From: Sporopachydermia quercuum
Taxonomy: Eukaryota
Assembly (NCBI GenBank): GCA_001599295.1
Contig: BCGN01000003.1
Location: 372,001 to 436,000 of the forward strand
DNA length: 64,000 bases
Direction of reading: 5' to 3'
Under the pieces are notes generated by a model. That model searched no databases. It worked only from the letters and a program-made list of their open reading frames with translations, and had not been told where the DNA came from. Made by a program: the position numbers and the translations under genes. Numbering within the stretch: the first letter of the stretch is position 1; each line of letters opens with the position of its first letter. Shown here piece by piece: positions 1 through 64,000 of this stretch.

Positions 1-1604
1 ATTGAAAAACATAGAACAGGTGCTGCAACGTTGGAAACCCACATAGAAGCAATCATTGCCACAAACATTACAGTCAATAGAACATTCTTAGGTTCTGTTC
101 CAGCTTTAGAAAGAACCCATGTTGAAATTAGCTTGGCAATCTGAAACTTGGATAATGCAGCAGCTAAAGTAAACCCACCTAACAGCAACATAATAACAGA
201 AGTCCACATTGCGGAGAAAATGAATTTGGAAGTATCAGATGCATCCATTGGGGTACCATCAGCATTTTTGATTACCTTCAAAATAACAATTAGGAAAGGA
301 ATTAAAATCGATGTAACAAACAGTGGTAAAGTCTCTGTTGCCCATAACAAAGAGGATAAGATTAATAATGCAAAACATCTGGATTGTATGGGATCACTGA
401 ATGTTGGAATAAGAAGCAAGAGAGCAAATATTGATAATATTATCACTAGTTTAACAAAACGACCATTGAATAAAAATGATGGTATCAGGATTTTATATTT
501 GCCCACATTCAAATATTTCTTTTCATACATCATGTTCTTGCTATCATCATCAATGTCTTTTCCACTATTTGCTGCCTGAGTTTTTCTCTCTAAGTCAATC
601 ATATCTCTCCAAACAGTATTACGTTCCCAAACGATATATTCCCGTAGATGTAATCTGAGCTCTGACTTTGCAGTTTCGATATCAGGACAATTTGCCATTT
701 CAGCATAATCAGCAATTAAATGATCAATTCTTGCATCTAATGATTGAATGGTAGAGGGATTGAATACATATGTTGTTTCTAGTAGCTTCAGGTAGTTCGA
801 TTTCAATTCTGTTAATAATGACTTATCGAATTTTTTCAAAATTTTAGCAAAACCAGTCTGATTGAGAGTTATGTAAGATTTTAATTCTGATAACTGAACA
901 AAACACGAAGTAATTCTTTTCTTTAATGTGATTTGCATGTCTGTTAAAACATCGTATTCATCATCCCAGAACTGAGGAGAAACAGACCTTCCAACAGATG
1001 CAGCTCTTAGAGATTTTCTTCTCGATAGTTTTCTACTAAGACGACTGCCCCTTCTTGGTCGCCCTTTGAATGCCGTTACCTCATCATCATCAGCACTATT
1101 GTGGGCTTCAGCCGCTTGATGTATAAGATTTGGATCATGACTTGGAAAACCATGTTGGGATTCTGGCATACTGCTTCTTCTATCTAAAGGGGANCCGGCT
1201 TCTATGTCATCAAATTCATCATCATCATCAGAATCGATACCAGACAATCTTCTCGCTCCAAACGTTGGTGTTTTAAAAGTACCTAGGGTCATGTCATTTT
1301 GAAACTGCTGAATGTCNACTTCTAGATTGTTGATTTCTTTGAATACTTCCTTTTCTTTATTACGATAGAAAGTATCAATTTTCTGTAATTCAATATCCAG
1401 GGCATCTGTAAAGGCGTTCTCTGGATTTCTGTATCTCGTAGTAATCAAATGGGCAGCTTCCGTATCATGGTTTTTCTGTTCATTTTCGTAGGCGATGGAC
1501 TCTCTTTGAAGAGCATATATAAGCTTCTTCAAATTCGAGTAAGCAATATACTTTGAACTCCATTCAGGTACCGCGTTGAATTGAATTGAATGAGAGAACT
1601 TCAT
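1..1604 (-). CDS. PHO91: SPX-domain low-affinity/vacuolar phosphate transporter (Pho91-type), 3' end outside window
   Basis: Minus strand from the ATG at 1604 reads MKFSHSIQFNAVPEWSSKYIAYSNLKKLIY (SPX start), then LNQTGFAKILKKFDK and membrane segments (LLWATETLPLFVTS). Absent from the ORF track, presumably because it runs off the window edge. Confidence 0.9.
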   Translation of the reverse strand, partial: MKFSHSIQFNAVPEWSSKYIAYSNLKKLIYALQRESIAYENEQKNHDTEAAHLITTRYRNPENAFTDALDIELQKIDTFYRNKEKEVFKEINNLEXDIQQFQNDMTLGTFKTPTFGARRLSGIDSDDDDEFDDIEAXSPLDRRSSMPESQHGFPSHDPNLIHQAAEAHNSADDDEVTAFKGRPRRGSRLSRKLSRRKSLRAASVGRSVSPQFWDDEYDVLTDMQITLKKRITSCFVQLSELKSYITLNQTGFAKILKKFDKSLLTELKSNYLKLLETTYVFNPSTIQSLDARIDHLIADYAEMANCPDIETAKSELRLHLREYIVWERNTVWRDMIDLERKTQAANSGKDIDDDSKNMMYEKKYLNVGKYKILIPSFLFNGRFVKLVIILSIFALLLLIPTFSDPIQSRCFALLILSSLLWATETLPLFVTSILIPFLIVILKVIKNADGTPMDASDTSKFIFSAMWTSVIMLLLGGFTLAAALSKFQIAKLISTWVLSKAGTEPKNVLLTVMFVAMIASMWVSNVAAPVLCFS

Positions 1605-4600
1605 AATTGACTCTGAATTCTAATGATAAATGAGATCACCCTTTGGATCCACTCAATTTACAGTAAAAATTTGGTCTGATGAATTGATCAATTAGTCGAA
1701 TGACATATAATATCAAGTGCTTCAGACTGATTACAGTGAAGACATCAAGATGATTTAGCTGAATGGCTGTTACTGTTAGATTCTATCGATACCTTCCAGT
1801 AACAGGCACAGTTAAGAACTTTTATTTTCCACCAAGTAAATACAATTCTCACACCTGATTTTTTTGTGAGTATGCAGTTTGTTTGATTGTTTCACGTCAG
1901 CTGTCTTTTATTTTTTCTTTTGGCTTCTTCGTTGGACTCCAAANGGAAGAGGATACTATTTTCTCTCATAAAGAAACTGAATAACAGGGAATGAGNAGCA
2001 GCCACAATAACAAGGAGGAAAACAACATGTAGAATTGTATGCATGAAGCTGCAGTATAGAGAATATCTGGAGATTCTGTTATGCCCCTCAGTAAAGAACT
2101 TGATCNAGTGTGAGTTGCTCGTTGGGATAGTTGTGATCTTTAGTTGGAAGTCATTGCATATATTATATTGAGTATCGCTAAACCAATAGCATCTCGTTGT
2201 TATATTTGATATTCCACGGGATACTAATGCCTTATATGTTAGAGTTACAGTAAGTATGTATATGTATGCGTGGCTAATGCTAATTTGTTCATCTAACAAC
2301 TAAGATAGGTACGTGACGATGAACTTTACATATTTGTGCATTGTTATGCATTACAAATCTCTCAGACAGATAGCTGTNTCTGAACACGTGATACAAGTTC
2401 AGGTTGAAGGAGTGAAAGGAAAATGAAGAGGTTTCATAAAATCAGTCTACTAAAACTTGTTTGCTGGCTAATATGTGAGAATNAAATTCAAAATGAACGT
2501 CCCGTTCAAAGGAATTCTATTGCTTAATCGTTTCGTGGTCAGAATCGATATTTCACTATGCCCAACATACATAGAACCAAGGTATAATAGTATGTCTAGC
2601 TTCATAAAACTTCATGATACTATCTATGTATCATCAACATTTGTCACCAGCAGTTCATTTACTTCGTAGCTAACTTATTTTAACATATTCAAACAACTTC
2701 ATGCTATTATTGAATGCCAAATGGATAACTTGTAATCTACCGATTCTATCAATTTCTGGAACCTCCAAATTATCATCACATAATCAGAAAACTACTTGTT
2801 CCGTCTCTTCCCGTTCAAACCCCAGTCACTTGTCCTCAACCAAACTTTAAAATAAGCTCTAACTTATTTCTTTAAACATTATTTTCATTCTTGCGAAATC
2901 TCATTTACATAAAATGCGTCTACAATATGATGAAATACAAGCAAAGAAACGAACAAATATGTAATGATATGTCGAAGTGTGAAATTTGATTGTAGGATAT
3001 GATGCAATAGTCACACAGGCTCCTATTGTCTGGTAAGAGTTAGAAACTTGGATCTAAAGCAAACGGAAATTACATGACATGTAAGGTGAAAACCGTTGAG
3101 CCAATGCTGAAATCGAGAAATAAATAGCAAGAAGCTCGCGATGACGAGGGTTATCAAACTATTGATTTCAATGATTAGTGTCTTCTAGTTTTACTGAAGT
3201 GCGTCTGAGTATGTACATGCTGTCATGCAATCTTCAAACGTTGTAACTGTAGTGAAATACCCCAACATTATTCAACTTTGCGTATAGATTTCATCATAAT
3301 ACAACAAGCAAGAATTATAATAGACGATTGTTAAAAACAGTTATTAGCAATTTAGCAGTTTCATTCTAGTATGTCATACAAAAAACACAATTGACCCGGT
3401 GAAAGCATTGGTTAGAAGTCATATGGTATCACTAGTTTCCACATCTGGCAAGTACGAAACTGTTACCATAAAGTAAAATGGTTTTATAATCTTTTTATAT
3501 ACTGAACATCTCATCAGTGTCTGTCAAAAATCTCTACTGTCTTCTATATCCAAATTTATCAAATAATATAAACAAGCCTCTTCCTTGCAGTTCATGCTGA
3601 ATGCAATGCAAGCCTATCTACTCATTGCGGTACTAGCTGCACTTTATTTCGTCTGATATCAGGCCATTGAAGTGCATAATCTACGTATGTAGGTAAGAAA
3701 CCTATTCAATCCTATAACTTACGCGTTCCCCAGGGTCACATGAGGCAGAAGAATAAGTGGAAATTATTGCAGTGTTTCCACTCAAAAAAATTCTTTATCC
3801 ATGCCTGTTGTAAATAATAAAATAAATGCGTGGTAGGATATGAATGGTGATGCAAAGAGAAGACCCAAAAAGGACAGCATTTCATTTGAAAGGTAATTGC
3901 TTTTTAAAAGTAAGTCTACGCATTCTGACAGGTTCAAGTAAACAGATTGGTGGTATGAAGTCTACCTATGCCTGCTGTAGACATAGGCAGGAACCATCTT
4001 TAAGCTATTAGACTATTATGCATTAAANTGCGGGGAGGAGTGAGAATTAGTTACATAATATAAATATACATGGGGAAGATTTAGTCGAATTGAATTTAAA
4101 AATTAGTTATATTAAACGAGGATAAATAGGAACGATGAATAAAATATGAATAAAGTAGTACTAATAGATCCATTGGTTGGTAAGAAAGAAAATTTGAATT
4201 GAATCATTTATTTGAAAAATTAGAAAAACTAAGAAAAAGATTTAGAGGATGAAGCTGTCGTAAGGACAGAGGCAGGGCAAAAAAAGAATAGGAAAGGAAT
4301 GGAAAGAAAAGAAAAGTGGGTAAAACTGGGGTTTTCTTGTTGCTATGAGATTACGAGACCTTCTTCAGTATTTACTTATGAATACTGAACCGTTTAAATG
4401 TGTGATAATGTGTGATATAATGCAATTTCATCTTCTTGAACACACGGTAGAAGCAATCGATCCTTTTCATTCATCCCTTATCATCAATTCACTCACACTC
4501 ATCTTTCTTATTAATTACCTGGTAGAATAAATTAATCTTTGGTGAAACCCCTACTTCAATTTCATTTGATTCTCGCTATTTCTACTAAAGCCATAACTAT

Positions 4601-5260
4601 AAACTGGGTTTCAGGCTAATAAAATCACATGTTAACCCATATTGAACGAGAAGGCCGAATAGAGTTGACACTGATTCACCTAGAATATACTTAACACTAC
4701 GAAGTCTAAATAAAGTTCACCTGCTTAATCTCAAGAAATAGTTATCAGGAGTGAAAAGGTAAAAGAATACTTAAGGCGATAAGTAGCCCATCAATAAGGA
4801 ATTGTATTCATTGTTATCGTATAAAACTTGGAGGAGGTATTCAAAGAGGATTAAGAACTTTTTAAGGATCATTAACGATTTAAACATCAATTGGAACATA
4901 TAGAACGCTTCCAGACGATATCAATAAATATTATTACGGTAAGACTTTTATGAATAAGTTGGGAATAGTAAACAGAACGCGTCTTGTTGAGTCCTGAAAA
5001 CAACAAGAATTAATGCCAGGACAAGGCGTGGTATCAAGAATCAATTGAATGAGTGCTTTTGTTTATATACCAGCGGATTGAGAGCTTTGTATAACAATTA
5101 AGTGCTGCTTGAATGGTAATTAAAGTCAGGCTACGACAAACATATTGTTGCTATAAACTATTGACAACTCAAAGAACCACTTTAATACCAACAAACTCAT
5201 AGTTGGCAACTCCACTTTTGGGTTACATTCATTTTACATTGCATTATAAAACACGACACT

Positions 5261-5650
5261 ATGACACTACCAAGAACACAATCTGACAACACGTTTTCAA
5301 CTACAATAGCGACAAGAGACCAATCATCTCCTACGACGTCTCCCACGACGTCTCCAAATACATCCCGGCCAGGCTCAATAGCGACTTCAGACTCCTACAC
5401 CGTTCTTCCTGTTAAAGGAGTCGCTAAGTTTCAAAGGTCACTATCCACAGATTCGGGGGAAGTGTATTCATTCAATGATCCTTTCTTATATTCGAAGTCA
5501 TGTCAACCAGTTCGTGCACACATAGTTAGGCATGTGTCTGTATCTTGCGATCCTCATAGTGAATCTTGGGAAACACCAAGAACTCGAAATCATACACGAA
5601 GGCCCTCAATAGCTGTGCAGTTTTCCAAACCAGAAGTAAGTGGTAGCTAA
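5261..5650 (+). CDS. Small Ser/Thr-rich protein ending RRPSIAVQFSKP; probable YNR014W/YMR206W-like protein
   Basis: Clean 129-aa ATG ORF with SPTT repeats and a PKA-type RRPS site. It is divergent from PHO91, as YNR014W is from PHO91 in S. cerevisiae. Family assignment rests on synteny and recollection of the C-terminal motif. Confidence 0.6.
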   Translation: MTLPRTQSDNTFSTTIATRDQSSPTTSPTTSPNTSRPGSIATSDSYTVLPVKGVAKFQRSLSTDSGEVYSFNDPFLYSKSCQPVRAHIVRHVSVSCDPHSESWETPRTRNHTRRPSIAVQFSKPEVSGS

Positions 5651-6246
5651 ACCTTAGCTACCCCATCTGTATAAACTTTTGAAGAGAGAAGAGGTTCAAC
5701 ACAATACCAATTTCAGAGGACGCCAGTAGTAAATGGCCAAATTCGAAAGAAGCACCAGACTTCACTACAGACTACGAGTTTGAATACTTTTTTGTATAAT
5801 GAGATATCGATGCTCTTAAACTTATTTTTGAAAGTTCAAAAAGTTATACTANACATTATATAGTATATATGGGAAGGAATTAGGGGATTAGGAATGATTA
5901 AATGAAATGGGTTAATGAGATGTTTGTTATTATTTATATTACTTTTTTATGCTGCTTCGAAGCTATTAGTTTCTTATTTCATCTTTCTTCAATAATGATC
6001 GTTGTTAAGGCAAGTTGTTAAGGCAACTTCTGAGAGCAACTTGAATTACGACACACCATATATAACATATGACAAGAAATAAATATGTTTAANAACTTAA
6101 TGAGGCTTCATATTTACACGCTGTAGCCAATATNTTAAAATTTCTTACCAATAGTAAAATGATCAAGTCATGGATACCTAAATCATGAAATATTCTATGT
6201 TCTCACAAAACTATTCGTTGCCATCGTTTTCATCCCTACATTACTA

Positions 6247-6945
6247 TTATGCGTTGAAATCCTTAACCTGTAGGTTTCTTGTCATTTGAGGCAAGGCAAC
6301 TCTTATTCCATCTAATTCCTTAGTCATAACAACTTGACATCCTAACCGAGATCTAAGAAAATAGTTAGTAACAATCAACAACAATATTATCATATACAGT
6401 CCTCCAAGACCTCAATCTTTTGTAGAGAACAAACAAAGAGAAAAGATAGCCACGCCATCAATCATCGTATCGACCATAAATCAATCAGATATTTTGAATA
6501 GATATTACACTTACGTTTCAGTCAAACCAAAGGCCAAATCCAACATATCGTTTTCATCATCATCAGGTTCAGGGATTGCATCGTAGTATTCTGGATCAAC
6601 AATAATGTGACAAGTAGAACAGGCACATGAACCGCCACAAGCACCTTCCATATCCAAACCATTTGATTGAGCAATATCTAGTAAATTATCTCCTTCGCAT
6701 ACTTCTAAAGCGATTTGATCTCCTTCCTTTGTTATAAATGTAATATGCAACTCTTCACCGGGTTTTGGTTTATGAGCATGCCCATGCTTAGCTACCTTGG
6801 TTTGAGAAAACTGCCGCACCGGAATTCCATTTCTTTGTATAGATCCTATCAATTTGCTACTGTTTCGAACACCAGATATTCCACTATAGTGGTTACTGGC
6901 TCCTATTAAACAGCTTCTGGATATACCTTTAGTCAGCCTGAACAT
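6247..6945 (-). CDS. YAH1: Mitochondrial [2Fe-2S] ferredoxin; exons 6945-6515 and 6352-6247
   Basis: EGACGGSCACSTCH motif and basic presequence. Intron 6514-6353 (GTAAGT...TACTAAC...TAG) restores AFGLTETSRLGCQ. Confidence 0.95.
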
Positions 6946-7941
6946 ATGCGCAATTGATAGAAAAAAGATCTTACTGATTGATCTTCACCAAAATTTCCTA
7001 TAACCAAAATCCTTGAGATATGTGTACTGTACTCCGAAGTGCAATACGTCCCGATGAAATATCCAAACTTCTGCCACGCTCGTTTATTAAATGCTAGTCT
7101 ACAACGTTACAACTTTTCTACTTTACCATCCCGTCTATTGATACCAACTTTGAAAGAGACCAACCAGTAGAGATTTATGAAGCAATAANGAAAAAAAAAA
7201 AGAGAAATAGAAAATGACTTAACTCCGGCAAAATGCACCTAATATGCATCTTATATGCACGCAGTACATAAATTGCAAACTATTTCCTTGCATTTACACC
7301 TAACAGAAATGGGGGATGTAATGAAGACTTACATAACATTTGATTTGTCAATAGAACTTATCTTCAGAGTTCCCCTTAGCAAGGTAGATAGATATTCTTT
7401 TGTGACTATCTCGCCCGTCTCCCTCCGATAGATAAGGACCAAGAGTCGGCCAACGCCACTTTGAGACTTAGAGATTGAGAATAGTGAAAATTAACATCTC
7501 GAGAACACCCCCTTNAAGTTGTATATGTATCAGGCTTTTTTGTGGGTGATTTTACTTTAATGACACAAGTGAAATGTTCTCTATGTAAACGAGGAAAGCA
7601 AAGCACAGACAGAGAGATGATGGCTTGCAAGTGTAATGCGCGCCGATGAGGTGATACCGTGATAGTAATATGTTAATAAGGAGCGAAACGGTACAGAATA
7701 GTCAATAAGTCTGTTAGCTTACTAAATATTTGGACTACCTTCCAGATGCATTTATTCAAGGAACGTTAGATAAACGTAATCAGAAGACAAAGAATAAGCC
7801 CACAAAGCAAACCGGCAAACAGCTATATCAATCTATTAGTGTATAGGAATTGAATGATTGATACGTAAAACCGAGCTTTTGTTTATATTCAACATTAGTT
7901 ATCTATATTATACCAAGGAGGAAACAATAAACTAGAATCAG

Positions 7942-8836
7942 ATGAACAAAATGGCAGATCTTGGTACTGAACTATTCGCTAATTATGACTCTGATTACCA
8001 AGTTACATTGACTGATGTCAAGCAGAAACTGAGCGAACTACAAGATACAACTGGTAACCAAAGGCAGAGTATAATCAGCGCTATCGAGCGTGCAATCGAT
8101 GAAGGATTTGAAATTGTATGTTGAACTTTTGATTGGACCTGCTTTGCTTTTGAAGAACGCAATATGTAGTCATATGAAGTCTTGATACAAATGCATGATT
8201 TAGAAAGGAAGAGCAGAGCAAATACTAACTGTTTTTTACTAATTAGATTGATCAAATGAACTTAGAAGTACAAAACATCTCTTCAGCATCAAGAGCGTCG
8301 TTCAATTCAAAGCTCCGTGGATACAGATTGGAACTAGACAAGTATAAGAAAGATATTGTAAGTTTTGGATTGTTTATTTGGAGATTTCAGTAGTACATAA
8401 GTGTGCTCTAATCAAAACAATAGATATTAACTCTAGGATTAATCAATAGAAATCTATATTGGAAGAAGAAGACAGGAAACAGCTATTTGGTAGCCGTTAT
8501 ACTGATACACCTGATACATCTTCAGATCAGAGAGAACAATTGTTAGGAGCCAATGCATCGTTAGAAAGATCATCAGATAGATTGAGAGAATCACAACGAA
8601 TTGCCAGTGAAACTGAAAACATTGGTGCCAATATATTGACAGATTTAAGAGGTCAAAGAGAACAAATACTGAATTCACGAAATACCCTAACCGATGCTGA
8701 TAGTTATGTTGATAAATCTATTAGAACCTTAAAAACAATGACAAGAAGGTTGGCTACAAATAAGATCATCAGTTATGCTATCATAGCTGTTCTTATTATT
8801 CTAATTCTAATTGTTATTGCTAGTAAGTTTCGTTGA
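7942..8836 (+). CDS. VTI1: Qb-SNARE Vti1; exons 7942(or 7951)-8115, 8247-8357, 8450-8836
   Basis: Introns GTATGT(8116)..TAG(8246) and GTAAGT(8358)..TAG(8449) join the frames. SNARE motif DQREQLL...RLRESQRIASETENIG and a C-terminal TM segment. Confidence 0.93.
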
Positions 8837-9179
8837 TATATAGATAAGTTTTTCATGTTTGGTTAATGGGTGATCTTATGATCAAATAAATATAACATTG
8901 TTTCTATAGCTTTTTGGGTGTCAGGAATAATCTCTATAAGAGTACTATTTTAAGTTACTCCTATGCTTCATTATTATTTTGAATTTACTAGTTAGTTTCA
9001 ATCTCTTCTACACTTATATATTCAAAGCGATCGTATATTCAATAATTATCTAAGTTCAAATCAATCCAGTATAATTATCAATCTGTCAATTTCGTAACAA
9101 AATCAAATTCACCTTAATCACATTTTTACCAGGACTTTCCGTCTAATTATCTATTCTATTATCCAATATATTCTATCCA

Positions 9180-12100
9180 TTATGATGCTTCAAAATCCTC
9201 ATGAGAAACGATGCTGTTCTTTCTACTATCAGCAAACGAGTATCTCTTCAAAGCATGTCTAATTTGTTCAATCAAAGCTTTGTTCTTATCATCAATTGAA
9301 CTACTATCCTCCTCGTCACTCATTCTTGACCGATTAGTAGTAGTTCTACTTAGTGTGGGCTTAGAATCACCATTATCTCCGTCACTAGCAGTAGAAAGGA
9401 AACTAGCAACTGATTTTGAACTTCTCTTTCGGGTTAGTTTCAATGGATTATATGGCTTAGGTTTATGAGACAAGATATCATCAAAATATAAATTTGCTGC
9501 TGAAAGGGGACTCTTAATAGAACTAACAGGTGCATCCATAGTCAATCCAGTATCATGAATCAATTTAGCTGCCAATGCAGTCCAACCACATTGATGTGAC
9601 GTACCAATTCCTTGTCCCGAGTCGCCATGGAAATATTCATAAAACCAAACATGTTCTCTGAAATTCTCATTATAATCTAATATATCGTTACCACCATTGA
9701 TTGGCCGGCGTCCTTCGTCATTGACTGTAAATAATCTGATGAGTCTATGCTGAAGTTCCTCAGCAACTTCAGATAAATTCATCATTACACCAGAACCAGT
9801 TGGACATTCTACTTTGAAATCATCTCCATAATAGAGATAAAACCGTTGCAATGATTCGATCAGTAAAAAATTTACTGGCATCCAAATGGGACCCCTCCAA
9901 TTAGAATTACCACCAAATAACGGCGAATCAGAATTTCCAGGAACATATGATACAGTATAGTCTTGACCGTTAACATTCATACTGTACGGATGATCTTTAT
10001 GATATTTCGACAATGATCTGATACCATAATCAGCAAGGAATTCATCTTCATCAAGCATTCTAGCTAAAATGTGTTTCAATTTTTCATCGTCTATTAATGA
10101 TAACAACAGACGATCACCAACACCTCGTTTTCTCATACTAGCAATATTCCTATGTGATACTTCAGCTTTATGTTCAATATACCAATCCAATTTCTTTTTG
10201 AAATTAGGGAACCGTGATAAAAACTCTGGTTCCAACGTTAAAGAAGCATACATAGGAATAAGCCCAACTAATGACCGAATTGGTAATTGAACGTTAGGAC
10301 CACCCCAATTGATGGCATCGTAGAAGAATTTATCGTCGTCATTCCATAAAGAACGTTGTGTTTTCTCTGCAGTGAATTTCATGGCATCAGAAATCACCAA
10401 AAAGTGTTCATAGAACGTCAATGCAATGTTTTCATATACACTTCTGTTCTTTGCTAACTCCAAAGCAATATTCATCATTTGTAAGGCATAGAATGCCATC
10501 CAGCCGGTAGCATCTGCCTGTTCTAAAGTTCCACCTGTTGGTAATGCTTCAGAACGATTGAAAATACCGATGTTATCTAAGCCAAGAAAGCCACCTTCAA
10601 ACAAGCCATTGCCATCAGTATCTTTTCGATTGACCCACCAAGTAAAGTTGAGTAGTAACTTATGGAACACACTTTCAAGGAAATCAAAATCTTCAACGCC
10701 ATACATTTTTCTTTCGATCTTAAAAGTACGGAAAGCAGCCCAAGCATGAACTGGAGGATTGACATCAGAGAAATTCCATTCATAAGCAGGTAACTGTCCA
10801 TTAGGATGCATGTACCATTCACGGGTTAAAACATCAAGTTGATTCTTAGAAAACTCAGGATCAATCATTGCTAATGGAATGCAATGGAAAGCAGTATCCC
10901 AAGCACAAAAGAATGGATACTCCCATTTATCAGGCATCGATAGAATATCATTAATATACAAATGTTTCCATGCCTGGTTTCTGATATGTTTTCTACTTTC
11001 TGGCGGGGGAGGATTAGCAGGATCACCATGATACCATTCATCGAAAACAAATTCATAGTATTGTTTTGACCAGAGCAAACCAGCAAATGCTTGACGTTGA
11101 ATGTTTCTTAGCTCATCAGATATAGGGAAAGGGCTAATCTTCCAGTAAAAATCATCAGCTTCGGATTCCCTTTGGTCAAAGATATAATCGAATTCTTCTT
11201 CATCAACTAATTCGGGTGATGATAAATCATTGGTATATTTAAATCTCACAGTAACATAATCGCCAGGGGGAATACCACCTTCAGAATCAAATGCATACCA
11301 AGCACAAGATTTGGTTCCTTCCTTTTTAGGATTCACCGCTTCTTTAACATCATCAACAATATAATCATGGAAAGCATCTTTTAAATAAGGATTCTTATTT
11401 TCAGTCTCCCATAATTTAGTACAATTTGTCTCATTATCAGTGAAAAGCAATTCTGGTGCAACATCATCACTATTCTCAGCATTCTCATAACCTGGAGATG
11501 GAGCAAACGTTGCAATACGGTCACCATATTTATAATGAGAAGTCAATACTCTAGAGTCATCAATAGCATTAATTTTTGGAACGGAATTTTTCTCTTCACG
11601 TTTAGTTTCCCAAGACCATGTATTACGGAACCAAATGTGAGGAATGATATGCAAAGGAGCAGGCTCATCACCACGATTATAAGCCGTGACCCGGAAATAC
11701 AATTCTTCTTCATTTTCATTATCCTTTGCCATTTCAATATAAATATCAAAGTATTTACTATCAGCAAACACATCAGTTTCATAAATTTCGTATTCTTCTT
11801 CACACCGGTTTCTTTTACCATTTTCTTCAATAAGCTCTTCGTAAGGGAACCTCCTCTGAGGATATCGATACAAGTACTTCATATAAGTATGACATGGAGT
11901 ATTATCAAGATGATAGTAAATTTCCTTTACATCTTCACCATGGTTACCTTCGTGAGAGGTAAGTCCGTAGAGCCTTTCTTTGAGAAAATCATCTTTTTCA
12001 TTCCAGAAAGCAAATGAAATACAGGTGAAAAGGTTTCTATCACCAACACCGGCGATTCCATCTTCACCCCAGCGGTAGGCTCTTGATCTAGCATGAGAAT

Positions 12101-12667
12101 GAGGGAAATCGCTCCAAGCATTACCATCACCACTTAAGTATGAAATGTTAGTACCGAGATTCGCGCTGATCACACAAAATATGTATGATTGGGTACAGGG
12201 CACACAATCTAAGGTGAGTAGTACTATACTTACGAGTAATCTTCGCGGACCGTTGCCTGTTGATTTGAAAGAATTCAGTTAGTTTGAAACAAAAAATGTC
12301 AATAAAAGCAATTCATTAAAAAAGATAAGCAACTCAGACCAAATTTATCAGATAATTAGCTATCAAACAAGAGATACAACTTTTCTGGTACTATTTGAGC
12401 ATAAGCCGTGATATCTCTCTTTGTGTAGCTTATGGTTTCTAGTAACATACCCATTGACGTTCACTGACATAGGGACCCCATCGTTTCCAATACTATAAAA
12501 AGTAAAATAAACTGTTAGTATAAGCTTTAAATAAATATAAGAACCTATCAAAAGATTCAAAGATTGAAACTAATTCAATAACCAGAGAGCCTACATACTT
12601 TGGTCTTAGTTTTGTCTTCGTAAAGACGTTTTTCCTCTTCAGTGAGTTGAGAGTCAGTATCAGTCAT
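9180..12667 (-). CDS. GH63/mannosylglycerate-hydrolase-like glucosidase (YMR196W-like); exons 12667-12599, 12492-12451, 12256-12234, 12132-9180
   Basis: Spliced N-terminus gives [28 protein letters not shown]. Family motifs SMPDKWEYPFFCAWD and GGNSNWRGPIW. Convergent with VTI1, as in S. cerevisiae. Confidence 0.9.
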
Positions 12668-14817
12668 CTCTAATCAGTGATCGCGACAGTTACAAGTGCT
12701 AATACTTTTCTAAGGATGCTCCTGCTGGTGTGTCGTTCTGAGAGTTATTTACCATTGATAATTCAACATTGGTTCAAAGGAGAAGGAAAAAAGACATCAA
12801 AAAATGGCGGAATAGTAGATAAATGGAAATGACTCAATTTAAGTTTATTTGATTATGTAGATTATGCAGCAGATGATAAACTCTATTTCTTAGTTGTACG
12901 GAACGACGGTATTGGGTGGAGACTCTTNGGCCAAGTGGAGAAGTACGAATAATGCTAGTTCATAATGTCTTTTTATATCTGATATGGCAAGTGAAGGAAA
13001 TATTGCAGATGCAGTTGTTTGACACATGTTTGTCTGGGTACTGGAAATGATTATTTAATAAAGCTTTCTGATTGAGTATGATTTGTAGGCCAATGTACTA
13101 GTGAATTCCCCTGACGTGTAAGTTGATAGTGACATAATCGGATAAAGATACCTTTCGTGCGATTACCCTTGACACTGGAAAATTGATGTCTACAGTGTTA
13201 AACAGCATTATGATCAAATTCAGTAATTTGGGGACAGCATGATGTAATAGCAGATTATCACCGAAGGTATAACAAGCCTCAGAAATCGTATCCAATATAC
13301 AAGTCGTTGGTGTGGCCTTCGTAATAACCCTTCTATACTCTACCTGCACAGCAATAAATAAAAGCTATTCCCGGTTAGGCACGAACGGTATACTTCAATT
13401 CGGGAATAGAAGATTCCTGCATAAACTTAATTGCAAATTGTAAATGATGTCACTCATTATGCGCTGAATTATTAGCTGCTTATTGCTGAATCTCGTGCCG
13501 AAAAAAGATTTAGAGGATAAGCAAATGAATTAGATATCAGAAGCTATAGAATAGGAAGAAAAAGAAATAATGAGCAGTAATAGCGGAAAAGTTCATCCTA
13601 AAAATGCAAGTAAGAAATGGAAAAGGATGAGAGATCAATAGGGGGAGGGTCGAGAGATACCAATACAGTAATTGCTAATTTGGCAGTTGGAAGTTGTCCT
13701 TAACTTGTCTGTCCCGTGGGCTTACTTGAGACATAAAAACATATAATATGTAGTAGAATGCAATTAAGTTCTACATGGAGAACGTTAACTTAAAATATTT
13801 GTGTATGATATTTAAGTTATCTTGTAGTTTTAAGGAGTCTATGGAGGAGAAAAGTTCAGTTATTTCACACATACGTTTTACGTTAAGATTCTCAATATTG
13901 CATATGCATGCCTATTCCTACATATTTATACATATTACATGTCCTTATTTATCACGTGGTGGAATTCGGACATTTTTTTTGCGAAAAGAAATAACGGCCA
14001 AATTAGCAATTACCTACCCATACCAANATCAGATTATCAGATCAGCTTGAAACTTTTCACTTAGAGGAATTTCTTGCGGTACTCATGAGAAGATTTCAAA
14101 GTGCCGATTTTTAATTTGGTCTTTAATAGTGTTCAATTATTTTGAAGGCAGTTGTAATATATGACTATACTTTACTGATTGTATGATTTTTGTACCGCAA
14201 AGACGGTATCAGATCGACTAAACCTACTGGTAGATGAGAGTAATAAAGTCAATGATAAGAAATCAAATAATGCATACTATAAAACCTTAAGTTGAAATAA
14301 AGTTTGAAAGATGCTGTATAATTTATGCTCATTACTTCACTTTTGATTCGATATTTGTTCATGGATTGGAGTGAACAAAGTATGGCTAAGTTAAAATGAG
14401 AAACTGTGATTATGAGAAATGCATGTATCTTGTAATTGGAACATAGTAATTGACTACCAAACAGGTTATTGATGGTACCTCTGTTAGTTCATATGGATAT
14501 TCCAATCAAACTCTATCTTTAAGTAGGACTTGCATGATCCTGCAAAGAAATGTTAACCTTAATTTGGACTCCTCGCAAGAAATGAATGATTATTGATTAT
14601 TGGAAAATGAAGAATAGATTAGATAATCACGACGTTTTATTCCTCGGAACAAAAAAAACAGATTTATATCAAATTATCATTACATGGCAATACGCTACTA
14701 TATCAAGTCAATTCCCGTCTACGATCTGAATCATCAACAATCACGTACAACACATACAGCATAGAGACATGAATCCTATCATTAGAGACAATGGTATGAT
14801 AAAGTATAATATTCAGT

Positions 14818-17800
14818 TTATTTCTTAGCCTTCTTTGGTTTCTTGGCTGTGGAAGCTTTCTTTTTAGCACTACCTTTGGCACCACCTTTAGTTTGTTTGA
14901 TAAACTTGTTCTTTGAAATATCCTCTTCTTCTTCCTTCTTCTCATCATTAACCTCTTCGTCATCTTCTTCAAATGCATCATCAATATCAGGCATCTCCTT
15001 CTTACGTTTACCTAAAGAAGTTCCAACGCTTGAGCCTGGTTTCAAAATCGCCATAGGATGTGACATAGAATTATACTTTCTGGTGAATGCTGATTTGACC
15101 TGGGTACTTAGTTGTTTGGTAATCATTTCACCCTTATTATCATCTCCAACACCAAAATCAATTATCGTATCCCAATCCTCCTTAGTAAGGTAATAGTAGT
15201 CTAATTCTTCAATAATCTCAACAATTCCATCAACACCTTTTTCGAGAATTGGCTTGGAAAGAGTCTTTGCCCATAATGGTATATAAGAAAGACGCAATTC
15301 GTCTCTACTACCACTAATTCTTAATCTAGCATGATACTGAATTTCTTGCAATAGTCTCATATACTTTCCTTGCTTAGAATTTTGACCCAAGAACGATGTG
15401 AAATTATACCGACGAGTACCATTTCCTGCCACGTAATAACTGGGTAAAACAGTAGATGTTACAGCATGAAAAGGCATAAGACTCCATTGTTGTTCGGAGC
15501 TATGAATCTTTCGATCCACCAAATCCCCATCAGAAATCGATTCTGCCGCGTTGGCCACTAGTTCTAAATGCTGTAAATCGTTTTCACGATTATTCTTTCC
15601 ATGCAATAATCTAGGTCTTGTGTTCACATAGTTCTCCTGAATCATCAGAGGAACAAAAGAGAAGTCGTGGAAGTACAATTCAATCTTATCATTGAGTGTC
15701 TCAGAACCAGGACCTTCTCTCCATATTGCTCCAGAAAGTAACCTAGAGTTGATATCAAAAGGTTTGAGAACAATATGTTTTTCCCAGGCTTTAGCGACTG
15801 ATTTACTATTTTCATGACTAATACGTTTCTCTGTGCTGGTGACTGTTGATAATAAATTGATAATCTGACGAATATCACCACCTGTTGACGCTACCAACAT
15901 ATCAATTACACTTGGCTCAATCTTGAATTTCTCTTTGAAAGCAATTGACATGATTCTTGTTTTGATAGCATTAGCATCAGGTCTTCTGAATGGTAAATCA
16001 AGTGTCACACGGTCAAAAGGTCTCATTTTGGGTAGTGACTTATCATTACATATAAGAATCAACGGGACATTCGTAGTTCTGCAGAATTGAGCCATTTGTC
16101 CAACGCCACCATAATCACCACTTGACATACCATCGACCTCATCCATGATCACACAGAATTTGTTGTTATTATCACTTGGTTTTCCCGGTTTCTCCCTATT
16201 TGAGAAATATCCTACCAGTGATGTGTTGTTCAAGACACCTTTCACTTTTTCATTCAGAAGAGACTTGCTACGAACGTCTGAGGCATTGTTTTCAAGCACG
16301 TCATAACCTAGCTGATGGGCAACTATATGGGCAGAAGTTGTTTTACCAATCCCTGGTGGACCAGAGATCAACACAGCTCTAAAGATTCCAGTGCCATCTT
16401 TTCCCGGCGACTTGAAGCCTTTTGCATGATTGCTTGACCAATTCTTCAACCAATTGTATAGTTTAGTTACAGAACCTTTATTACCACAGATGTCCTCAAG
16501 GGTTTTAGGAGCATATTTGACAGTCCATAGTTGCTCTGAAGGACTTCGTGATAAACCATTGGAGACATTTTCTTTACCTGAGATATCTTCACTTTTCACT
16601 TTGCTGGAGGAAGAAGAGGTAGCAGATGTAGCAGCGGTAGCTTTTGCTCTTGCCTTGTCTTCTTTGTCTTCTTGTTCGATCATTCTTTCAGCCATTTCTC
16701 TCGCTTTACGTTCTTCTTCGCGTTGTTTTTCTAGTGACTGTTGAGCGGCTTTACCCGATCCACCATCAGCTGGCATGCTTGCTATCAACTGGAGAAACCC
16801 ATCTTCGTTTATTGCCTTCACTCCTAGTTTTTTAATTGTATCGACTTTCTTGGGTCCTGCTTCAGCACCAAGAACTACCACTGTAGTGTTTCTGGATATA
16901 GATTTAGTTACTTTGGCGCCATATCGTTTAGCTAAGCCCTCAGCATCTTCACGCTGTAAAGAGTCTAGCACACCAGTGAAAACGATTGTGAAACCAGCTA
17001 GACAATTAGGTTGTCCAACAGGCAAGTCCTTAGCTACAGAAACTGTAGGAGCAGCCGATTGTCTTGCTTTGAAATCTTTAAATGAAAAACTAGTATCGGA
17101 TACATCTGGCAATTCTGCATCCGGTATAGTTTTCAATATCGTACAAGCAGTTGATTCACCTTCCGGTACAGTTGCAGCTGATATAGCTTTAGGCTTAGAT
17201 TTTTGCTTCGGTTTTGGTTTTACTGGAGATTCTTCAAGTTTTGTTATCAATTCAGGTTCAGGATCAGATTTTCCTTTTCTAGGCTTAGTCTTTTCTGGCG
17301 TTATAATGGTAGTTGTTTGATTTGATTTTTTCTTCAATTTTGGAGCAGATTCTAAGATTTCAAAATCTTCTTCGTCCAAATCATCAAGAAAATTGTCACC
17401 ATCATCCTCTTCAGCATCAGGTTCAAATTTATCGTCGTCATAGTCTTTATCTTCGTCATCATCGTCAAAATCTTCAAAATCTTCATCGCTGTCCTCGTAT
17501 ATGTATTTTGATTTTTTCTTTGCTGGAGATCTTTTTGGCGAAGCCTTCTTAGGTATTTGTGAAGAGCTCTTCGTTGTGCTTGATGTTTTGGTTTGCTCTT
17601 TTCTACGTCGATTGCTCGCTGGTGGATCACTACTAGATTATCGATGTTAGCTGTTACTGGGATTGAAGATTGACTGAGCTATGCTTTATAAGCAAGAAAT
17701 GTACATACTCTATAATCTCAACGAAGTCATCTTCATCATCGCTTTCAGCTACTAGTGAATATATCAGTTAGTTAGTTACCTTGAACAATTTATCAGCGAT

Positions 17801-18076
17801 ATAGCACATGGAATGTAGCAATTGACGCGTCACAACAAAAGGAGACATACCAATTGCTCGTGTTCTTTTACTTTTAGATCCTGCAGGAGCTGACTTTGAG
17901 ATCTTAGATGCAGCAGATTTAGGATCACCTTTGCTAGCCTTTAATGATGTTAGTGACATTCAACAATTGCAATTGCGCCATACTCGAGCATTGAACATCA
18001 GTTCTTGTGAGTGCAATTATTTGCTTACTGGTTTGGATGATCCTTTCGAGGATTTAAAAAAGCTGGTTATATCCAT
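14818..18076 (-). CDS. RFC1: Replication factor C large subunit; exons 18076-18029, 17938-17851, 17751-17709, 17632-14818
   Basis: BRCT domain (CLAGFTIVFTGVL), LWTVKYAP, Walker A GPPGIGKTT, MDEVDGMS. N-terminal MDITSFF exon joined by three GT-AG introns with CTAAC branch points. Confidence 0.93.
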
Positions 18077-18800
18077 GGCGCATCAAGTTCCATGAAGAAC
18101 TCAGCCAGANTTTTGTATCAAAAAATAGAATAGCCAGGGAGACTCTTTCCTTGTGATAAATGAATAGGAGCAGGCTTGCGTTAAGAATAATTAATTCACT
18201 TCTTATTTTCGTTATCCTTCACTGTTCGCGCGATACATAGTTACTTGTTATTCATAAAGACGTGTTATGGGACATCAACATTATTTGGATCACATGATAT
18301 GAACAATTAAATTGAAGAAGAGCGTTTATCATAGTTACCCGCTTGATGAATATTAAACGCATACATCTGTAAGTTATGCACAATTATACATACAGTTTAT
18401 CCTTGATTTCAGTCTGCTTGGTTCTTCCACGCATGAAACGACCAGCAAAGTGCTCTGTCTGAGCGAACGAGGCTCATACCGGCCGTAAGACAAAAAAAAC
18501 AATAAACAAATCTAACGATTGAAGAAGAATTGATATAGATATTTTTATTTGGAGTTAATTGGTGCTGTCCAATATTGGAGATCACTCAATTGTTAGTCAA
18601 GACCAAATCGTTACGTTATTGATTGGACTGGGCACAATTAAGTAGTAGAACGGCTTTATTTGACATTAAGATCTAATTAATAAATTAGCTCTAAAAAATT
18701 GTCAGCTGCCACTCTTTTGCTGATTATTGAACAGAGAAAGATACCATCCTCACAGTCGAATGATTTGAACGTATTTGAGTAGTATTGAACAGATATAAAA

Positions 18801-20294
18801 ATGGCTAGGAAGCAAAACAAATCAAGAAATAAAGGTAAAACGAGCAATGAACCAGCTAAAACGGTTGAACCAGCGTCCACTGACGTGACGGAAGTGGAAT
18901 CAGTAGCCGAAGAGGTAGAAGCGGATACTACTGGAGATGTGAATTCTGTGGTTGAAAATGGATCGAATGACTCACTAGAAACACCAGAGACAATCGAAGA
19001 GAGCACTCCTAATGGTAATGATGCAACCAGTGCAGTTGTGGAAGAAGGAGAATCAAGTATTGGGGAGGAGAGAAATACTCCTAAGAAGACTTCAGGGAAC
19101 ACATCCAACCATAAATCATCTAGTGAAGAGGAGCTTGAGCTTCAAGTGCAGAAATTGAGAAGTCAGATCGAAGCTATAACAATACAACATAAATCAGAGA
19201 TGGACAGTTTGCAAGGAGAATTAAATCAAGCAGTTAGCGAAAAAGAAGAGAAAGAAGATGCATATGAACAACTACTTAGTAGAATTTCTGGAATGAAAAA
19301 CGTGTTCAGTAAAATGAAAGAATCACAAGAGGAATTAGAACGTAGTAACGAAGAGTTAGAGCAGCTGAAAGCAGAGAATGAAGCTTTGCATAGAACAATG
19401 GACCAGTTGAAAGAGGAGACGGTAGATTTGAACAGTGAATGTGAGAGATTGAGTAAAGACTTATCCAGTATAAAGAAATCTTCGTCTGCAGAGCAAAATG
19501 ATTTGAATTTACAGATACGACATCTACAGAATGAAAACAATCAATTGAAGAAACAAGTAAAAGAATTAAAGTCAAAAGAAGAGGAATTTTATTTAGCTAT
19601 GAAAGAATTAGACATGGATACAGATAGTTTCCAAAGTCAGATAGCTGAATTACAAGAAAGGGTGGAAGAGAAAAATAACTTAATCGAAGGATTAGAGTCC
19701 GAAGTGGAAAAATATGCTTCAAGCATTGACGAATTACAAAAAAAGAATGAAAAGTTAGAACAGGCTAAAGCAGAAGACTTGAAGGAGCTTGAGAAGATCA
19801 AAATAAGTTTGGGCAAACAAATAGAAGAAGAGATAGCTAAAGCATCAAATTACGAAGGTGAGATTGAACGGTTAAGAGAACAATTGAGCATTATTGAAAA
19901 GTTGGAGAAGGAACTAAAAGACAAGCAACTACAAATAGGAAAGCTACGACACGAAGCAATTATTCTGAATGATCATCTAACTAAAGCATTGAAGCTGATC
20001 AAGAAACAATCTGAGTCGGAATCAGTTGATAAGGTGCTAGTAACCAATTTGTTCCTGTCTTTCTTAAACTTCCCAAGAGCCGACTCCAAGAAATTTGAAG
20101 CTTTGAGATTGATATCTGTCGTCTTAGGATGGAATGAAGATCAAAACGTTCAAGCAGGACTGTCGCATTCCTTATCAAATCCATCAAATGCAGCAAACCA
20201 TGAAATACGATCGGCATTAGGTAAAAGTGACTCAGTTGAAGGGTTTGGCTCACTTTGGACTGAGTTCTTAGAAAGAGAAGCATCCAAGAAATAA
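18801..20294 (+). CDS. RUD3: Golgin with coiled coil and GRAB domain
   Basis: Long coiled coil, IGKLRHEAIILNDHLTKAL and C-terminal LWTEFLEREA. Divergent from RFC1, as in S. cerevisiae. Confidence 0.88.
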   Translation: MARKQNKSRNKGKTSNEPAKTVEPASTDVTEVESVAEEVEADTTGDVNSVVENGSNDSLETPETIEESTPNGNDATSAVVEEGESSIGEERNTPKKTSGNTSNHKSSSEEELELQVQKLRSQIEAITIQHKSEMDSLQGELNQAVSEKEEKEDAYEQLLSRISGMKNVFSKMKESQEELERSNEELEQLKAENEALHRTMDQLKEETVDLNSECERLSKDLSSIKKSSSAEQNDLNLQIRHLQNENNQLKKQVKELKSKEEEFYLAMKELDMDTDSFQSQIAELQERVEEKNNLIEGLESEVEKYASSIDELQKKNEKLEQAKAEDLKELEKIKISLGKQIEEEIAKASNYEGEIERLREQLSIIEKLEKELKDKQLQIGKLRHEAIILNDHLTKALKLIKKQSESESVDKVLVTNLFLSFLNFPRADSKKFEALRLISVVLGWNEDQNVQAGLSHSLSNPSNAANHEIRSALGKSDSVEGFGSLWTEFLEREASKK

Positions 20295-20892
20295 TAATAT
20301 AGTTCACATAACATCCTATATAGCTGCATTCCAATAGTTTATCCCATTTGTTATTCAAATATATCTTCTTATGACACCAATAATACTCTCTTCTGCGTTT
20401 CAACTTTGATTTTTCAATCAATCAATCAATCACTCTCCTTCGATATATCCTAGTCAAGGAACCAAATTCAATGCATCTTAATGCAGGGAAGTCAGATTTG
20501 TTTTGCTTTTTTCAGAAATAAAGTTTCATAAAACTGAACCATAAAGTAACATGACTTAATGTAGCCCAGCCCTTGGCTCACTATTATGTCATAGTGGTCA
20601 GATCACAGGGTAATTTCAACCTGTTTTTTTTTTTTTTTCCCCTTGTTTCATCAACATCTACTAATGATCTTCATGAACTTGATGTGATTTGTGATCGTAC
20701 TTAAAACTAGGAAGTCGCGGCAAGAATGAGAGAGCTAATAGCTAGTTTCTCGTCTTAAATTTCGCTCTAGAGAGAAAGTAAATGTATGAGAACTGGGATA
20801 ACACAAAGATACATTTTAAAGACTTCAAAGTGATAACAAAAGAGCGATAATAGAGATAACAGATATTCACATTAACAACGAATTATAAAATA

Positions 20893-21990
20893 ATGTCTGG
20901 AGTACAGGAAGTCGCAAAGGAGATTTCGGTCAAGGCTTTGACATACGTTACCAATTCTGGTACAGCCAATTTCTCTTACTCAACTATCAAACTACCACCA
21001 GCACCTGATTCAATTGTGGTTAAGGTAAAGAATGCAACAATTAATCCGCTTGACTTCAAAATAATGCACTCATCATTGTCTTCATATATTCCTGGTGAAA
21101 AAGGAATTGGTAGGGAGTTCAGTGGTCAAGTTCAGTATTTTGGAAAAAATGTTAGAGATTATCAAGTTGGTGATTACGTGTGTGGTGTGACGTATGACAT
21201 TAGAAAAGGAACAATCAGATCAGAAATTGCTCTTGATGAAAATAAGGATACTATTACCAAAATTCCTGATAATTTGTCCTTGATTGAGTCATGCGCTTTT
21301 CCTTTGAGTTATGGAACGGCTTATCAATGTTTAGAACATATTGATTGGAAGTCATTGAATGAAAAGAACGGGTACACTTCGGTTCTTATATTAGGGGGCG
21401 CAACANCTGCAGGAAGATATGCTACTCAAATAAGTAAGCATTACCATAACATTACTAAACTTGTCACCACTTGTTCTACAAAATCGTCAGAGGTAATTAA
21501 GGGTTATGGTGCTGATATCACAATTGATTATCAATCCGAGGAACCATTAGATAGTCAAGTTATTAAAGTCATCACTGAACAATTAGATGGCAAGAAGTTT
21601 GATGCTGTCATTGATTGTGTAGGTGGCAAAGATTTATTTTCAAAAATCGGTGACATTTTAAATCCAAAGAAGGAAGGAGCAGCTTATGTTACAATTGTTG
21701 GTGATACTAAGAATAAATTTGATCTTGGAGGTCCTTTTGGATATTTCAGTGAACCAGGGATGATCGGAAGAAAGCTGTTTGGCACATTCTGGGGATTTCG
21801 ATATCACGTGGTAAATGTGAAAAAAGGTGATTGGATTAATATCGCTAAAAAAGAAATAGAGAAAGGGTATATGAAAATCCCAATAGACGAAGTACTACCT
21901 TGGGACGATTGGGAGAAAGCCATGGATAAAGTTGGTCATAGGAAAGCAAGTGGAAAGGTTGTTCTACGAATTGATGATTTTGTTGATTAG
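20893..21990 (+). CDS. MDR-superfamily NADPH quinone/aldehyde reductase (Yim1/RTN4IP1-like)
   Basis: Motifs INPLDFK, GIGREFSG, VLILGGAT, FDAVIDCVGG and ASGKVV. Confidence 0.85.
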   Translation: MSGVQEVAKEISVKALTYVTNSGTANFSYSTIKLPPAPDSIVVKVKNATINPLDFKIMHSSLSSYIPGEKGIGREFSGQVQYFGKNVRDYQVGDYVCGVTYDIRKGTIRSEIALDENKDTITKIPDNLSLIESCAFPLSYGTAYQCLEHIDWKSLNEKNGYTSVLILGGATXAGRYATQISKHYHNITKLVTTCSTKSSEVIKGYGADITIDYQSEEPLDSQVIKVITEQLDGKKFDAVIDCVGGKDLFSKIGDILNPKKEGAAYVTIVGDTKNKFDLGGPFGYFSEPGMIGRKLFGTFWGFRYHVVNVKKGDWINIAKKEIEKGYMKIPIDEVLPWDDWEKAMDKVGHRKASGKVVLRIDDFVD

Positions 21991-22415
21991 AAATTGATAT
22001 CGGAAGTTAAACACTCGAACTTAAAAACGATAGGTTATAACTAATCATTTTGTTTTGTTTTGTTTTGTTTTGATGATTCTCTAACAAGTCTCCATATTGA
22101 TTGTCATATTAATGTTTTCCAAATATGTCTCCCTGCTTCTTTAAACCAAATCTTCTCTTTTCTGTCTGGTTTTGAGATTAAGTTTATATTTGGGTTTGGG
22201 TTAAAGTTAATGCAGGTTAGTTCACATGCAGACCGATGAACTCAACTTTAAGTGCGTCTAACGGTCTATGCATGTGAAAAGCATGTTCTTGTCATCAGAG
22301 ATGACCACCATATCTAACCTGTCAGCTAACATTTATCCTTATCCTTAACTTCAGCTTAATAGTAATTAAGATTTATGTATAGCAAATTGTTCATAAGACC
22401 AACAGTATTGTAGAT

Positions 22416-23300
22416 ATGTCTGAGTATATTATTTGATGGTCATGGGCACTCGTTATGTGGCAGTCATGGGTCCGCTAAGTTCTACTAAATCTACCGTGAG
22501 ATTTCTCTCTTAAGTTCAATTATAACTAAGATAAGTTATACTTCACTCAAATATTGCATTCCCGATTACAAAGCTAATATCACAGGAAAAAGAAATTCGA
22601 ATGAGATTTAATTGGGGTGGTTGAATTCACCAGCTTTGATGTAGTAAAGAAGGTAGTGGTTGACAAAAGANTTAATATCCGTTAGGGTAATGTTTGCAAT
22701 TGTACTTTGTACTTTAAATAGTGGACATAGTAACACTAAATTTAACTCGTTATCTCCTTTCTCTGTTTATTTAGGTATAATTTATACGTACCTTCACAAA
22801 GCCATTTGGAGCTCATTATTTTGAAAGAATAGTCAATCATTAGTCCTAACAGGAAAGGAGCGGTATCAGTATCAAGATTTACTGTGCAGATATTCAGCTA
22901 CACCATTGATTACAAGTCACAAGGGGCTTCAGATTACCAAGTCATTCGTACTATTCAGAGGGAACTGATTAAGGACACCGCACTTTTTGCGTTTGGTTGG
23001 TCAAATACTAAAGTCAAAGCAAAGAAAATTAGCTTACATTAGAATACTACGAATTAGAGCAATATTGGCGAATCAGCAGGATATTCTCAGAACTCAATAT
23101 AGAAGGAAACATTTTGGTACTTCCGGGGCAATTCGTTATATAGAAGAGCGTGTTATACCTGATGACTGGATTGAAGTTGTTAAGAATGACTTGGAGAGCG
23201 ATCATACAAGAAAATAAAAGATAGTAGAAGCATTGAGAATAAGTGTTCGATGTGTTGCAGCGGAGATAATTGCAAGGTAAAAATAGTTTGGATATCAAAA
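22416..23300 (+). pseudogene. Highly degenerate tandem copy of the upstream YIM1-like gene (ends approximate)
   Basis: Collinear fragments match the 20893 protein: GIIYTYLHKAIWSSLF*KN vs GTAYQCLEHIDWKSLNEKN; IKIYCADI..TIDYKSQGASDYQVI vs IKGYGADITIDYQSEEPLDSQVI; RRKHFGTSGAIRY...DDWI vs GRKLFGTFWGFRY...GDWI. Stops and frameshifts lie between them. Confidence 0.75.
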
Positions 23301-24079
23301 TTGGTATAGTATAGTATGACCTGCCGTTCAAGTTTCTCATCTACCTTTCTTTTTTGAAAGATATTGTGGTACGTGATAAATACCTTGAAATTAATATCAG
23401 AAGACACTTGTGATCCTTATTGCGTAGTAAGTATTTTCAGGTTTGAGATTTTACTGAAATGATTTGTTTGACCATCTATGCGTCAGTCTATCAGAATATG
23501 CATTATTCTGTCTNTTCCAGCGTGACATTCCAATCCATTATCTTCAATCNTGCTTTTGTACCCATGCATAATAAAGTGATTCAAATCTTGTTCTTGATTT
23601 AAAATCTGTAATTCATCATTCCCAGCCCACATCACAAAAGATTATCCTAATCGTTCGAGATTCAATTTTTTCTACCTGAAAATTATTAGTTTTGGAAGAC
23701 GCGTTCCGAAATAATACAAGATGTCTAAATACAGGTCTTGATCGCGGTACTGAAAACTGTTTACTTAGACCTCCTTCATGAAATAGGTAAGTAAATATTG
23801 ACAGGTTGACTAATCTGTCAATATTTCTCACTATGTTTTGTTNTGTCTTGTAGAATAAGATAAATTTACTATGTCCAATTCGTTCTTTTTATTAGCAGAT
23901 TGTTACTTTGATCATTGAAGTTTAATGAAATGCCGTCAGTGGCAGTAGGATCTTATATAAGTTTAATAGAATACCTAGAAGTACCTACTGAGTAAGATTG
24001 ACAATATTTAAAACAATATAGCATAAAAACTAGGAATCTCAAGTATAACAATTATTTGGAAAACAATTCGATACTCAAA

Positions 24080-25220
<1,141 letters not shown>

Positions 25221-25930
25221 ATGAAGTAGAACAGAACTGAAAACACTAAATGTGTGATAACCATGATTTATCGTTGACTTTAAATGGTAATAAGTATGCT
25301 ATATATTAATTTTTGACATCGGACTTGATGTTACTTATTAGTAGACTTATGACATGTTCTTTAGTATGTTTTCAGCTGTTTCTGATAACGATTTCTTAAA
25401 ATCTAGTTTTCCCATGCTGTTTGTAAACCATGAAGCAACTTTACAGTTATCTAACTTAGGGCACTGGTCATTGAGCCTCGAGATAACGAAGTGCTGAACA
25501 GAACTTGATAATCTGCTTTCAGTTCACCACTTGGAATAATGTTTCATATTAAGCCAGATGATCAGCTGGAGCATGAATTAAAATAACGGGCGGACAATTA
25601 GTGGTAAGGAGGACTTTTTGAAAGATTTGTGATAAGAAGCTAGAAGTTTGTTAGATAGTATTGGGGGTGNGGAATGTAAGTCGAATTATTGANAAAGATG
25701 GGCTATGAATTATGAATATTTTAGATACCAGATGTTGGATATTAGATAAGAGTGAACAAATGATAACGTATTCTTCGATCACCAAAACAATTTAAAAACA
25801 ATTTATCACCTCAATATATATTACAATTACTCTACCAGATAATTGCTAAATCTCTCCTATTGTTCTCAATGCTTATCTTAGGTATACATTTTTCGAACCT
25901 GGAAATCTCCGAGAAGCATCAGCTAGTGGA

Positions 25931-27334
25931 TGAGTCACATTTCAGTGTAAATAACGTAACCTTTGTTCATGTCTCGGTTCCCATTTCCCATTGATATTAT
26001 TATTTCTATATTTGGTTTTACTTAGAAAAATTGTTCTTCCAGTAGAGTACTTGTTGATAGATAATTAACCAAATCCCGGGATGCTTCTGCAACTACTAAG
26101 TATACTACATGGAGATACGTGCTTCGGCTCATAATCAATTGATTGATTGAGATAATTCAAACATTAGTTAGTTGAATGCTTCTCCATGATTCTAATGAAT
26201 TGAATACTTAATCAATACCAAAATCGTCGAGCGACAGAATAGCCGAAAAGAAAGTTTCGAGGACGTAAGTTTGTTTACATATCTAGTTTCAAACTCTATT
26301 AAACGAAAATTTTATTATGGATTTAAGAAAGATTACTTAGTCCGATGACTGTTCTTGAGAACAAATCAAATACAATAACGATGGTTATTATTAAATGGGA
26401 AGAAAAGGACGTAAGAATTTATAATTTATTACTTATTATTTGGTAAGAAGAGCTAAAATAGAAGAAAGCGCGAGGCAAGCTCAGTCTGAAGATATGACTG
26501 ATCCGAGAAAACAAAGCAAGCCAAGCAACAAACATCCCTGATTTCAAGAATAGAAGTGGAGAATCTTTTCAAAGCTAAAAGGATTCTCGAACTTCAGAGA
26601 ATAATTTTTCTTCTCTATAAAGCTTTAGCTTATATTGGTTATTTATGGTTGGATTGGTGGTTTAATTATATTCATGTCCTCACAATGACCTTTTATAATA
26701 CCAAGTAAACTAAGTCATTAACCATGTGAAAAGTATTGTTAACAGCACTTTCCTTGTGTATTTCCCATATAGTATGTTATTTGATAACCTGCTTACTATA
26801 ATAACTATATATGAATAGGTTTATCGTCAAGGAGGCTTTCTGTTTCACAACTCATCATATATTATTCAGTTATCATCGTTTTGGATAGAGTATAAAAATT
26901 ATCGCTAAGTTATAACTTTTATCTTCCTGAACTATCAAACTCAATTCAAAACGTTAACCTTATTAGGACAGCTTAAAGAAGTTTTCTCAAAATGTCAGGT
27001 ATCTCATCTAGGAAGTCNTAAGGTTTCTATTTATCTTTGATACAAGATAAAATGTGAAATAAGATTCATCTTGAATGAATGTATCTCGGAGACAGGCACG
27101 ATGTGAAAATTTTTACTGTAGATGAGAAGTTTTTTGAGGTTGATGTTGAAAAGGGTCAATTTTGTACAAAAAGTCAATGAGTCAACAAGCTCAATGAGGT
27201 GTTCTCAACTTCTGGCAGATTATTGCAAATAATGAACAGTATTGGAAATGTCATCTGTAGTTTTGGTCTTAGTCATAGTGAAAAGATTTGTTCGCTGACA
27301 TGTCATCTCTAGAGAAGATATTCTCAGTGAGTCA
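25931..27334. promoter_or_regulatory. Three AP-1/Gcn4-type TGAGTCA sites upstream of the ECL1-like gene
   Basis: TGAGTCA at 25931-25937, 27178-27184 and 27328-27334. Confidence 0.45.
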
Positions 27335-27913
27335 AAGGTATCTAATATATAATATGTAAGTGTTGTAAATTTTCTTTAAATGATATTGGTGATTCAGTAG
27401 CCTTCTGTACTCGAACTAAATGATATTATATTAACTTTCATTGATAGGTATCCTTTGTATTCAAGAAAAATGCCAATAAATCAATTACCAACCAACTTTC
27501 AGCAGTCAGGAACATTGTCCTGACAATCTTATGTCACCAACATATGTGACATGATAACGAACTAGTTTTAGTCCCTATTGATACAAACTTTATCTCAGCC
27601 TGCAGAAGTGAAAATTTGACTGATCATCAAACAATACCATTCATCATTGTCCTATCATGGTTATTCTTTCAAAGATTTCTTCAGAAAGAACCCTAATGAC
27701 TGAAGATTTATTCATTAGTTGAATATCGCTCGTGAGAATCAGTCACTTTTTATGGGATTTTCGAGTCAAACTCATTCTCATCGAACATACAGTACTTACG
27801 ATTTTCACTCATACTTGAAACCCCCGTTTGACGTTGATATCATTCTACCAAAGTGGTGATCATAAATTCTTACAAACCAGCAAAAAAGCCTGAATTTTCG
27901 TGTCCAAATCAAA

Positions 27914-28852
27914 ATGACGCAGAACGTTGATCACGATCTACCGTTCTTATCATACTGTATAGTCTGTGATAAACAACTGGAGATATTGAATACCAAAAAA
28001 GATATCGAACAACTAAAACAAGNCAAAGCATTTGACATCACATTATACTGCTCTGATGATTGTTCTGCCCAAGATAGAGAGCTTGACTCAATGAGAGACT
28101 CCATATTCTCGTTATCTGAAATGCAGTTTACNTTACTTGATAGAGATTCAGATCTGGAAAGGACTTCGGGAGTGTATGATTTCGAAGATGAAGATATTTA
28201 TATGGACTCGCGAATATCTAAAGTGAACATGTCAGAAACAAAATCATTTCCAATTCCTTTGTTAAGTCCAACANTGCCATATTTAGGAGATTCATCTTCA
28301 GTGCCCAATTTCAAGTCATACTCATTTCAAAATACGTTCGCCAGTTCAGCATACAGATATCCCAATCCAGGTTATTGCACCATTCATCAGCATACACATC
28401 ATGCATCATCATCAAGTATATCACTGCATCCAAAGTCAGAAAACGCATCTCCCAAATCAACAGCATTCGACAAACTTCAATCTCTACCGGCGTTGAATTT
28501 GAGAAAGTATTCAATTGCAACTAATCAAACTCAGACACTGTCCTCCAGGAGGACATCGGAAGCATACTTAGAATCATCTACNGTTTATCACAAGACATTT
28601 AGAAAGAACTCTCGAGAAACATCTCAAGCTCCTTTACTATCAAAAAATGAATCGACACACATAGGTTTGGAAATACGACACGATTCCGCAACATCAAGCT
28701 CAAGTTTCAACTCTGAATTAAGCCCTCCAGTTTCACTTTCAATAGGTTCAGCTTCCCGCTCAGTGATTCCTAGCATATCATCAATCAATCAATGGAGTGC
28801 CAAAGCTCCTGTTACCCCAAAAAGTTATAACTGTTTGAACTCTCTTAATTGA
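27914..28852 (+). CDS. ECL1: Ecl1-family (extender of chronological lifespan) protein
   Basis: N-terminal FLSYCIVCDKQ...LYCSDDCSAQD four-Cys motif followed by a Ser-rich disordered tail. Confidence 0.75.
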   Translation: MTQNVDHDLPFLSYCIVCDKQLEILNTKKDIEQLKQXKAFDITLYCSDDCSAQDRELDSMRDSIFSLSEMQFXLLDRDSDLERTSGVYDFEDEDIYMDSRISKVNMSETKSFPIPLLSPTXPYLGDSSSVPNFKSYSFQNTFASSAYRYPNPGYCTIHQHTHHASSSSISLHPKSENASPKSTAFDKLQSLPALNLRKYSIATNQTQTLSSRRTSEAYLESSXVYHKTFRKNSRETSQAPLLSKNESTHIGLEIRHDSATSSSSFNSELSPPVSLSIGSASRSVIPSISSINQWSAKAPVTPKSYNCLNSLN

Positions 28853-30420
28853 ATACTGGGTTCCAATCGAAGAGATCCTTTGTATAATATTTACTCATCA
28901 CATACGAGATACGTGATTTATGATTTAAACTTGCATTAAAAAACTGAATGCATATTTTTCCTAATTTCTTATACTTAAAGATTTATATTCAGAATGGGAT
29001 ACTACGATAAGATACCAACTGCCGTTCTACTTTCGATTTCAGATCAACGAATTGATCCGTCGAATTGAACATAGCGTTATTTTCAAACTATTGCGAAATC
29101 AATTTGATGCCCCAGTTCTTAAGTTCTCTGAAACACAATACAAAAAGGTTTAACTAAGTCAGTCTAACTATGCGGGTGTGATTGAAAACTGAGACGCCTG
29201 ATAGTATGAAGGGCTACTGTATTCCTTCACTTCCCTTGCTTTTTTCAAACGTAAGACTATATACAATACAATGCAATGCATCTTTCTACATCGTTTTAAA
29301 ATACATTTTCGAATAGGTTGTTCTTACGCATCACATATTTGCTATCTCAATCACTTCTTTTCGTGCTTTGACGTAATGTGTAGCTAGAAGCTACAACCAA
29401 TTTAGCGTAGTCAACGTTCCAGAATATTTAGGATCTTAACCTTATTCCAAGGATGAANCATAAGGAGACCTTAGAGACGTCTTAGATTGGAACTTTCACG
29501 TGAAAGTTCGCAACGGTATGGCCACTTTTCTTTCTACGCTCGACTACTTTCTATTTCACTAAGTTATATATTGGCTTAATAAATCCTTTCTAAACTATAA
29601 ATAATCTGATGATTAAGAGCAATGCAAATGAAAACTTTTTTAATCACAGTAAAGGAATGATAAAGATTGCTAAGCGACATTGAAAAATTCAGATTGAAAT
29701 GTGGAGATGTAACAGCGGGGATACGGATAAGAAGATTCCCAAAAAACTTGGGAAAGGGAAAGTGAGATCGGGTTTAAATACTAATTACATGTACGTAACA
29801 TTTACTCTTTTGGTTTGACTATTTCCTCAGTAGATATCGTCCGAACTTTTACCGTGGGGTTTCAGACCCTACGGGTTATTCCAAAATGATGGTTTTACAA
29901 CTACTATGCGTGATAAAGTTGGGACTCGGATTAATTATTGATCATACAGATCCTTTTGTACATTTTCTCTTTCGGAAACTTGCCCAAATTTAAATTAAAC
30001 ATATTAGCCTTACCCGGGTATTCATCCTTTTTGAGATATTTTGTAGGGATCTTAGCTTCATTCGTGGGGCGACTAAGTTTCCCATCGCTTTCCAAAACCA
30101 TTAAAGGAAAGGAAGCCACTCGGAACCGGATATAAGTTGAGCACTAAAGGAAGATAACTATAACGGTAATCTAATAGTTTAATAATTTAGAATAAAAGGA
30201 AACCGATCCCCAGATTACGGTATTTCTTTTAGTTCTGTAAAATATGGGGAACATGGGGATGGGAATGAGAGAATGAAGGATAATCATTGAGAAGTCCAAA
30301 AAGCATGGAACATAAGTATTAGATTCAGATTTACTGCATAATAGTGATCTATCTTACATTCAAGGTAAAAGAAGAAGAAATAATTAGCATCATCAATATC
30401 GAACAAGCTCAAACATCGGA

Positions 30421-30702
30421 ATGACTGCTGTTGAATGTCTAATACATCATAACTTGGGTGACCGCTCACTCAGTTCTAGCAATGATAGTCTAGTGTATAT
30501 AAATATGAATATGAACATGAGCATGAATCTGCAACTTGGTGATAGTACAAGAGCTGGTACTACTACACCAACGTATTCTGAAAGTCAAAGAATAACTTTC
30601 GATTCTCAAGTTAACTTTGGTGATATGCTATTGGCAGCGATGGAAAAAGCTGAAATGGAAAGATTGAATGACGATCTTCGCGAGATTGAACTGAAGATAT
30701 GA
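30421..30702 (+). CDS. Small hypothetical protein (93 aa)
   Basis: ATG ORF with a helical-looking C-terminus (FGDMLLAAMEKAEMERL), a CGG-rich upstream region with TATA-like GGATATAAG, and a T-rich 3' region. No family recognised. Confidence 0.45.
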   Translation: MTAVECLIHHNLGDRSLSSSNDSLVYINMNMNMSMNLQLGDSTRAGTTTPTYSESQRITFDSQVNFGDMLLAAMEKAEMERLNDDLREIELKI

Positions 30703-32744
30703 ACTCTGATCAATAACAAAATGGAGGCAGAAAGAAATGAAATGAATCGACCCAATTGATTCTTTTCTGGCATTTGATTGTAATAAATTGGGTCTGTATC
30801 GTTCAAGGTTTACTAAAGCGTTATTATCTTCTTATTTTCTTATTGTTGTATTTGTTTTGGCTATTATTAATTTGCATTATTGAACTGTGCTGCATTGCAA
30901 AGAGGAAAAAGGGGAAAGCCTATTAGGGCTAGGAAAATTTGTCTAATTTTTTTTTTTTTGTTTTTGATTGGTTGTTTGAATGGTTGTTTGATTGTTTATA
31001 TCTTGTATTATATAATGGGATTATTTTTGTTCTAATGAATTTGTATATTTTTATGTTCTATTAAATTTTATAGCAGAGTTGTAGTGAAAGTCGATAAATA
31101 AGAGAGTAGTAGAATTCATTGCTATGATGATGTATGAATATGTGTAGTAGGGTCGGTAGGGTTGATAATTTTATCGTTCAGTGAAATGAAAGAATAATAT
31201 AAAGCATAGTGGACAAAATAGAATAGACGATAGCTACTTCGAAGCTTATTATGGAATCCATATGAATTATAAGTTTGATCGGTAATACCAAATAGTTCTT
31301 GTATGAATGTACTCAATATAGAAATATAGTAAATGCCACTGAATAGAAGTTTCATGATCGCTTTTAATGTTTTATCGACAACGCTTGTTTTGAACCTCAA
31401 ACAGTCGATTTTCTCATTTGTCTCTGACAGGTAAAGTACTGTAAATGTCATTAAATAGAATAGCTATAGTGCTATATATTGATAAATTATCAATAAAGCT
31501 TGTCTACTTATCACACATTTGTTGTTTTGCGGAGTTGAAGATTTAATCTGGATAGAAAATTCAATTTCTTTCAGGTATTACTGAAATCCTCTTCAACTAA
31601 CAGGTAGTGACGATACCATTCGTTATCTATACTACATCTGATAATGCTTTATTATGGGGTTGGCACAATTAGCGAAAAGTTATCCCAATCAACTGAGACA
31701 CTTTTGTTGGAGAATCTATGGTCATTTTCTTTCTTCAGAAAGTGTACAAATGCCTGATTTTCTGGTCCGATAATAGTCTAAACGCCAGTGATATAGATTT
31801 GTTCAAAGGCTTGAAATTCAGATTGCACTATTCACTTCAAATGCTCTANCTCTAAAAAATAAGAAAGGAATTGGTATGATGCGTCCATCTCAGGCTTATT
31901 GATTCCACACATAGCGAAAAGAACAAAAGTCAGGACCATTGATGAATGAACACAGCCACGTTCTGCGCAAAGTAAAATTAGATAATAATCCTAGTGATCA
32001 TTCTCTAAGTGGTTCACAATTTAAGGCAACTGTAGCTTGACCTGATAAAATGTCGGTCGAAAATAGAATATATTGGTTATTCACCTTCTCCACGAACATG
32101 ACATCAGTTCTATCTATATGTCCATTCAATAATCATACCAGAATAATCTCAAAATACTACTATTAACAATAGTTAAGTCAAATCATCCTTGTTACTAACA
32201 AGACTCTGATAGGCGGAAGCTCAATGATTGATGATGACAATTGTACCTCCTCTTTTTTTATGTATGTTTTATGTATTTTTTATTTTTTATTTATTTTTTT
32301 AAGTTTATTTTCATTTCATTTCTTCCCTCCCCTGTCTCATAACAGACGATATAAAATGATCGCAGTCTAGGTCCTCATTGGGTTTCTAAGCAACTGCTTA
32401 GTAAGGGGATGGGATGGGACATAATGAATGATGGATGACGATCAAATTATGTCACAGAAGAATTTCGAAATAACTTGTAGATCATAAAAATGAATATATA
32501 AAGACATTATGGATAACGGTAAATATGAGGGTAAACTCAGTAGTCTGTTGACTAGATTCAATTGGAAGTTTGCTGGTTTCACCCTGATTTCAGAGATAGT
32601 GTTAGCNAATAGACGGAACCAACAACACAACTCAACTCGTACGTTTGAGCTGGCTTAGGCTTCATCTATCCATCGCAACAATCAACTGGAATAAACTCGA
32701 AAAAGGGAACGGCAAGGAAAAGATAAGAGAAACTCAGAATCAAA

Positions 32745-33131
32745 ATGTCAATTCAAACAGGGTCATTGAACAGAATTCATTGGATTCCGTTAGCGGAAAT
32801 CAAAAGACCAATTCCTCCTGTGCTTGATTCATGCAAAATAGATACTATGATAGGTACAATCAATAATTCAAGGCAGAATAGTAAAACTGAACCAGTCTCA
32901 TATTCTGATAATACAACAGAAATGTCTCATATCGATACAGGACTACCTCCAATTGATGTTTTGTATTTGAAAGATCAAGGAAAGGTTTATTACTTTGGTT
33001 TTGGCGGTTGTCATAGATTTCAAGCTTATGAACGGTCGGGTGAAACTTACGTCAAATGCAAACTTGTACCTTGTACTAAGAAACAGTTGAGCTTGTATTT
33101 GGGAAGTAGTGTTGAGAATTTCTTCGAATAA
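32745..33131 (+). CDS. SRX1: Sulfiredoxin
   Basis: IKRPIPPVLD, PPIDV and catalytic FGGCHR. Upstream of MDH1, as in S. cerevisiae. Confidence 0.95.
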   Translation: MSIQTGSLNRIHWIPLAEIKRPIPPVLDSCKIDTMIGTINNSRQNSKTEPVSYSDNTTEMSHIDTGLPPIDVLYLKDQGKVYYFGFGGCHRFQAYERSGETYVKCKLVPCTKKQLSLYLGSSVENFFE

Positions 33132-34460
33132 TTGGCATCCAATCTTTTTAATAAAATTCCTTCTATGTACTGCATTATACTATTTGTATCATCAACAGAT
33201 ATTTGATGTAAAGCTTACGTCTTAATTCAGGGGTTGATTATTTTTCATAATCAAGAATCTCCCTGATATATGTATCGCGCGAAGGGACTCGGACCGATTT
33301 CGGCTATTAAAAATACATCTCATAATTTGAGTGAATTGAGAAACACTAAGTATCCCTTGGAAATAGTGAATTCTCGAGAAAATTCGTATACTAATGGTAT
33401 GCGTTAAAGTATGGGTTATACTGTTTTTAGTTCAGGAAAACCGTTAAATTCTAACATGCTAATGTGCCATGGCACATTAGAAAAAACATTTCTTCTTGTG
33501 AAAAGTCTCATCAGCCATTCTTAGAAAGCTTCTGCCTTCTGTCATTTACAAAGGCTAAGGAAAGTCAAAGAAAACAACTCGCAACCATCATCTACAAATA
33601 CATTATTTGCAATCTCACAGGTTTTTAAATAATTGATTTGTCCTTATTATATCCTTAGTTTTTATACCTCAATGACTATCTTCCTTCTCCCCGAATCCTA
33701 TACCGGACTCTCGGCAAATCTATAAAGATCTGGGGTTACCTTCCAGGTAAAAATCTCATAATTTGTCATGCAAAAGACACATAGTTGTTCCCACACTAAT
33801 TTGAGCAAATGGCTGCATATTAGTGCATCGAAACCAAGACAATTTGGACATTTACCCCTAATTGAAACAATTCAATTAAGACATGAATGCAAATGATATG
33901 ATCTTGTCATGACCTAAAACTCATTTATTACTTCATCTCGTACCCCAATAGATAAAAAAAAAGTAGCAGCTTGGAGCTCTAGCAGTTTTAAAATCATAAA
34001 TAATAAATACTATTTAAAGCACGTATTAATAATTTTTCTAATACATTGTAAGGTGTCCTCGTCAATTAAATATCTCAAATCAAACTAAATAAAATTATCA
34101 CAAGTTTTGCTTCCGGTTTAACCCAATACTCACATAGTACCCCATCACATCTCCGTCTGTCTGTCACATGTCTGACAATTTAACCTCAATGTCCTACCAA
34201 TCCCTCAGACGTCACGGAAAACGTTGGAAGAACCTAATTTAAATCGCTAACATTCAACGTCCAACCATTCAATTCCTATCAGTTTCTTCAGTTTTCACAC
34301 TTTCTTTCTCCTTGTCTTTGTCATTTATTTAATAGCTTCTTCGCTGTATTTCATTATATTATCCTTTTTGCACTTTGAATTATAGCATAATTGCTTACTA
34401 CTAGTTTTAGTAATATATAGTACCATAACTAACAATCAAACAATTGTACAATTGAACAAA

Positions 34461-35480
34461 ATGTCTTTCCGTTTCGGTTTCCAAAAGATCCAAGCTAGAT
34501 CATTCTCTGCTTCATCAAAGAGCTTGTCAAAGGTTACAGTTCTTGGTGCTAACGGTGGTATTGGTCAACCATTGTCCTTGTTATTGAAATTGAACCCTAA
34601 GGTTACTGAACTCTCTCTTTACGATTTGAGAGGAGCTCCTGGTGTTGCCGCCGATGTTTCACATATCCCAACTCACTCAACTGTTAAGGGATTCTTACCA
34701 GATAACGAAGGATTAAAGAACGCTTTAGATGGAACAGATGTTGTTTTGATCCCTGCTGGTGTTCCTAGAAAGCCAGGTATGACCAGAGACGATTTGTTCA
34801 ACACAAATGCCTCAATTGTCCGTGATTTGGCTAAAGCNGTTGCTGACTACGCTCCTAAGGCTGCCGTTTTGATCATCTCAAACCCTGTCAACTCAACAGT
34901 TCCTATTGTTGCTGAAGTTTTCAAGTCCAAGGGAGTTTACAACCCGAAGAAGCTTTTTGGTGTCACCACTCTTGATGTTTTGAGAGCTTCAAGATTTATC
35001 TCTGAAATTAAGGGAACCGACCCTACTCAAGAACCTGTCACTGTTGTTGGTGGTCACTCTGGTGTTACCATCGTTCCTTTAATTTCTCAATCTAAGCACA
35101 AGGATATTTCTGGTGAGACCTTGGATAAGTTGACCCACAGAATCCAATTCGGTGGTGATGAAGTTGTCCAAGCTAAAGATGGTGCTGGATCTGCCACTTT
35201 ATCTATGGCACAAGCTGGTGCTAGATTTGCCAATGCCGTTTTATCCGGTTTGAAGGGTGAAAAGGATGTCATTGAACCTACTTACATTGACTCTCCTTTA
35301 TTCAAGTCCGAAGGTGTTGAGTTCTTCTCTTCTAAGGTCACTTTAGGACCTGAAGGTGTTTCTAAGGTTCATGACCTTGGTGAAACTAGCGATTACGAAG
35401 ATAAATTGATTGCTACTGCTAAGGAAACCTTGAAGAAGAATATTGCCAAGGGTGTTGATTTCGTTAAGAGCAACCCTTAA
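34461..35480 (+). CDS. MDH1: Mitochondrial malate dehydrogenase
   Basis: Presequence, [29 protein letters not shown] and strongly biased codon usage. ATG at 34461. Confidence 0.97.
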
Positions 35481-37538
35481 TTTCAATGGTTCGATTTGAT
35501 TGCTTTGTTTAGATTTGTTATTACAAATCGCAGCAAGTTATGAAATAATCCTCCGTGTCATGTTCTTATGTTCAGTTATGTTATTTATTTATTTAGTTAC
35601 TTAGTGACTTAATTAGTATACATGCTTTCTAGATTTCTGGTTGATTCAATTGAAGTTATACTTGTATCTAGATTAAAATCGTCGAATAACTGTAGGATTT
35701 GGTTTGTAGAATTTTAGTTGTTAATGCTCTTAATAGGCTCTGAATAATTCACATTAGCGAAACACAAGAAGATGAGAAACCCATAGCTTTACAAAATCAA
35801 CATCCCTTTTTGCCATTGGGCATGCTATTGCATCTAGACAACCGATAAGTCTCTATTTCAAATTATTGCTTGATTTCAGTCTCTGGCTTACTCCAACTAC
35901 CTCCCAGATTGCAAGAGACTTCTCTTACCGCAGTACACCTAAAGTCTTAAAAGGATTGCTAATTCTCTGAATCCTCAAATTTTGGGACAAAATATATACC
36001 GAAATAAAAAATGGATAATAAGAAGGTCGTACATTATAAGTTCAATTCGGAAGTAATGGCAGCTGTAGAAAATTGTAGTGCTAATCACAGCCATTGAAAT
36101 TTATCATGTGCTGTTTGTTTTATTGAACAAAGAAGCAACTAAGTTTTTCATCATCTATGGTCAGAAAGTATGGGATATCACAATTACTTAATGAAGAAAT
36201 TACATTTCCTTTGCTTATCTTCTTGAAATGGAGAAACTATAATCCTTTCCTCATTTGTACTTTGAATTTATAGTTAATAACAAGAAGGAGAACTGAAGCT
36301 CGTTCTAACTCAATTGCTAATACCTTCCACTCATCAATCTTTTATTAGTGGTAGTTGTTNGGCCTTTGAATTGATCACTTACTTTATAGTATGTACTGCT
36401 ATTTATGTCTTCACGAATTTAATTCATGAAGACATAGATAGAAATGAAACTATAATCAAATCGTGAAATAATTGACAGATTCATTATTGAGGATGTCTGT
36501 TGTTCCACAGAATACGAATGTGGTTGTGCTTTCATACTTCAGCCATTTACATCATTGTTGAGAATTGGTTAAAGACAGAAAAGCTTGGAGGTAGTGGCAG
36601 CCAAAAAATTGCAGTAAATTAGGGATTTTCAAATTCAGATAGGGCTGGTGAGTATAAAGAAAATAATACTTGCAAATCTGGTTTATTCTCGGATGAATAT
36701 GTTTTCAGTTTGATATTAGGAACTATTTCTGAAAGGCTTGATTGATAGTGTTACTAATAGAAAACTCCTCCATCATAACTTTAAACACTACTACTCCAAC
36801 TTTATTGTCATATTTTTCTCATTATTCCTCAAAATTAACTTTTTTGTCTATTCCTGATTTCTCTTTTGCTTTACAATTTCTATACTAAGGTGAGTAAATA
36901 ATATAACCAAACAACATTAACGAACAAATATAGCATCAATTCTCTGTTGTGTTATTGTTTTATAAGACTAGGTTANATTGACAGACTCACAGGTTGGAAG
37001 TTTAACCTGTTTTGATTTTTGGCCATGAGGAACCTGACAGGTTAGATTCTCTTTTCTTGTTGATTTTATTACACACTTCCCGACTTTTTTTCTCCATCCT
37101 TGCTATTTTTGCTACATTCATTTTATTCCTTTTCCCTTTAACCACTTTTCACAAACCCTCTAATTTTTGTTCTCATTATTGCTGGGAATGAAAGAAATAA
37201 AAAACGGCATTGACATGGATTGGAGTTGATCGAATGCATTTATCAACTTTGTTGAATCTACAGCATTTTTGAGAGTTTGATGTACCATTGGCGAAGGTCA
37301 ATTCTTTACAAATCGTTTAATGAAAGTATCGCCTTACAAGATATTTCGCGGTTCTTGAATTCAAACAGGATTACCAGCTTATCTTTCTTTCAAAAGACGA
37401 CTATTCCGATTAGTGATGCATAGTAGCAACAGATTCTTCGCTATCTCTCTTTTCTCAAACCAGGAAATTAAGAAAAAGAACTAGTTTTGTTTACCCCTGA
37501 CAATACATTAATAGTATTGGATTTCATTCTAAGAGGCC

Positions 37539-39047
37539 ATGGAGCTGTCATTACAACAGAACCCAATGTCGAAACAATCCAACCGCACGAATAATTATTA
37601 CTCCCTAATGGCCGGTCAGAGCCAAATCACAGATAACAATAATAATGGTAGCAAGCCAGGCTCCTATTCAGTTCTATATCCTAATCAATCCACAACAGCA
37701 GAATCTTCCTCATCTTATTACTCAGATGATTATCGAGATATTCTTTATGGTAATAACAACAATCGTAGTTCTCACATAGGCCAATCAAATAATCCGTCAT
37801 CATCATCATCATCATCCCTATTCCTCCCATTTGATTCTATCGACCAAGATTCTTCTACTCTACCATCAGGCTTAGGTTCAACTTCAGTCTCTCACACAAT
37901 ACTAAATCCTATGATTAATGACCCATCTTATACAACAGCAGCTACACCAACAGCAGCAAGTTTCAATGGGAAATCTTCTTCAACAAATAATCACATTCTA
38001 CCATTCGATGTCGATCCAACGTTTGAGCATCATAGCACTGTGAATTCTGCATTACTTCTTAAACATAAACAGGTAAGTGGTGATTTATACAGCAATCAAA
38101 TAGTAAACACATCTTCAACAACAGCGTCATCGAAACACTGTTCCATTGATATAAACGATAGCATAAAGTATCAACCACAACCACAACAGCCACCACAGCC
38201 GGCTACATCCGTCTTATCAATTGACCTTTTGAATCAACCTTCGTTAAAGAATTCCCACGATGAAGTTCATATGAATCAAATTATTAATGAGTATCCATTT
38301 TATGAGAACCTGGCAGATACATATTCTAAGTCTCAAAGAAATCTAACTTCTTTTGATAAAGAGATATCCCAATCACATCGACAGTCTTATCTACAACAAC
38401 ATTCTTATAACTCTTCCTCTTATACCAATAAACCAAGACAACGTCTATTATCTTTACCAGAACAACAATTACAACGCGACACCATATCAATACATGACCC
38501 AAATTCTAACGAGAATCCTGGGTTGAGAGCATCATTACCCCGACAAACACGTTGGCAGCAACGGTCTCAACAAAGTTATTTATCGAACAATTCAATGAAT
38601 TCACTTGATAATGATTTCATCAACAATCCTCCACCGTTGCATGAAAACATGATACTTCATCTGGATACTTCTCAATCTTCTCATCATATAATGAATTCTC
38701 GTACCATCAATTCTAATACTTCAAAAGAACCTGAAGTAATTATTGACGAAAGAACGAAGCAGGAACTAGCAAGATTATCAATTGACGTTGAAGCATTAAC
38801 AAGAAAATCTGCTCCAAGGAGGAAACCATCAGGAAATCCTAAACCAGAATCGGCAAGAATTCATTCATGTCATTTATGTGGGAAACGATTTTTCAGATTA
38901 GAACATGTTAGAAGACATATGACTTGCCATACTGATGATAAACCTTTTGTATGCATCTTCCCTAGTTGTAATAAAAGGTTTACTCGTCAAGATAATCTTA
39001 AGAGTCATATGAAAAATAGTCATTTAGGAAGGAATAAAAGGAAGTGA
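37539..39047 (+). CDS. C2H2 zinc-finger transcription factor with two C-terminal fingers (Msn2/Usv1/Mig-type recognition helices)
   Basis: CHLCGKRFFRLEHVRRHMTCH-TDDKPF-VCIFPSCNKRFTRQDNLKSHMKNSH after a Ser/Asn/Gln-rich region. Confidence 0.88.
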   Translation: MELSLQQNPMSKQSNRTNNYYSLMAGQSQITDNNNNGSKPGSYSVLYPNQSTTAESSSSYYSDDYRDILYGNNNNRSSHIGQSNNPSSSSSSSLFLPFDSIDQDSSTLPSGLGSTSVSHTILNPMINDPSYTTAATPTAASFNGKSSSTNNHILPFDVDPTFEHHSTVNSALLLKHKQVSGDLYSNQIVNTSSTTASSKHCSIDINDSIKYQPQPQQPPQPATSVLSIDLLNQPSLKNSHDEVHMNQIINEYPFYENLADTYSKSQRNLTSFDKEISQSHRQSYLQQHSYNSSSYTNKPRQRLLSLPEQQLQRDTISIHDPNSNENPGLRASLPRQTRWQQRSQQSYLSNNSMNSLDNDFINNPPPLHENMILHLDTSQSSHHIMNSRTINSNTSKEPEVIIDERTKQELARLSIDVEALTRKSAPRRKPSGNPKPESARIHSCHLCGKRFFRLEHVRRHMTCHTDDKPFVCIFPSCNKRFTRQDNLKSHMKNSHLGRNKRK

Positions 39048-40128
39048 AACTAGAGAAAAGAGAGAGATAAGGTAAGATAGATAATATGGAGATGAAAACA
39101 ACAGTATACAATACAAAAAAAAAAGATGATGAAGGTGAAAGGAAGTCGGTTAATAGTAACCACAGTAGTATTGAATGTAAAATATAAACTATATATCGAA
39201 TTAATTAGAGTATACTTACAATATTTATTCTGTGTTAGTATGATAGTAACACTAATAATAACAACAATGACAATTAGATGTAATTTGTTGATTAAGTCGG
39301 TACGTAAACCAATTGACCCGACAACGATAGTGCAACATAATTAAGAACGAGAACCTGAATATTCGGTGCTTAGGTTAAACCATTATTTCCAATCCACTGC
39401 ATCATCATCGAAATACCCAGAAACTACCAGAAATGTTACCCTTCATTTATTACTAACTACCCATTATATTTAATAATTGCATGTCTCACATTTTTTTCAT
39501 CAATCTGTTTTCTTGGGTTCACGACTCTTTCTTTAATTTTTTAACTAAAATGCCAACTGATCGATAACAAATGAACTGTCATATAAGTAATAGAAGGAGT
39601 AGCACTCTAGAAGCCATATGAAGAGGATTGATTAGAGAGGAACACAAACGTCGATATAAAAGCTAGAAATAAAAGATTAAGAAAGGCCAGACCATAAGAG
39701 TACACGATAACAACTCGGTCTAAAAGGAGTTTTCGATGTATTTTGAGGCAGGAAAAAAAAAATGGAGAAGTTTGAAGTTAATAGTTTTAAGATTGTTCTA
39801 TTATAGTAAGAATATTAGAACAATCAAGTTAAATATCTGAATAGAGAAGATGATAATAATCAAACGAGATCGTGTTCTCGTTCTCTATTCGAACTACTGG
39901 TTGAAAATATATATATTGGACAACTGTCTTATTTATTGTAGATGTAGTAGTACATTTTTCTATTTTTTTCTTCACTCTTCTTACAAAACAACTGTTAATA
40001 GACGGTTGAAAATATAAGAGAAATACCTAGATTAATAAAATTCCTTTAACTAGACTAGTAAAAGAAACTCTATCATCAGTGAGCTGTTGGCTGATGTTTC
40101 GTTCTTTATAATTTGCGCTATTGACTCC

Positions 40129-40159
<31 letters not shown>

Positions 40160-40161
40160 TC
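40129..40161. repeat. (CTTT)n microsatellite, about 8 units
   Basis: Directly visible. A separate CCATTTTTGT x~3 tandem lies at ~40225-40252. Confidence 0.85.
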
Positions 40162-40793
40162 GTTTTATGCTTCATCATCATATTCCTCTTTCAAGTTTAC
40201 TTCTTTAATGTCCCAAATAATTGGCCATTTTTGTCCATTTTTGTCCATTTTTGATCTCCGATAAACTCACCACCTTAAAAGTTCCATAGGACTTGTTTTC
40301 CACGCAGAACTCAATAGTTTATTAACAGAAAAGCCACCTTAGGGAAAACTTTCACGTCGAATTCTCGNAGATTCTTGATTATTCGAAGTAGGACTGATTG
40401 AAGATGAGCAGATAAAAGAATAATTCATAAGAAATATAAAAAGATAGAGAAAGATGAGAGATTTCCTCTTTTTAGATTGCTTACAGGAGATCATATATTT
40501 ATGTTTATGATCTCGAAGGTATAGGTAAACAGAATCTATCAGATATTTAGTGGGAAGGAAATGAATCACAATCAAGCAGATATAATCATCAGTTGTTCTT
40601 GTTCTTGTTCTTATTTTCATTATTCTAGTCTGAATATATTGGCAAATAAATTAACTAATAAGGCTTTTTGTATATAGACTTCACTACTGCGTATCTTAGA
40701 GCTAATTAAGATAAACAACAAATAACAGAAGTATCAATACTAGTGACAGCAGCAATTAGTAAGTCATCAATACACGATCAACAGCTGGTTCCA

Positions 40794-43700
40794 TCAATCA
40801 AAGGTAATAACATCATTAATGATCTCAATCTCATCATCTCCAGCGTTATTACTATTGCGATTCTTCTTGTCAGCGCTGTTGCTTCTTGTCCTATCATCAC
40901 TACTAACCGTAGGTCTCATATTGGTATTTCTCTCTCTAATGGTTTTTACAGCATCCTTTATTCTTTCATCACCATCATCACTCAATTTTATTGCACCATT
41001 GACATTAATATTTCCATGCCCACGATCNTTGTCAATAATATTTTTACCCATATCCTGTGATTGCTGTTTATATCGTGGTTCCATTCTATCCATTTCAGCA
41101 GGTGTTCTTTTTGGTTAAGTTACCTCCTGTTGAACCTCCTCGTGGTCTCCAAATGATTCTTTTTCAATACTATCTTCTTTTTCAGTTGCCTCATGATCCA
41201 ACCAAACAACTTTCGCATTATTCTTCCCGGTTACATCAACAATTCCTTGTAACATAACTTCACCTCTATGAAACAACGATCTTAACAATTCAACGCTACA
41301 ACCAGTACTTGTTCCACTATCTCCAGTTATTTCACTGCCACGCAATAAATCTGTAGATGTAAACACATCATTTCTTAACCAACAATCAATTAATTTAGAA
41401 ACTGACTGAACAAACAATGACCAGTTTCTTTCATCTGCAGTGTTCAGCCANGTTTTGAAGTGAAACAATTGTAGAAATGTAAATGGCAATCTTGCTCGTA
41501 AGGCTTTGATATAATTCACGGGATCGCCTTCGATATATTTCTTTGTTTCCTTATCACATGCTAGATTGAAAATAATATNATTAAGAACATAAAGTCTTGA
41601 TAGTATTAGTTTTGATAATTTCGCAGGAGAAAGCATTTCATTATTGGCACTGGGTGATGAATTTCTTGAGTCATTCTTTGATTTATATTTCTTTCTCGAA
41701 TTATATTTCTTACCATCATTATTATTGCTGATGCTGCTATTGCTATTAATGCTACTATTGCCATCACTATTCTCATCGTTTTCCTGATTTTCAAGTCCTC
41801 CATAGTAAACACTTTCAATACTATTACATATATTATCAATAATCTCTTTCCCAGCATAACATTTACTTATCGCAAATCCCATCACTCTTGCGATATCAAC
41901 TCTTCTCAANTCTAAATTCTGCAATAATAATCTCAAGTGTACCTCAGAATACGTAGCAAGATAATTCAGGTTGCTTCTTCTTAATGGCATATAATTAATC
42001 TTCTGTTGAGAATATGGAATATTAGAAAAACCTGTTGCTTTGCTTGATGCATATAAGCTATCAAGTTTGGCTGTTTCCTCTTCACGCGATTTCGGGGTTT
42101 CTTGTAATTCAAGTTGATGATTCTCTTCCGCTAATTCTTCTATCATATAGATGTAGGCGATTTTGGACCAATAAACACCATATCGCAAAGTTTCCTTCTA
42201 AAAATTATTGTCCCGGCTGGAAATTTACTTTTCCTTTCACTTTTAGAAAATGCTTTATAATATCTTTTATAANCATCAGCTGCTAGCGAGTCATTTGACA
42301 ATTCAATGCTTGGCCAACGGTCCAAACCAGCGATTTGTTCTTGAACATATCTTTCGAGATTTTCTAGATCTGAATTGTTATGAGAAGAAGCGGTAGTGAT
42401 ATTATTGGTTGGAGTAGTAGTAGAAAGATCAATTGCAGCAGGATCAACAACTGTTTGATTCTGTTTCCAGCCACTTGCTATACAGAATAGCTTCCAACGG
42501 TAATAGACATGTAATGGATTAGCAGTGTTGAATAAGAATTCATATAGCTCATTATCACGCTCCTTTCGCATGAGAATGGCCTCAAAAATAGGTCCGTAAG
42601 CTAACACGTTTTCGATCGTTAAATGAATGATTCTGAGCATATGCAGAGATTCAGGATATTTGACTTGGATCTCCGATACCTCAGGAGTCTGTTGCCGAAG
42701 ATACNTATCTTCCGTTAGCCGGTCATGTTCTCGGTTCGGTAATCGTCGTCCTCCTTTCCNTCTGTCTTTGATCATAGCAGCTAAATCTTTCTGATAAGGT
42801 TGANATAAGTAAACTCCTCCGAACGGAGCCCAGTGTTTCCGCGTTCCGATAATCTCTGGGGGAATAGTTGCCGAGAATGTTTGCATGTCCACTTTGCTTA
42901 CAAATTTAACAGCTAGTCTTCTCCCTTCTCCACAGTGATATTTTTCAAGTTTTTCATGGAAATATTCCGCTATCCGACGACTTTTGAACTCAACAAATGC
43001 AACCGATCCTATAAGCTTGTAAACACAATTATTGAGTTTATCGTATGGAACAAGAACCACATTTTTAACCATTTGTGTTTCAATCGGAATACCGAGAGAG
43101 GAAAACATTTGCTCTAAATTGGCCTCTGTGAACTTTGGAGGTAACCCCACAATCCGAAGAATGAACGTGTCTTCCGCTAAACTTATAGTTGTACTATCTC
43201 GGTCATTATCATCTCCAAATAAGGTGTCAATTTGTCGGCCAAGTTCGAGATTCGATGATTCCNTTTCCTTGACATAAAGTTTGCGTCTTGGCATGGCTGG
43301 TGCTGTAGCAGAGGTATACCGAGAACGGAATACTTCTGGTTCGGAAGCACGTATTTTCTTAACCGAATTACAGTCAGCGATAACATAAGGNTTGTTTTGG
43401 GTCTCTGCTACCCGTTTTTGAGAATGTTTTGCCAAATCACGCTCCATATTTGGTAATAAGTCAGCTTTTGAAGGGAGAAAACTTGTACTGTCATTAATAC
43501 CTGTGGCTGTACTTGTTGTTGAGTTTGTAGGTACAATAGGGGCACGTGGATTCAATCTCGGATCAGCACTTTGAACATGCGGCGCAGCTGCAGAAAAACT
43601 CTTCTGATTCAAACCCGGTTTACTTCTAAAATCAGAATTTCGTAATTGTGGTGTAGCTATAGCTGCACGTGTATTGATGCTCCTATTTATATTACTATCA

Positions 43701-44756
43701 GCATCACTACGCCTATTAACTGTATGCGTATCTTTATCCAATAAAGGGATATCAAATGCCATTCCCAACTCATCGAACAGATCAACCTGTTCATCGGGAG
43801 CAAGCTGGGAATACAGGTCATAGTCAAGGGATCTATCTGAAACATGAAAATGGTGGTAATTTTGTTGATAATGTTGGTGCTAAGAGCTCCTTTGCCGTTG
43901 ATATTTATACCGCTGGGTTTGTTGATATTCGGCTCGGAAATCCTTATTTTGTCGAGACCAATTACCAGAAGAATCAAAATCTCGGCGCTCATTCTGACTG
44001 GAATGAGCTCCATCCCATTTTTTGTTGCGATAATCTCTGGATCTATTCCAGGTCCTATTCGGATTCCAGTTCCGATACCAGTGGGAACTACGTCGATCGT
44101 AGTTATTCCGATTCGGACCTTCGGCATATCGTTCTTTCAAAGATTTCGAACGATCCCAAATATTGCTTACACCCGTTAACTTTTCATCATCGTCCAATTT
44201 TTCATAATGCAACTCCGGTCGGACGTAGTAGTTTGTCGAGTACATTGAAGAGCTCCCCCCAAATATCGGCTTTGGTTTTCTTTGNCTTTGGTTTTGCAGA
44301 AATGGGTTCCGCTTCGTCTTCCGAGCCAGACGGAAGCAATACATGAAATTCATCATCATCGTCATCAATTCCGTCATCTAATCGAAATGGAACGCCTTCT
44401 GAAGTACCCGAAGAATTACGTCTTCCTTCTATTGTGCCATTTTTCTTACTATTGTTTTGACTACTATTATTGTTAGGATTCTCAGTCAAATCAATGTATG
44501 TTCCCCTGAGATTTTCTATAGGATTACTTCCAGATGCCGATGTCAAAATATTAGAGGATTCTTCATAAGAAGGTCTAGGTTTTGAATATAAAGCCTCATC
44601 TTCATCATCAGAATCTAACCAACCAGCAGGGATGCCATTGACACTTGCAATTCTTCGTGGTGGAGTAGTTGATTGATTAGGTTTATTGGTATCAANGGAA
44701 GAGCCCGAAAGGTTTGAATTTGTTTGTTCAAAGACTTTAGAGCGCTGTGACGCCAT
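40794..44756 (-). pseudogene. U2 snRNP-associated SURP protein (U2SURP/SR140-like; RRM-SURP-CID) with several reading-frame breaks
   Basis: RRM (LRIVGLPPKFTEANLEQMF...AFVEF), SURP (IHLTIENVLAYGPIFEAILM...LHVYYRWKLF) and CID-like (VMGFAISKC...RLYVLN) segments. Broken by a frameshift near 44200-44280, in-frame TAG 43880-43882, a frameshift near 42145-42190 and in-frame TAA 41115-41117. Confidence 0.7.
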
Positions 44757-45518
44757 TTGGTTTAGCACTATATCATCGTCTCACCATTCGAACACGATTG
44801 AAAGAGAAAGCGTAAGTGATGCGGTTAGATGTTGAACGAAGACTTGAGAGAAAATAGNATACAGCAGTTGCTATGATAAAATCAAATGCACGCGCCGCTA
44901 AAAATACATATAATATAACAGATTAACTACCAAAAACAACCGTAGTTCTCTCAATTGAGCGTTAATTCAGTGTTTCGGTTCTTTCAAAGACCAAGTGATT
45001 ATTGAGTAAAGCACCCCCAATGACGCATGCAATTCTCTGGGCTTGAATTTAGAATTGTCNATCGTCCTGTACTAAGTCGTGTAATTCTCAATAAACATAG
45101 ACTAGTCAGTTAAAAAAAAAGAAGCAGGTTTTATGCTGATCAGCTGTCTATACTTACAATTTTAAGGGTCCATAATAATGAACAGAATANAAGCTTCAGC
45201 AGATGAGAACTACTTATGTTATGGTGATAAAATAACAAACGATTATGTGATCATGTATTATCAGTGTGGCTTTTAAGTTCAATGCACATGATTTCCATAG
45301 TTGGAAGTTAATGTGGCNTTGACCACCACAGAAAGACTGAAGACCACACTTACAGAGAGTAAGTAATATGGGGAATGTGGTTACAAATAGAAATTGAGAT
45401 ATGAAAATAAGCAAAAAGAAAAGAAGCGAAGATATGATAGCAAAGTATACTCATCATAAATATTATTATTGACTATAAGCTTGAATATGATTTTGAGAGC
45501 AATTTTATTACACATTTC

Positions 45519-46222
45519 TTAATTTCGGACAATATTCTGAGCTAAGTTGTCGCCTCCTAATGTTGAAGATTGTTTAAAATCTTCATGAGTGAGAGCACCT
45601 AGTGCATAACACACAGAGATCATTGTAAATAGAATGGCCACAGCTAATAAAGATGTAACTTGGACACTCATTGAAACGTATTGAATAACAGCATTTAGCA
45701 TGTAAAAGCCTGAACGTAACCAATGATGTTGGAAACCTCTAATGAAGTTTTTAAAATCCTCGGTAAAAGGACAGATTTTCAGTAAGAAAGGTACTTCCAC
45801 GAACAACACAACTAGTCCTTGCACACTTGGAGATAACGTTAGTAAANATAAAGCTAAAAAACCAAGAATCATCAACAACAAACTTAGCCCAACTTACATG
45901 CAGATAATAGCAAAGACAATCACTACTGAGAAATGGAAAATATTAGCAATACCTAAGGCAATGCACAGAATAACAGAAACCAATCCAAGCCTATTCAATC
46001 GTTAGCAATGCAACAGTCAACGTAGTTCTCTAAACACTAAATACCAGAACAACATACCATTGCCCATAAAGGCTGGGAAAGTTAGTAACTAAATCTCAAT
46101 TGTTTCTGTTTTAGCGCACAGATCAAATCACATTCTCACCCTTTTGATCCTTGCTCTTTCTTTTCAACATACCTGTAATTCCTATCTCCCAGTTCTTCTT
46201 TAAATGATTCCAAAAATCTCAT
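45519..46222 (-). CDS. TVP18: Golgi membrane protein Tvp18; exons 46222-46173, 46072-46058, 45990-45898, 45825-45519
   Basis: Spliced product RNYSLYGQWLG...CIALGIANIF...QGLVVLFVEVPFLLKICP. Three introns with canonical donors and branch points. Confidence 0.9.
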
Positions 46223-46843
46223 GGCGAAAATCTATTGATCGATCCTAGAAGTTTCAGATTCAAAACTGAAAAAGTTAATCAAAGGTTTGAAACATGCCTT
46301 TTAATATTCCATTATTTTCTTTTATATAANGATAGCGCTCCTTCATCAATAACAACCTTCCTCCTTTGTTATTTATTGATCCTGTACAGCAAGATGACCG
46401 GATCGAANGTCACGCAGGGAGACTTGAAGNGCCCCAACTGAAGTGTCCAAGATGCAAGAATAAATGAATGGAGAGATACNACGAGTACTTTACATTGAAC
46501 AATATTCTCTATTTTTTAATTTANTACGATGAATTACAGATTATATTCTACAGTATTGAGAATAGATTGATAAGAAACAAATATCAAACGATACCAGAGA
46601 ATAATACACAATATTCTTCTATAATCGTCAGATTTCCTATATAAATGATTACATAATCTCATAGGATTCAACTGACATTTTTCTCCGCCAAAAATTCATT
46701 TTTGCTCTAAATAGTGNTTCATCAGACATAAAAATGTGCTTGAAAAGGGTTACTCTAGTCGAATTACTTGGGGTAAGTGAAAGGCATAAAAGTTTCAATG
46801 CATTTCGAAAACTCATATTTTGAGATTAGCGTGTTGCGCCAAA

Positions 46844-47488
46844 ATGGCTGATCTGACGGCACAAGAAATAGACTTGATTCGATCTCAGCACTACTGGAAT
46901 GAACGATATGCAAAAGCTGAGTCAAATGAAACATTTGACTGGCTCTTCACATGGGAGAAGTTGAGTCCCTGGATACAGAAGTATATCCCTGATAANAGTA
47001 AGACGATTTTGATGTTGGGTTGTGGTAATAGTACGCTGAGTGCGGATATGTATGATAATGGATATCAGAACATAGTAAACGTTGACTTCTCAGCTGTATG
47101 TATTGAAGAGATGGCTAAGATGAACTCTGAAAGAACGAAAATGAAATGGGTTGTAGCCGATGTAATGGATATGAAATTTTTGGAAGATGAAAGTATTGAT
47201 NTCGCGCTTGATAAAGCTACTCTTGATGCTTTTCTTAGCTATCGTGGCAGCGTATGGGAACTACCCCCAGAGATCAAAGAAGATTGTGACAAATATATGA
47301 ACGAAGTACACAGAATACTGAAGAAGGATCATCCTTTCTTATGTATATCGTTTAGACAGCCTCATTTTCTTAAACCTGTGTTGGCGAGGCCTGATTACTG
47401 GTCATTTGATTACGGTCCTGTTGATGAAGAAAATGCCAATAAAGGTTTCGTAACATACTATGGGTTTAGGATGATAAAATACAGTTGA
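46844..47488 (+). CDS. Class I SAM-dependent methyltransferase, EEF1AKMT4/METTL13-N-like
   Basis: Motifs YWNERY, ETFDW, ILMLGCGNS, NVDFS, DKATLD and ISFRQPHF. Confidence 0.85.
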   Translation: MADLTAQEIDLIRSQHYWNERYAKAESNETFDWLFTWEKLSPWIQKYIPDXSKTILMLGCGNSTLSADMYDNGYQNIVNVDFSAVCIEEMAKMNSERTKMKWVVADVMDMKFLEDESIDXALDKATLDAFLSYRGSVWELPPEIKEDCDKYMNEVHRILKKDHPFLCISFRQPHFLKPVLARPDYWSFDYGPVDEENANKGFVTYYGFRMIKYS

Positions 47489-48694
47489 AAATTTATGAGA
47501 ATAGATAGGCTCTACTGTCTGAACCAATANTAGACGCAAAATTCATAATAATTATCAAGTATTTCCGGGAACTAATTTCGAGAACCAGTAATTAGTTATA
47601 ATTAGTTCTAATAAATCACCGATCGAGCTTTCATTCATCAAGCGAACGAACATCGAGTCTTCTTCTGATGTGAGAGAACCAGTACCTGCATAAAGATGCT
47701 TCTTTATACTTATTAGCTGCATGAACTTGACTTCAACTGCGCTCAACAGGTATTCGAAGAGTCCTAGCTGATATTATCATCCACAACTCTATCATCAAAC
47801 CCAATGTTATACTATTTTGGCGTGTTCTCGGCCATCTCATGAGTGAGTCCTATCATATTGGCTTCATGTAATGAAGTAATAAAATATTAAAACAACAAAT
47901 TGATCGTCTTACCGTCTTATAGCCCCTATTTTCTAACGAATCTTTTACATGTCGTATACATGTCGTATACTTTCCTTTAATTTAAGCCGAGACTAAAATT
48001 TTGCAAGAGTTCTGCATCTCATTTCCTTTTCATCACGACTGGTTTCCAGAAACCAGATCCATTGACATTCAGCGCATATCAATCCTGTACAGATGAACAA
48101 ATCACCCAACTATTCAAATCAGTCATTTATTTCACTTCGATGATCGCATTATTTACTTTTATTTTCTCCTCGGAGCAATAAGCAACTTATTAGTTGCAGT
48201 CTCAATTACATGTACTGAATTTCTGGTCCATATTGATTGAATCAATTCCTCGGTAAGTGTAGTACTGAGAATGCTCTTGAAATGACAACGGATTAGTGTC
48301 AAATTACCTAGTAAATGTTAGATTACAACTTTTTTTGGCGATCTCACCAGTTGCTACATCTTTTTGCGTACGTAAACTAGTGTTATGGTGTACATTAAAA
48401 TCTTATGCATAACTCATGTACAATCAGTGCAACATTTAAACTTTAAATAACAAAGATTCACTTAATGCACTAATATGCATAAATTAAAGACCTTAATAAT
48501 GCTACATACTCATGCATATAATTGAATTCTTATGTTTANTCTTTTTTTTTAGCCGATATATAAGTTTCTTTTACCTTGTGTATCCGAACAAGCCTCAAAG
48601 TTTTATATGAATTAAGTAGATAATCAGAATANTACGAAACTATCGTAATATATATATAAAACGTAATACAATACAACAAGTCATTTTTAATAGC

Positions 48695-49567
48695 ATGCAT
48701 AGATGTTGAAAACCGATTAGGGCTTAACTAATAAGAAAGAGCTTCAACTAAAAGTTCAATCAAGTTAAGATTAAATCAAAGCTGTTTAAATCAGCTCTAA
48801 GTGTACCTTGTTATTTTACAAAACTCTAGAATAACTCTTCATCTAAATAAGGATAGATGAATCAGATGAAACTCTTTCAGTTTGTTCAATTCTTCGATAT
48901 ACCAGGGCATTCTCACCTCTGGTATTTCACAGTTCTACATATAAATTTTTTGTGGCATTATTCTATCTTTTATTTTTGGAATTCTATTTAAACAAGGGGT
49001 TTCTCTTTTTTTTTTTGATTATTCCTTTTATTCTGCTTATTGTTATTGATACAAATGATGAATACATATATCATCGAATACACTATCAGAGGAACGCACT
49101 AGTAAGTGGTTCACTGTACTGATCTACTAGAACAGGTATTCACTACCGCTTGGTTAAGGGAAACGCACACAAGTGGTTCACTTAACTGTTCAGGAAAGCT
49201 TTGTATTGCGATCATTAGTGTTCAATATCTCGTGCACGCCCTCAATAATTCTGCAGGTATTTATAATTTATGCTATAGAATTCCAAAAATAAAAGATAGA
49301 ATAATGCCACAAAAAATTTATATGTAGAACTGTGAAATACCAGAGGTGAGAATGCCCTGGTATATCGAAGAATTGAACAAACTGAAAGAGTTTCATCTGA
49401 TTCATCTATCCTTATTTAGATGAAGAGTTATTCTAGAGTTTTGTAAAATAACAAGGTACACTTAGAGCTGATTTAAACAGCTTTGATTTAATCTTAACTT
49501 GATTGAACTTTTAGTTGAAGCTCTTTCTTATTAGTTAAGCCCTAATCGGTTTTCAACATCTATGCAT
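48695..49567. repeat. Perfect 293-bp inverted repeat (arms 48695-48987 and 49275-49567), 287-bp spacer
   Basis: The arms read as exact reverse complements from ATGCATAGATGTTG to GGAATTCTAT on manual comparison. Confidence 0.95.
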
Positions 49568-50077
49568 CCTATCAGAATCCGTAGAAATCATCTTTTGTTT
49601 CCCTTGAAACAAATAAATGTGTACAGGGAAAGTAATTCCATAACATGTTGACTTATAATGCTAAATAANGGTGTTTCCGGTCAATTACAGTGTACGTGGC
49701 GTACATATATACCAAGTCTTTTATTGTTTATACATCGCCAGGCAGGACAGCCTTGTGAGCAAAGAATAGGTACTTGATGTGCCCTTTCTTCACACAAACT
49801 TTAAACCAATAGTCTTTTGACATAGTATGAAGTGTATAGTTAGTTTACCCCAGAATCACCTTTTGGCTTTCGTTTCTTTGTCTTGTAGCGTAAATCCGAA
49901 ATATCTCTCGGTTTTAGGGGCACGTGATTAATACCTTTCTCCATAATTTCACTGAAATGTGTAGGTCCACTGAATATTTTCTCAATTACTTATTTTTGTT
50001 ATATTACCCAAAGCCTTTAATTTTAGGAGTTGTGAGACTGATTGAAAACGGTGAAGACTAAGATTAAAAAAATAATC

Positions 50078-50149
50078 ATAACAGGCTAATTTAGCAAAAG
50101 AGTTGAAATCGTAAGCTAAGGTTGGCACCTCGATGTCGACTCAACCTAT
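50078..50149 (+). pseudogene. rnl: NUMT: mitochondrial LSU rRNA (rnl) domain V fragment A
   Basis: ATAACAGGCT...GGCACCTCGATGTCGACTCA is the conserved peptidyl-transferase region of bacterial-type LSU rRNA. Confidence 0.88.
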
Positions 50150-50272
50150 AAAACACTAANTAATATATTGATAATAGAGATTTATAAATAATTAAATTAT
50201 TTAATTCTTTTATTATTATGTACCTCTTCATGATTTTCATTTCTAAATGTTTTATTGATCATAATTAATTTT

Positions 50273-50382
50273 TTCTCAGCCTACAAATAATATTAAATAA
50301 TTATCTCCAGTAACTAATATAATCATAAAGAATGTAAGTATAGCAAAAAATGCAAAGAATCTTTGTTGATGAGGATCTGATC
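50273..50382 (-). pseudogene. nad5: NUMT: mitochondrial nad5 fragment
   Basis: Reads [34 protein letters not shown](TGA=W)E, a conserved ND5 segment in the mitochondrial code. Confidence 0.9.
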
Positions 50383-50508
50383 TATTAATATTAAATGATC
50401 TGGATGTAATGTTAATAATTGTAATAAATTATAAAATTATTAGAATACTGTTAATTATAATACAAGCTAATAATAATCTTATCGTAAAATAAAATAATTA
50501 ACCCCCAA

Positions 50509-50585
50509 GTTAAACTAACTCAATTGGTAGAGTGTTCGTTCGTTCTGTAGTCGAAATGTTTTAGGTTCGAGCCCCAAATTTAACA
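50509..50585 (+). pseudogene. NUMT: degenerate mitochondrial tRNA, probably Thr(UGU)
   Basis: Acceptor GTTAAAc/aTTTAAC, D-arm ACTCAATTGGTAGAGT, T-loop GGTTCGAGCC and TGT at 50546-50548. An extra GTTC disrupts the anticodon stem. Confidence 0.7.
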
Positions 50586-50589
50586 ATAA

Positions 50590-50648
50590 CCTTATAGAGT
50601 CAATAAGAAGGGTTCGGCTGTTCGCCGATTAAAAGATACTGGAGTTGG
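50590..50648 (+). pseudogene. rnl: NUMT: rnl domain V fragment B
   Basis: AAGAAGGGTTCGGCTGTTCGCCGATTAAAAGATACTGGAGTTGG is the A-loop (H92) region that normally follows fragment A directly. Confidence 0.85.
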
Positions 50649-52877
50649 ACCTTCCATACTTTGTGTAAATCAAGCATGTAATCCCAAGGGGTTGGGTCAC
50701 GATTATGGTCTCGTGACTCTTTTTTGGTGAACATTTGGTCCTTTTTGGACTATCTCACGGTGACTGAATGTTGGCCCAACATTCTGTTTCCTCTATGAAC
50801 AGGTTTATCTTTTATTGAGTTGGCTGATTCCTGTTTATGGCATACTAGAAGCATGTTTCTATCACTTTTTCTATGAATTCTGTAGATAAATCCATGATCT
50901 AGGGTATTGGTTCGCTTGTGCTTCTCATCAATTGAGTTGAAAAACATAATATAATCTGTATTCAATTTTAATTTATGTAAGTAGCTATTCAGAAACCATC
51001 TAGATACATTGTTTATGATCAGTTTATCGACCGGTTTTGTTTGCTTACTATAAACTAAAAAATGTATTACTTTTCTTGAAATGAGTGATTAAGTTTAGTA
51101 TTGAATGTAGGATTATGCATCTATTTTCTTTTTGGGAATTATTTATGCACAATTATGCACCGTTATATTTAAGTTTTACTATACAAAAAATGTAAATTAA
51201 GGTTTTACATACATATTAATGCATATTATGTTTATGTACAAGTTATCGGAATGTTGAATTCATCTACGCAAAAAAAAAAGTAGCACTGGTGAGATCGCCC
51301 TTTCTATTGATAAAATAATATCTTTCGTGTTAACTTAATGTATTCTCTCGTAAATGGTATAATAATCAACCTATTGGGTTATGAACCTGTATGCGGTCTG
51401 TATTACTAGTAAGAACGTCCATTGACAACAAGCACTTCACCAATTTCCTAGCTATACATTTTCTCAATTTCAAATTAGAATTTGAGATATTTCCTCATGA
51501 ATTTCAACACCGACCCGATCCATCGAATGACCAGTTCCAACTCAGTTCGTTCGACACTCCCTCCTGGCTGCATTATTTCGCCTACAATGGTTCCCTTAAT
51601 AGAAATCTTACCGACGTATTTTATCCAAAAAGATGCATATAAATGCATGAAAAGTGCAGATATTTCTCCGCATTGCAGTATTCCACAGCACAGCACGTCA
51701 TCTTAAATCGGTTTTATCCGTCACTTGACCTTTGATAACAATTAACATTTGCTCAATACGCGGAACTAGCAACTTTCAGTAACGAATAGCTAAATATGCA
51801 CCGAATAGTTCTAATTATAATCCGGAACTTCGGCCGGAATTCTAAAAGTGTATTCCATGCGATACTCATCGTTGGAACACCCTAGTTTGTCTATAGTACA
51901 CTCTTTTGTCAGCTACAGCTACAATCCCTTTTTGCTTGATTTGCCCAAATAAGCACCAGCCGTACTAGCGAAATGGTGTAATGCTTGCTTATTTTTGTTT
52001 CATCTCAACTCTTTCAACATCCATTTTTCCATCAATGATCATTGATTTCTAGCTATTAAATAAAGACGATCAACTAAATGATACTACCATTATTCCACTC
52101 ATTAGAAATTCTCATTAATGAATATATTCTTTCTAATAATATATGCCTCCTCACTTCTCCTACTCTTTCTCGCTCGATCAACATAGTACCCCTGAGGATT
52201 TCATCCCTTCTGCATGATCATGTATCCCCTCTTTACATGTAATATTTAACTTTGAGATTTAAACTTTAAAAATCTCACATGTACAAACAACTCAAAAGCC
52301 ACCCAAATGGTTTATTTACTACACAAAAGCTGGAGAAAAAAAGCTGGATAATTGAATGAGAACAGCTATCATCAAGAGTGATTTTATTGTCCTCTTTCTT
52401 TATTTACGGTGGTGATTTAAGAAGGATAACTTCTGCTTAGTTGTGTTATGCTTGTTCTATGTATAGGCAGTGAATGACTGATTTGGTTTTAGGTGCTTTG
52501 TTACTGACAACTCCTTGAGATTGGAAATTCAAAGAAAAAGAGAAGTAAATAGTATCATAAGTTTAGTACTCTCTCAAGTTGGGCTTGAAATTTATTGTTT
52601 GGCCTTAACGAGATCCGTTGATTTAGCAGAAACGTCCTGTACTATATGTATTCTATACCAAGGTGGTGGTGATATCTAGGAGATTAGTCGGTTTAGAAGC
52701 TTTTGAAGATTTCTGATAGAAAATTCCGCTACCTTTTTCTACGTTACAGAGAATACGGAGAACTGACAGTAGAAGAAAAGAACGAACAAAAGACAAAAAC
52801 AGAAACAGAAAGGACAACAGGACCTGATTTTAACAACAGAAATCACACCGAAGGCGAATGAGTACAGATAGGTCACA

Positions 52878-54287
52878 ATGGATCCTACCCTAGCAAAAGA
52901 TTATGTCCCTCCGAATGAACGAGAAAGTTCCAGTCATTATGATCTACCAACAACACCTTCATACTTAATCCCAAATATAGATCCCATTCTACCATATGTG
53001 CTGGAGGACCTGAATTCAAACTCAGGCATTGATGCTCCTATACAATCGGATGAATACCGAAATAAACAATATCACCACCATCACCACCACCACCATCATC
53101 ATCATCTCAATAATAGCATCAGTCATAATAAGCAACAAAATGAAGATAAGAAAGTCCATTACAGTTCAATTCCTAGAATTCCTTCAGCCCTTACACCAGC
53201 TTCATCACCATCTAGCTCATCCTCATCTTTGGTAAGCGTCGGGAAAGAAGCTACTGTTGGAGAAATTACTGGTGGAATTTCTGACATTGGGATAGAACCC
53301 AATGCTGAAATCAGCAAGAGTGATTCAAGCACATCAGTAGTTTCTGGTGCAACGAAAAGCTCGCAAATTACCAATACAAATGTTCTGAATGAGGTGTATC
53401 AAGAAACAGTGGTGCAGTCGGACCATAGAATAATCAATGCTGCAGATTTAGAAGAAGTGCCTAACGGAGTCACAAGACAAGCTAAAACAATAGATGGATA
53501 CCAATTTCCCACTCATAGATTATCAACAGTAATGCAAGACTCTTCCAAGCTGCCGTTAGTTATTGTGGCTTGCGGATCTTTCTCTCCTATTACATATTTG
53601 CATTTACGAATGTTTGAGATGGCAATGGATTCTATTCGTGAACAAACCAGATTTGAGGTGATTGGTGGATACTACTCTCCTGTATCTGATCATTATAAGA
53701 AACCAGGACTTGCTCCTGCACATCATCGAGTACGAATGTGTGAACTAGCATGCGAAAGAACTAGTTCGTGGCTTATGGTTGATGCTTGGGAAAGTCTCCA
53801 GACCCAATATATGCGAACAGCACTAGTATTGGATCATTTCAACGAAGAGATCAACATCAAGAGACAAGGTGTTAAGATGTTTGATTCGAAAACAGGGAAG
53901 GTTGTGCAGCGAGGGGTGAAAATAATGCTTCTTGCCGGTGGAGATTTGATTGAGAGTATGGGAGAACCAAATGTGTGGTTGGATGAAGATTTACATCATA
54001 TTCTTGGTAGATATGGTTGTTTGATTGTAGAAAGGACAGGGTCAGATGTTCGAAACTTCTTACTGTCACATGATATAATGTATGAGCATAGAAGAAACGT
54101 TTTGGTTATCAAACAATTGATTTATAATGACATTTCTTCTACAAAAGTAAGGCTGTTTATAAGAAGAGAAATGTCTGTGCAGTATCTTTTACCTAACAGT
54201 GTGATACGGTATATTCAGGAACATAGTTTATATGTTGGTGAAAGTGAGCCCGTTAAACAAGTTCTTGAGGATAAGAAGAAAAACTAA
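52878..54287 (+). CDS. NMA1: Nicotinamide/nicotinate mononucleotide adenylyltransferase
   Basis: LVIVACGSFSPITYLHLRMFE and DISSTKVR motifs; poly-His tract in the N-terminal region. Confidence 0.95.
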   Translation: MDPTLAKDYVPPNERESSSHYDLPTTPSYLIPNIDPILPYVLEDLNSNSGIDAPIQSDEYRNKQYHHHHHHHHHHHLNNSISHNKQQNEDKKVHYSSIPRIPSALTPASSPSSSSSSLVSVGKEATVGEITGGISDIGIEPNAEISKSDSSTSVVSGATKSSQITNTNVLNEVYQETVVQSDHRIINAADLEEVPNGVTRQAKTIDGYQFPTHRLSTVMQDSSKLPLVIVACGSFSPITYLHLRMFEMAMDSIREQTRFEVIGGYYSPVSDHYKKPGLAPAHHRVRMCELACERTSSWLMVDAWESLQTQYMRTALVLDHFNEEINIKRQGVKMFDSKTGKVVQRGVKIMLLAGGDLIESMGEPNVWLDEDLHHILGRYGCLIVERTGSDVRNFLLSHDIMYEHRRNVLVIKQLIYNDISSTKVRLFIRREMSVQYLLPNSVIRYIQEHSLYVGESEPVKQVLEDKKKN

Positions 54288-55281
54288 GAGCTAGGTAAAT
54301 TGTATTATACAAGCTGATGGGTCTGTGTTTCGTTAATATATTAGTTATTGAGCATGTAAATACTGTCATTTCGATATGTTCTATATAATCTTTCATTATC
54401 TATTTTCACCCTTATTAATCAGAGAGAGTTCGGTAGTATACATGAATCTTGCATAATCTTGCACAACTGCGTTGAGTTCTGTCTGATATATGCTGATACT
54501 ATCTCGTTCCATATTCTGCATAAGAGTTGACAAACAAAAAAATGTTTGACATCGAACCCGTGATTCTTGTTGTTAAATTCTAAATATAAATCAGCTTCCA
54601 AAAATCTTAAAATTAAGGTAAACTCACATTAACTGTTGTTTCGTCACGATGATACACGCTTTTCATTAGTCTTTATACAAATGATCCAACAATTACTCTG
54701 ACAGCTTTCAGATTATATAATATTCTATATTGTAGCCAACAAATCTACTATCAGTTTCCATTACTCGAAAAGATTAGAAACCCATCAAATCGCCATAAAA
54801 CTTCACAACTCAACATAAATAAATCTAGCATTTATTTTTGTCATATGCTTGTCTTATTCCGAGGTTCCAACCTATTTCGGATTCATTCTTACCGCTTTTC
54901 TACTGATATCTTTCCTCCCTTCAGTACCGTCCCATATTGTGCACCACATGAAAATATCCCTCATCCGTCATCCGTCACCCGTGATCGCCTGCTGTATGCA
55001 GCACATGCATTTGAATGCACAACTTGCTCAATCTGCATATCTCTCCACCTTTTTTGAAACATTTCATTCTCGCCATTACTACCACCTGATTTACGTCTCA
55101 TCACCACACTTCACAGCATAGGATATCTATTGAAAATCAATGTATTGAAAGAAACAAAAAAAAATAAGAATTTAAAGCAGGCATTATACACGACTGTTAA
55201 GCCGGCACTAGAACTATTTTTCTCCCACAGGGACATTGTGGGAATGCATAGAAAAGACTGGGGATATGTCTCAGTAACACA

Positions 55282-57990
55282 ATGGAAAGGGTATCAAATG
55301 ACACAACCCATGAACATCGAAGTCTGGAAGCGGAAAAGGCTTCGGAACACAGGGAGAACCAGTATTTAGATGAGAGATTAAGTCAAAATAGCATTAGCAG
55401 CTCGGATAAGCAAAACGGAGATTTGGAGAATGAAGAAAACTCAGATCTGTCAGAAGAATCTGATGACTCCTTGACAGAGGATCTTGAACTGATTGGTAGA
55501 TCTCTGTATCCCTTACAGGGCTTCACGGTTCCTTCATTTCCATCTCTACCAACATCATTTCATCTAACACCTCCTGTGATGTCCAGAGTTATCAGTACAG
55601 TATCTACGTATTATAGAAGCTATATAGGAGAAGAACATGGAAGAGACACTGAACAAGAAGAAGGCTCTGCTCAGATAGTGGATGGTTCTGCCGCAGAAGT
55701 ACCAAACCCTTCAAGCAATCAAATGAGAAAATTCCTAGCAGATTTACGTAATGGATTCTCAATAAGAGCTGCTTTGGAACATTTGTATCAGTCTGAGAAC
55801 CTTAGACACACTCATCCTGATGCCGATTCTCAGTATATTGAAACACCAGTAGAAGCTCAAACAGGTATATGGGACCCGGAAGGTGTTTCATTTGCTACAG
55901 ACCCAGTAAATGCTCCTCCGTTTCAACAGTTTGTTGTTCCCCAAAGTAGCCTGTTGGGTGACGATGAAGTGAAACCCAGAGTCACTTATAGACGGAGAAA
56001 GAGAAAGACCCGCAGAAAGACCAACGGAGTGCCCAAAATTAATACAAGAGGCTCAGAAGGTAACAGCACCGAGAATACTTTAATGCAGGAAAGTATAGGA
56101 ATTCAGGAAGCTGATATTTCTGTTTCCGAATCGCCCGAAGACGACGTTTCTGATGGAGAAATTCATCTCAAACAGCTTCGGAAGAGAATTTTGGCTCTCC
56201 GATCTCTAAACTTACCTGATAAAAAGAAAGATATGCTAGTTCAGAGCCTTATGACAGAAAATTACTTCAAGAGCAAAGGAATACCTAATTTTTCAGCAGC
56301 ATCAGAAGAAGAAGAAGAGGAAGATGTTGATGCTGATGCTGATGTAGAAGAAGAAGATTACCATCATTCCAGAAAGTATCGTCATAATCATTTATCACCA
56401 ATTCTGAAGCTCCCACGGACGTTTGAAAGGATTATTTCCCACCCAGAATCAGATGTCAGTGATTATGAAGACGTTGAACTATCACTAGCAGATCTTACTC
56501 CCACATACCACGACCAGGAAAACCAAATACTGGGATGCAGGCATTATCAGCGGAAGTGTAAACTAGAATGTTCTATATGTGGGAAATGGGTTTCTTGTAG
56601 ATTTTGTCACGACGAGAAAACCCTTGATCATAAATTCGTTCGCCAGAAGACTACTAATGTACTTTGTATGGTCTGTTTCACTCCTCAGGAAGTCACGGAC
56701 GTTTGCTGTAATCCAGAATGTGGGATCACATTTGCTGAATATTTCTGTAGTAAATGCAAGCTTTATGACGATGACAGCACCAAGTCTATTTACCATTGCG
56801 ATGACTGTGGAATTTGCCGTATTGGCGAAGGATTGGGAATAGATTATTTCCATTGCAAGTCGTGTAACGTGTGCATGGCAATTGAGCTAGAAAACAACCA
56901 TAAATGCATTGAAAGATCAACCCAATGCGACTGTCCAATATGTGGAGAATATATGTTCACGTCTACCAGGAAAGTAGTTTTCATGTCTTGTGGCCATGCT
57001 ATTCATCAAGATTGCTATCAAGAACATACCAAACGTTCATTCAAATGTCCTACGTGTTCTATGTCTGTTATTAATATGGAAGCTCAGTTTCGTATTCTTG
57101 ATCGCGAAATCGAAAGGACTTTTCTGCCGGAACCATACTGCAACTGGAAATCGGTGATCTATTGCAATGACTGCAGAGGACGCAGTGTTGTCAGTTTCCA
57201 TTTCCTAGGCTTAAAATGTGATTTCTGTCAATCCTACAACACTGTACAAGATAGATTGATTAAAGACGGTAAAGATGTTGAACTGAACATTAACCTAGCT
57301 GATATTTCTGTCCAGGAGATCAACTCTGAACAAATTATCTCATTGGTAAACGAAATAAGTACCTTTTCACCAGCTGAAGTAGCTAATAACAAGAAATTGC
57401 GATCAAGAGCAGTTTCTCAGTCAAATACAATTCTTTCTATGAATCCATTGGAACATACAAATACCAATAGCAGTACTTCAGATGCTATGCACACGGATGA
57501 GTTTCTAAAGGAGTATCTACAGGAATTACAAGAGCAGCATAAATCCCGCGGGTTTACTGGATCTGCTAGAGATAGCAATAATGATGATAGCAGTGTCAAC
57601 GGAAGTACCAATTCACTTGGAGATGCTGCTATGCAAAGCTGGGAGTCTGCAGTAAGAAACTTCAGAACGTGGGAAGAAAATCTGCGTAAGAGTTGGGAAT
57701 CACGAGAACGTAACCAGTTTTCCTTTAGTTTATCAAAGCTTGGTATTACTGAGGAAGAAGAACAGGAGGGCATACAGGAAAGTATTAAGGATACCGAGAA
57801 GGATAACAGTAAGCTTGCCAAAGGGGAAGCTACAATGAAGAAAGGGCAAGAGATAGGTAAAGATAATGACCAGGGCAGTGCTGATGGTGTTAACGATGTT
57901 TATGAAGATAACGACGAGGAAGAGGACGAAGAAGAGGACGAAGAAGAGGATGAAGGTCCCGTGAGACAGTTTTTCAAACAGATGCATTAA
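55282..57990 (+). CDS. RCHY1/Pirh2-like E3 ligase (CHY, CTCHY, RING, zinc ribbon)
   Basis: GCRHYQRKCKLECSICGKWVSCRFCHDE, YHCDDCGICRIG, DCPICGEYMF...CGHAIHQDC...CPTC and FHFLGLKCDFCQSYNT. Confidence 0.92.
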   Translation: MERVSNDTTHEHRSLEAEKASEHRENQYLDERLSQNSISSSDKQNGDLENEENSDLSEESDDSLTEDLELIGRSLYPLQGFTVPSFPSLPTSFHLTPPVMSRVISTVSTYYRSYIGEEHGRDTEQEEGSAQIVDGSAAEVPNPSSNQMRKFLADLRNGFSIRAALEHLYQSENLRHTHPDADSQYIETPVEAQTGIWDPEGVSFATDPVNAPPFQQFVVPQSSLLGDDEVKPRVTYRRRKRKTRRKTNGVPKINTRGSEGNSTENTLMQESIGIQEADISVSESPEDDVSDGEIHLKQLRKRILALRSLNLPDKKKDMLVQSLMTENYFKSKGIPNFSAASEEEEEEDVDADADVEEEDYHHSRKYRHNHLSPILKLPRTFERIISHPESDVSDYEDVELSLADLTPTYHDQENQILGCRHYQRKCKLECSICGKWVSCRFCHDEKTLDHKFVRQKTTNVLCMVCFTPQEVTDVCCNPECGITFAEYFCSKCKLYDDDSTKSIYHCDDCGICRIGEGLGIDYFHCKSCNVCMAIELENNHKCIERSTQCDCPICGEYMFTSTRKVVFMSCGHAIHQDCYQEHTKRSFKCPTCSMSVINMEAQFRILDREIERTFLPEPYCNWKSVIYCNDCRGRSVVSFHFLGLKCDFCQSYNTVQDRLIKDGKDVELNINLADISVQEINSEQIISLVNEISTFSPAEVANNKKLRSRAVSQSNTILSMNPLEHTNTNSSTSDAMHTDEFLKEYLQELQEQHKSRGFTGSARDSNNDDSSVNGSTNSLGDAAMQSWESAVRNFRTWEENLRKSWESRERNQFSFSLSKLGITEEEEQEGIQESIKDTEKDNSKLAKGEATMKKGQEIGKDNDQGSADGVNDVYEDNDEEEDEEEDEEEDEGPVRQFFKQMH

Positions 57991-58486
57991 GTATATGAGG
58001 TAGATGCGATTCACGAGAAGCTAAAGGTTCAGTATAAAAGTGTTAATGTTGTGATCTCCAATTAGAAATCAAGTAACAAACATACGAATAACGATAAGCA
58101 CTTATATCGCAGAGGTAGAAATAATGATACAATTAATTTCTACTCGGCAGGATTTCTTTAATTTTTATTTTATGGATAGTTTGACGGATGTTTGGTTTAA
58201 TGGCTGATTAATTTTTTTTTGTTCCAGCCTGGACTAGGGTCAGGACGAGAGTACTATTTATATATTGAGGAAAACGTACAGTATAGTGTATATAACTCAT
58301 ATAAAACTCTTGCATAATTTATGATGAAAAACTTTAAATTATAATTAAATGGTAGAGAACTAAAGTAAATGGAGATCCTACGAAAACACTGCAATTATTG
58401 ATTATCTTTTTCAAATTGAATTGTATCAAAAAAGCACAAATTATACCATTTAAACGTAAGTATGTGAAAACTAAGAAACAGATTCA

Positions 58487-59287
58487 TTAGATTTTAACGG
58501 TAGAAGTAATAGAGGCACCTCCATCGATCGGAATAACAACACCGTTAAGATAATTTGATTGCTTAGCGCAGAGGAATAAACAGACGTTCTTGATATCATC
58601 AGGGACTCCTAAACGACCTCTAGGGTTGCCTTCAACCATTTTATCACCAAATTTTTCTAATAAGCCATTGCTCATTTTACTTGGGAAAAAACCTGGAGCT
58701 AAAATATTAACAGTGACGTTTTTTCTAGCCAATTCATTAGCTAATGCTCTTCCCATATGTGTGACAGCTGCTTTTGATGCCAAATAACCATAAGTTCCAC
58801 CTTCAGAGACAGTGAAACCGGCAACAGAACTCATAATCAGGACTCTCGCAGGGTCATCGCTTTTACCACCTTTAAAGAGATATTGACCAAAATTCTGAAT
58901 AGTGCTGAAAACACCTCTTACGTTTAAATCAAGGACCTTTTGAATAGCTTCATCCGGGTGCTTTCCAAAGGGTGCACCCCAAGAAGCACCAGCATTAGCA
59001 ATCAAAATATCTAACTTTCTTTCACCATATTTATCATGGAATTGTTTTGCTAGATGCTCATTGCCAGCATTCGTTGATACATCTGCTGGAATAGCATATG
59101 CTTTTCCTCTTACACCTGGCAAAGCATTCAAGTATTTCACTGCTTCTTCACAGGCTTCCGCTTTTCTTGATGAAATGTAAACTCTGGAGGCACCGTTTTG
59201 AAGTAATGATTCTGCACAATAAAGCCCAAGACCACGAGACCCTCCTGTGATCACAGCAATCTTTCCATTAACGTTGTAATCTACCAT
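58487..59287 (-). CDS. Short-chain dehydrogenase/reductase (RhlG-like)
   Basis: TGGSRGLG, ANAGASWG, catalytic YLASK and IPIDGG. Confidence 0.9.
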   Translation of the reverse strand: MVDYNVNGKIAVITGGSRGLGLYCAESLLQNGASRVYISSRKAEACEEAVKYLNALPGVRGKAYAIPADVSTNAGNEHLAKQFHDKYGERKLDILIANAGASWGAPFGKHPDEAIQKVLDLNVRGVFSTIQNFGQYLFKGGKSDDPARVLIMSSVAGFTVSEGGTYGYLASKAAVTHMGRALANELARKNVTVNILAPGFFPSKMSNGLLEKFGDKMVEGNPRGRLGVPDDIKNVCLFLCAKQSNYLNGVVIPIDGGASITSTVKI

Positions 59288-60398
59288 TATGTCTGTGATG
59301 CTGTTATGTATAAGTAATTCCTCTAATTATTTCTTTGTTTAGCACGTTAGCAAGAGAATAAAACGTATCAAATATCTGATCCGGCTCAACAATAATATCT
59401 CAAGCTTCTAACCCTAAACTATCATCAAACTGATATTTCCTTATTAAAAATCTTACCAATATACAATAGAAATATACAATTACTGCCAAATACTTGCTAT
59501 CACAAAGAAGCAAAATACTAATTAATCCTTGCTAGGATCCATGGGCCTTTTGTAGCTACTAGTCGGATTCTATCGCTGCCAAAACATGGGGTAGAATGTA
59601 GATACATGTGAAAATATAAAATGGGGAATCCGGGGGTTGTCTTGAAGACTTATAGTGAAAAGAGATTTACCGAGGCATTAGTATTGAAGATTGATCTTGC
59701 ATCAATATTGCATGTGTTATGCATGAAATGCAAGAAAGCAAACAAAATACAACATTGGATCTATCATCAATTAAGGTTCTGCAGTTCTCCCCTTACTAAA
59801 CGTAAAAAAGTTGCAAGAAGAATATGAAAAGTTTATGCCTAATAAAGCAATAAATGAGGCTCAACACTAATTTGTTGGTTTTTTTTTCTATATATAGTAG
59901 TGATGTAAGGAATTGATGAATATGTAATCAGTTAAATACTCAACGAACTATGAAGTATCACAGAGGTAGAGCAGTAATGAATCAAGTAAAAGATTGAATG
60001 AATCAGGCAGAAAATGTATTCGGTTACTAAGGTATTGTAGGTGTTTTGAAAAGATTGAGTAGACGAATCAATNGAGGATACGATTGTCATAATTGCTGTT
60101 AGTTTAGCTAAATTAGATTGCTAATTTGGTTACTAGAGATGACTGTATTGAGTGGATTGCTAGTGTGAGTAGTAGGGTAGCATCAACTTGTGAACAGTAG
60201 CTGAGAGATCTTTCTGTAGAAGCCAGTGAAGGTTGACTGTATCGCGTAATACAATTACTTGAGACAGAAGAATCGAAGACAAAAGAAAGAGAATACTGGC
60301 ATGGGATTAAGATACCAAAAATCAGATTTAGGAAACGCTTTCTATGACATCAGATCAATTATCCTCTTGTACCTACTTGCTTACACTAATTGCTTATA

Positions 60399-61649
60399 AT
60401 GAACTCCATTCACTATCTTTCCTCGAAAGTGAAGGGAGTGTTCGAGTTCGAAGACGACAATAAAGATGAATTAGCTAACGATTTATCGGAGCCCGAGCTA
60501 GAGAAACCAGAGGTTGAAAATATAACTGTACAAGATGATTCTGACGAGGATTTGTTTTCCGATAACGAGAAGACCAGGAATCTGTCTATACAATCAGAAA
60601 AAGAGGACTGTGAGGGATCACCATCTAGTGACGATGAAAAGGATGATCTTAAACATTATCAGCAGCAACAACAGCTGCGAAATTTTTTACAGCGGGAACA
60701 GCGGGAACAGCGAAGGAAGTCAAATGATTCAGACGTATCATTTGAAGAATCAAGGCAGCCTAAACAACGCCGCAAGTCATCTCATAGTTCTGACGAAGAT
60801 GCCGATGATCATGCCAGTTCTTCCGAGAATTCAAATCAAATCAAGAACTCCATTTTTATGAGAATAATTCATCTGTTTCTTCAACCTTTCTTCATGGCAA
60901 AATTCATCCTTCTATGGCCTTTTACATATCAACCTATAGATGAGAATCTTCGTAAGATCGACAAAAGAGAGCGACGTTCCGCTGCTGACATCATACCAAA
61001 AGAATCTTTGAATCTCAAATCTCCCACATCTTCAACTACATCATACTTGAACATCCATCCACCGAAAAGATTGTTCACAAGCTCTACTTTACAGCCGGGC
61101 CATAAAACATTAGTACTAGATCTTGATGAAACGTTGATTCATTCCTTAGCAAGAGAAAATAGGATATCATCTGGTCACATGGTAGAAGTAAAACTACCAA
61201 GCAATTTTGCTACACTGTATTATGTGCATAAAAGGCCTCATTGTGATGCATTCTTGAAACAAGTATCAAAATGGTTCCGTCTTGTGGTTTTCACAGCTAG
61301 TGTGAGAGAATACGCTGATCCTGTGATTGACTGGTTAGAATCAGAACTTCCGAGATCAGTTTTCCACAAACGATATTACAGGGACGATTGCTTGTATGAT
61401 GCTGAACATGGCGGATACATAAAAGATTTATCAATAGTTGAACCTGACTTGTCGAAAGTACTGATAATTGACAATTCACCTGTATCCTATTCTTTACACG
61501 AGGAGAATGCGATAGTGATTCAAGGGTGGATTAATGATTCTAGTGATGTCGATCTGTTATACTTAATACCTATTTTGAATGCTCTGCGATATGTTGACGA
61601 TGTTAGATGCATCTTAGGATTGAAAGCTGGTGAACAATTGTTTAAATAG
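60399..61649 (+). CDS. NEM1: Nem1/Dullard-type HAD phosphatase
   Basis: KTLVLDLDETLIHS, YYVHKRP and IIDNSP, a hydrophobic segment before the catalytic domain, and an MNSI...LS start. Confidence 0.88.
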   Translation: MNSIHYLSSKVKGVFEFEDDNKDELANDLSEPELEKPEVENITVQDDSDEDLFSDNEKTRNLSIQSEKEDCEGSPSSDDEKDDLKHYQQQQQLRNFLQREQREQRRKSNDSDVSFEESRQPKQRRKSSHSSDEDADDHASSSENSNQIKNSIFMRIIHLFLQPFFMAKFILLWPFTYQPIDENLRKIDKRERRSAADIIPKESLNLKSPTSSTTSYLNIHPPKRLFTSSTLQPGHKTLVLDLDETLIHSLARENRISSGHMVEVKLPSNFATLYYVHKRPHCDAFLKQVSKWFRLVVFTASVREYADPVIDWLESELPRSVFHKRYYRDDCLYDAEHGGYIKDLSIVEPDLSKVLIIDNSPVSYSLHEENAIVIQGWINDSSDVDLLYLIPILNALRYVDDVRCILGLKAGEQLFK

Positions 61650-62939
61650 ATGTGTAGAAACGGTTATGAATAGAAATCATGAAGATGAAGTTGGAAAGCA
61701 GAAGAAGACGGAAGAAGTCAGTGAGAGTGAGAGTGTGTACATACAAGTGACTACAACTGCACCTATTTATTTTATGGAATATGATTGGACACATGTTTCA
61801 AATATACTCGAGCTTATGTTCCAGGATGTATTCATATATTATGGACGTAATTACTCGTTGTATTGATTACAACGGAACGAACAAAAATGAAATAGATTAA
61901 TGATTATGAGCCGGGATGTTGAGTAATTGCCGTAGTTTCTTTTTATGCTTTAATAGCCGTTAAAACAACTCTTGCTGGGAGTCTAGTCGTAGCCAATATT
62001 GAAAATTTACCTCCTGTACACCAATACCCAAAAACTATGAAAAAACAGACTTGTTTGTATGAATATATACATACTTGAAAAAGAAAACACTATTTTCCAA
62101 AGATGCACAACAGCAGTCAGGAACAATGATTCATCTTGCCAGGCATTAGTATAATTCGCTACAGAGAGGACAAGGTACACCTAAATTGATACGAATCTAT
62201 TGAGGAAATGTCTATATGCACTAATTATAAATAACAAATGTAGAGATCATTCTCAGCCATGAGTTTGAACTTATAAGAAAGAAACGAAGCGGTATAACAG
62301 CCTTCAATTTTGACACGTTCAACGTACTTTGAACTAGCATACACTTTATATCATTTATTGCTAAGATGACTGGAAGCATATCAACCAAGTAATCAAATAA
62401 GTAGTCAACTAACCATTNGCTGGTACAAGTAGGCCTATGAAGAAAATTATACCACTAGTCAAAACACCGAGACTATAATATACCTGATGTACACAGAATT
62501 ATGAACAACACTGTGAAGAGCTTTACATTATTCTTTAACATTTTTTAATCCTATCCAAGTAAGTACTAAATATATACAAAAGCCAAAGAATATTCAGCTT
62601 ATAAGCAGAAATAAATTGTCCCTGCCTTATCAAAAACTTCCTAAATAGGAAAGAAAACGATAANCCAAAAGTCTGGGACAACCCGGTACAATACTGGGTA
62701 GAAAGTAGAGTGAGACTTGAAAGTATAATGACCCAAAACAATATTATGGTTTAAGTACAAACAAAGTGAAGAGAGCTGGTTTTGATCTCTTCAAGCTCTC
62801 TTCTCATATCCCATTAATTGCGTATTAGTATTGACTAGATTTATTGATTATAATTTATTTGTGAACTACATAGTAATGCCAGTATTATCTATCCACAATT
62901 ATCCAACTGAGGAGGAGAGAATATGTATACACAAAACAA

Positions 62940-64000
62940 TTAGTTCACTAAAAATTGACGTCTATTCTCTTGATCTTCTTTCGCTTGACCACCACCTCTC
63001 AATGGTTTCACAATTCTTAAATTGAGACCAACTCTTGATACATGCCCACTTGAACCTGTTACAGGACCAATTGGAACGTTGTTTGACTGTGTGTCACTCA
63101 GGTAGTTATTTTCCATATGACCGTTTTCTTTAGTCTCATGGATTGATGATGACGATGATGTGATTGTCTGTGGCTTTGGTCTGCTGGAATAGAAATTGTT
63201 GAAAGATGAGTCATTAGGATTGGGACTTAAACTTTTGACTTCTTCCAGCTTAGCTCTTAATTCTTCAAGTTTTGCTTCTAGTGCTTGATTTTCTTTGAAG
63301 AAATGACGCTGCGATTCCATCAACATTNTATCTAAGGTTTTGATACGTTCATTGCGAGCGTCAAGGATGCGTTGTGATATTTGAATGTCTTTCTTTAGAG
63401 CAATATTTTGTTCATATAGTTGTTTCTGGACTTCACTTACTTGTTCCATATTTCTTTCCAACATCTTCATCTTCTTGTCATGTTTTTCCTTTAGGGCGTC
63501 TTTATCTCCATTACCATCCTTAGATTGATCTAGTGCAATTTCGAGCTCAACAATCTTTTCACACTTTTCTTGAACATCCTCTAGTAAACGTTCACGAATT
63601 GAGTCCTTTTCCTTAATTATAATCCCCAATTTAGCGATTTCCACATCTTTGTCTTCGCATTTCTTCTTTAAAGCGTCAATAGAGTTTTGAAATTCAGCTG
63701 TATCTCCTGAATTAGATAATAACTTGTAGTCCATTGACGATGAAGAAAGAATACCTTTCGAGCTGCCGTTTCGTTCCTTTTCTTCTTGTTCTTGTTTAGA
63801 TTTGAGTGTTTCCAATTGAGCTTTTAGCTGTCTTGACTCTTGAGCATTTTCGACTAATTCCTGAGCCAGTTGTTTCAGCCTATCAATCAGCTCAGCAACG
63901 TTCTCTTCAAACCCTTCAAAAGGTTTCAGTTCTTGTGATAAACTAGTGACATAATCAGCAGAACTCATATGAGATGCAAGTACAGAAGCTGAGATGTTGT
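62940..64000 (-). CDS. Kinesin-1 heavy chain, C-terminal stalk and tail (5' part outside window)
   Basis: Coiled coil with CEKIVELEIALD, ILDARNERI and the IAK-like tail motif RIVKPLRGGG. Confidence 0.85.
   Translation of the reverse strand, partial: NISASVLASHMSSADYVTSLSQELKPFEGFEENVAELIDRLKQLAQELVENAQESRQLKAQLETLKSKQEQEEKERNGSSKGILSSSSMDYKLLSNSGDTAEFQNSIDALKKKCEDKDVEIAKLGIIIKEKDSIRERLLEDVQEKCEKIVELEIALDQSKDGNGDKDALKEKHDKKMKMLERNMEQVSEVQKQLYEQNIALKKDIQISQRILDARNERIKTLDXMLMESQRHFFKENQALEAKLEELRAKLEEVKSLSPNPNDSSFNNFYSSRPKPQTITSSSSSIHETKENGHMENNYLSDTQSNNVPIGPVTGSSGHVSRVGLNLRIVKPLRGGGQAKEDQENRRQFLVN

Follow-up and report, generated by a model that had tools for sequence, protein, structure and literature searches.

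Inverted termini, a perfect inverted repeat and captured mitochondrial DNA in a gene-free interval of Sporopachydermia quercuum: a possible relic of a cut-and-paste transposon

Class II transposons are described as scarce among the budding yeasts (PMC4316626). The yeast hAT elements presented in that account carry terminal inverted repeats (TIRs) of 18-28 bp, are flanked by target-site duplications (TSDs) of 8 bp, measure about 3 kb and contain hexamer repeats up to 200 bp from their ends (PMC4316626). Inverted repeats (IRs) are also a component of one kind of yeast regional centromere, for which arms of 0.5-4.3 kb are reported (PMC12711049). Finally, complex nuclear insertions of mitochondrial DNA (NUMTs) that combine 2-4 fragments can, according to the cited description, arise in one break repair by end joining (PMC11372161).

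The locus considered here combines inverted termini, a perfect IR and a NUMT within a single gap between two genes. Tentatively, and with confidence somewhat short of even, positions 48337-51299 (2,963 bp) can be read as a decayed, non-coding and non-autonomous cut-and-paste element (class II, hAT-like), which would lie in an ordinary spacer and would have undergone later damage and repair. Positions refer to the window, that is, the whole stretch of 64,000 nucleotides that was analysed.

The gap and its flanking genes

The following genes delimit the interval:
46844-47488, forward strand: left flanking gene, a small SAM-dependent methyltransferase (EEF1AKMT4 / MGC2408-like; Pfam Methyltransf_31/11/25; PDB 2pxx, E 9.8e-24)
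52878-54287, forward strand: right flanking gene, an NMN adenylyltransferase (NMA1/NMA2-like; Pfam CTP_transf_like)

Over 279 residues, the product of the right flanking gene is 79% identical to Nma1 of S. cerevisiae. The lineage itself is deep-branching, its best RFC1 identity being 58%. The gap between the two genes spans 5,389 bp and was originally singled out as the longest gene-free interval in the window, a distinction that it loses to the extent that a second interval, 28850-34386 (5.5 kb), is likewise empty of Pfam matches. Removal of the 48337-51299 element leaves 2,426 bp of spacer, which is a normal length for the window because the other ORF-free gaps there measure 2.0-2.9 kb. The GC content of the gap is barely lower than that of its surroundings (0.32 vs about 0.35), and does not form a trough.

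The inner inverted repeat and the mitochondrial insert

The middle of the gap is composed, from left to right, of the following parts:
48695-48987, forward strand: perfect part of the left arm of the inner IR (a single 293-nt unitig at twice the single-copy depth in read sets X1, X2 and X3)
48988-49274, no strand: spacer of the inner IR, 287 nt, single copy (unitig at single-copy depth)
49105-49228, no strand: spacer segment that has a diverged paralogue outside this locus (match to a 1,270-nt contig)
49275-49567, reverse strand: perfect part of the right arm of the inner IR (repeat analysis and read-set unitigs)
49568-50077, no strand: single-copy stretch of about 510 nt from the right arm to the NUMT (nuclear-depth contig of 589 nt, 49538-50126, 0 differing letters)
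50078-50149, forward strand: NUMT piece 1, a fragment of domain V of the mitochondrial LSU rRNA (rnl; RF02541, model positions 2474-2545)
50252-50428, reverse strand: NUMT piece 2, from nad5 (ND5 residues about 103-143; E 2e-15 in phmmer against PDB)
50509-50585, forward strand: tRNA-like pseudogene whose anticodon loop has 11 nt (RF00005, 36.3 bits, E 5.2e-5)
50598-50684, forward strand: NUMT piece 3, the same rnl fragment continued (mitochondrial contig joint from 50149 to 50598)
50685-51069, no strand: single-copy DNA to the right of the NUMT (within a 24-kb contig at nuclear depth that starts at 50605-50651)

The arms of the inner IR (48685-48987 and 49275-49577) are 303 nt long, 99% complementary and 287 nt apart, and 293 nt are identical between them (48695-48987 = 49275-49567). 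This is the sole repeat of at least 30 nt with at least 90% identity in the 64-kb window. In each of the three read sets both arms are represented by one 293-nt unitig, whose depth compares with the single-copy depth as 195.5 vs 96.3, 71.1 vs 33.8 and 43.8 vs 22.7-23.8, respectively. This ratio of about two means that only two copies of the arm exist genome-wide. The spacer unitig shows about single-copy depth (86.6, 22.9 and 21.6). The perfect IR claimed in the original prediction is thus borne out by the reads. Its spacer contains a 21-nt direct repeat spaced by 67 nt. In X1, X2 and X3, a 1,270-nt contig of about single-copy depth matches 49105-49228 with 15 differing letters and 8 gaps, and joints link it to short arm-like pieces. 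Among the pieces listed, the depth bins suggest one or two other loci for this paralogue. The same part of the spacer gives no RNA-structure signal (z -1.5 and -1.2).

To the right of the IR lies a NUMT, formed from the organism's own mitochondrial DNA. Contigs at 25-35 times the nuclear depth match 50078-50149, 50273-50382 and 50598-50684, the rnl and ND5 fragments are recognizable, and the insert is joined to nuclear DNA on both sides by contigs of single-copy depth (49538-50126 on the left, and those starting from 50605-50651 on the right). Both junctions are found in X1 and X2, and the right one alone in X3 among the matches listed. The first rnl piece matches the bacterial-type LSU rRNA model RF02541 with E 3.4e-6 and 25.2 bits, a score below the gathering score of 50. 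The contig covering 50273-50382 of the nad5 piece is 610 nt long, has depths of 2853, 1192 and 584, and differs from it at 9 of 110 letters. The tRNA-like stretch is reported by ARAGORN solely at a relaxed threshold, and, as read from the depth bins, none of the mitochondrial contigs listed covers it at 80% likeness; it is probably of mitochondrial origin too. The mosaic NUMT originally proposed is therefore present at 50078-50684, with two rnl pieces, one nad5 piece and one tRNA-like piece. Its rnl fragment is split: a mitochondrial contig (depth 1126, X2) passes from 50149 to 50598 via 12 other letters, in place of which the nuclear copy holds 448 nt of AT-rich, partly mitochondrial DNA. Mitochondrial-depth contigs have loose ends ahead of 50078, and a further loose end lies past 50684. 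The split suggests either that a second insertion is nested in the first or that the donor molecule was rearranged. Of the DNA on either side of the NUMT, 49568-50077 has no match in Pfam or Rfam and 50685-51069 none in Pfam.

Outer termini and the origin of the interval

The ends of the 2,963-bp element and their immediate surroundings are as follows:
48329-48336, no strand: left copy of a possible 8-bp TSD, CTTTTTTT (6 of 8 letters match 51300-51307)
48337-48357, forward strand: left inverted terminus, 21 nt (perfect 15-mer extended to 21/22 nt)
48358-48566, forward strand: left subterminal region, with TGCATAA at 48406 and 48476 (forward) and 48403 (reverse) (weak collinear similarity to the right end)
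51070-51279, reverse strand: right subterminal region, with TGCATAA at 51113, 51143 and 51153, all on the reverse strand (motif count and alignment)
51280-51299, reverse strand: right inverted terminus, 20 nt, one base less than the left (perfect 15-mer extended)
51300-51307, no strand: right copy of the possible 8-bp TSD, CTTTCTAT (6 of 8 letters match 48329-48336)

The 14-mer core of the termini has two matches in the window, namely the termini themselves, where 0.11 are expected; a metagenome scan returned 0 matches to the termini. Both begin with GGCGA, which does not resemble YARNG, the usual terminal consensus of hAT elements. When 48337-48484 is aligned locally, under stringent settings, to the reverse complement of 51299-51141, the score is 30; 300 dinucleotide shuffles give 14.4 ± 1.8 (maximum 23), and a control in direct orientation gives 17. 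Without the core the score falls to 18 vs 14.3 ± 1.8 (maximum 21), which is not significant alone. What survives of the degenerate outer IRs of the original prediction is a pair of 21/22-nt termini, from which weak similarity continues inward for about 150 nt. Outward, the similarity stops sharply at the ends, the 200-nt flanks scoring 9 vs 10.2 ± 1.4 in shuffles.

The subterminal regions are marked by the motif TGCATAA: 6 of its 21 copies in the window lie within two 230-nt subterminal blocks, where 0.15 are expected, a figure whose P value is inflated by the choice of the motif after the data were seen. The TGCA dyads mentioned earlier fade into a mild enrichment, with 9 ATGCAT in the gap vs 3.7 expected at the window rate. 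The flank repeat (CTTTTTTT vs CTTTCTAT) is imperfect and T-rich; its chance probability is 0.007-0.018 for one length, and roughly 0.07-0.15 after the 10 lengths tried. Along the ends, the similarity is uneven and passes from a perfect terminus through motif islands to none, a pattern more in keeping with transposon ends than with a palindrome that decays uniformly.

The structures, their copy numbers and the mitochondrial source of the insert are shown by the data above; that the element is a transposon, how the events were ordered and that nothing here functions at present is what we infer. Between the methyltransferase gene and NMA1, a spacer of ordinary size (about 2.4 kb) would have received a 2,963-bp non-coding element, bounded by 21/22-nt inverted termini and a now degenerate 8-bp flank duplication, and with inward-pointing TGCATAA motifs in the 200 nt next to each end. 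The interior, its coding capacity gone, would have recorded later damage and repair. There, a 293-bp inverted duplication may have formed around the 287-nt spacer, its arms being identical either because they are young or because gene conversion keeps them so. End joining at a double-strand break may also have captured mitochondrial DNA, about 0.6 kb as several pieces, in one or two events. If this is so, the locus adds a further cut-and-paste transposon relic to those of the budding yeasts, where such elements are scarce. It would also illustrate clearly how insertion, inverted duplication and NUMT capture can build up a long gap without genes, and would be a caution against taking such gaps for centromeres.

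Rather unlikely, but still the nearest competitor, is a break-prone palindromic site that never held a transposon, in which the repeats stem from fold-back or template-switch repair and breaks at a hairpin or cruciform were patched with mitochondrial and other filler (a "trap locus"). A search of 55 stop-to-stop ORFs (at least 35 aa, Pfam, E ≤ 0.1) detected no relic of a transposase, reverse transcriptase or integrase, as such a site would lead one to expect. Only 500 nt separate the perfect 293-nt IR from the mosaic NUMT, and the perfect identity of its right arm stops at 49568, where the stretch without a Pfam or Rfam match starts. The replacement of 12 nt by 448 nt within the rnl fragment is most easily explained by a second break near the same spot. 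The earlier idea of a site repeatedly acquiring DNA has support in the element with inverted termini and in the split NUMT inside it; repetition as such is not required, since a single break repair can join 2-4 fragments into a complex NUMT (PMC11372161). The events need not be linked either: the nad5 piece differs from the present mitochondrial DNA at 9 of 110 letters, whereas the arms are identical, and the NUMT lies neither in the spacer nor at an arm boundary. Both samples compared have the same structure, which also counts against this reading. A break-prone site does not predict the sharp outer boundary, the possible flank duplication or the oriented subterminal motifs.

Quite unlikely is a small regional centromere of the IR type, with the 287-nt spacer as its core, the 293-nt arms as its flanks and transposon and NUMT debris beside it. 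A near-identical, genome-unique IR pair in a 5.4-kb gene-free interval of a deep-branching lineage agrees with the published cases as far as these are described: they lie in long intergenic regions, their arms are 99-100% identical and can be as short as 0.5-0.8 kb, and no sequence is common to different chromosomes (PMC12711049; PMC5010909), while the centromeric intergenic regions of related orders measure 2.2-9.3 kb (PMC12711049). Against this, the arms here have about half the smallest size reported, and the paralogue of the spacer part occurs at one or two other loci (by the same reading of depth bins, among the pieces listed) and not once per chromosome. Neither Ty5-like relics nor shared motif arrays are found, the GC trough is absent, another Pfam-empty gap of 5.5 kb occurs in the same window, and the spacer is of ordinary length once the 3-kb element is removed. 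The CDEI-type motif on which the original prediction drew, ATCACGTG at 49921-49928 on the reverse strand, is at chance level, the window having 7 copies of CACGTG, one of them in the gap (49921). In a point centromere (CDEI-CDEII-CDEIII), the stretch of about 80 nt after CDEI exceeds 85% AT and leads to a CDEIII with a CCG core. Here the AT content of the 86 nt next to the motif is 60.5% or 70.9%, and no CCGAA occurs within 132 nt, so that this candidate, lacking CDEII and CDEIII, is rejected. With a motif at chance level, a gap that is not uniquely long, a barely lowered GC content and arms of 0.29 kb, the centromere claim finds no positive support. About as unlikely is the full proposal that the 0.9-kb perfect IR might be the centromere of this chromosome, the smallest of the IR type yet, amid transposon debris and beside captured mitochondrial DNA. 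If true, IR centromeres would be known at smaller sizes than before, and a new lineage would enter the picture of yeast centromere turnover.

Highly improbable is a hairpin-RNA locus, whose IR transcript would form a 293-bp double-stranded stem and yield small RNAs against paralogous sequence: perfect 293-nt arms, a 287-nt loop and the presence, elsewhere in the genome, of diverged sequence paralogous to pieces of arm and spacer would suit it, but evidence of a promoter or of conservation was not found and the paralogue resembles the spacer more than the arms.

Comparison with described yeast systems

With the point centromeres of the Saccharomyces type the locus shares one CDEI-like motif, and differs from them in an AT content not exceeding 85% and in lacking the CCGAA core. 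Its likeness to the IR centromeres of Komagataella phaffii and Barnettozyma, as these are described, consists of a near-identical inverted pair, a unique core, a long intergenic region and a repeat sequence unique to the locus (PMC5010909; PMC12711049). This likeness is one of sequence, and the spacer here has a paralogue; the arms measure 0.29 kb vs 0.5-4.3 kb, and the core 0.29 kb vs about 1 kb.

The mitochondrial insert resembles the complex yeast NUMTs in that a single nuclear site unites several mitochondrial fragments of mixed orientation with DNA from other sources, and departs from those in the cited description in that two neighbouring parts of rnl are separated by the remaining pieces (PMC11372161).

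Compared with the yeast hAT elements Rover, Roamer and mRover1 (Sarilar et al., 2014; PMC4316626), the element described here is without a known transposase relic, a second copy or a matching autonomous element, and its interior carries an inverted duplication and a NUMT. Within the published description, however, the likeness extends to the termini (21/22 nt here vs 18-28 bp), to a possible 8-bp flank duplication (here 6 of 8), to a short motif in both orientations up to 200 bp from the ends, to the decay into copies without transposase and, for Roamer, to a length of about 3 kb (PMC4316626).

Layout of the gap

The gap is a 5,389-bp spacer whose limits are set by two genes, both identified by Pfam and by similarity to proteins of known structure or name. 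Its nested structures, the inverted repeats and the nuclear copy of mitochondrial DNA (NUMT) of the original prediction, are real, and so is their nesting:

46844-47488, plus strand: small methyltransferase gene, whose stop is the left limit of the gap
48337-51299: element, read here as a putative decayed hAT-like transposon
48337-48357 and 51280-51299: outer inverted repeat, the termini of the element
48695-48987 and 49275-49567: arms of the inner inverted repeat, with its spacer at 48988-49274
50078-50684: NUMT
52878-54287, plus strand: NMA1-like gene, whose start is the right limit of the gap

The gap contains a single start-codon ORF of at least 80 aa, an 83-aa frame. Of 62 stop-to-stop frames of at least 35 aa in 47300-53000, 55 were scanned against Pfam, after leaving out four inside the flanking genes, two that repeat frames of the opposite arm and a single nested one; for one gap frame the mitochondrial-code reading was used. 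None of them has a Pfam match above chance level at E <= 0.1. Rfam yields no matches at the gathering score in the whole window and, at E <= 1, only a tRNA-like and a weak snoRNA match in the gap. The search for tandem repeats gives nothing notable.

The inner repeat is the sole long repeat of the 64-kb window, and is returned by the repeat search as two 303-nt arms (48685-48987 and 49275-49577), 99% complementary and 287 nt apart. Contigs from three public runs (X1, X2 and X3; two samples, two studies) were compared with 46525-56500. In all three the arms collapse into one 293-nt unitig, with depths of 195.5, 71.1 and 43.8 against single-copy depths of 96-99, 33.8 and 22.7-23.8, while the unitig of the spacer (48958-49304) stays near single-copy depth (86.6, 22.9 and 21.6). 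The arms are therefore identical over 293 nt and present twice per genome, both copies at this locus, and the inverted repeat is no assembly artefact. Judging from the depth bins among the pieces listed, the genome has elsewhere one or perhaps two relatives of the arm plus spacer that have diverged and been rearranged, because a 1,270-nt contig of about single-copy depth matches spacer positions 49105-49228 (15 other letters, 8 gaps) and is connected to short arm-like pieces by joints from 48739 to 48825 and from 48855 to 49154. A small-RNA gene in the region of this spacer paralogue was considered and rejected, as there is no fold signal. The window also carries 69 isolated single N spread over its 64 kb, which have the appearance of ambiguous or unresolved base calls, not of masking.

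The mitochondrial insert

The NUMT opens with domain V of a bacterial-type LSU rRNA (50078-50149; Rfam), a piece of the mitochondrial LSU rRNA gene rnl. A contig of mitochondrial depth (1126 in X2) links 50149 directly to 50598 through 12 other letters; 50598-50684 is thus the continuation of this rnl fragment, in which 12 nt have given way to 448 nt. Inside that 448-nt stretch, approximately residues 103-143 of ND5 (E 2e-15) are encoded at 50252-50428 on the minus strand. The organism has a mitochondrial complex I gene. Positions 50273-50382 are covered by a contig at depths of 2853, 1192 and 584, 25-35 times nuclear, with 9 of 110 letters different. A tRNA-like sequence at 50509-50585 includes all four arms, an oversized 11-nt anticodon loop and a visible TTCG tandem duplication; ARAGORN calls it tRNA-Thr at a relaxed threshold and finds no tRNAs at default settings. 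The outer junctions are crossed by nuclear-depth contigs, both of them in X1 and X2 and, among the matches listed, the right one in X3. From these pieces, depths, mismatches and crossed junctions, the NUMT is real, mosaic, as originally described, and not very young.

The left edge at 50078 splits TAGGG|ATAACAGG, and the mitochondrial contig has TAGGG before the edge. We take this position and its staggered-cut pattern to be those of an omega-intron homing endonuclease site (I-SceI type) in rnl, and the captured fragment may for that reason begin where mitochondrial DNA was cut in this way. Current mitochondrial contigs continue uninterrupted across the site.

Termini and the centromere question

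The outer repeat has a perfect core of 15 nt and reaches 21/22 nt in all. When 48300-48690 is aligned permissively with the reverse complement of 50937-51336, the score is 130 (shuffles 76.7 +/- 9.1, maximum 110). Stricter scoring retains only 48337-48484 against 51299-51141 (30 versus 14.4 +/- 1.8), and without the core the stricter score is not significant (18 versus 14.3 +/- 1.8; direct-orientation control 17). Of the degenerate outer repeats first proposed, the terminus pair holds, with only weak similarity inward of it. The outer ends of the core are the exact limit of inverted similarity, the 8 bp flanking each terminus match at six of eight positions, and six of the window's 21 copies of TGCATAA, oriented inward, are found in the 230 nt next to one or other end of the element (Poisson 1.4e-8, a value inflated by the post hoc choice of the motif). 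The sharp boundary, the flank match and the inward motif together suggest the ends of a cut-and-paste transposon rather than an evenly decaying palindrome. The latter, with a 1.36-kb insertion in its right arm, was rejected: the terminus matches perfectly, the next ~130 nt only weakly and a further 200 nt not at all. On its complementary strand the core terminates in CCA, presumably resembling a tRNA 3' end. An LTR with a primer-binding site was likewise rejected, since on neither side does similarity continue past the motif and there is no retroelement relic farther out. The 20/21-nt terminus has no match in the metagenome scan, and its motif as a literal string retrieves only unrelated matches in the literature.

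That the gap, as originally suggested, or its inner repeat is a centromere is improbable. Budding yeasts do have centromeres of the inverted-repeat type, whose identical arms can be as small as 0.5-0.8 kb (PMC12711049; PMC5010909), but the arms here are half that size. The CDEI-type motif ATCACGTG occurs at chance level (CACGTG is found seven times in the window, once in the gap) and is accompanied by neither an AT-rich CDEII nor a CDEIII core. The GC content of the gap (0.32) is only slightly below that of its surroundings. Nor is the gap distinguished as the longest gene-free interval, because 28850-34386 (~5.5 kb, ORFs of at most 134 aa) is as empty of Pfam matches, with none in 24 frames of at least 55 aa. 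In S. cerevisiae, NMA2 and NEM1 lie at most 10 genes away from CEN7 and CEN8. The Pfam and PDB annotations of the window include none of the centromere landmark genes named in sections 9, 11 and 12 of PMC12711049, and the text of that paper, gene maps apart, contains no NMA, RFC1, MDH, NEM1, YAH1, VTI1, RUD3, TVP18 or PHO9.

Relatives and proposed origin

NMA1 relatives occur at 25 loci in metagenome contigs; six further genes of the window were looked for beside them, and none was present. The best locus offers only 339 nt upstream, which do not align. In the genome itself, a second contig (111 kb, single-copy depth) matches the conserved NMA1 part at 53547-53792 with 46 of 246 letters different, indicating an NMA2-like paralogue, and the NMA1 of this locus has 11 consecutive histidines (53073-53105). 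Identity to named proteins peaks at 83% (NMA1 core), 66% (CHY-RING) and 58% (RFC1), and the distance to all named budding yeasts is about equal. CUG is decoded as leucine, since three of four CTG codons aligned to S. cerevisiae Nma1 stand opposite Leu. The gene pairs VTI1/YMR196W (8450-12278) and RFC1/RUD3 (14821-20291), presumably neighbours in S. cerevisiae, are adjacent here too, although their proteins share only 53-58% identity with those of any named yeast. On the minus strand of 41115-43762, two adjacent ORFs of 343 and 539 aa have 4 nt in common, and the upstream ORF has Surp and RRM domains. The two may be parts of a single gene interrupted by a frameshift, intron or N.

The layout in X2, from the second study, is unchanged from the reference. 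It differs by substitutions at 48412, 48454, 50635 and 50706, one nucleotide fewer in the T-run at 48330 and four extra T after 49005. For a site said to acquire DNA repeatedly, the two samples show no sign of ongoing turnover, a weak test as they are nearly identical overall.

The most economical account is an insertion followed by repair scars in non-functional DNA. A transposon-like element of 2,963 bp would first have inserted into the spacer, which measures 2,426 bp without it. Other ORF-free gaps in the window span 2.0-2.9 kb, so the gap length needs no special explanation. Later interior events would include an inverted duplication, its identity kept or made, and the capture of mitochondrial DNA by end joining. 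Such capture is familiar from the repair of breaks in yeast, often with two to four fragments joined per event (PMC11372161). The interruption of the rnl fragment is a hint of a second break almost at the position of the first, but it would also result from a rearranged donor molecule or from a single complex event. Yeast hAT elements have 18-28-bp terminal inverted repeats, 8-bp target site duplications, a length of ~3 kb and hexamer repeats at most 200 bp from their ends, and are known to decay into transposase-less relics (PMC4316626). The locus would then be a new instance of already known kinds of event.

Follow-up and report, generated by a model that had tools for sequence, protein, structure and literature searches.

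The closest described counterparts of the locus analysed here are the four-point template-switch mutations, among which the order 3-1-4-2 is the rarest class, with 1% of events, and which are of the size of mutation clusters (Loytynoja and Goldman 2017, PMC5453318). Template switching between the arms of inverted repeats (IRs) has also been described in S. cerevisiae (Abraham and Hazkani-Covo 2021, PMC8604942), in which polymerase switching homogenises short, pre-existing repeats in coding DNA, resulting in perfect arms and in an inverted spacer. Small inverted triplications and ODIRA (PMC13334657; PMC10766186) have in common with these a strand switch at the replication fork, which takes place at short interrupted palindromes, spans hundreds of bases and leaves short homologies at the junctions; the product is a DUP/INV/DUP arrangement (148/160/148 bp on average, with a 30-bp spacer). 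Additionally, yeasts are known to carry inverted repeats at the centromeres of Komagataella phaffii, Candida tropicalis and Barnettozyma (PMC5010909; PMC12711049), where a near-perfect repeat and a unique-looking core lie in a long intergenic region, and at the palindromic siRNA loci of Naumovozyma castellii (bioRxiv 2019.12.12.873604), where the potential for a long RNA hairpin is accompanied by a Dicer-like RNase III.

In this work we describe a perfect 293-bp inverted repeat from Sporopachydermia quercuum which is, with good probability, the young and probably neutral product of a type 3-1-4-2 template switch in relic DNA. This locus differs from each of the systems above. Compared with the events of PMC5453318, the copied stretch (about 580 nt, of which one 293-nt arm remains as a duplicate) is, judging from the framing of that paper, unusually long for a four-point event, and the ancestor is inferred here from a paralogue and not from an orthologue. 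Unlike the S. cerevisiae repeats of PMC8604942, the long arm is new and lies in a non-coding relic; unlike the small inverted triplications (PMC13334657; PMC10766186), one segment is doubled, while the middle part of 287 bp occurs once and is inverted. The arms of the inverted-repeat centromeres measure 0.5–4.3 kb, against 0.29 kb here, where a dispersed relic supplies both the arm and the core (PMC5010909; PMC12711049), and, in contrast to N. castellii (bioRxiv 2019.12.12.873604), the Argonaute gene is broken.

The window (the whole 64-kb stretch of DNA that was analysed) is part of the 2.05-Mb contig C3 of a fungal genome of 16.4 Mb, assembled in 15 contigs; the ORFs, for the most part uninterrupted, suggest a budding yeast. 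The two arms of the repeat, at 48695–48987 and 49275–49567, are reverse complements of each other at all 293 positions, are separated by a spacer of 287 nt and can be extended neither inward nor outward, which bears out the dimensions given in the first-pass annotation. When the window was compared with itself by BLAST, this was the sole repeat returned, direct or inverted (E 1e-151), and no perfect long inverted repeat was present in 20 spaced 10-kb samples of C3. A long inverted match was found in one of these samples (C3:620.7–623.0 kb) and was dropped as an older case, since it corresponds to a convergent pair of paralogous genes with 74% DNA identity; these paralogues (L050 707–1450 and 2222–3010) encode secreted, probably GPI-anchored proteins.

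The repeat exists in the DNA of two samples. Of five runs, three DNA runs contain this stretch and were compared over 47900–49310, two of which (X1 and X3) come from one sample, and are possibly the source of the assembly itself, and the third (X2) from another sample and study. In all three runs the arm forms its own 293-nt contig, without variant letters and with a depth roughly double that of the flank (arm/flank depths of 195.5/96.3, 71.1/33.8 and 43.8/23.8), the spacer forms a contig of 347–351 nt that extends 30 nt into an arm at each end, and the left-flank and right-flank contigs each join the arm at its outer end. Taken together, these contigs support two arms in 3/3 runs and exclude a fold-back artefact of the assembly, the single-arm error against which the repeat was to be checked; being assembled from short reads, they could hide a single difference between the arms, and they are blind to the orientation of the spacer. 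Over 825 nt of flank, X2 departs from the window at two sites and one base; its spacer differs by 4 nt and its arm not at all. The depth of the X2 spacer (22.9, against 33.8) was not taken as a finding.

The surroundings of the repeat are free of genes, as the first reading of the sequence had it, with no ATG-initiated open reading frame of at least 100 aa over 47489–52877. This gap of 5,386 nt, the longest among the eight gaps above 1.5 kb in the 64-kb window, is flanked on the left by a methyltransferase gene (46844–47488, forward strand; Pfam Methyltransf_31, E 9e-11) and on the right by an NMN adenylyltransferase gene (52878–54287, forward strand). Outside the repeat, the gap contains a mitochondrial insertion (50140–50585), with a nad5 fragment (50270–50452, reverse strand; E 2.5e-14) and a tRNA-like piece (50509–50585, forward strand; Rfam tRNA, 36.3 bits); the part at 50430–50566 also matches C11:237655–237786, with 84% identity. 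In the Rfam search over 47400–52900 this tRNA-like piece alone was above threshold. The stretch 49568–50142 gave no Pfam match in six frames, and 50590–52870 has no further copy in the genome. Single N positions are dense in 44001–48694 (3.8 per kb, compared with 1.1 per kb in the window as a whole), where they are probably heterozygous sites, and are absent from the repeat.

What the first-pass annotation had overlooked is that arm and spacer both derive from a single older repeat, and that the origin of the inverted arrangement can be read from the junctions. Searching the arm against its own genome, as had been proposed, identified one other full-length relative among the best candidates scored, at C9:938399–938649 (72% BLAST identity, plus/plus). 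This C9 sister carries three segments in the order A-B-C, with one copy each and all in the same orientation, whereas the order in the window is A-C'-B'-C. Segment A (48343–48685, forward strand) retains its original orientation, aligning plus/plus to positions 782–1122 of the C9 locus L003 with a score of 189 (shuffle maximum of 57) and with 85 differences at 321 aligned sites; the right arm, C (49275–49567, forward strand), is likewise in its original orientation. The left arm, C' (48695–48987, reverse strand), is the new inverted copy, being the exact complement of 49275–49567 and collinear with the spacer on the minus strand of C9. The spacer, B' (48988–49274, reverse strand; conserved core at about 49097–49266), is a single copy of B, with an orientation opposite to that of A and of the right arm. 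The reverse complement of 48706–49266, comprising left arm and spacer, aligns as one block to L003 1198–1751 (score of 421, shuffle maximum of 57). The homology with the sister extends from the left flank across the left arm into the spacer, so that nothing foreign has been inserted.

On sequence grounds, A-B-C is a decayed, low-copy and non-coding dispersed repeat. Since our genome searches scored the best candidates only, the copy counts of its pieces are lower bounds: smaller pieces were found on C2, namely B with a little of C, and close to either end of C4, and B occurs on at least three of the 15 contigs, two of the three copies found lying within 16 kb of a contig end. The core of B is also present at C2:15951–16112 (79% identity), and B is the best-kept segment, with a difference of 16–17% in all three copy pairs, against 20–27% for C and A. 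A coding origin was rejected on several null results. Neither Pfam (12 of 12 frame readings without a match) nor Rfam recognises a family in A-B-C, and none of the three segments has a codon signature (in their longest blocks, the mismatches at the three codon positions number 9/4/9, 3/3/4 and 10/8/7). One frame of B has 10 synonymous versus 13 replacement codons, and the protein search that followed this lead, with one of the six frames of the C9 copy, returned no match among 1.84 billion proteins. When A-B-C was compared with the gag and pol genes of the intact Ty3/gypsy element on C4, the frameshift-tolerant scores were 24–40, with 9/9 not exceeding their own shuffle maximum, while the C9 integrase relic, used as control, scored 404.

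This integrase relic adjoins the sister copy: on C9, segment C abuts a Ty3/gypsy relic made up of a broken integrase, a polypurine tract and an LTR of about 490 bp (L017 4685–6230, within 4 kb of the contig end). The arm was considered as part of a Ty3 pol gene, for which we found no support; it simply abuts the relic. Our guess is that A-B-C is the non-coding inner part of a retrotransposon derivative. The C9 LTR has two solo relatives (L040 4257–4744, 84%, and L018 2145–2618, 76%), and the search for close relatives of the C9 integrase gave one distant match among 143 candidates. The Ty3/gypsy element of C4 (L015 1847–7661, C4:242–248 kb) has gag and pol frames that are both open, with 379 and 1254 aa, and an assembly gap at its 5' LTR.

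Other local structures were observed in these relics. Close to a contig end, among accumulated fragments of repeats, C2 contains an older, non-coding inverted pair (272 bp, 85% identity; L018 5088–5353 and 6486–6756, C2:15087–16755), with a 1.13-kb spacer that includes the C2 copy of B and with arms from a different decayed repeat, which also occurs near both C4 ends. A perfect, spacerless palindrome of 56 nt is also located on C2 (L018 2833–2888). Segment C includes a small imperfect hairpin (48811–48836 in the window, L003 1640–1665), which is perfect in the C2 copy (L009 1470–1496; 11-bp arms and a 4-nt loop) and is there possibly the result of a second, short template switch. Within B (49090–49191 in the window), a tandem motif of 21–35 nt, with a spacing of 67 nt, is retained in the C9 copy.

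The two junctions allow the rearrangement to be described in terms of four points. Point 1, the 3' end at the first switch, lies at 48685–48696 (forward strand), a 12-base stretch of which nine bases match the reverse complement of 49566–49577 and which contains a 7-mer (48690–48696). The landing site of this switch (point 2) is at 49568–49577 (forward strand) and is an imperfect complement of the left flank. At the return switch (points 3 to 4) there is a second inverted repeat, of 7 bp, given that 49270–49276 (reverse strand) is the exact reverse complement of 48690–48696. An inverted pair as good as this 7-bp one occurred in 4 of 1000 random position pairs with equal slack (±4 nt), and past the mismatch that ends the arms the outer flanks pair at seven of nine sites (p of about 0.002 versus random positions), with the qualification that these two signals have four bases in common and were chosen after inspection of the junctions. 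A word similar to the 7-mer is found between A and B on C9, and the repeat has no target-site duplication of 3–10 nt.

In the mechanism that we propose, the ancestral locus would have had the order A-x-B-C-D, with the 7-mer as x. The growing strand would have halted just past x and jumped to the other strand, where imperfect pairing at 9 of 12 bases, by the distal end of C, would have let it prime anew. About 580 nt (C', B' and x') would then have been copied backwards, until a microhomology of 2 nt brought the strand back to its original template, where C begins, and synthesis resumed. The expected product, A-x-C'-B'-x'-C-D, would have both a long perfect and a 7-bp inverted repeat, as well as an inverted spacer. 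Judged against the C9 sister, the middle fragment is indeed the reverse complement of nearby sequence and the spacer is inverted, and there are two inverted repeats, with a copied fragment that spans points 1 and 4, which are the features of the order 3-1-4-2. We infer a single replication event, rather than break repair or an eroded inverted triplication, and a repeat that is probably without function. Some observations count against this reading. The joint of the un-inverted allele is listed in none of the three runs, and as this allele is not seen, the ancestor has to be reconstructed from the C9 paralogue, which is 16–27% diverged and has about 75 nt extra between A and B. The copied fragment also far exceeds in length the short events of PMC5453318, in which the order 3-1-4-2 was the rarest. 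Moreover, a neutral accident leaves unexplained that the repeat lies in the longest gap, that the core of B is the best-kept segment and that the C2 copy of B is inside an inverted pair.

Regarding the age of the event, the arms show no difference at 293 sites (95% upper bound of 1.0%), while 49 of the 247 aligned sites of the right arm (20%, JC distance of 0.23) differ from the C9 sister. From these two values, the event would be at most about 1/20 as old as the split between C and its C9 counterpart, unless the arms were homogenised. The template switch thus appears to be young, or its arms to have been homogenised since, in agreement with the recent origin or homogenisation that had been suggested for perfect arms in degenerate surroundings.

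Other routes could lead to a similar arrangement, namely foldback-primed break repair, an origin-dependent inverted triplication that was later eroded, or gene conversion of an older inverted copy, and we regard these as unlikely. Inverted duplications in yeast do also arise by foldback priming and by ODIRA with secondary erosion (PMC10766186), with both of which short microhomologies are compatible too, and the older inverted pair on C2 (85%) is of similar size. Nevertheless, small inverted triplications and ODIRA with erosion either leave three copies or need extra steps (PMC13334657; PMC10766186), whereas B is single-copy, not triple, and one switch-and-return explains both novel junctions without further loss. 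As for gene conversion, homogenisation is unnecessary, since 0/293 allows up to 1% of divergence.

A regional centromere, in which the 5.4-kb interval would contain a repeat that is, or becomes, its inverted repeat, with B as the Cse4-bound core, is in our view improbable. In its favour are the length of the gap, which no other in the window exceeds, the good preservation of B relative to A and C, and the inverted pair that encloses the C2 copy of B, although this pair lies among repeat fragments close to a contig end. The genes nearby would fit as well, given that the S. cerevisiae NMA2 and NEM1 genes lie near CEN7 and CEN8, and that their relatives here are 3 and 11 kb from the repeat. The arm identity of 100% (293/293) is comparable to that of inverted-repeat centromeres (99–100%). 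In Barnettozyma, centromeric inverted repeats appear to come and go in place, and their arms, which reach 4.3 kb, can be as short as 0.5–0.8 kb (PMC12711049). Even so, arms of 293 bp around a core of 287 bp compare poorly with the 2 kb and 1 kb of K. phaffii (PMC5010909) and fall below the whole 0.5–4.3 kb range of the centromeres in PMC5010909 and PMC12711049. The composition is also ordinary, with a GC content of 0.330 for the interval (0.299–0.357 for the non-coding DNA of 20 spaced 10-kb C3 samples) and a GC3 of 0.325 for the flanking genes (0.264–0.436 in the same number of C3 samples). Two of the 20 C3 samples likewise have gaps of about 5 kb, and B is dispersed over at least 3 of 15 contigs, twice within 16 kb of a contig end. 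The proposal of a centromere core, made in the first-pass annotation, finds little support in the sequence, with GC and GC3 values that are mid-range for the contig and arms shorter than in the centromeres compared. There is likewise little probability that the interval is an epigenetic centromere which has just been given a small inverted repeat, around a conserved core of about 170 bp, by one template switch; if it were a centromere, the inverted pair on C2 would represent an earlier round, and the core of B a site that provokes fork switches.

Another proposal was that the locus is a source of siRNAs, transcribed into a 293-bp hairpin and diced into silencing siRNAs, as happens at the palindromic loci of N. 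castellii, which account for 74% of its siRNA reads (bioRxiv 2019.12.12.873604); we consider this very improbable here. A transcript is predicted to form a single long stem (-562 kcal/mol, z of -48), but this is trivial for any perfect repeat. As to the RNAi genes, a candidate Dicer is present and the Argonaute found is broken. An intact RNase III of 623 aa, with an N-terminal domain (RNase_3_N), an RNase III domain and two dsRBDs, is encoded on C2 (L036 802–2670) and is a putative Dicer; a second RNase III gene, likewise nuclear (C6, L037 1195–2358, reverse strand), ends after the first dsRBD. In contrast, profile and protein searches found one and the same Argonaute, a pseudogene (L035 1399–3876, corresponding to C4:1039028–1041505, reverse strand) which is near full-length and has no frameshift over 826 codons, but which in the assembly sequence contains four in-frame stops of two kinds (2 TGA and 2 TAG), one of them inside Piwi. 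RNAi seems to have been recently lost, and, as far as the gene content indicates, the hairpin could be cut but would probably not be used for silencing as in N. castellii; furthermore, its only possible targets would be relics that are 16–27% diverged.

Finally, we give hardly any credence to a programmed switch that inverts the spacer, or to a foldback/MITE-type element whose terminal repeats would be the 293-bp arms. The perfect arms would permit inversion of the spacer by recombination, as at the K. phaffii centromeres (PMC5010909), so that passive flipping is possible, but the spacer is without a gene and belongs to the same relic as the arms, the homology with the sister crosses the left boundary, no target-site duplication exists, and the sole other full-length relative of the arm among the best candidates scored (72%) is not in an inverted pair. 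An inserted element with terminal repeats was rejected on the lack of a 3–10 nt duplication and of a second copy as an inverted pair. The search for a Flp-type recombinase found none, and its control likewise matched nowhere.

The repeat is probably a new and unusually long example of a known and neutral type of mutation. As such, it would provide a natural case of a rare template-switch class, of a length between that of the short events described in primates and in genes of yeast and that of large inverted copy-number variants. Were the interval a centromere, its importance would be much greater: it would be an inverted-repeat centromere born in place, through a datable mutation and with an un-rearranged paralogue as control. 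On the reading that we favour, a template switch in relic DNA, the locus indicates that a long perfect inverted repeat in the intergenic DNA of a yeast need not be the mark of a centromere, of a switch or of a locus for RNAi.
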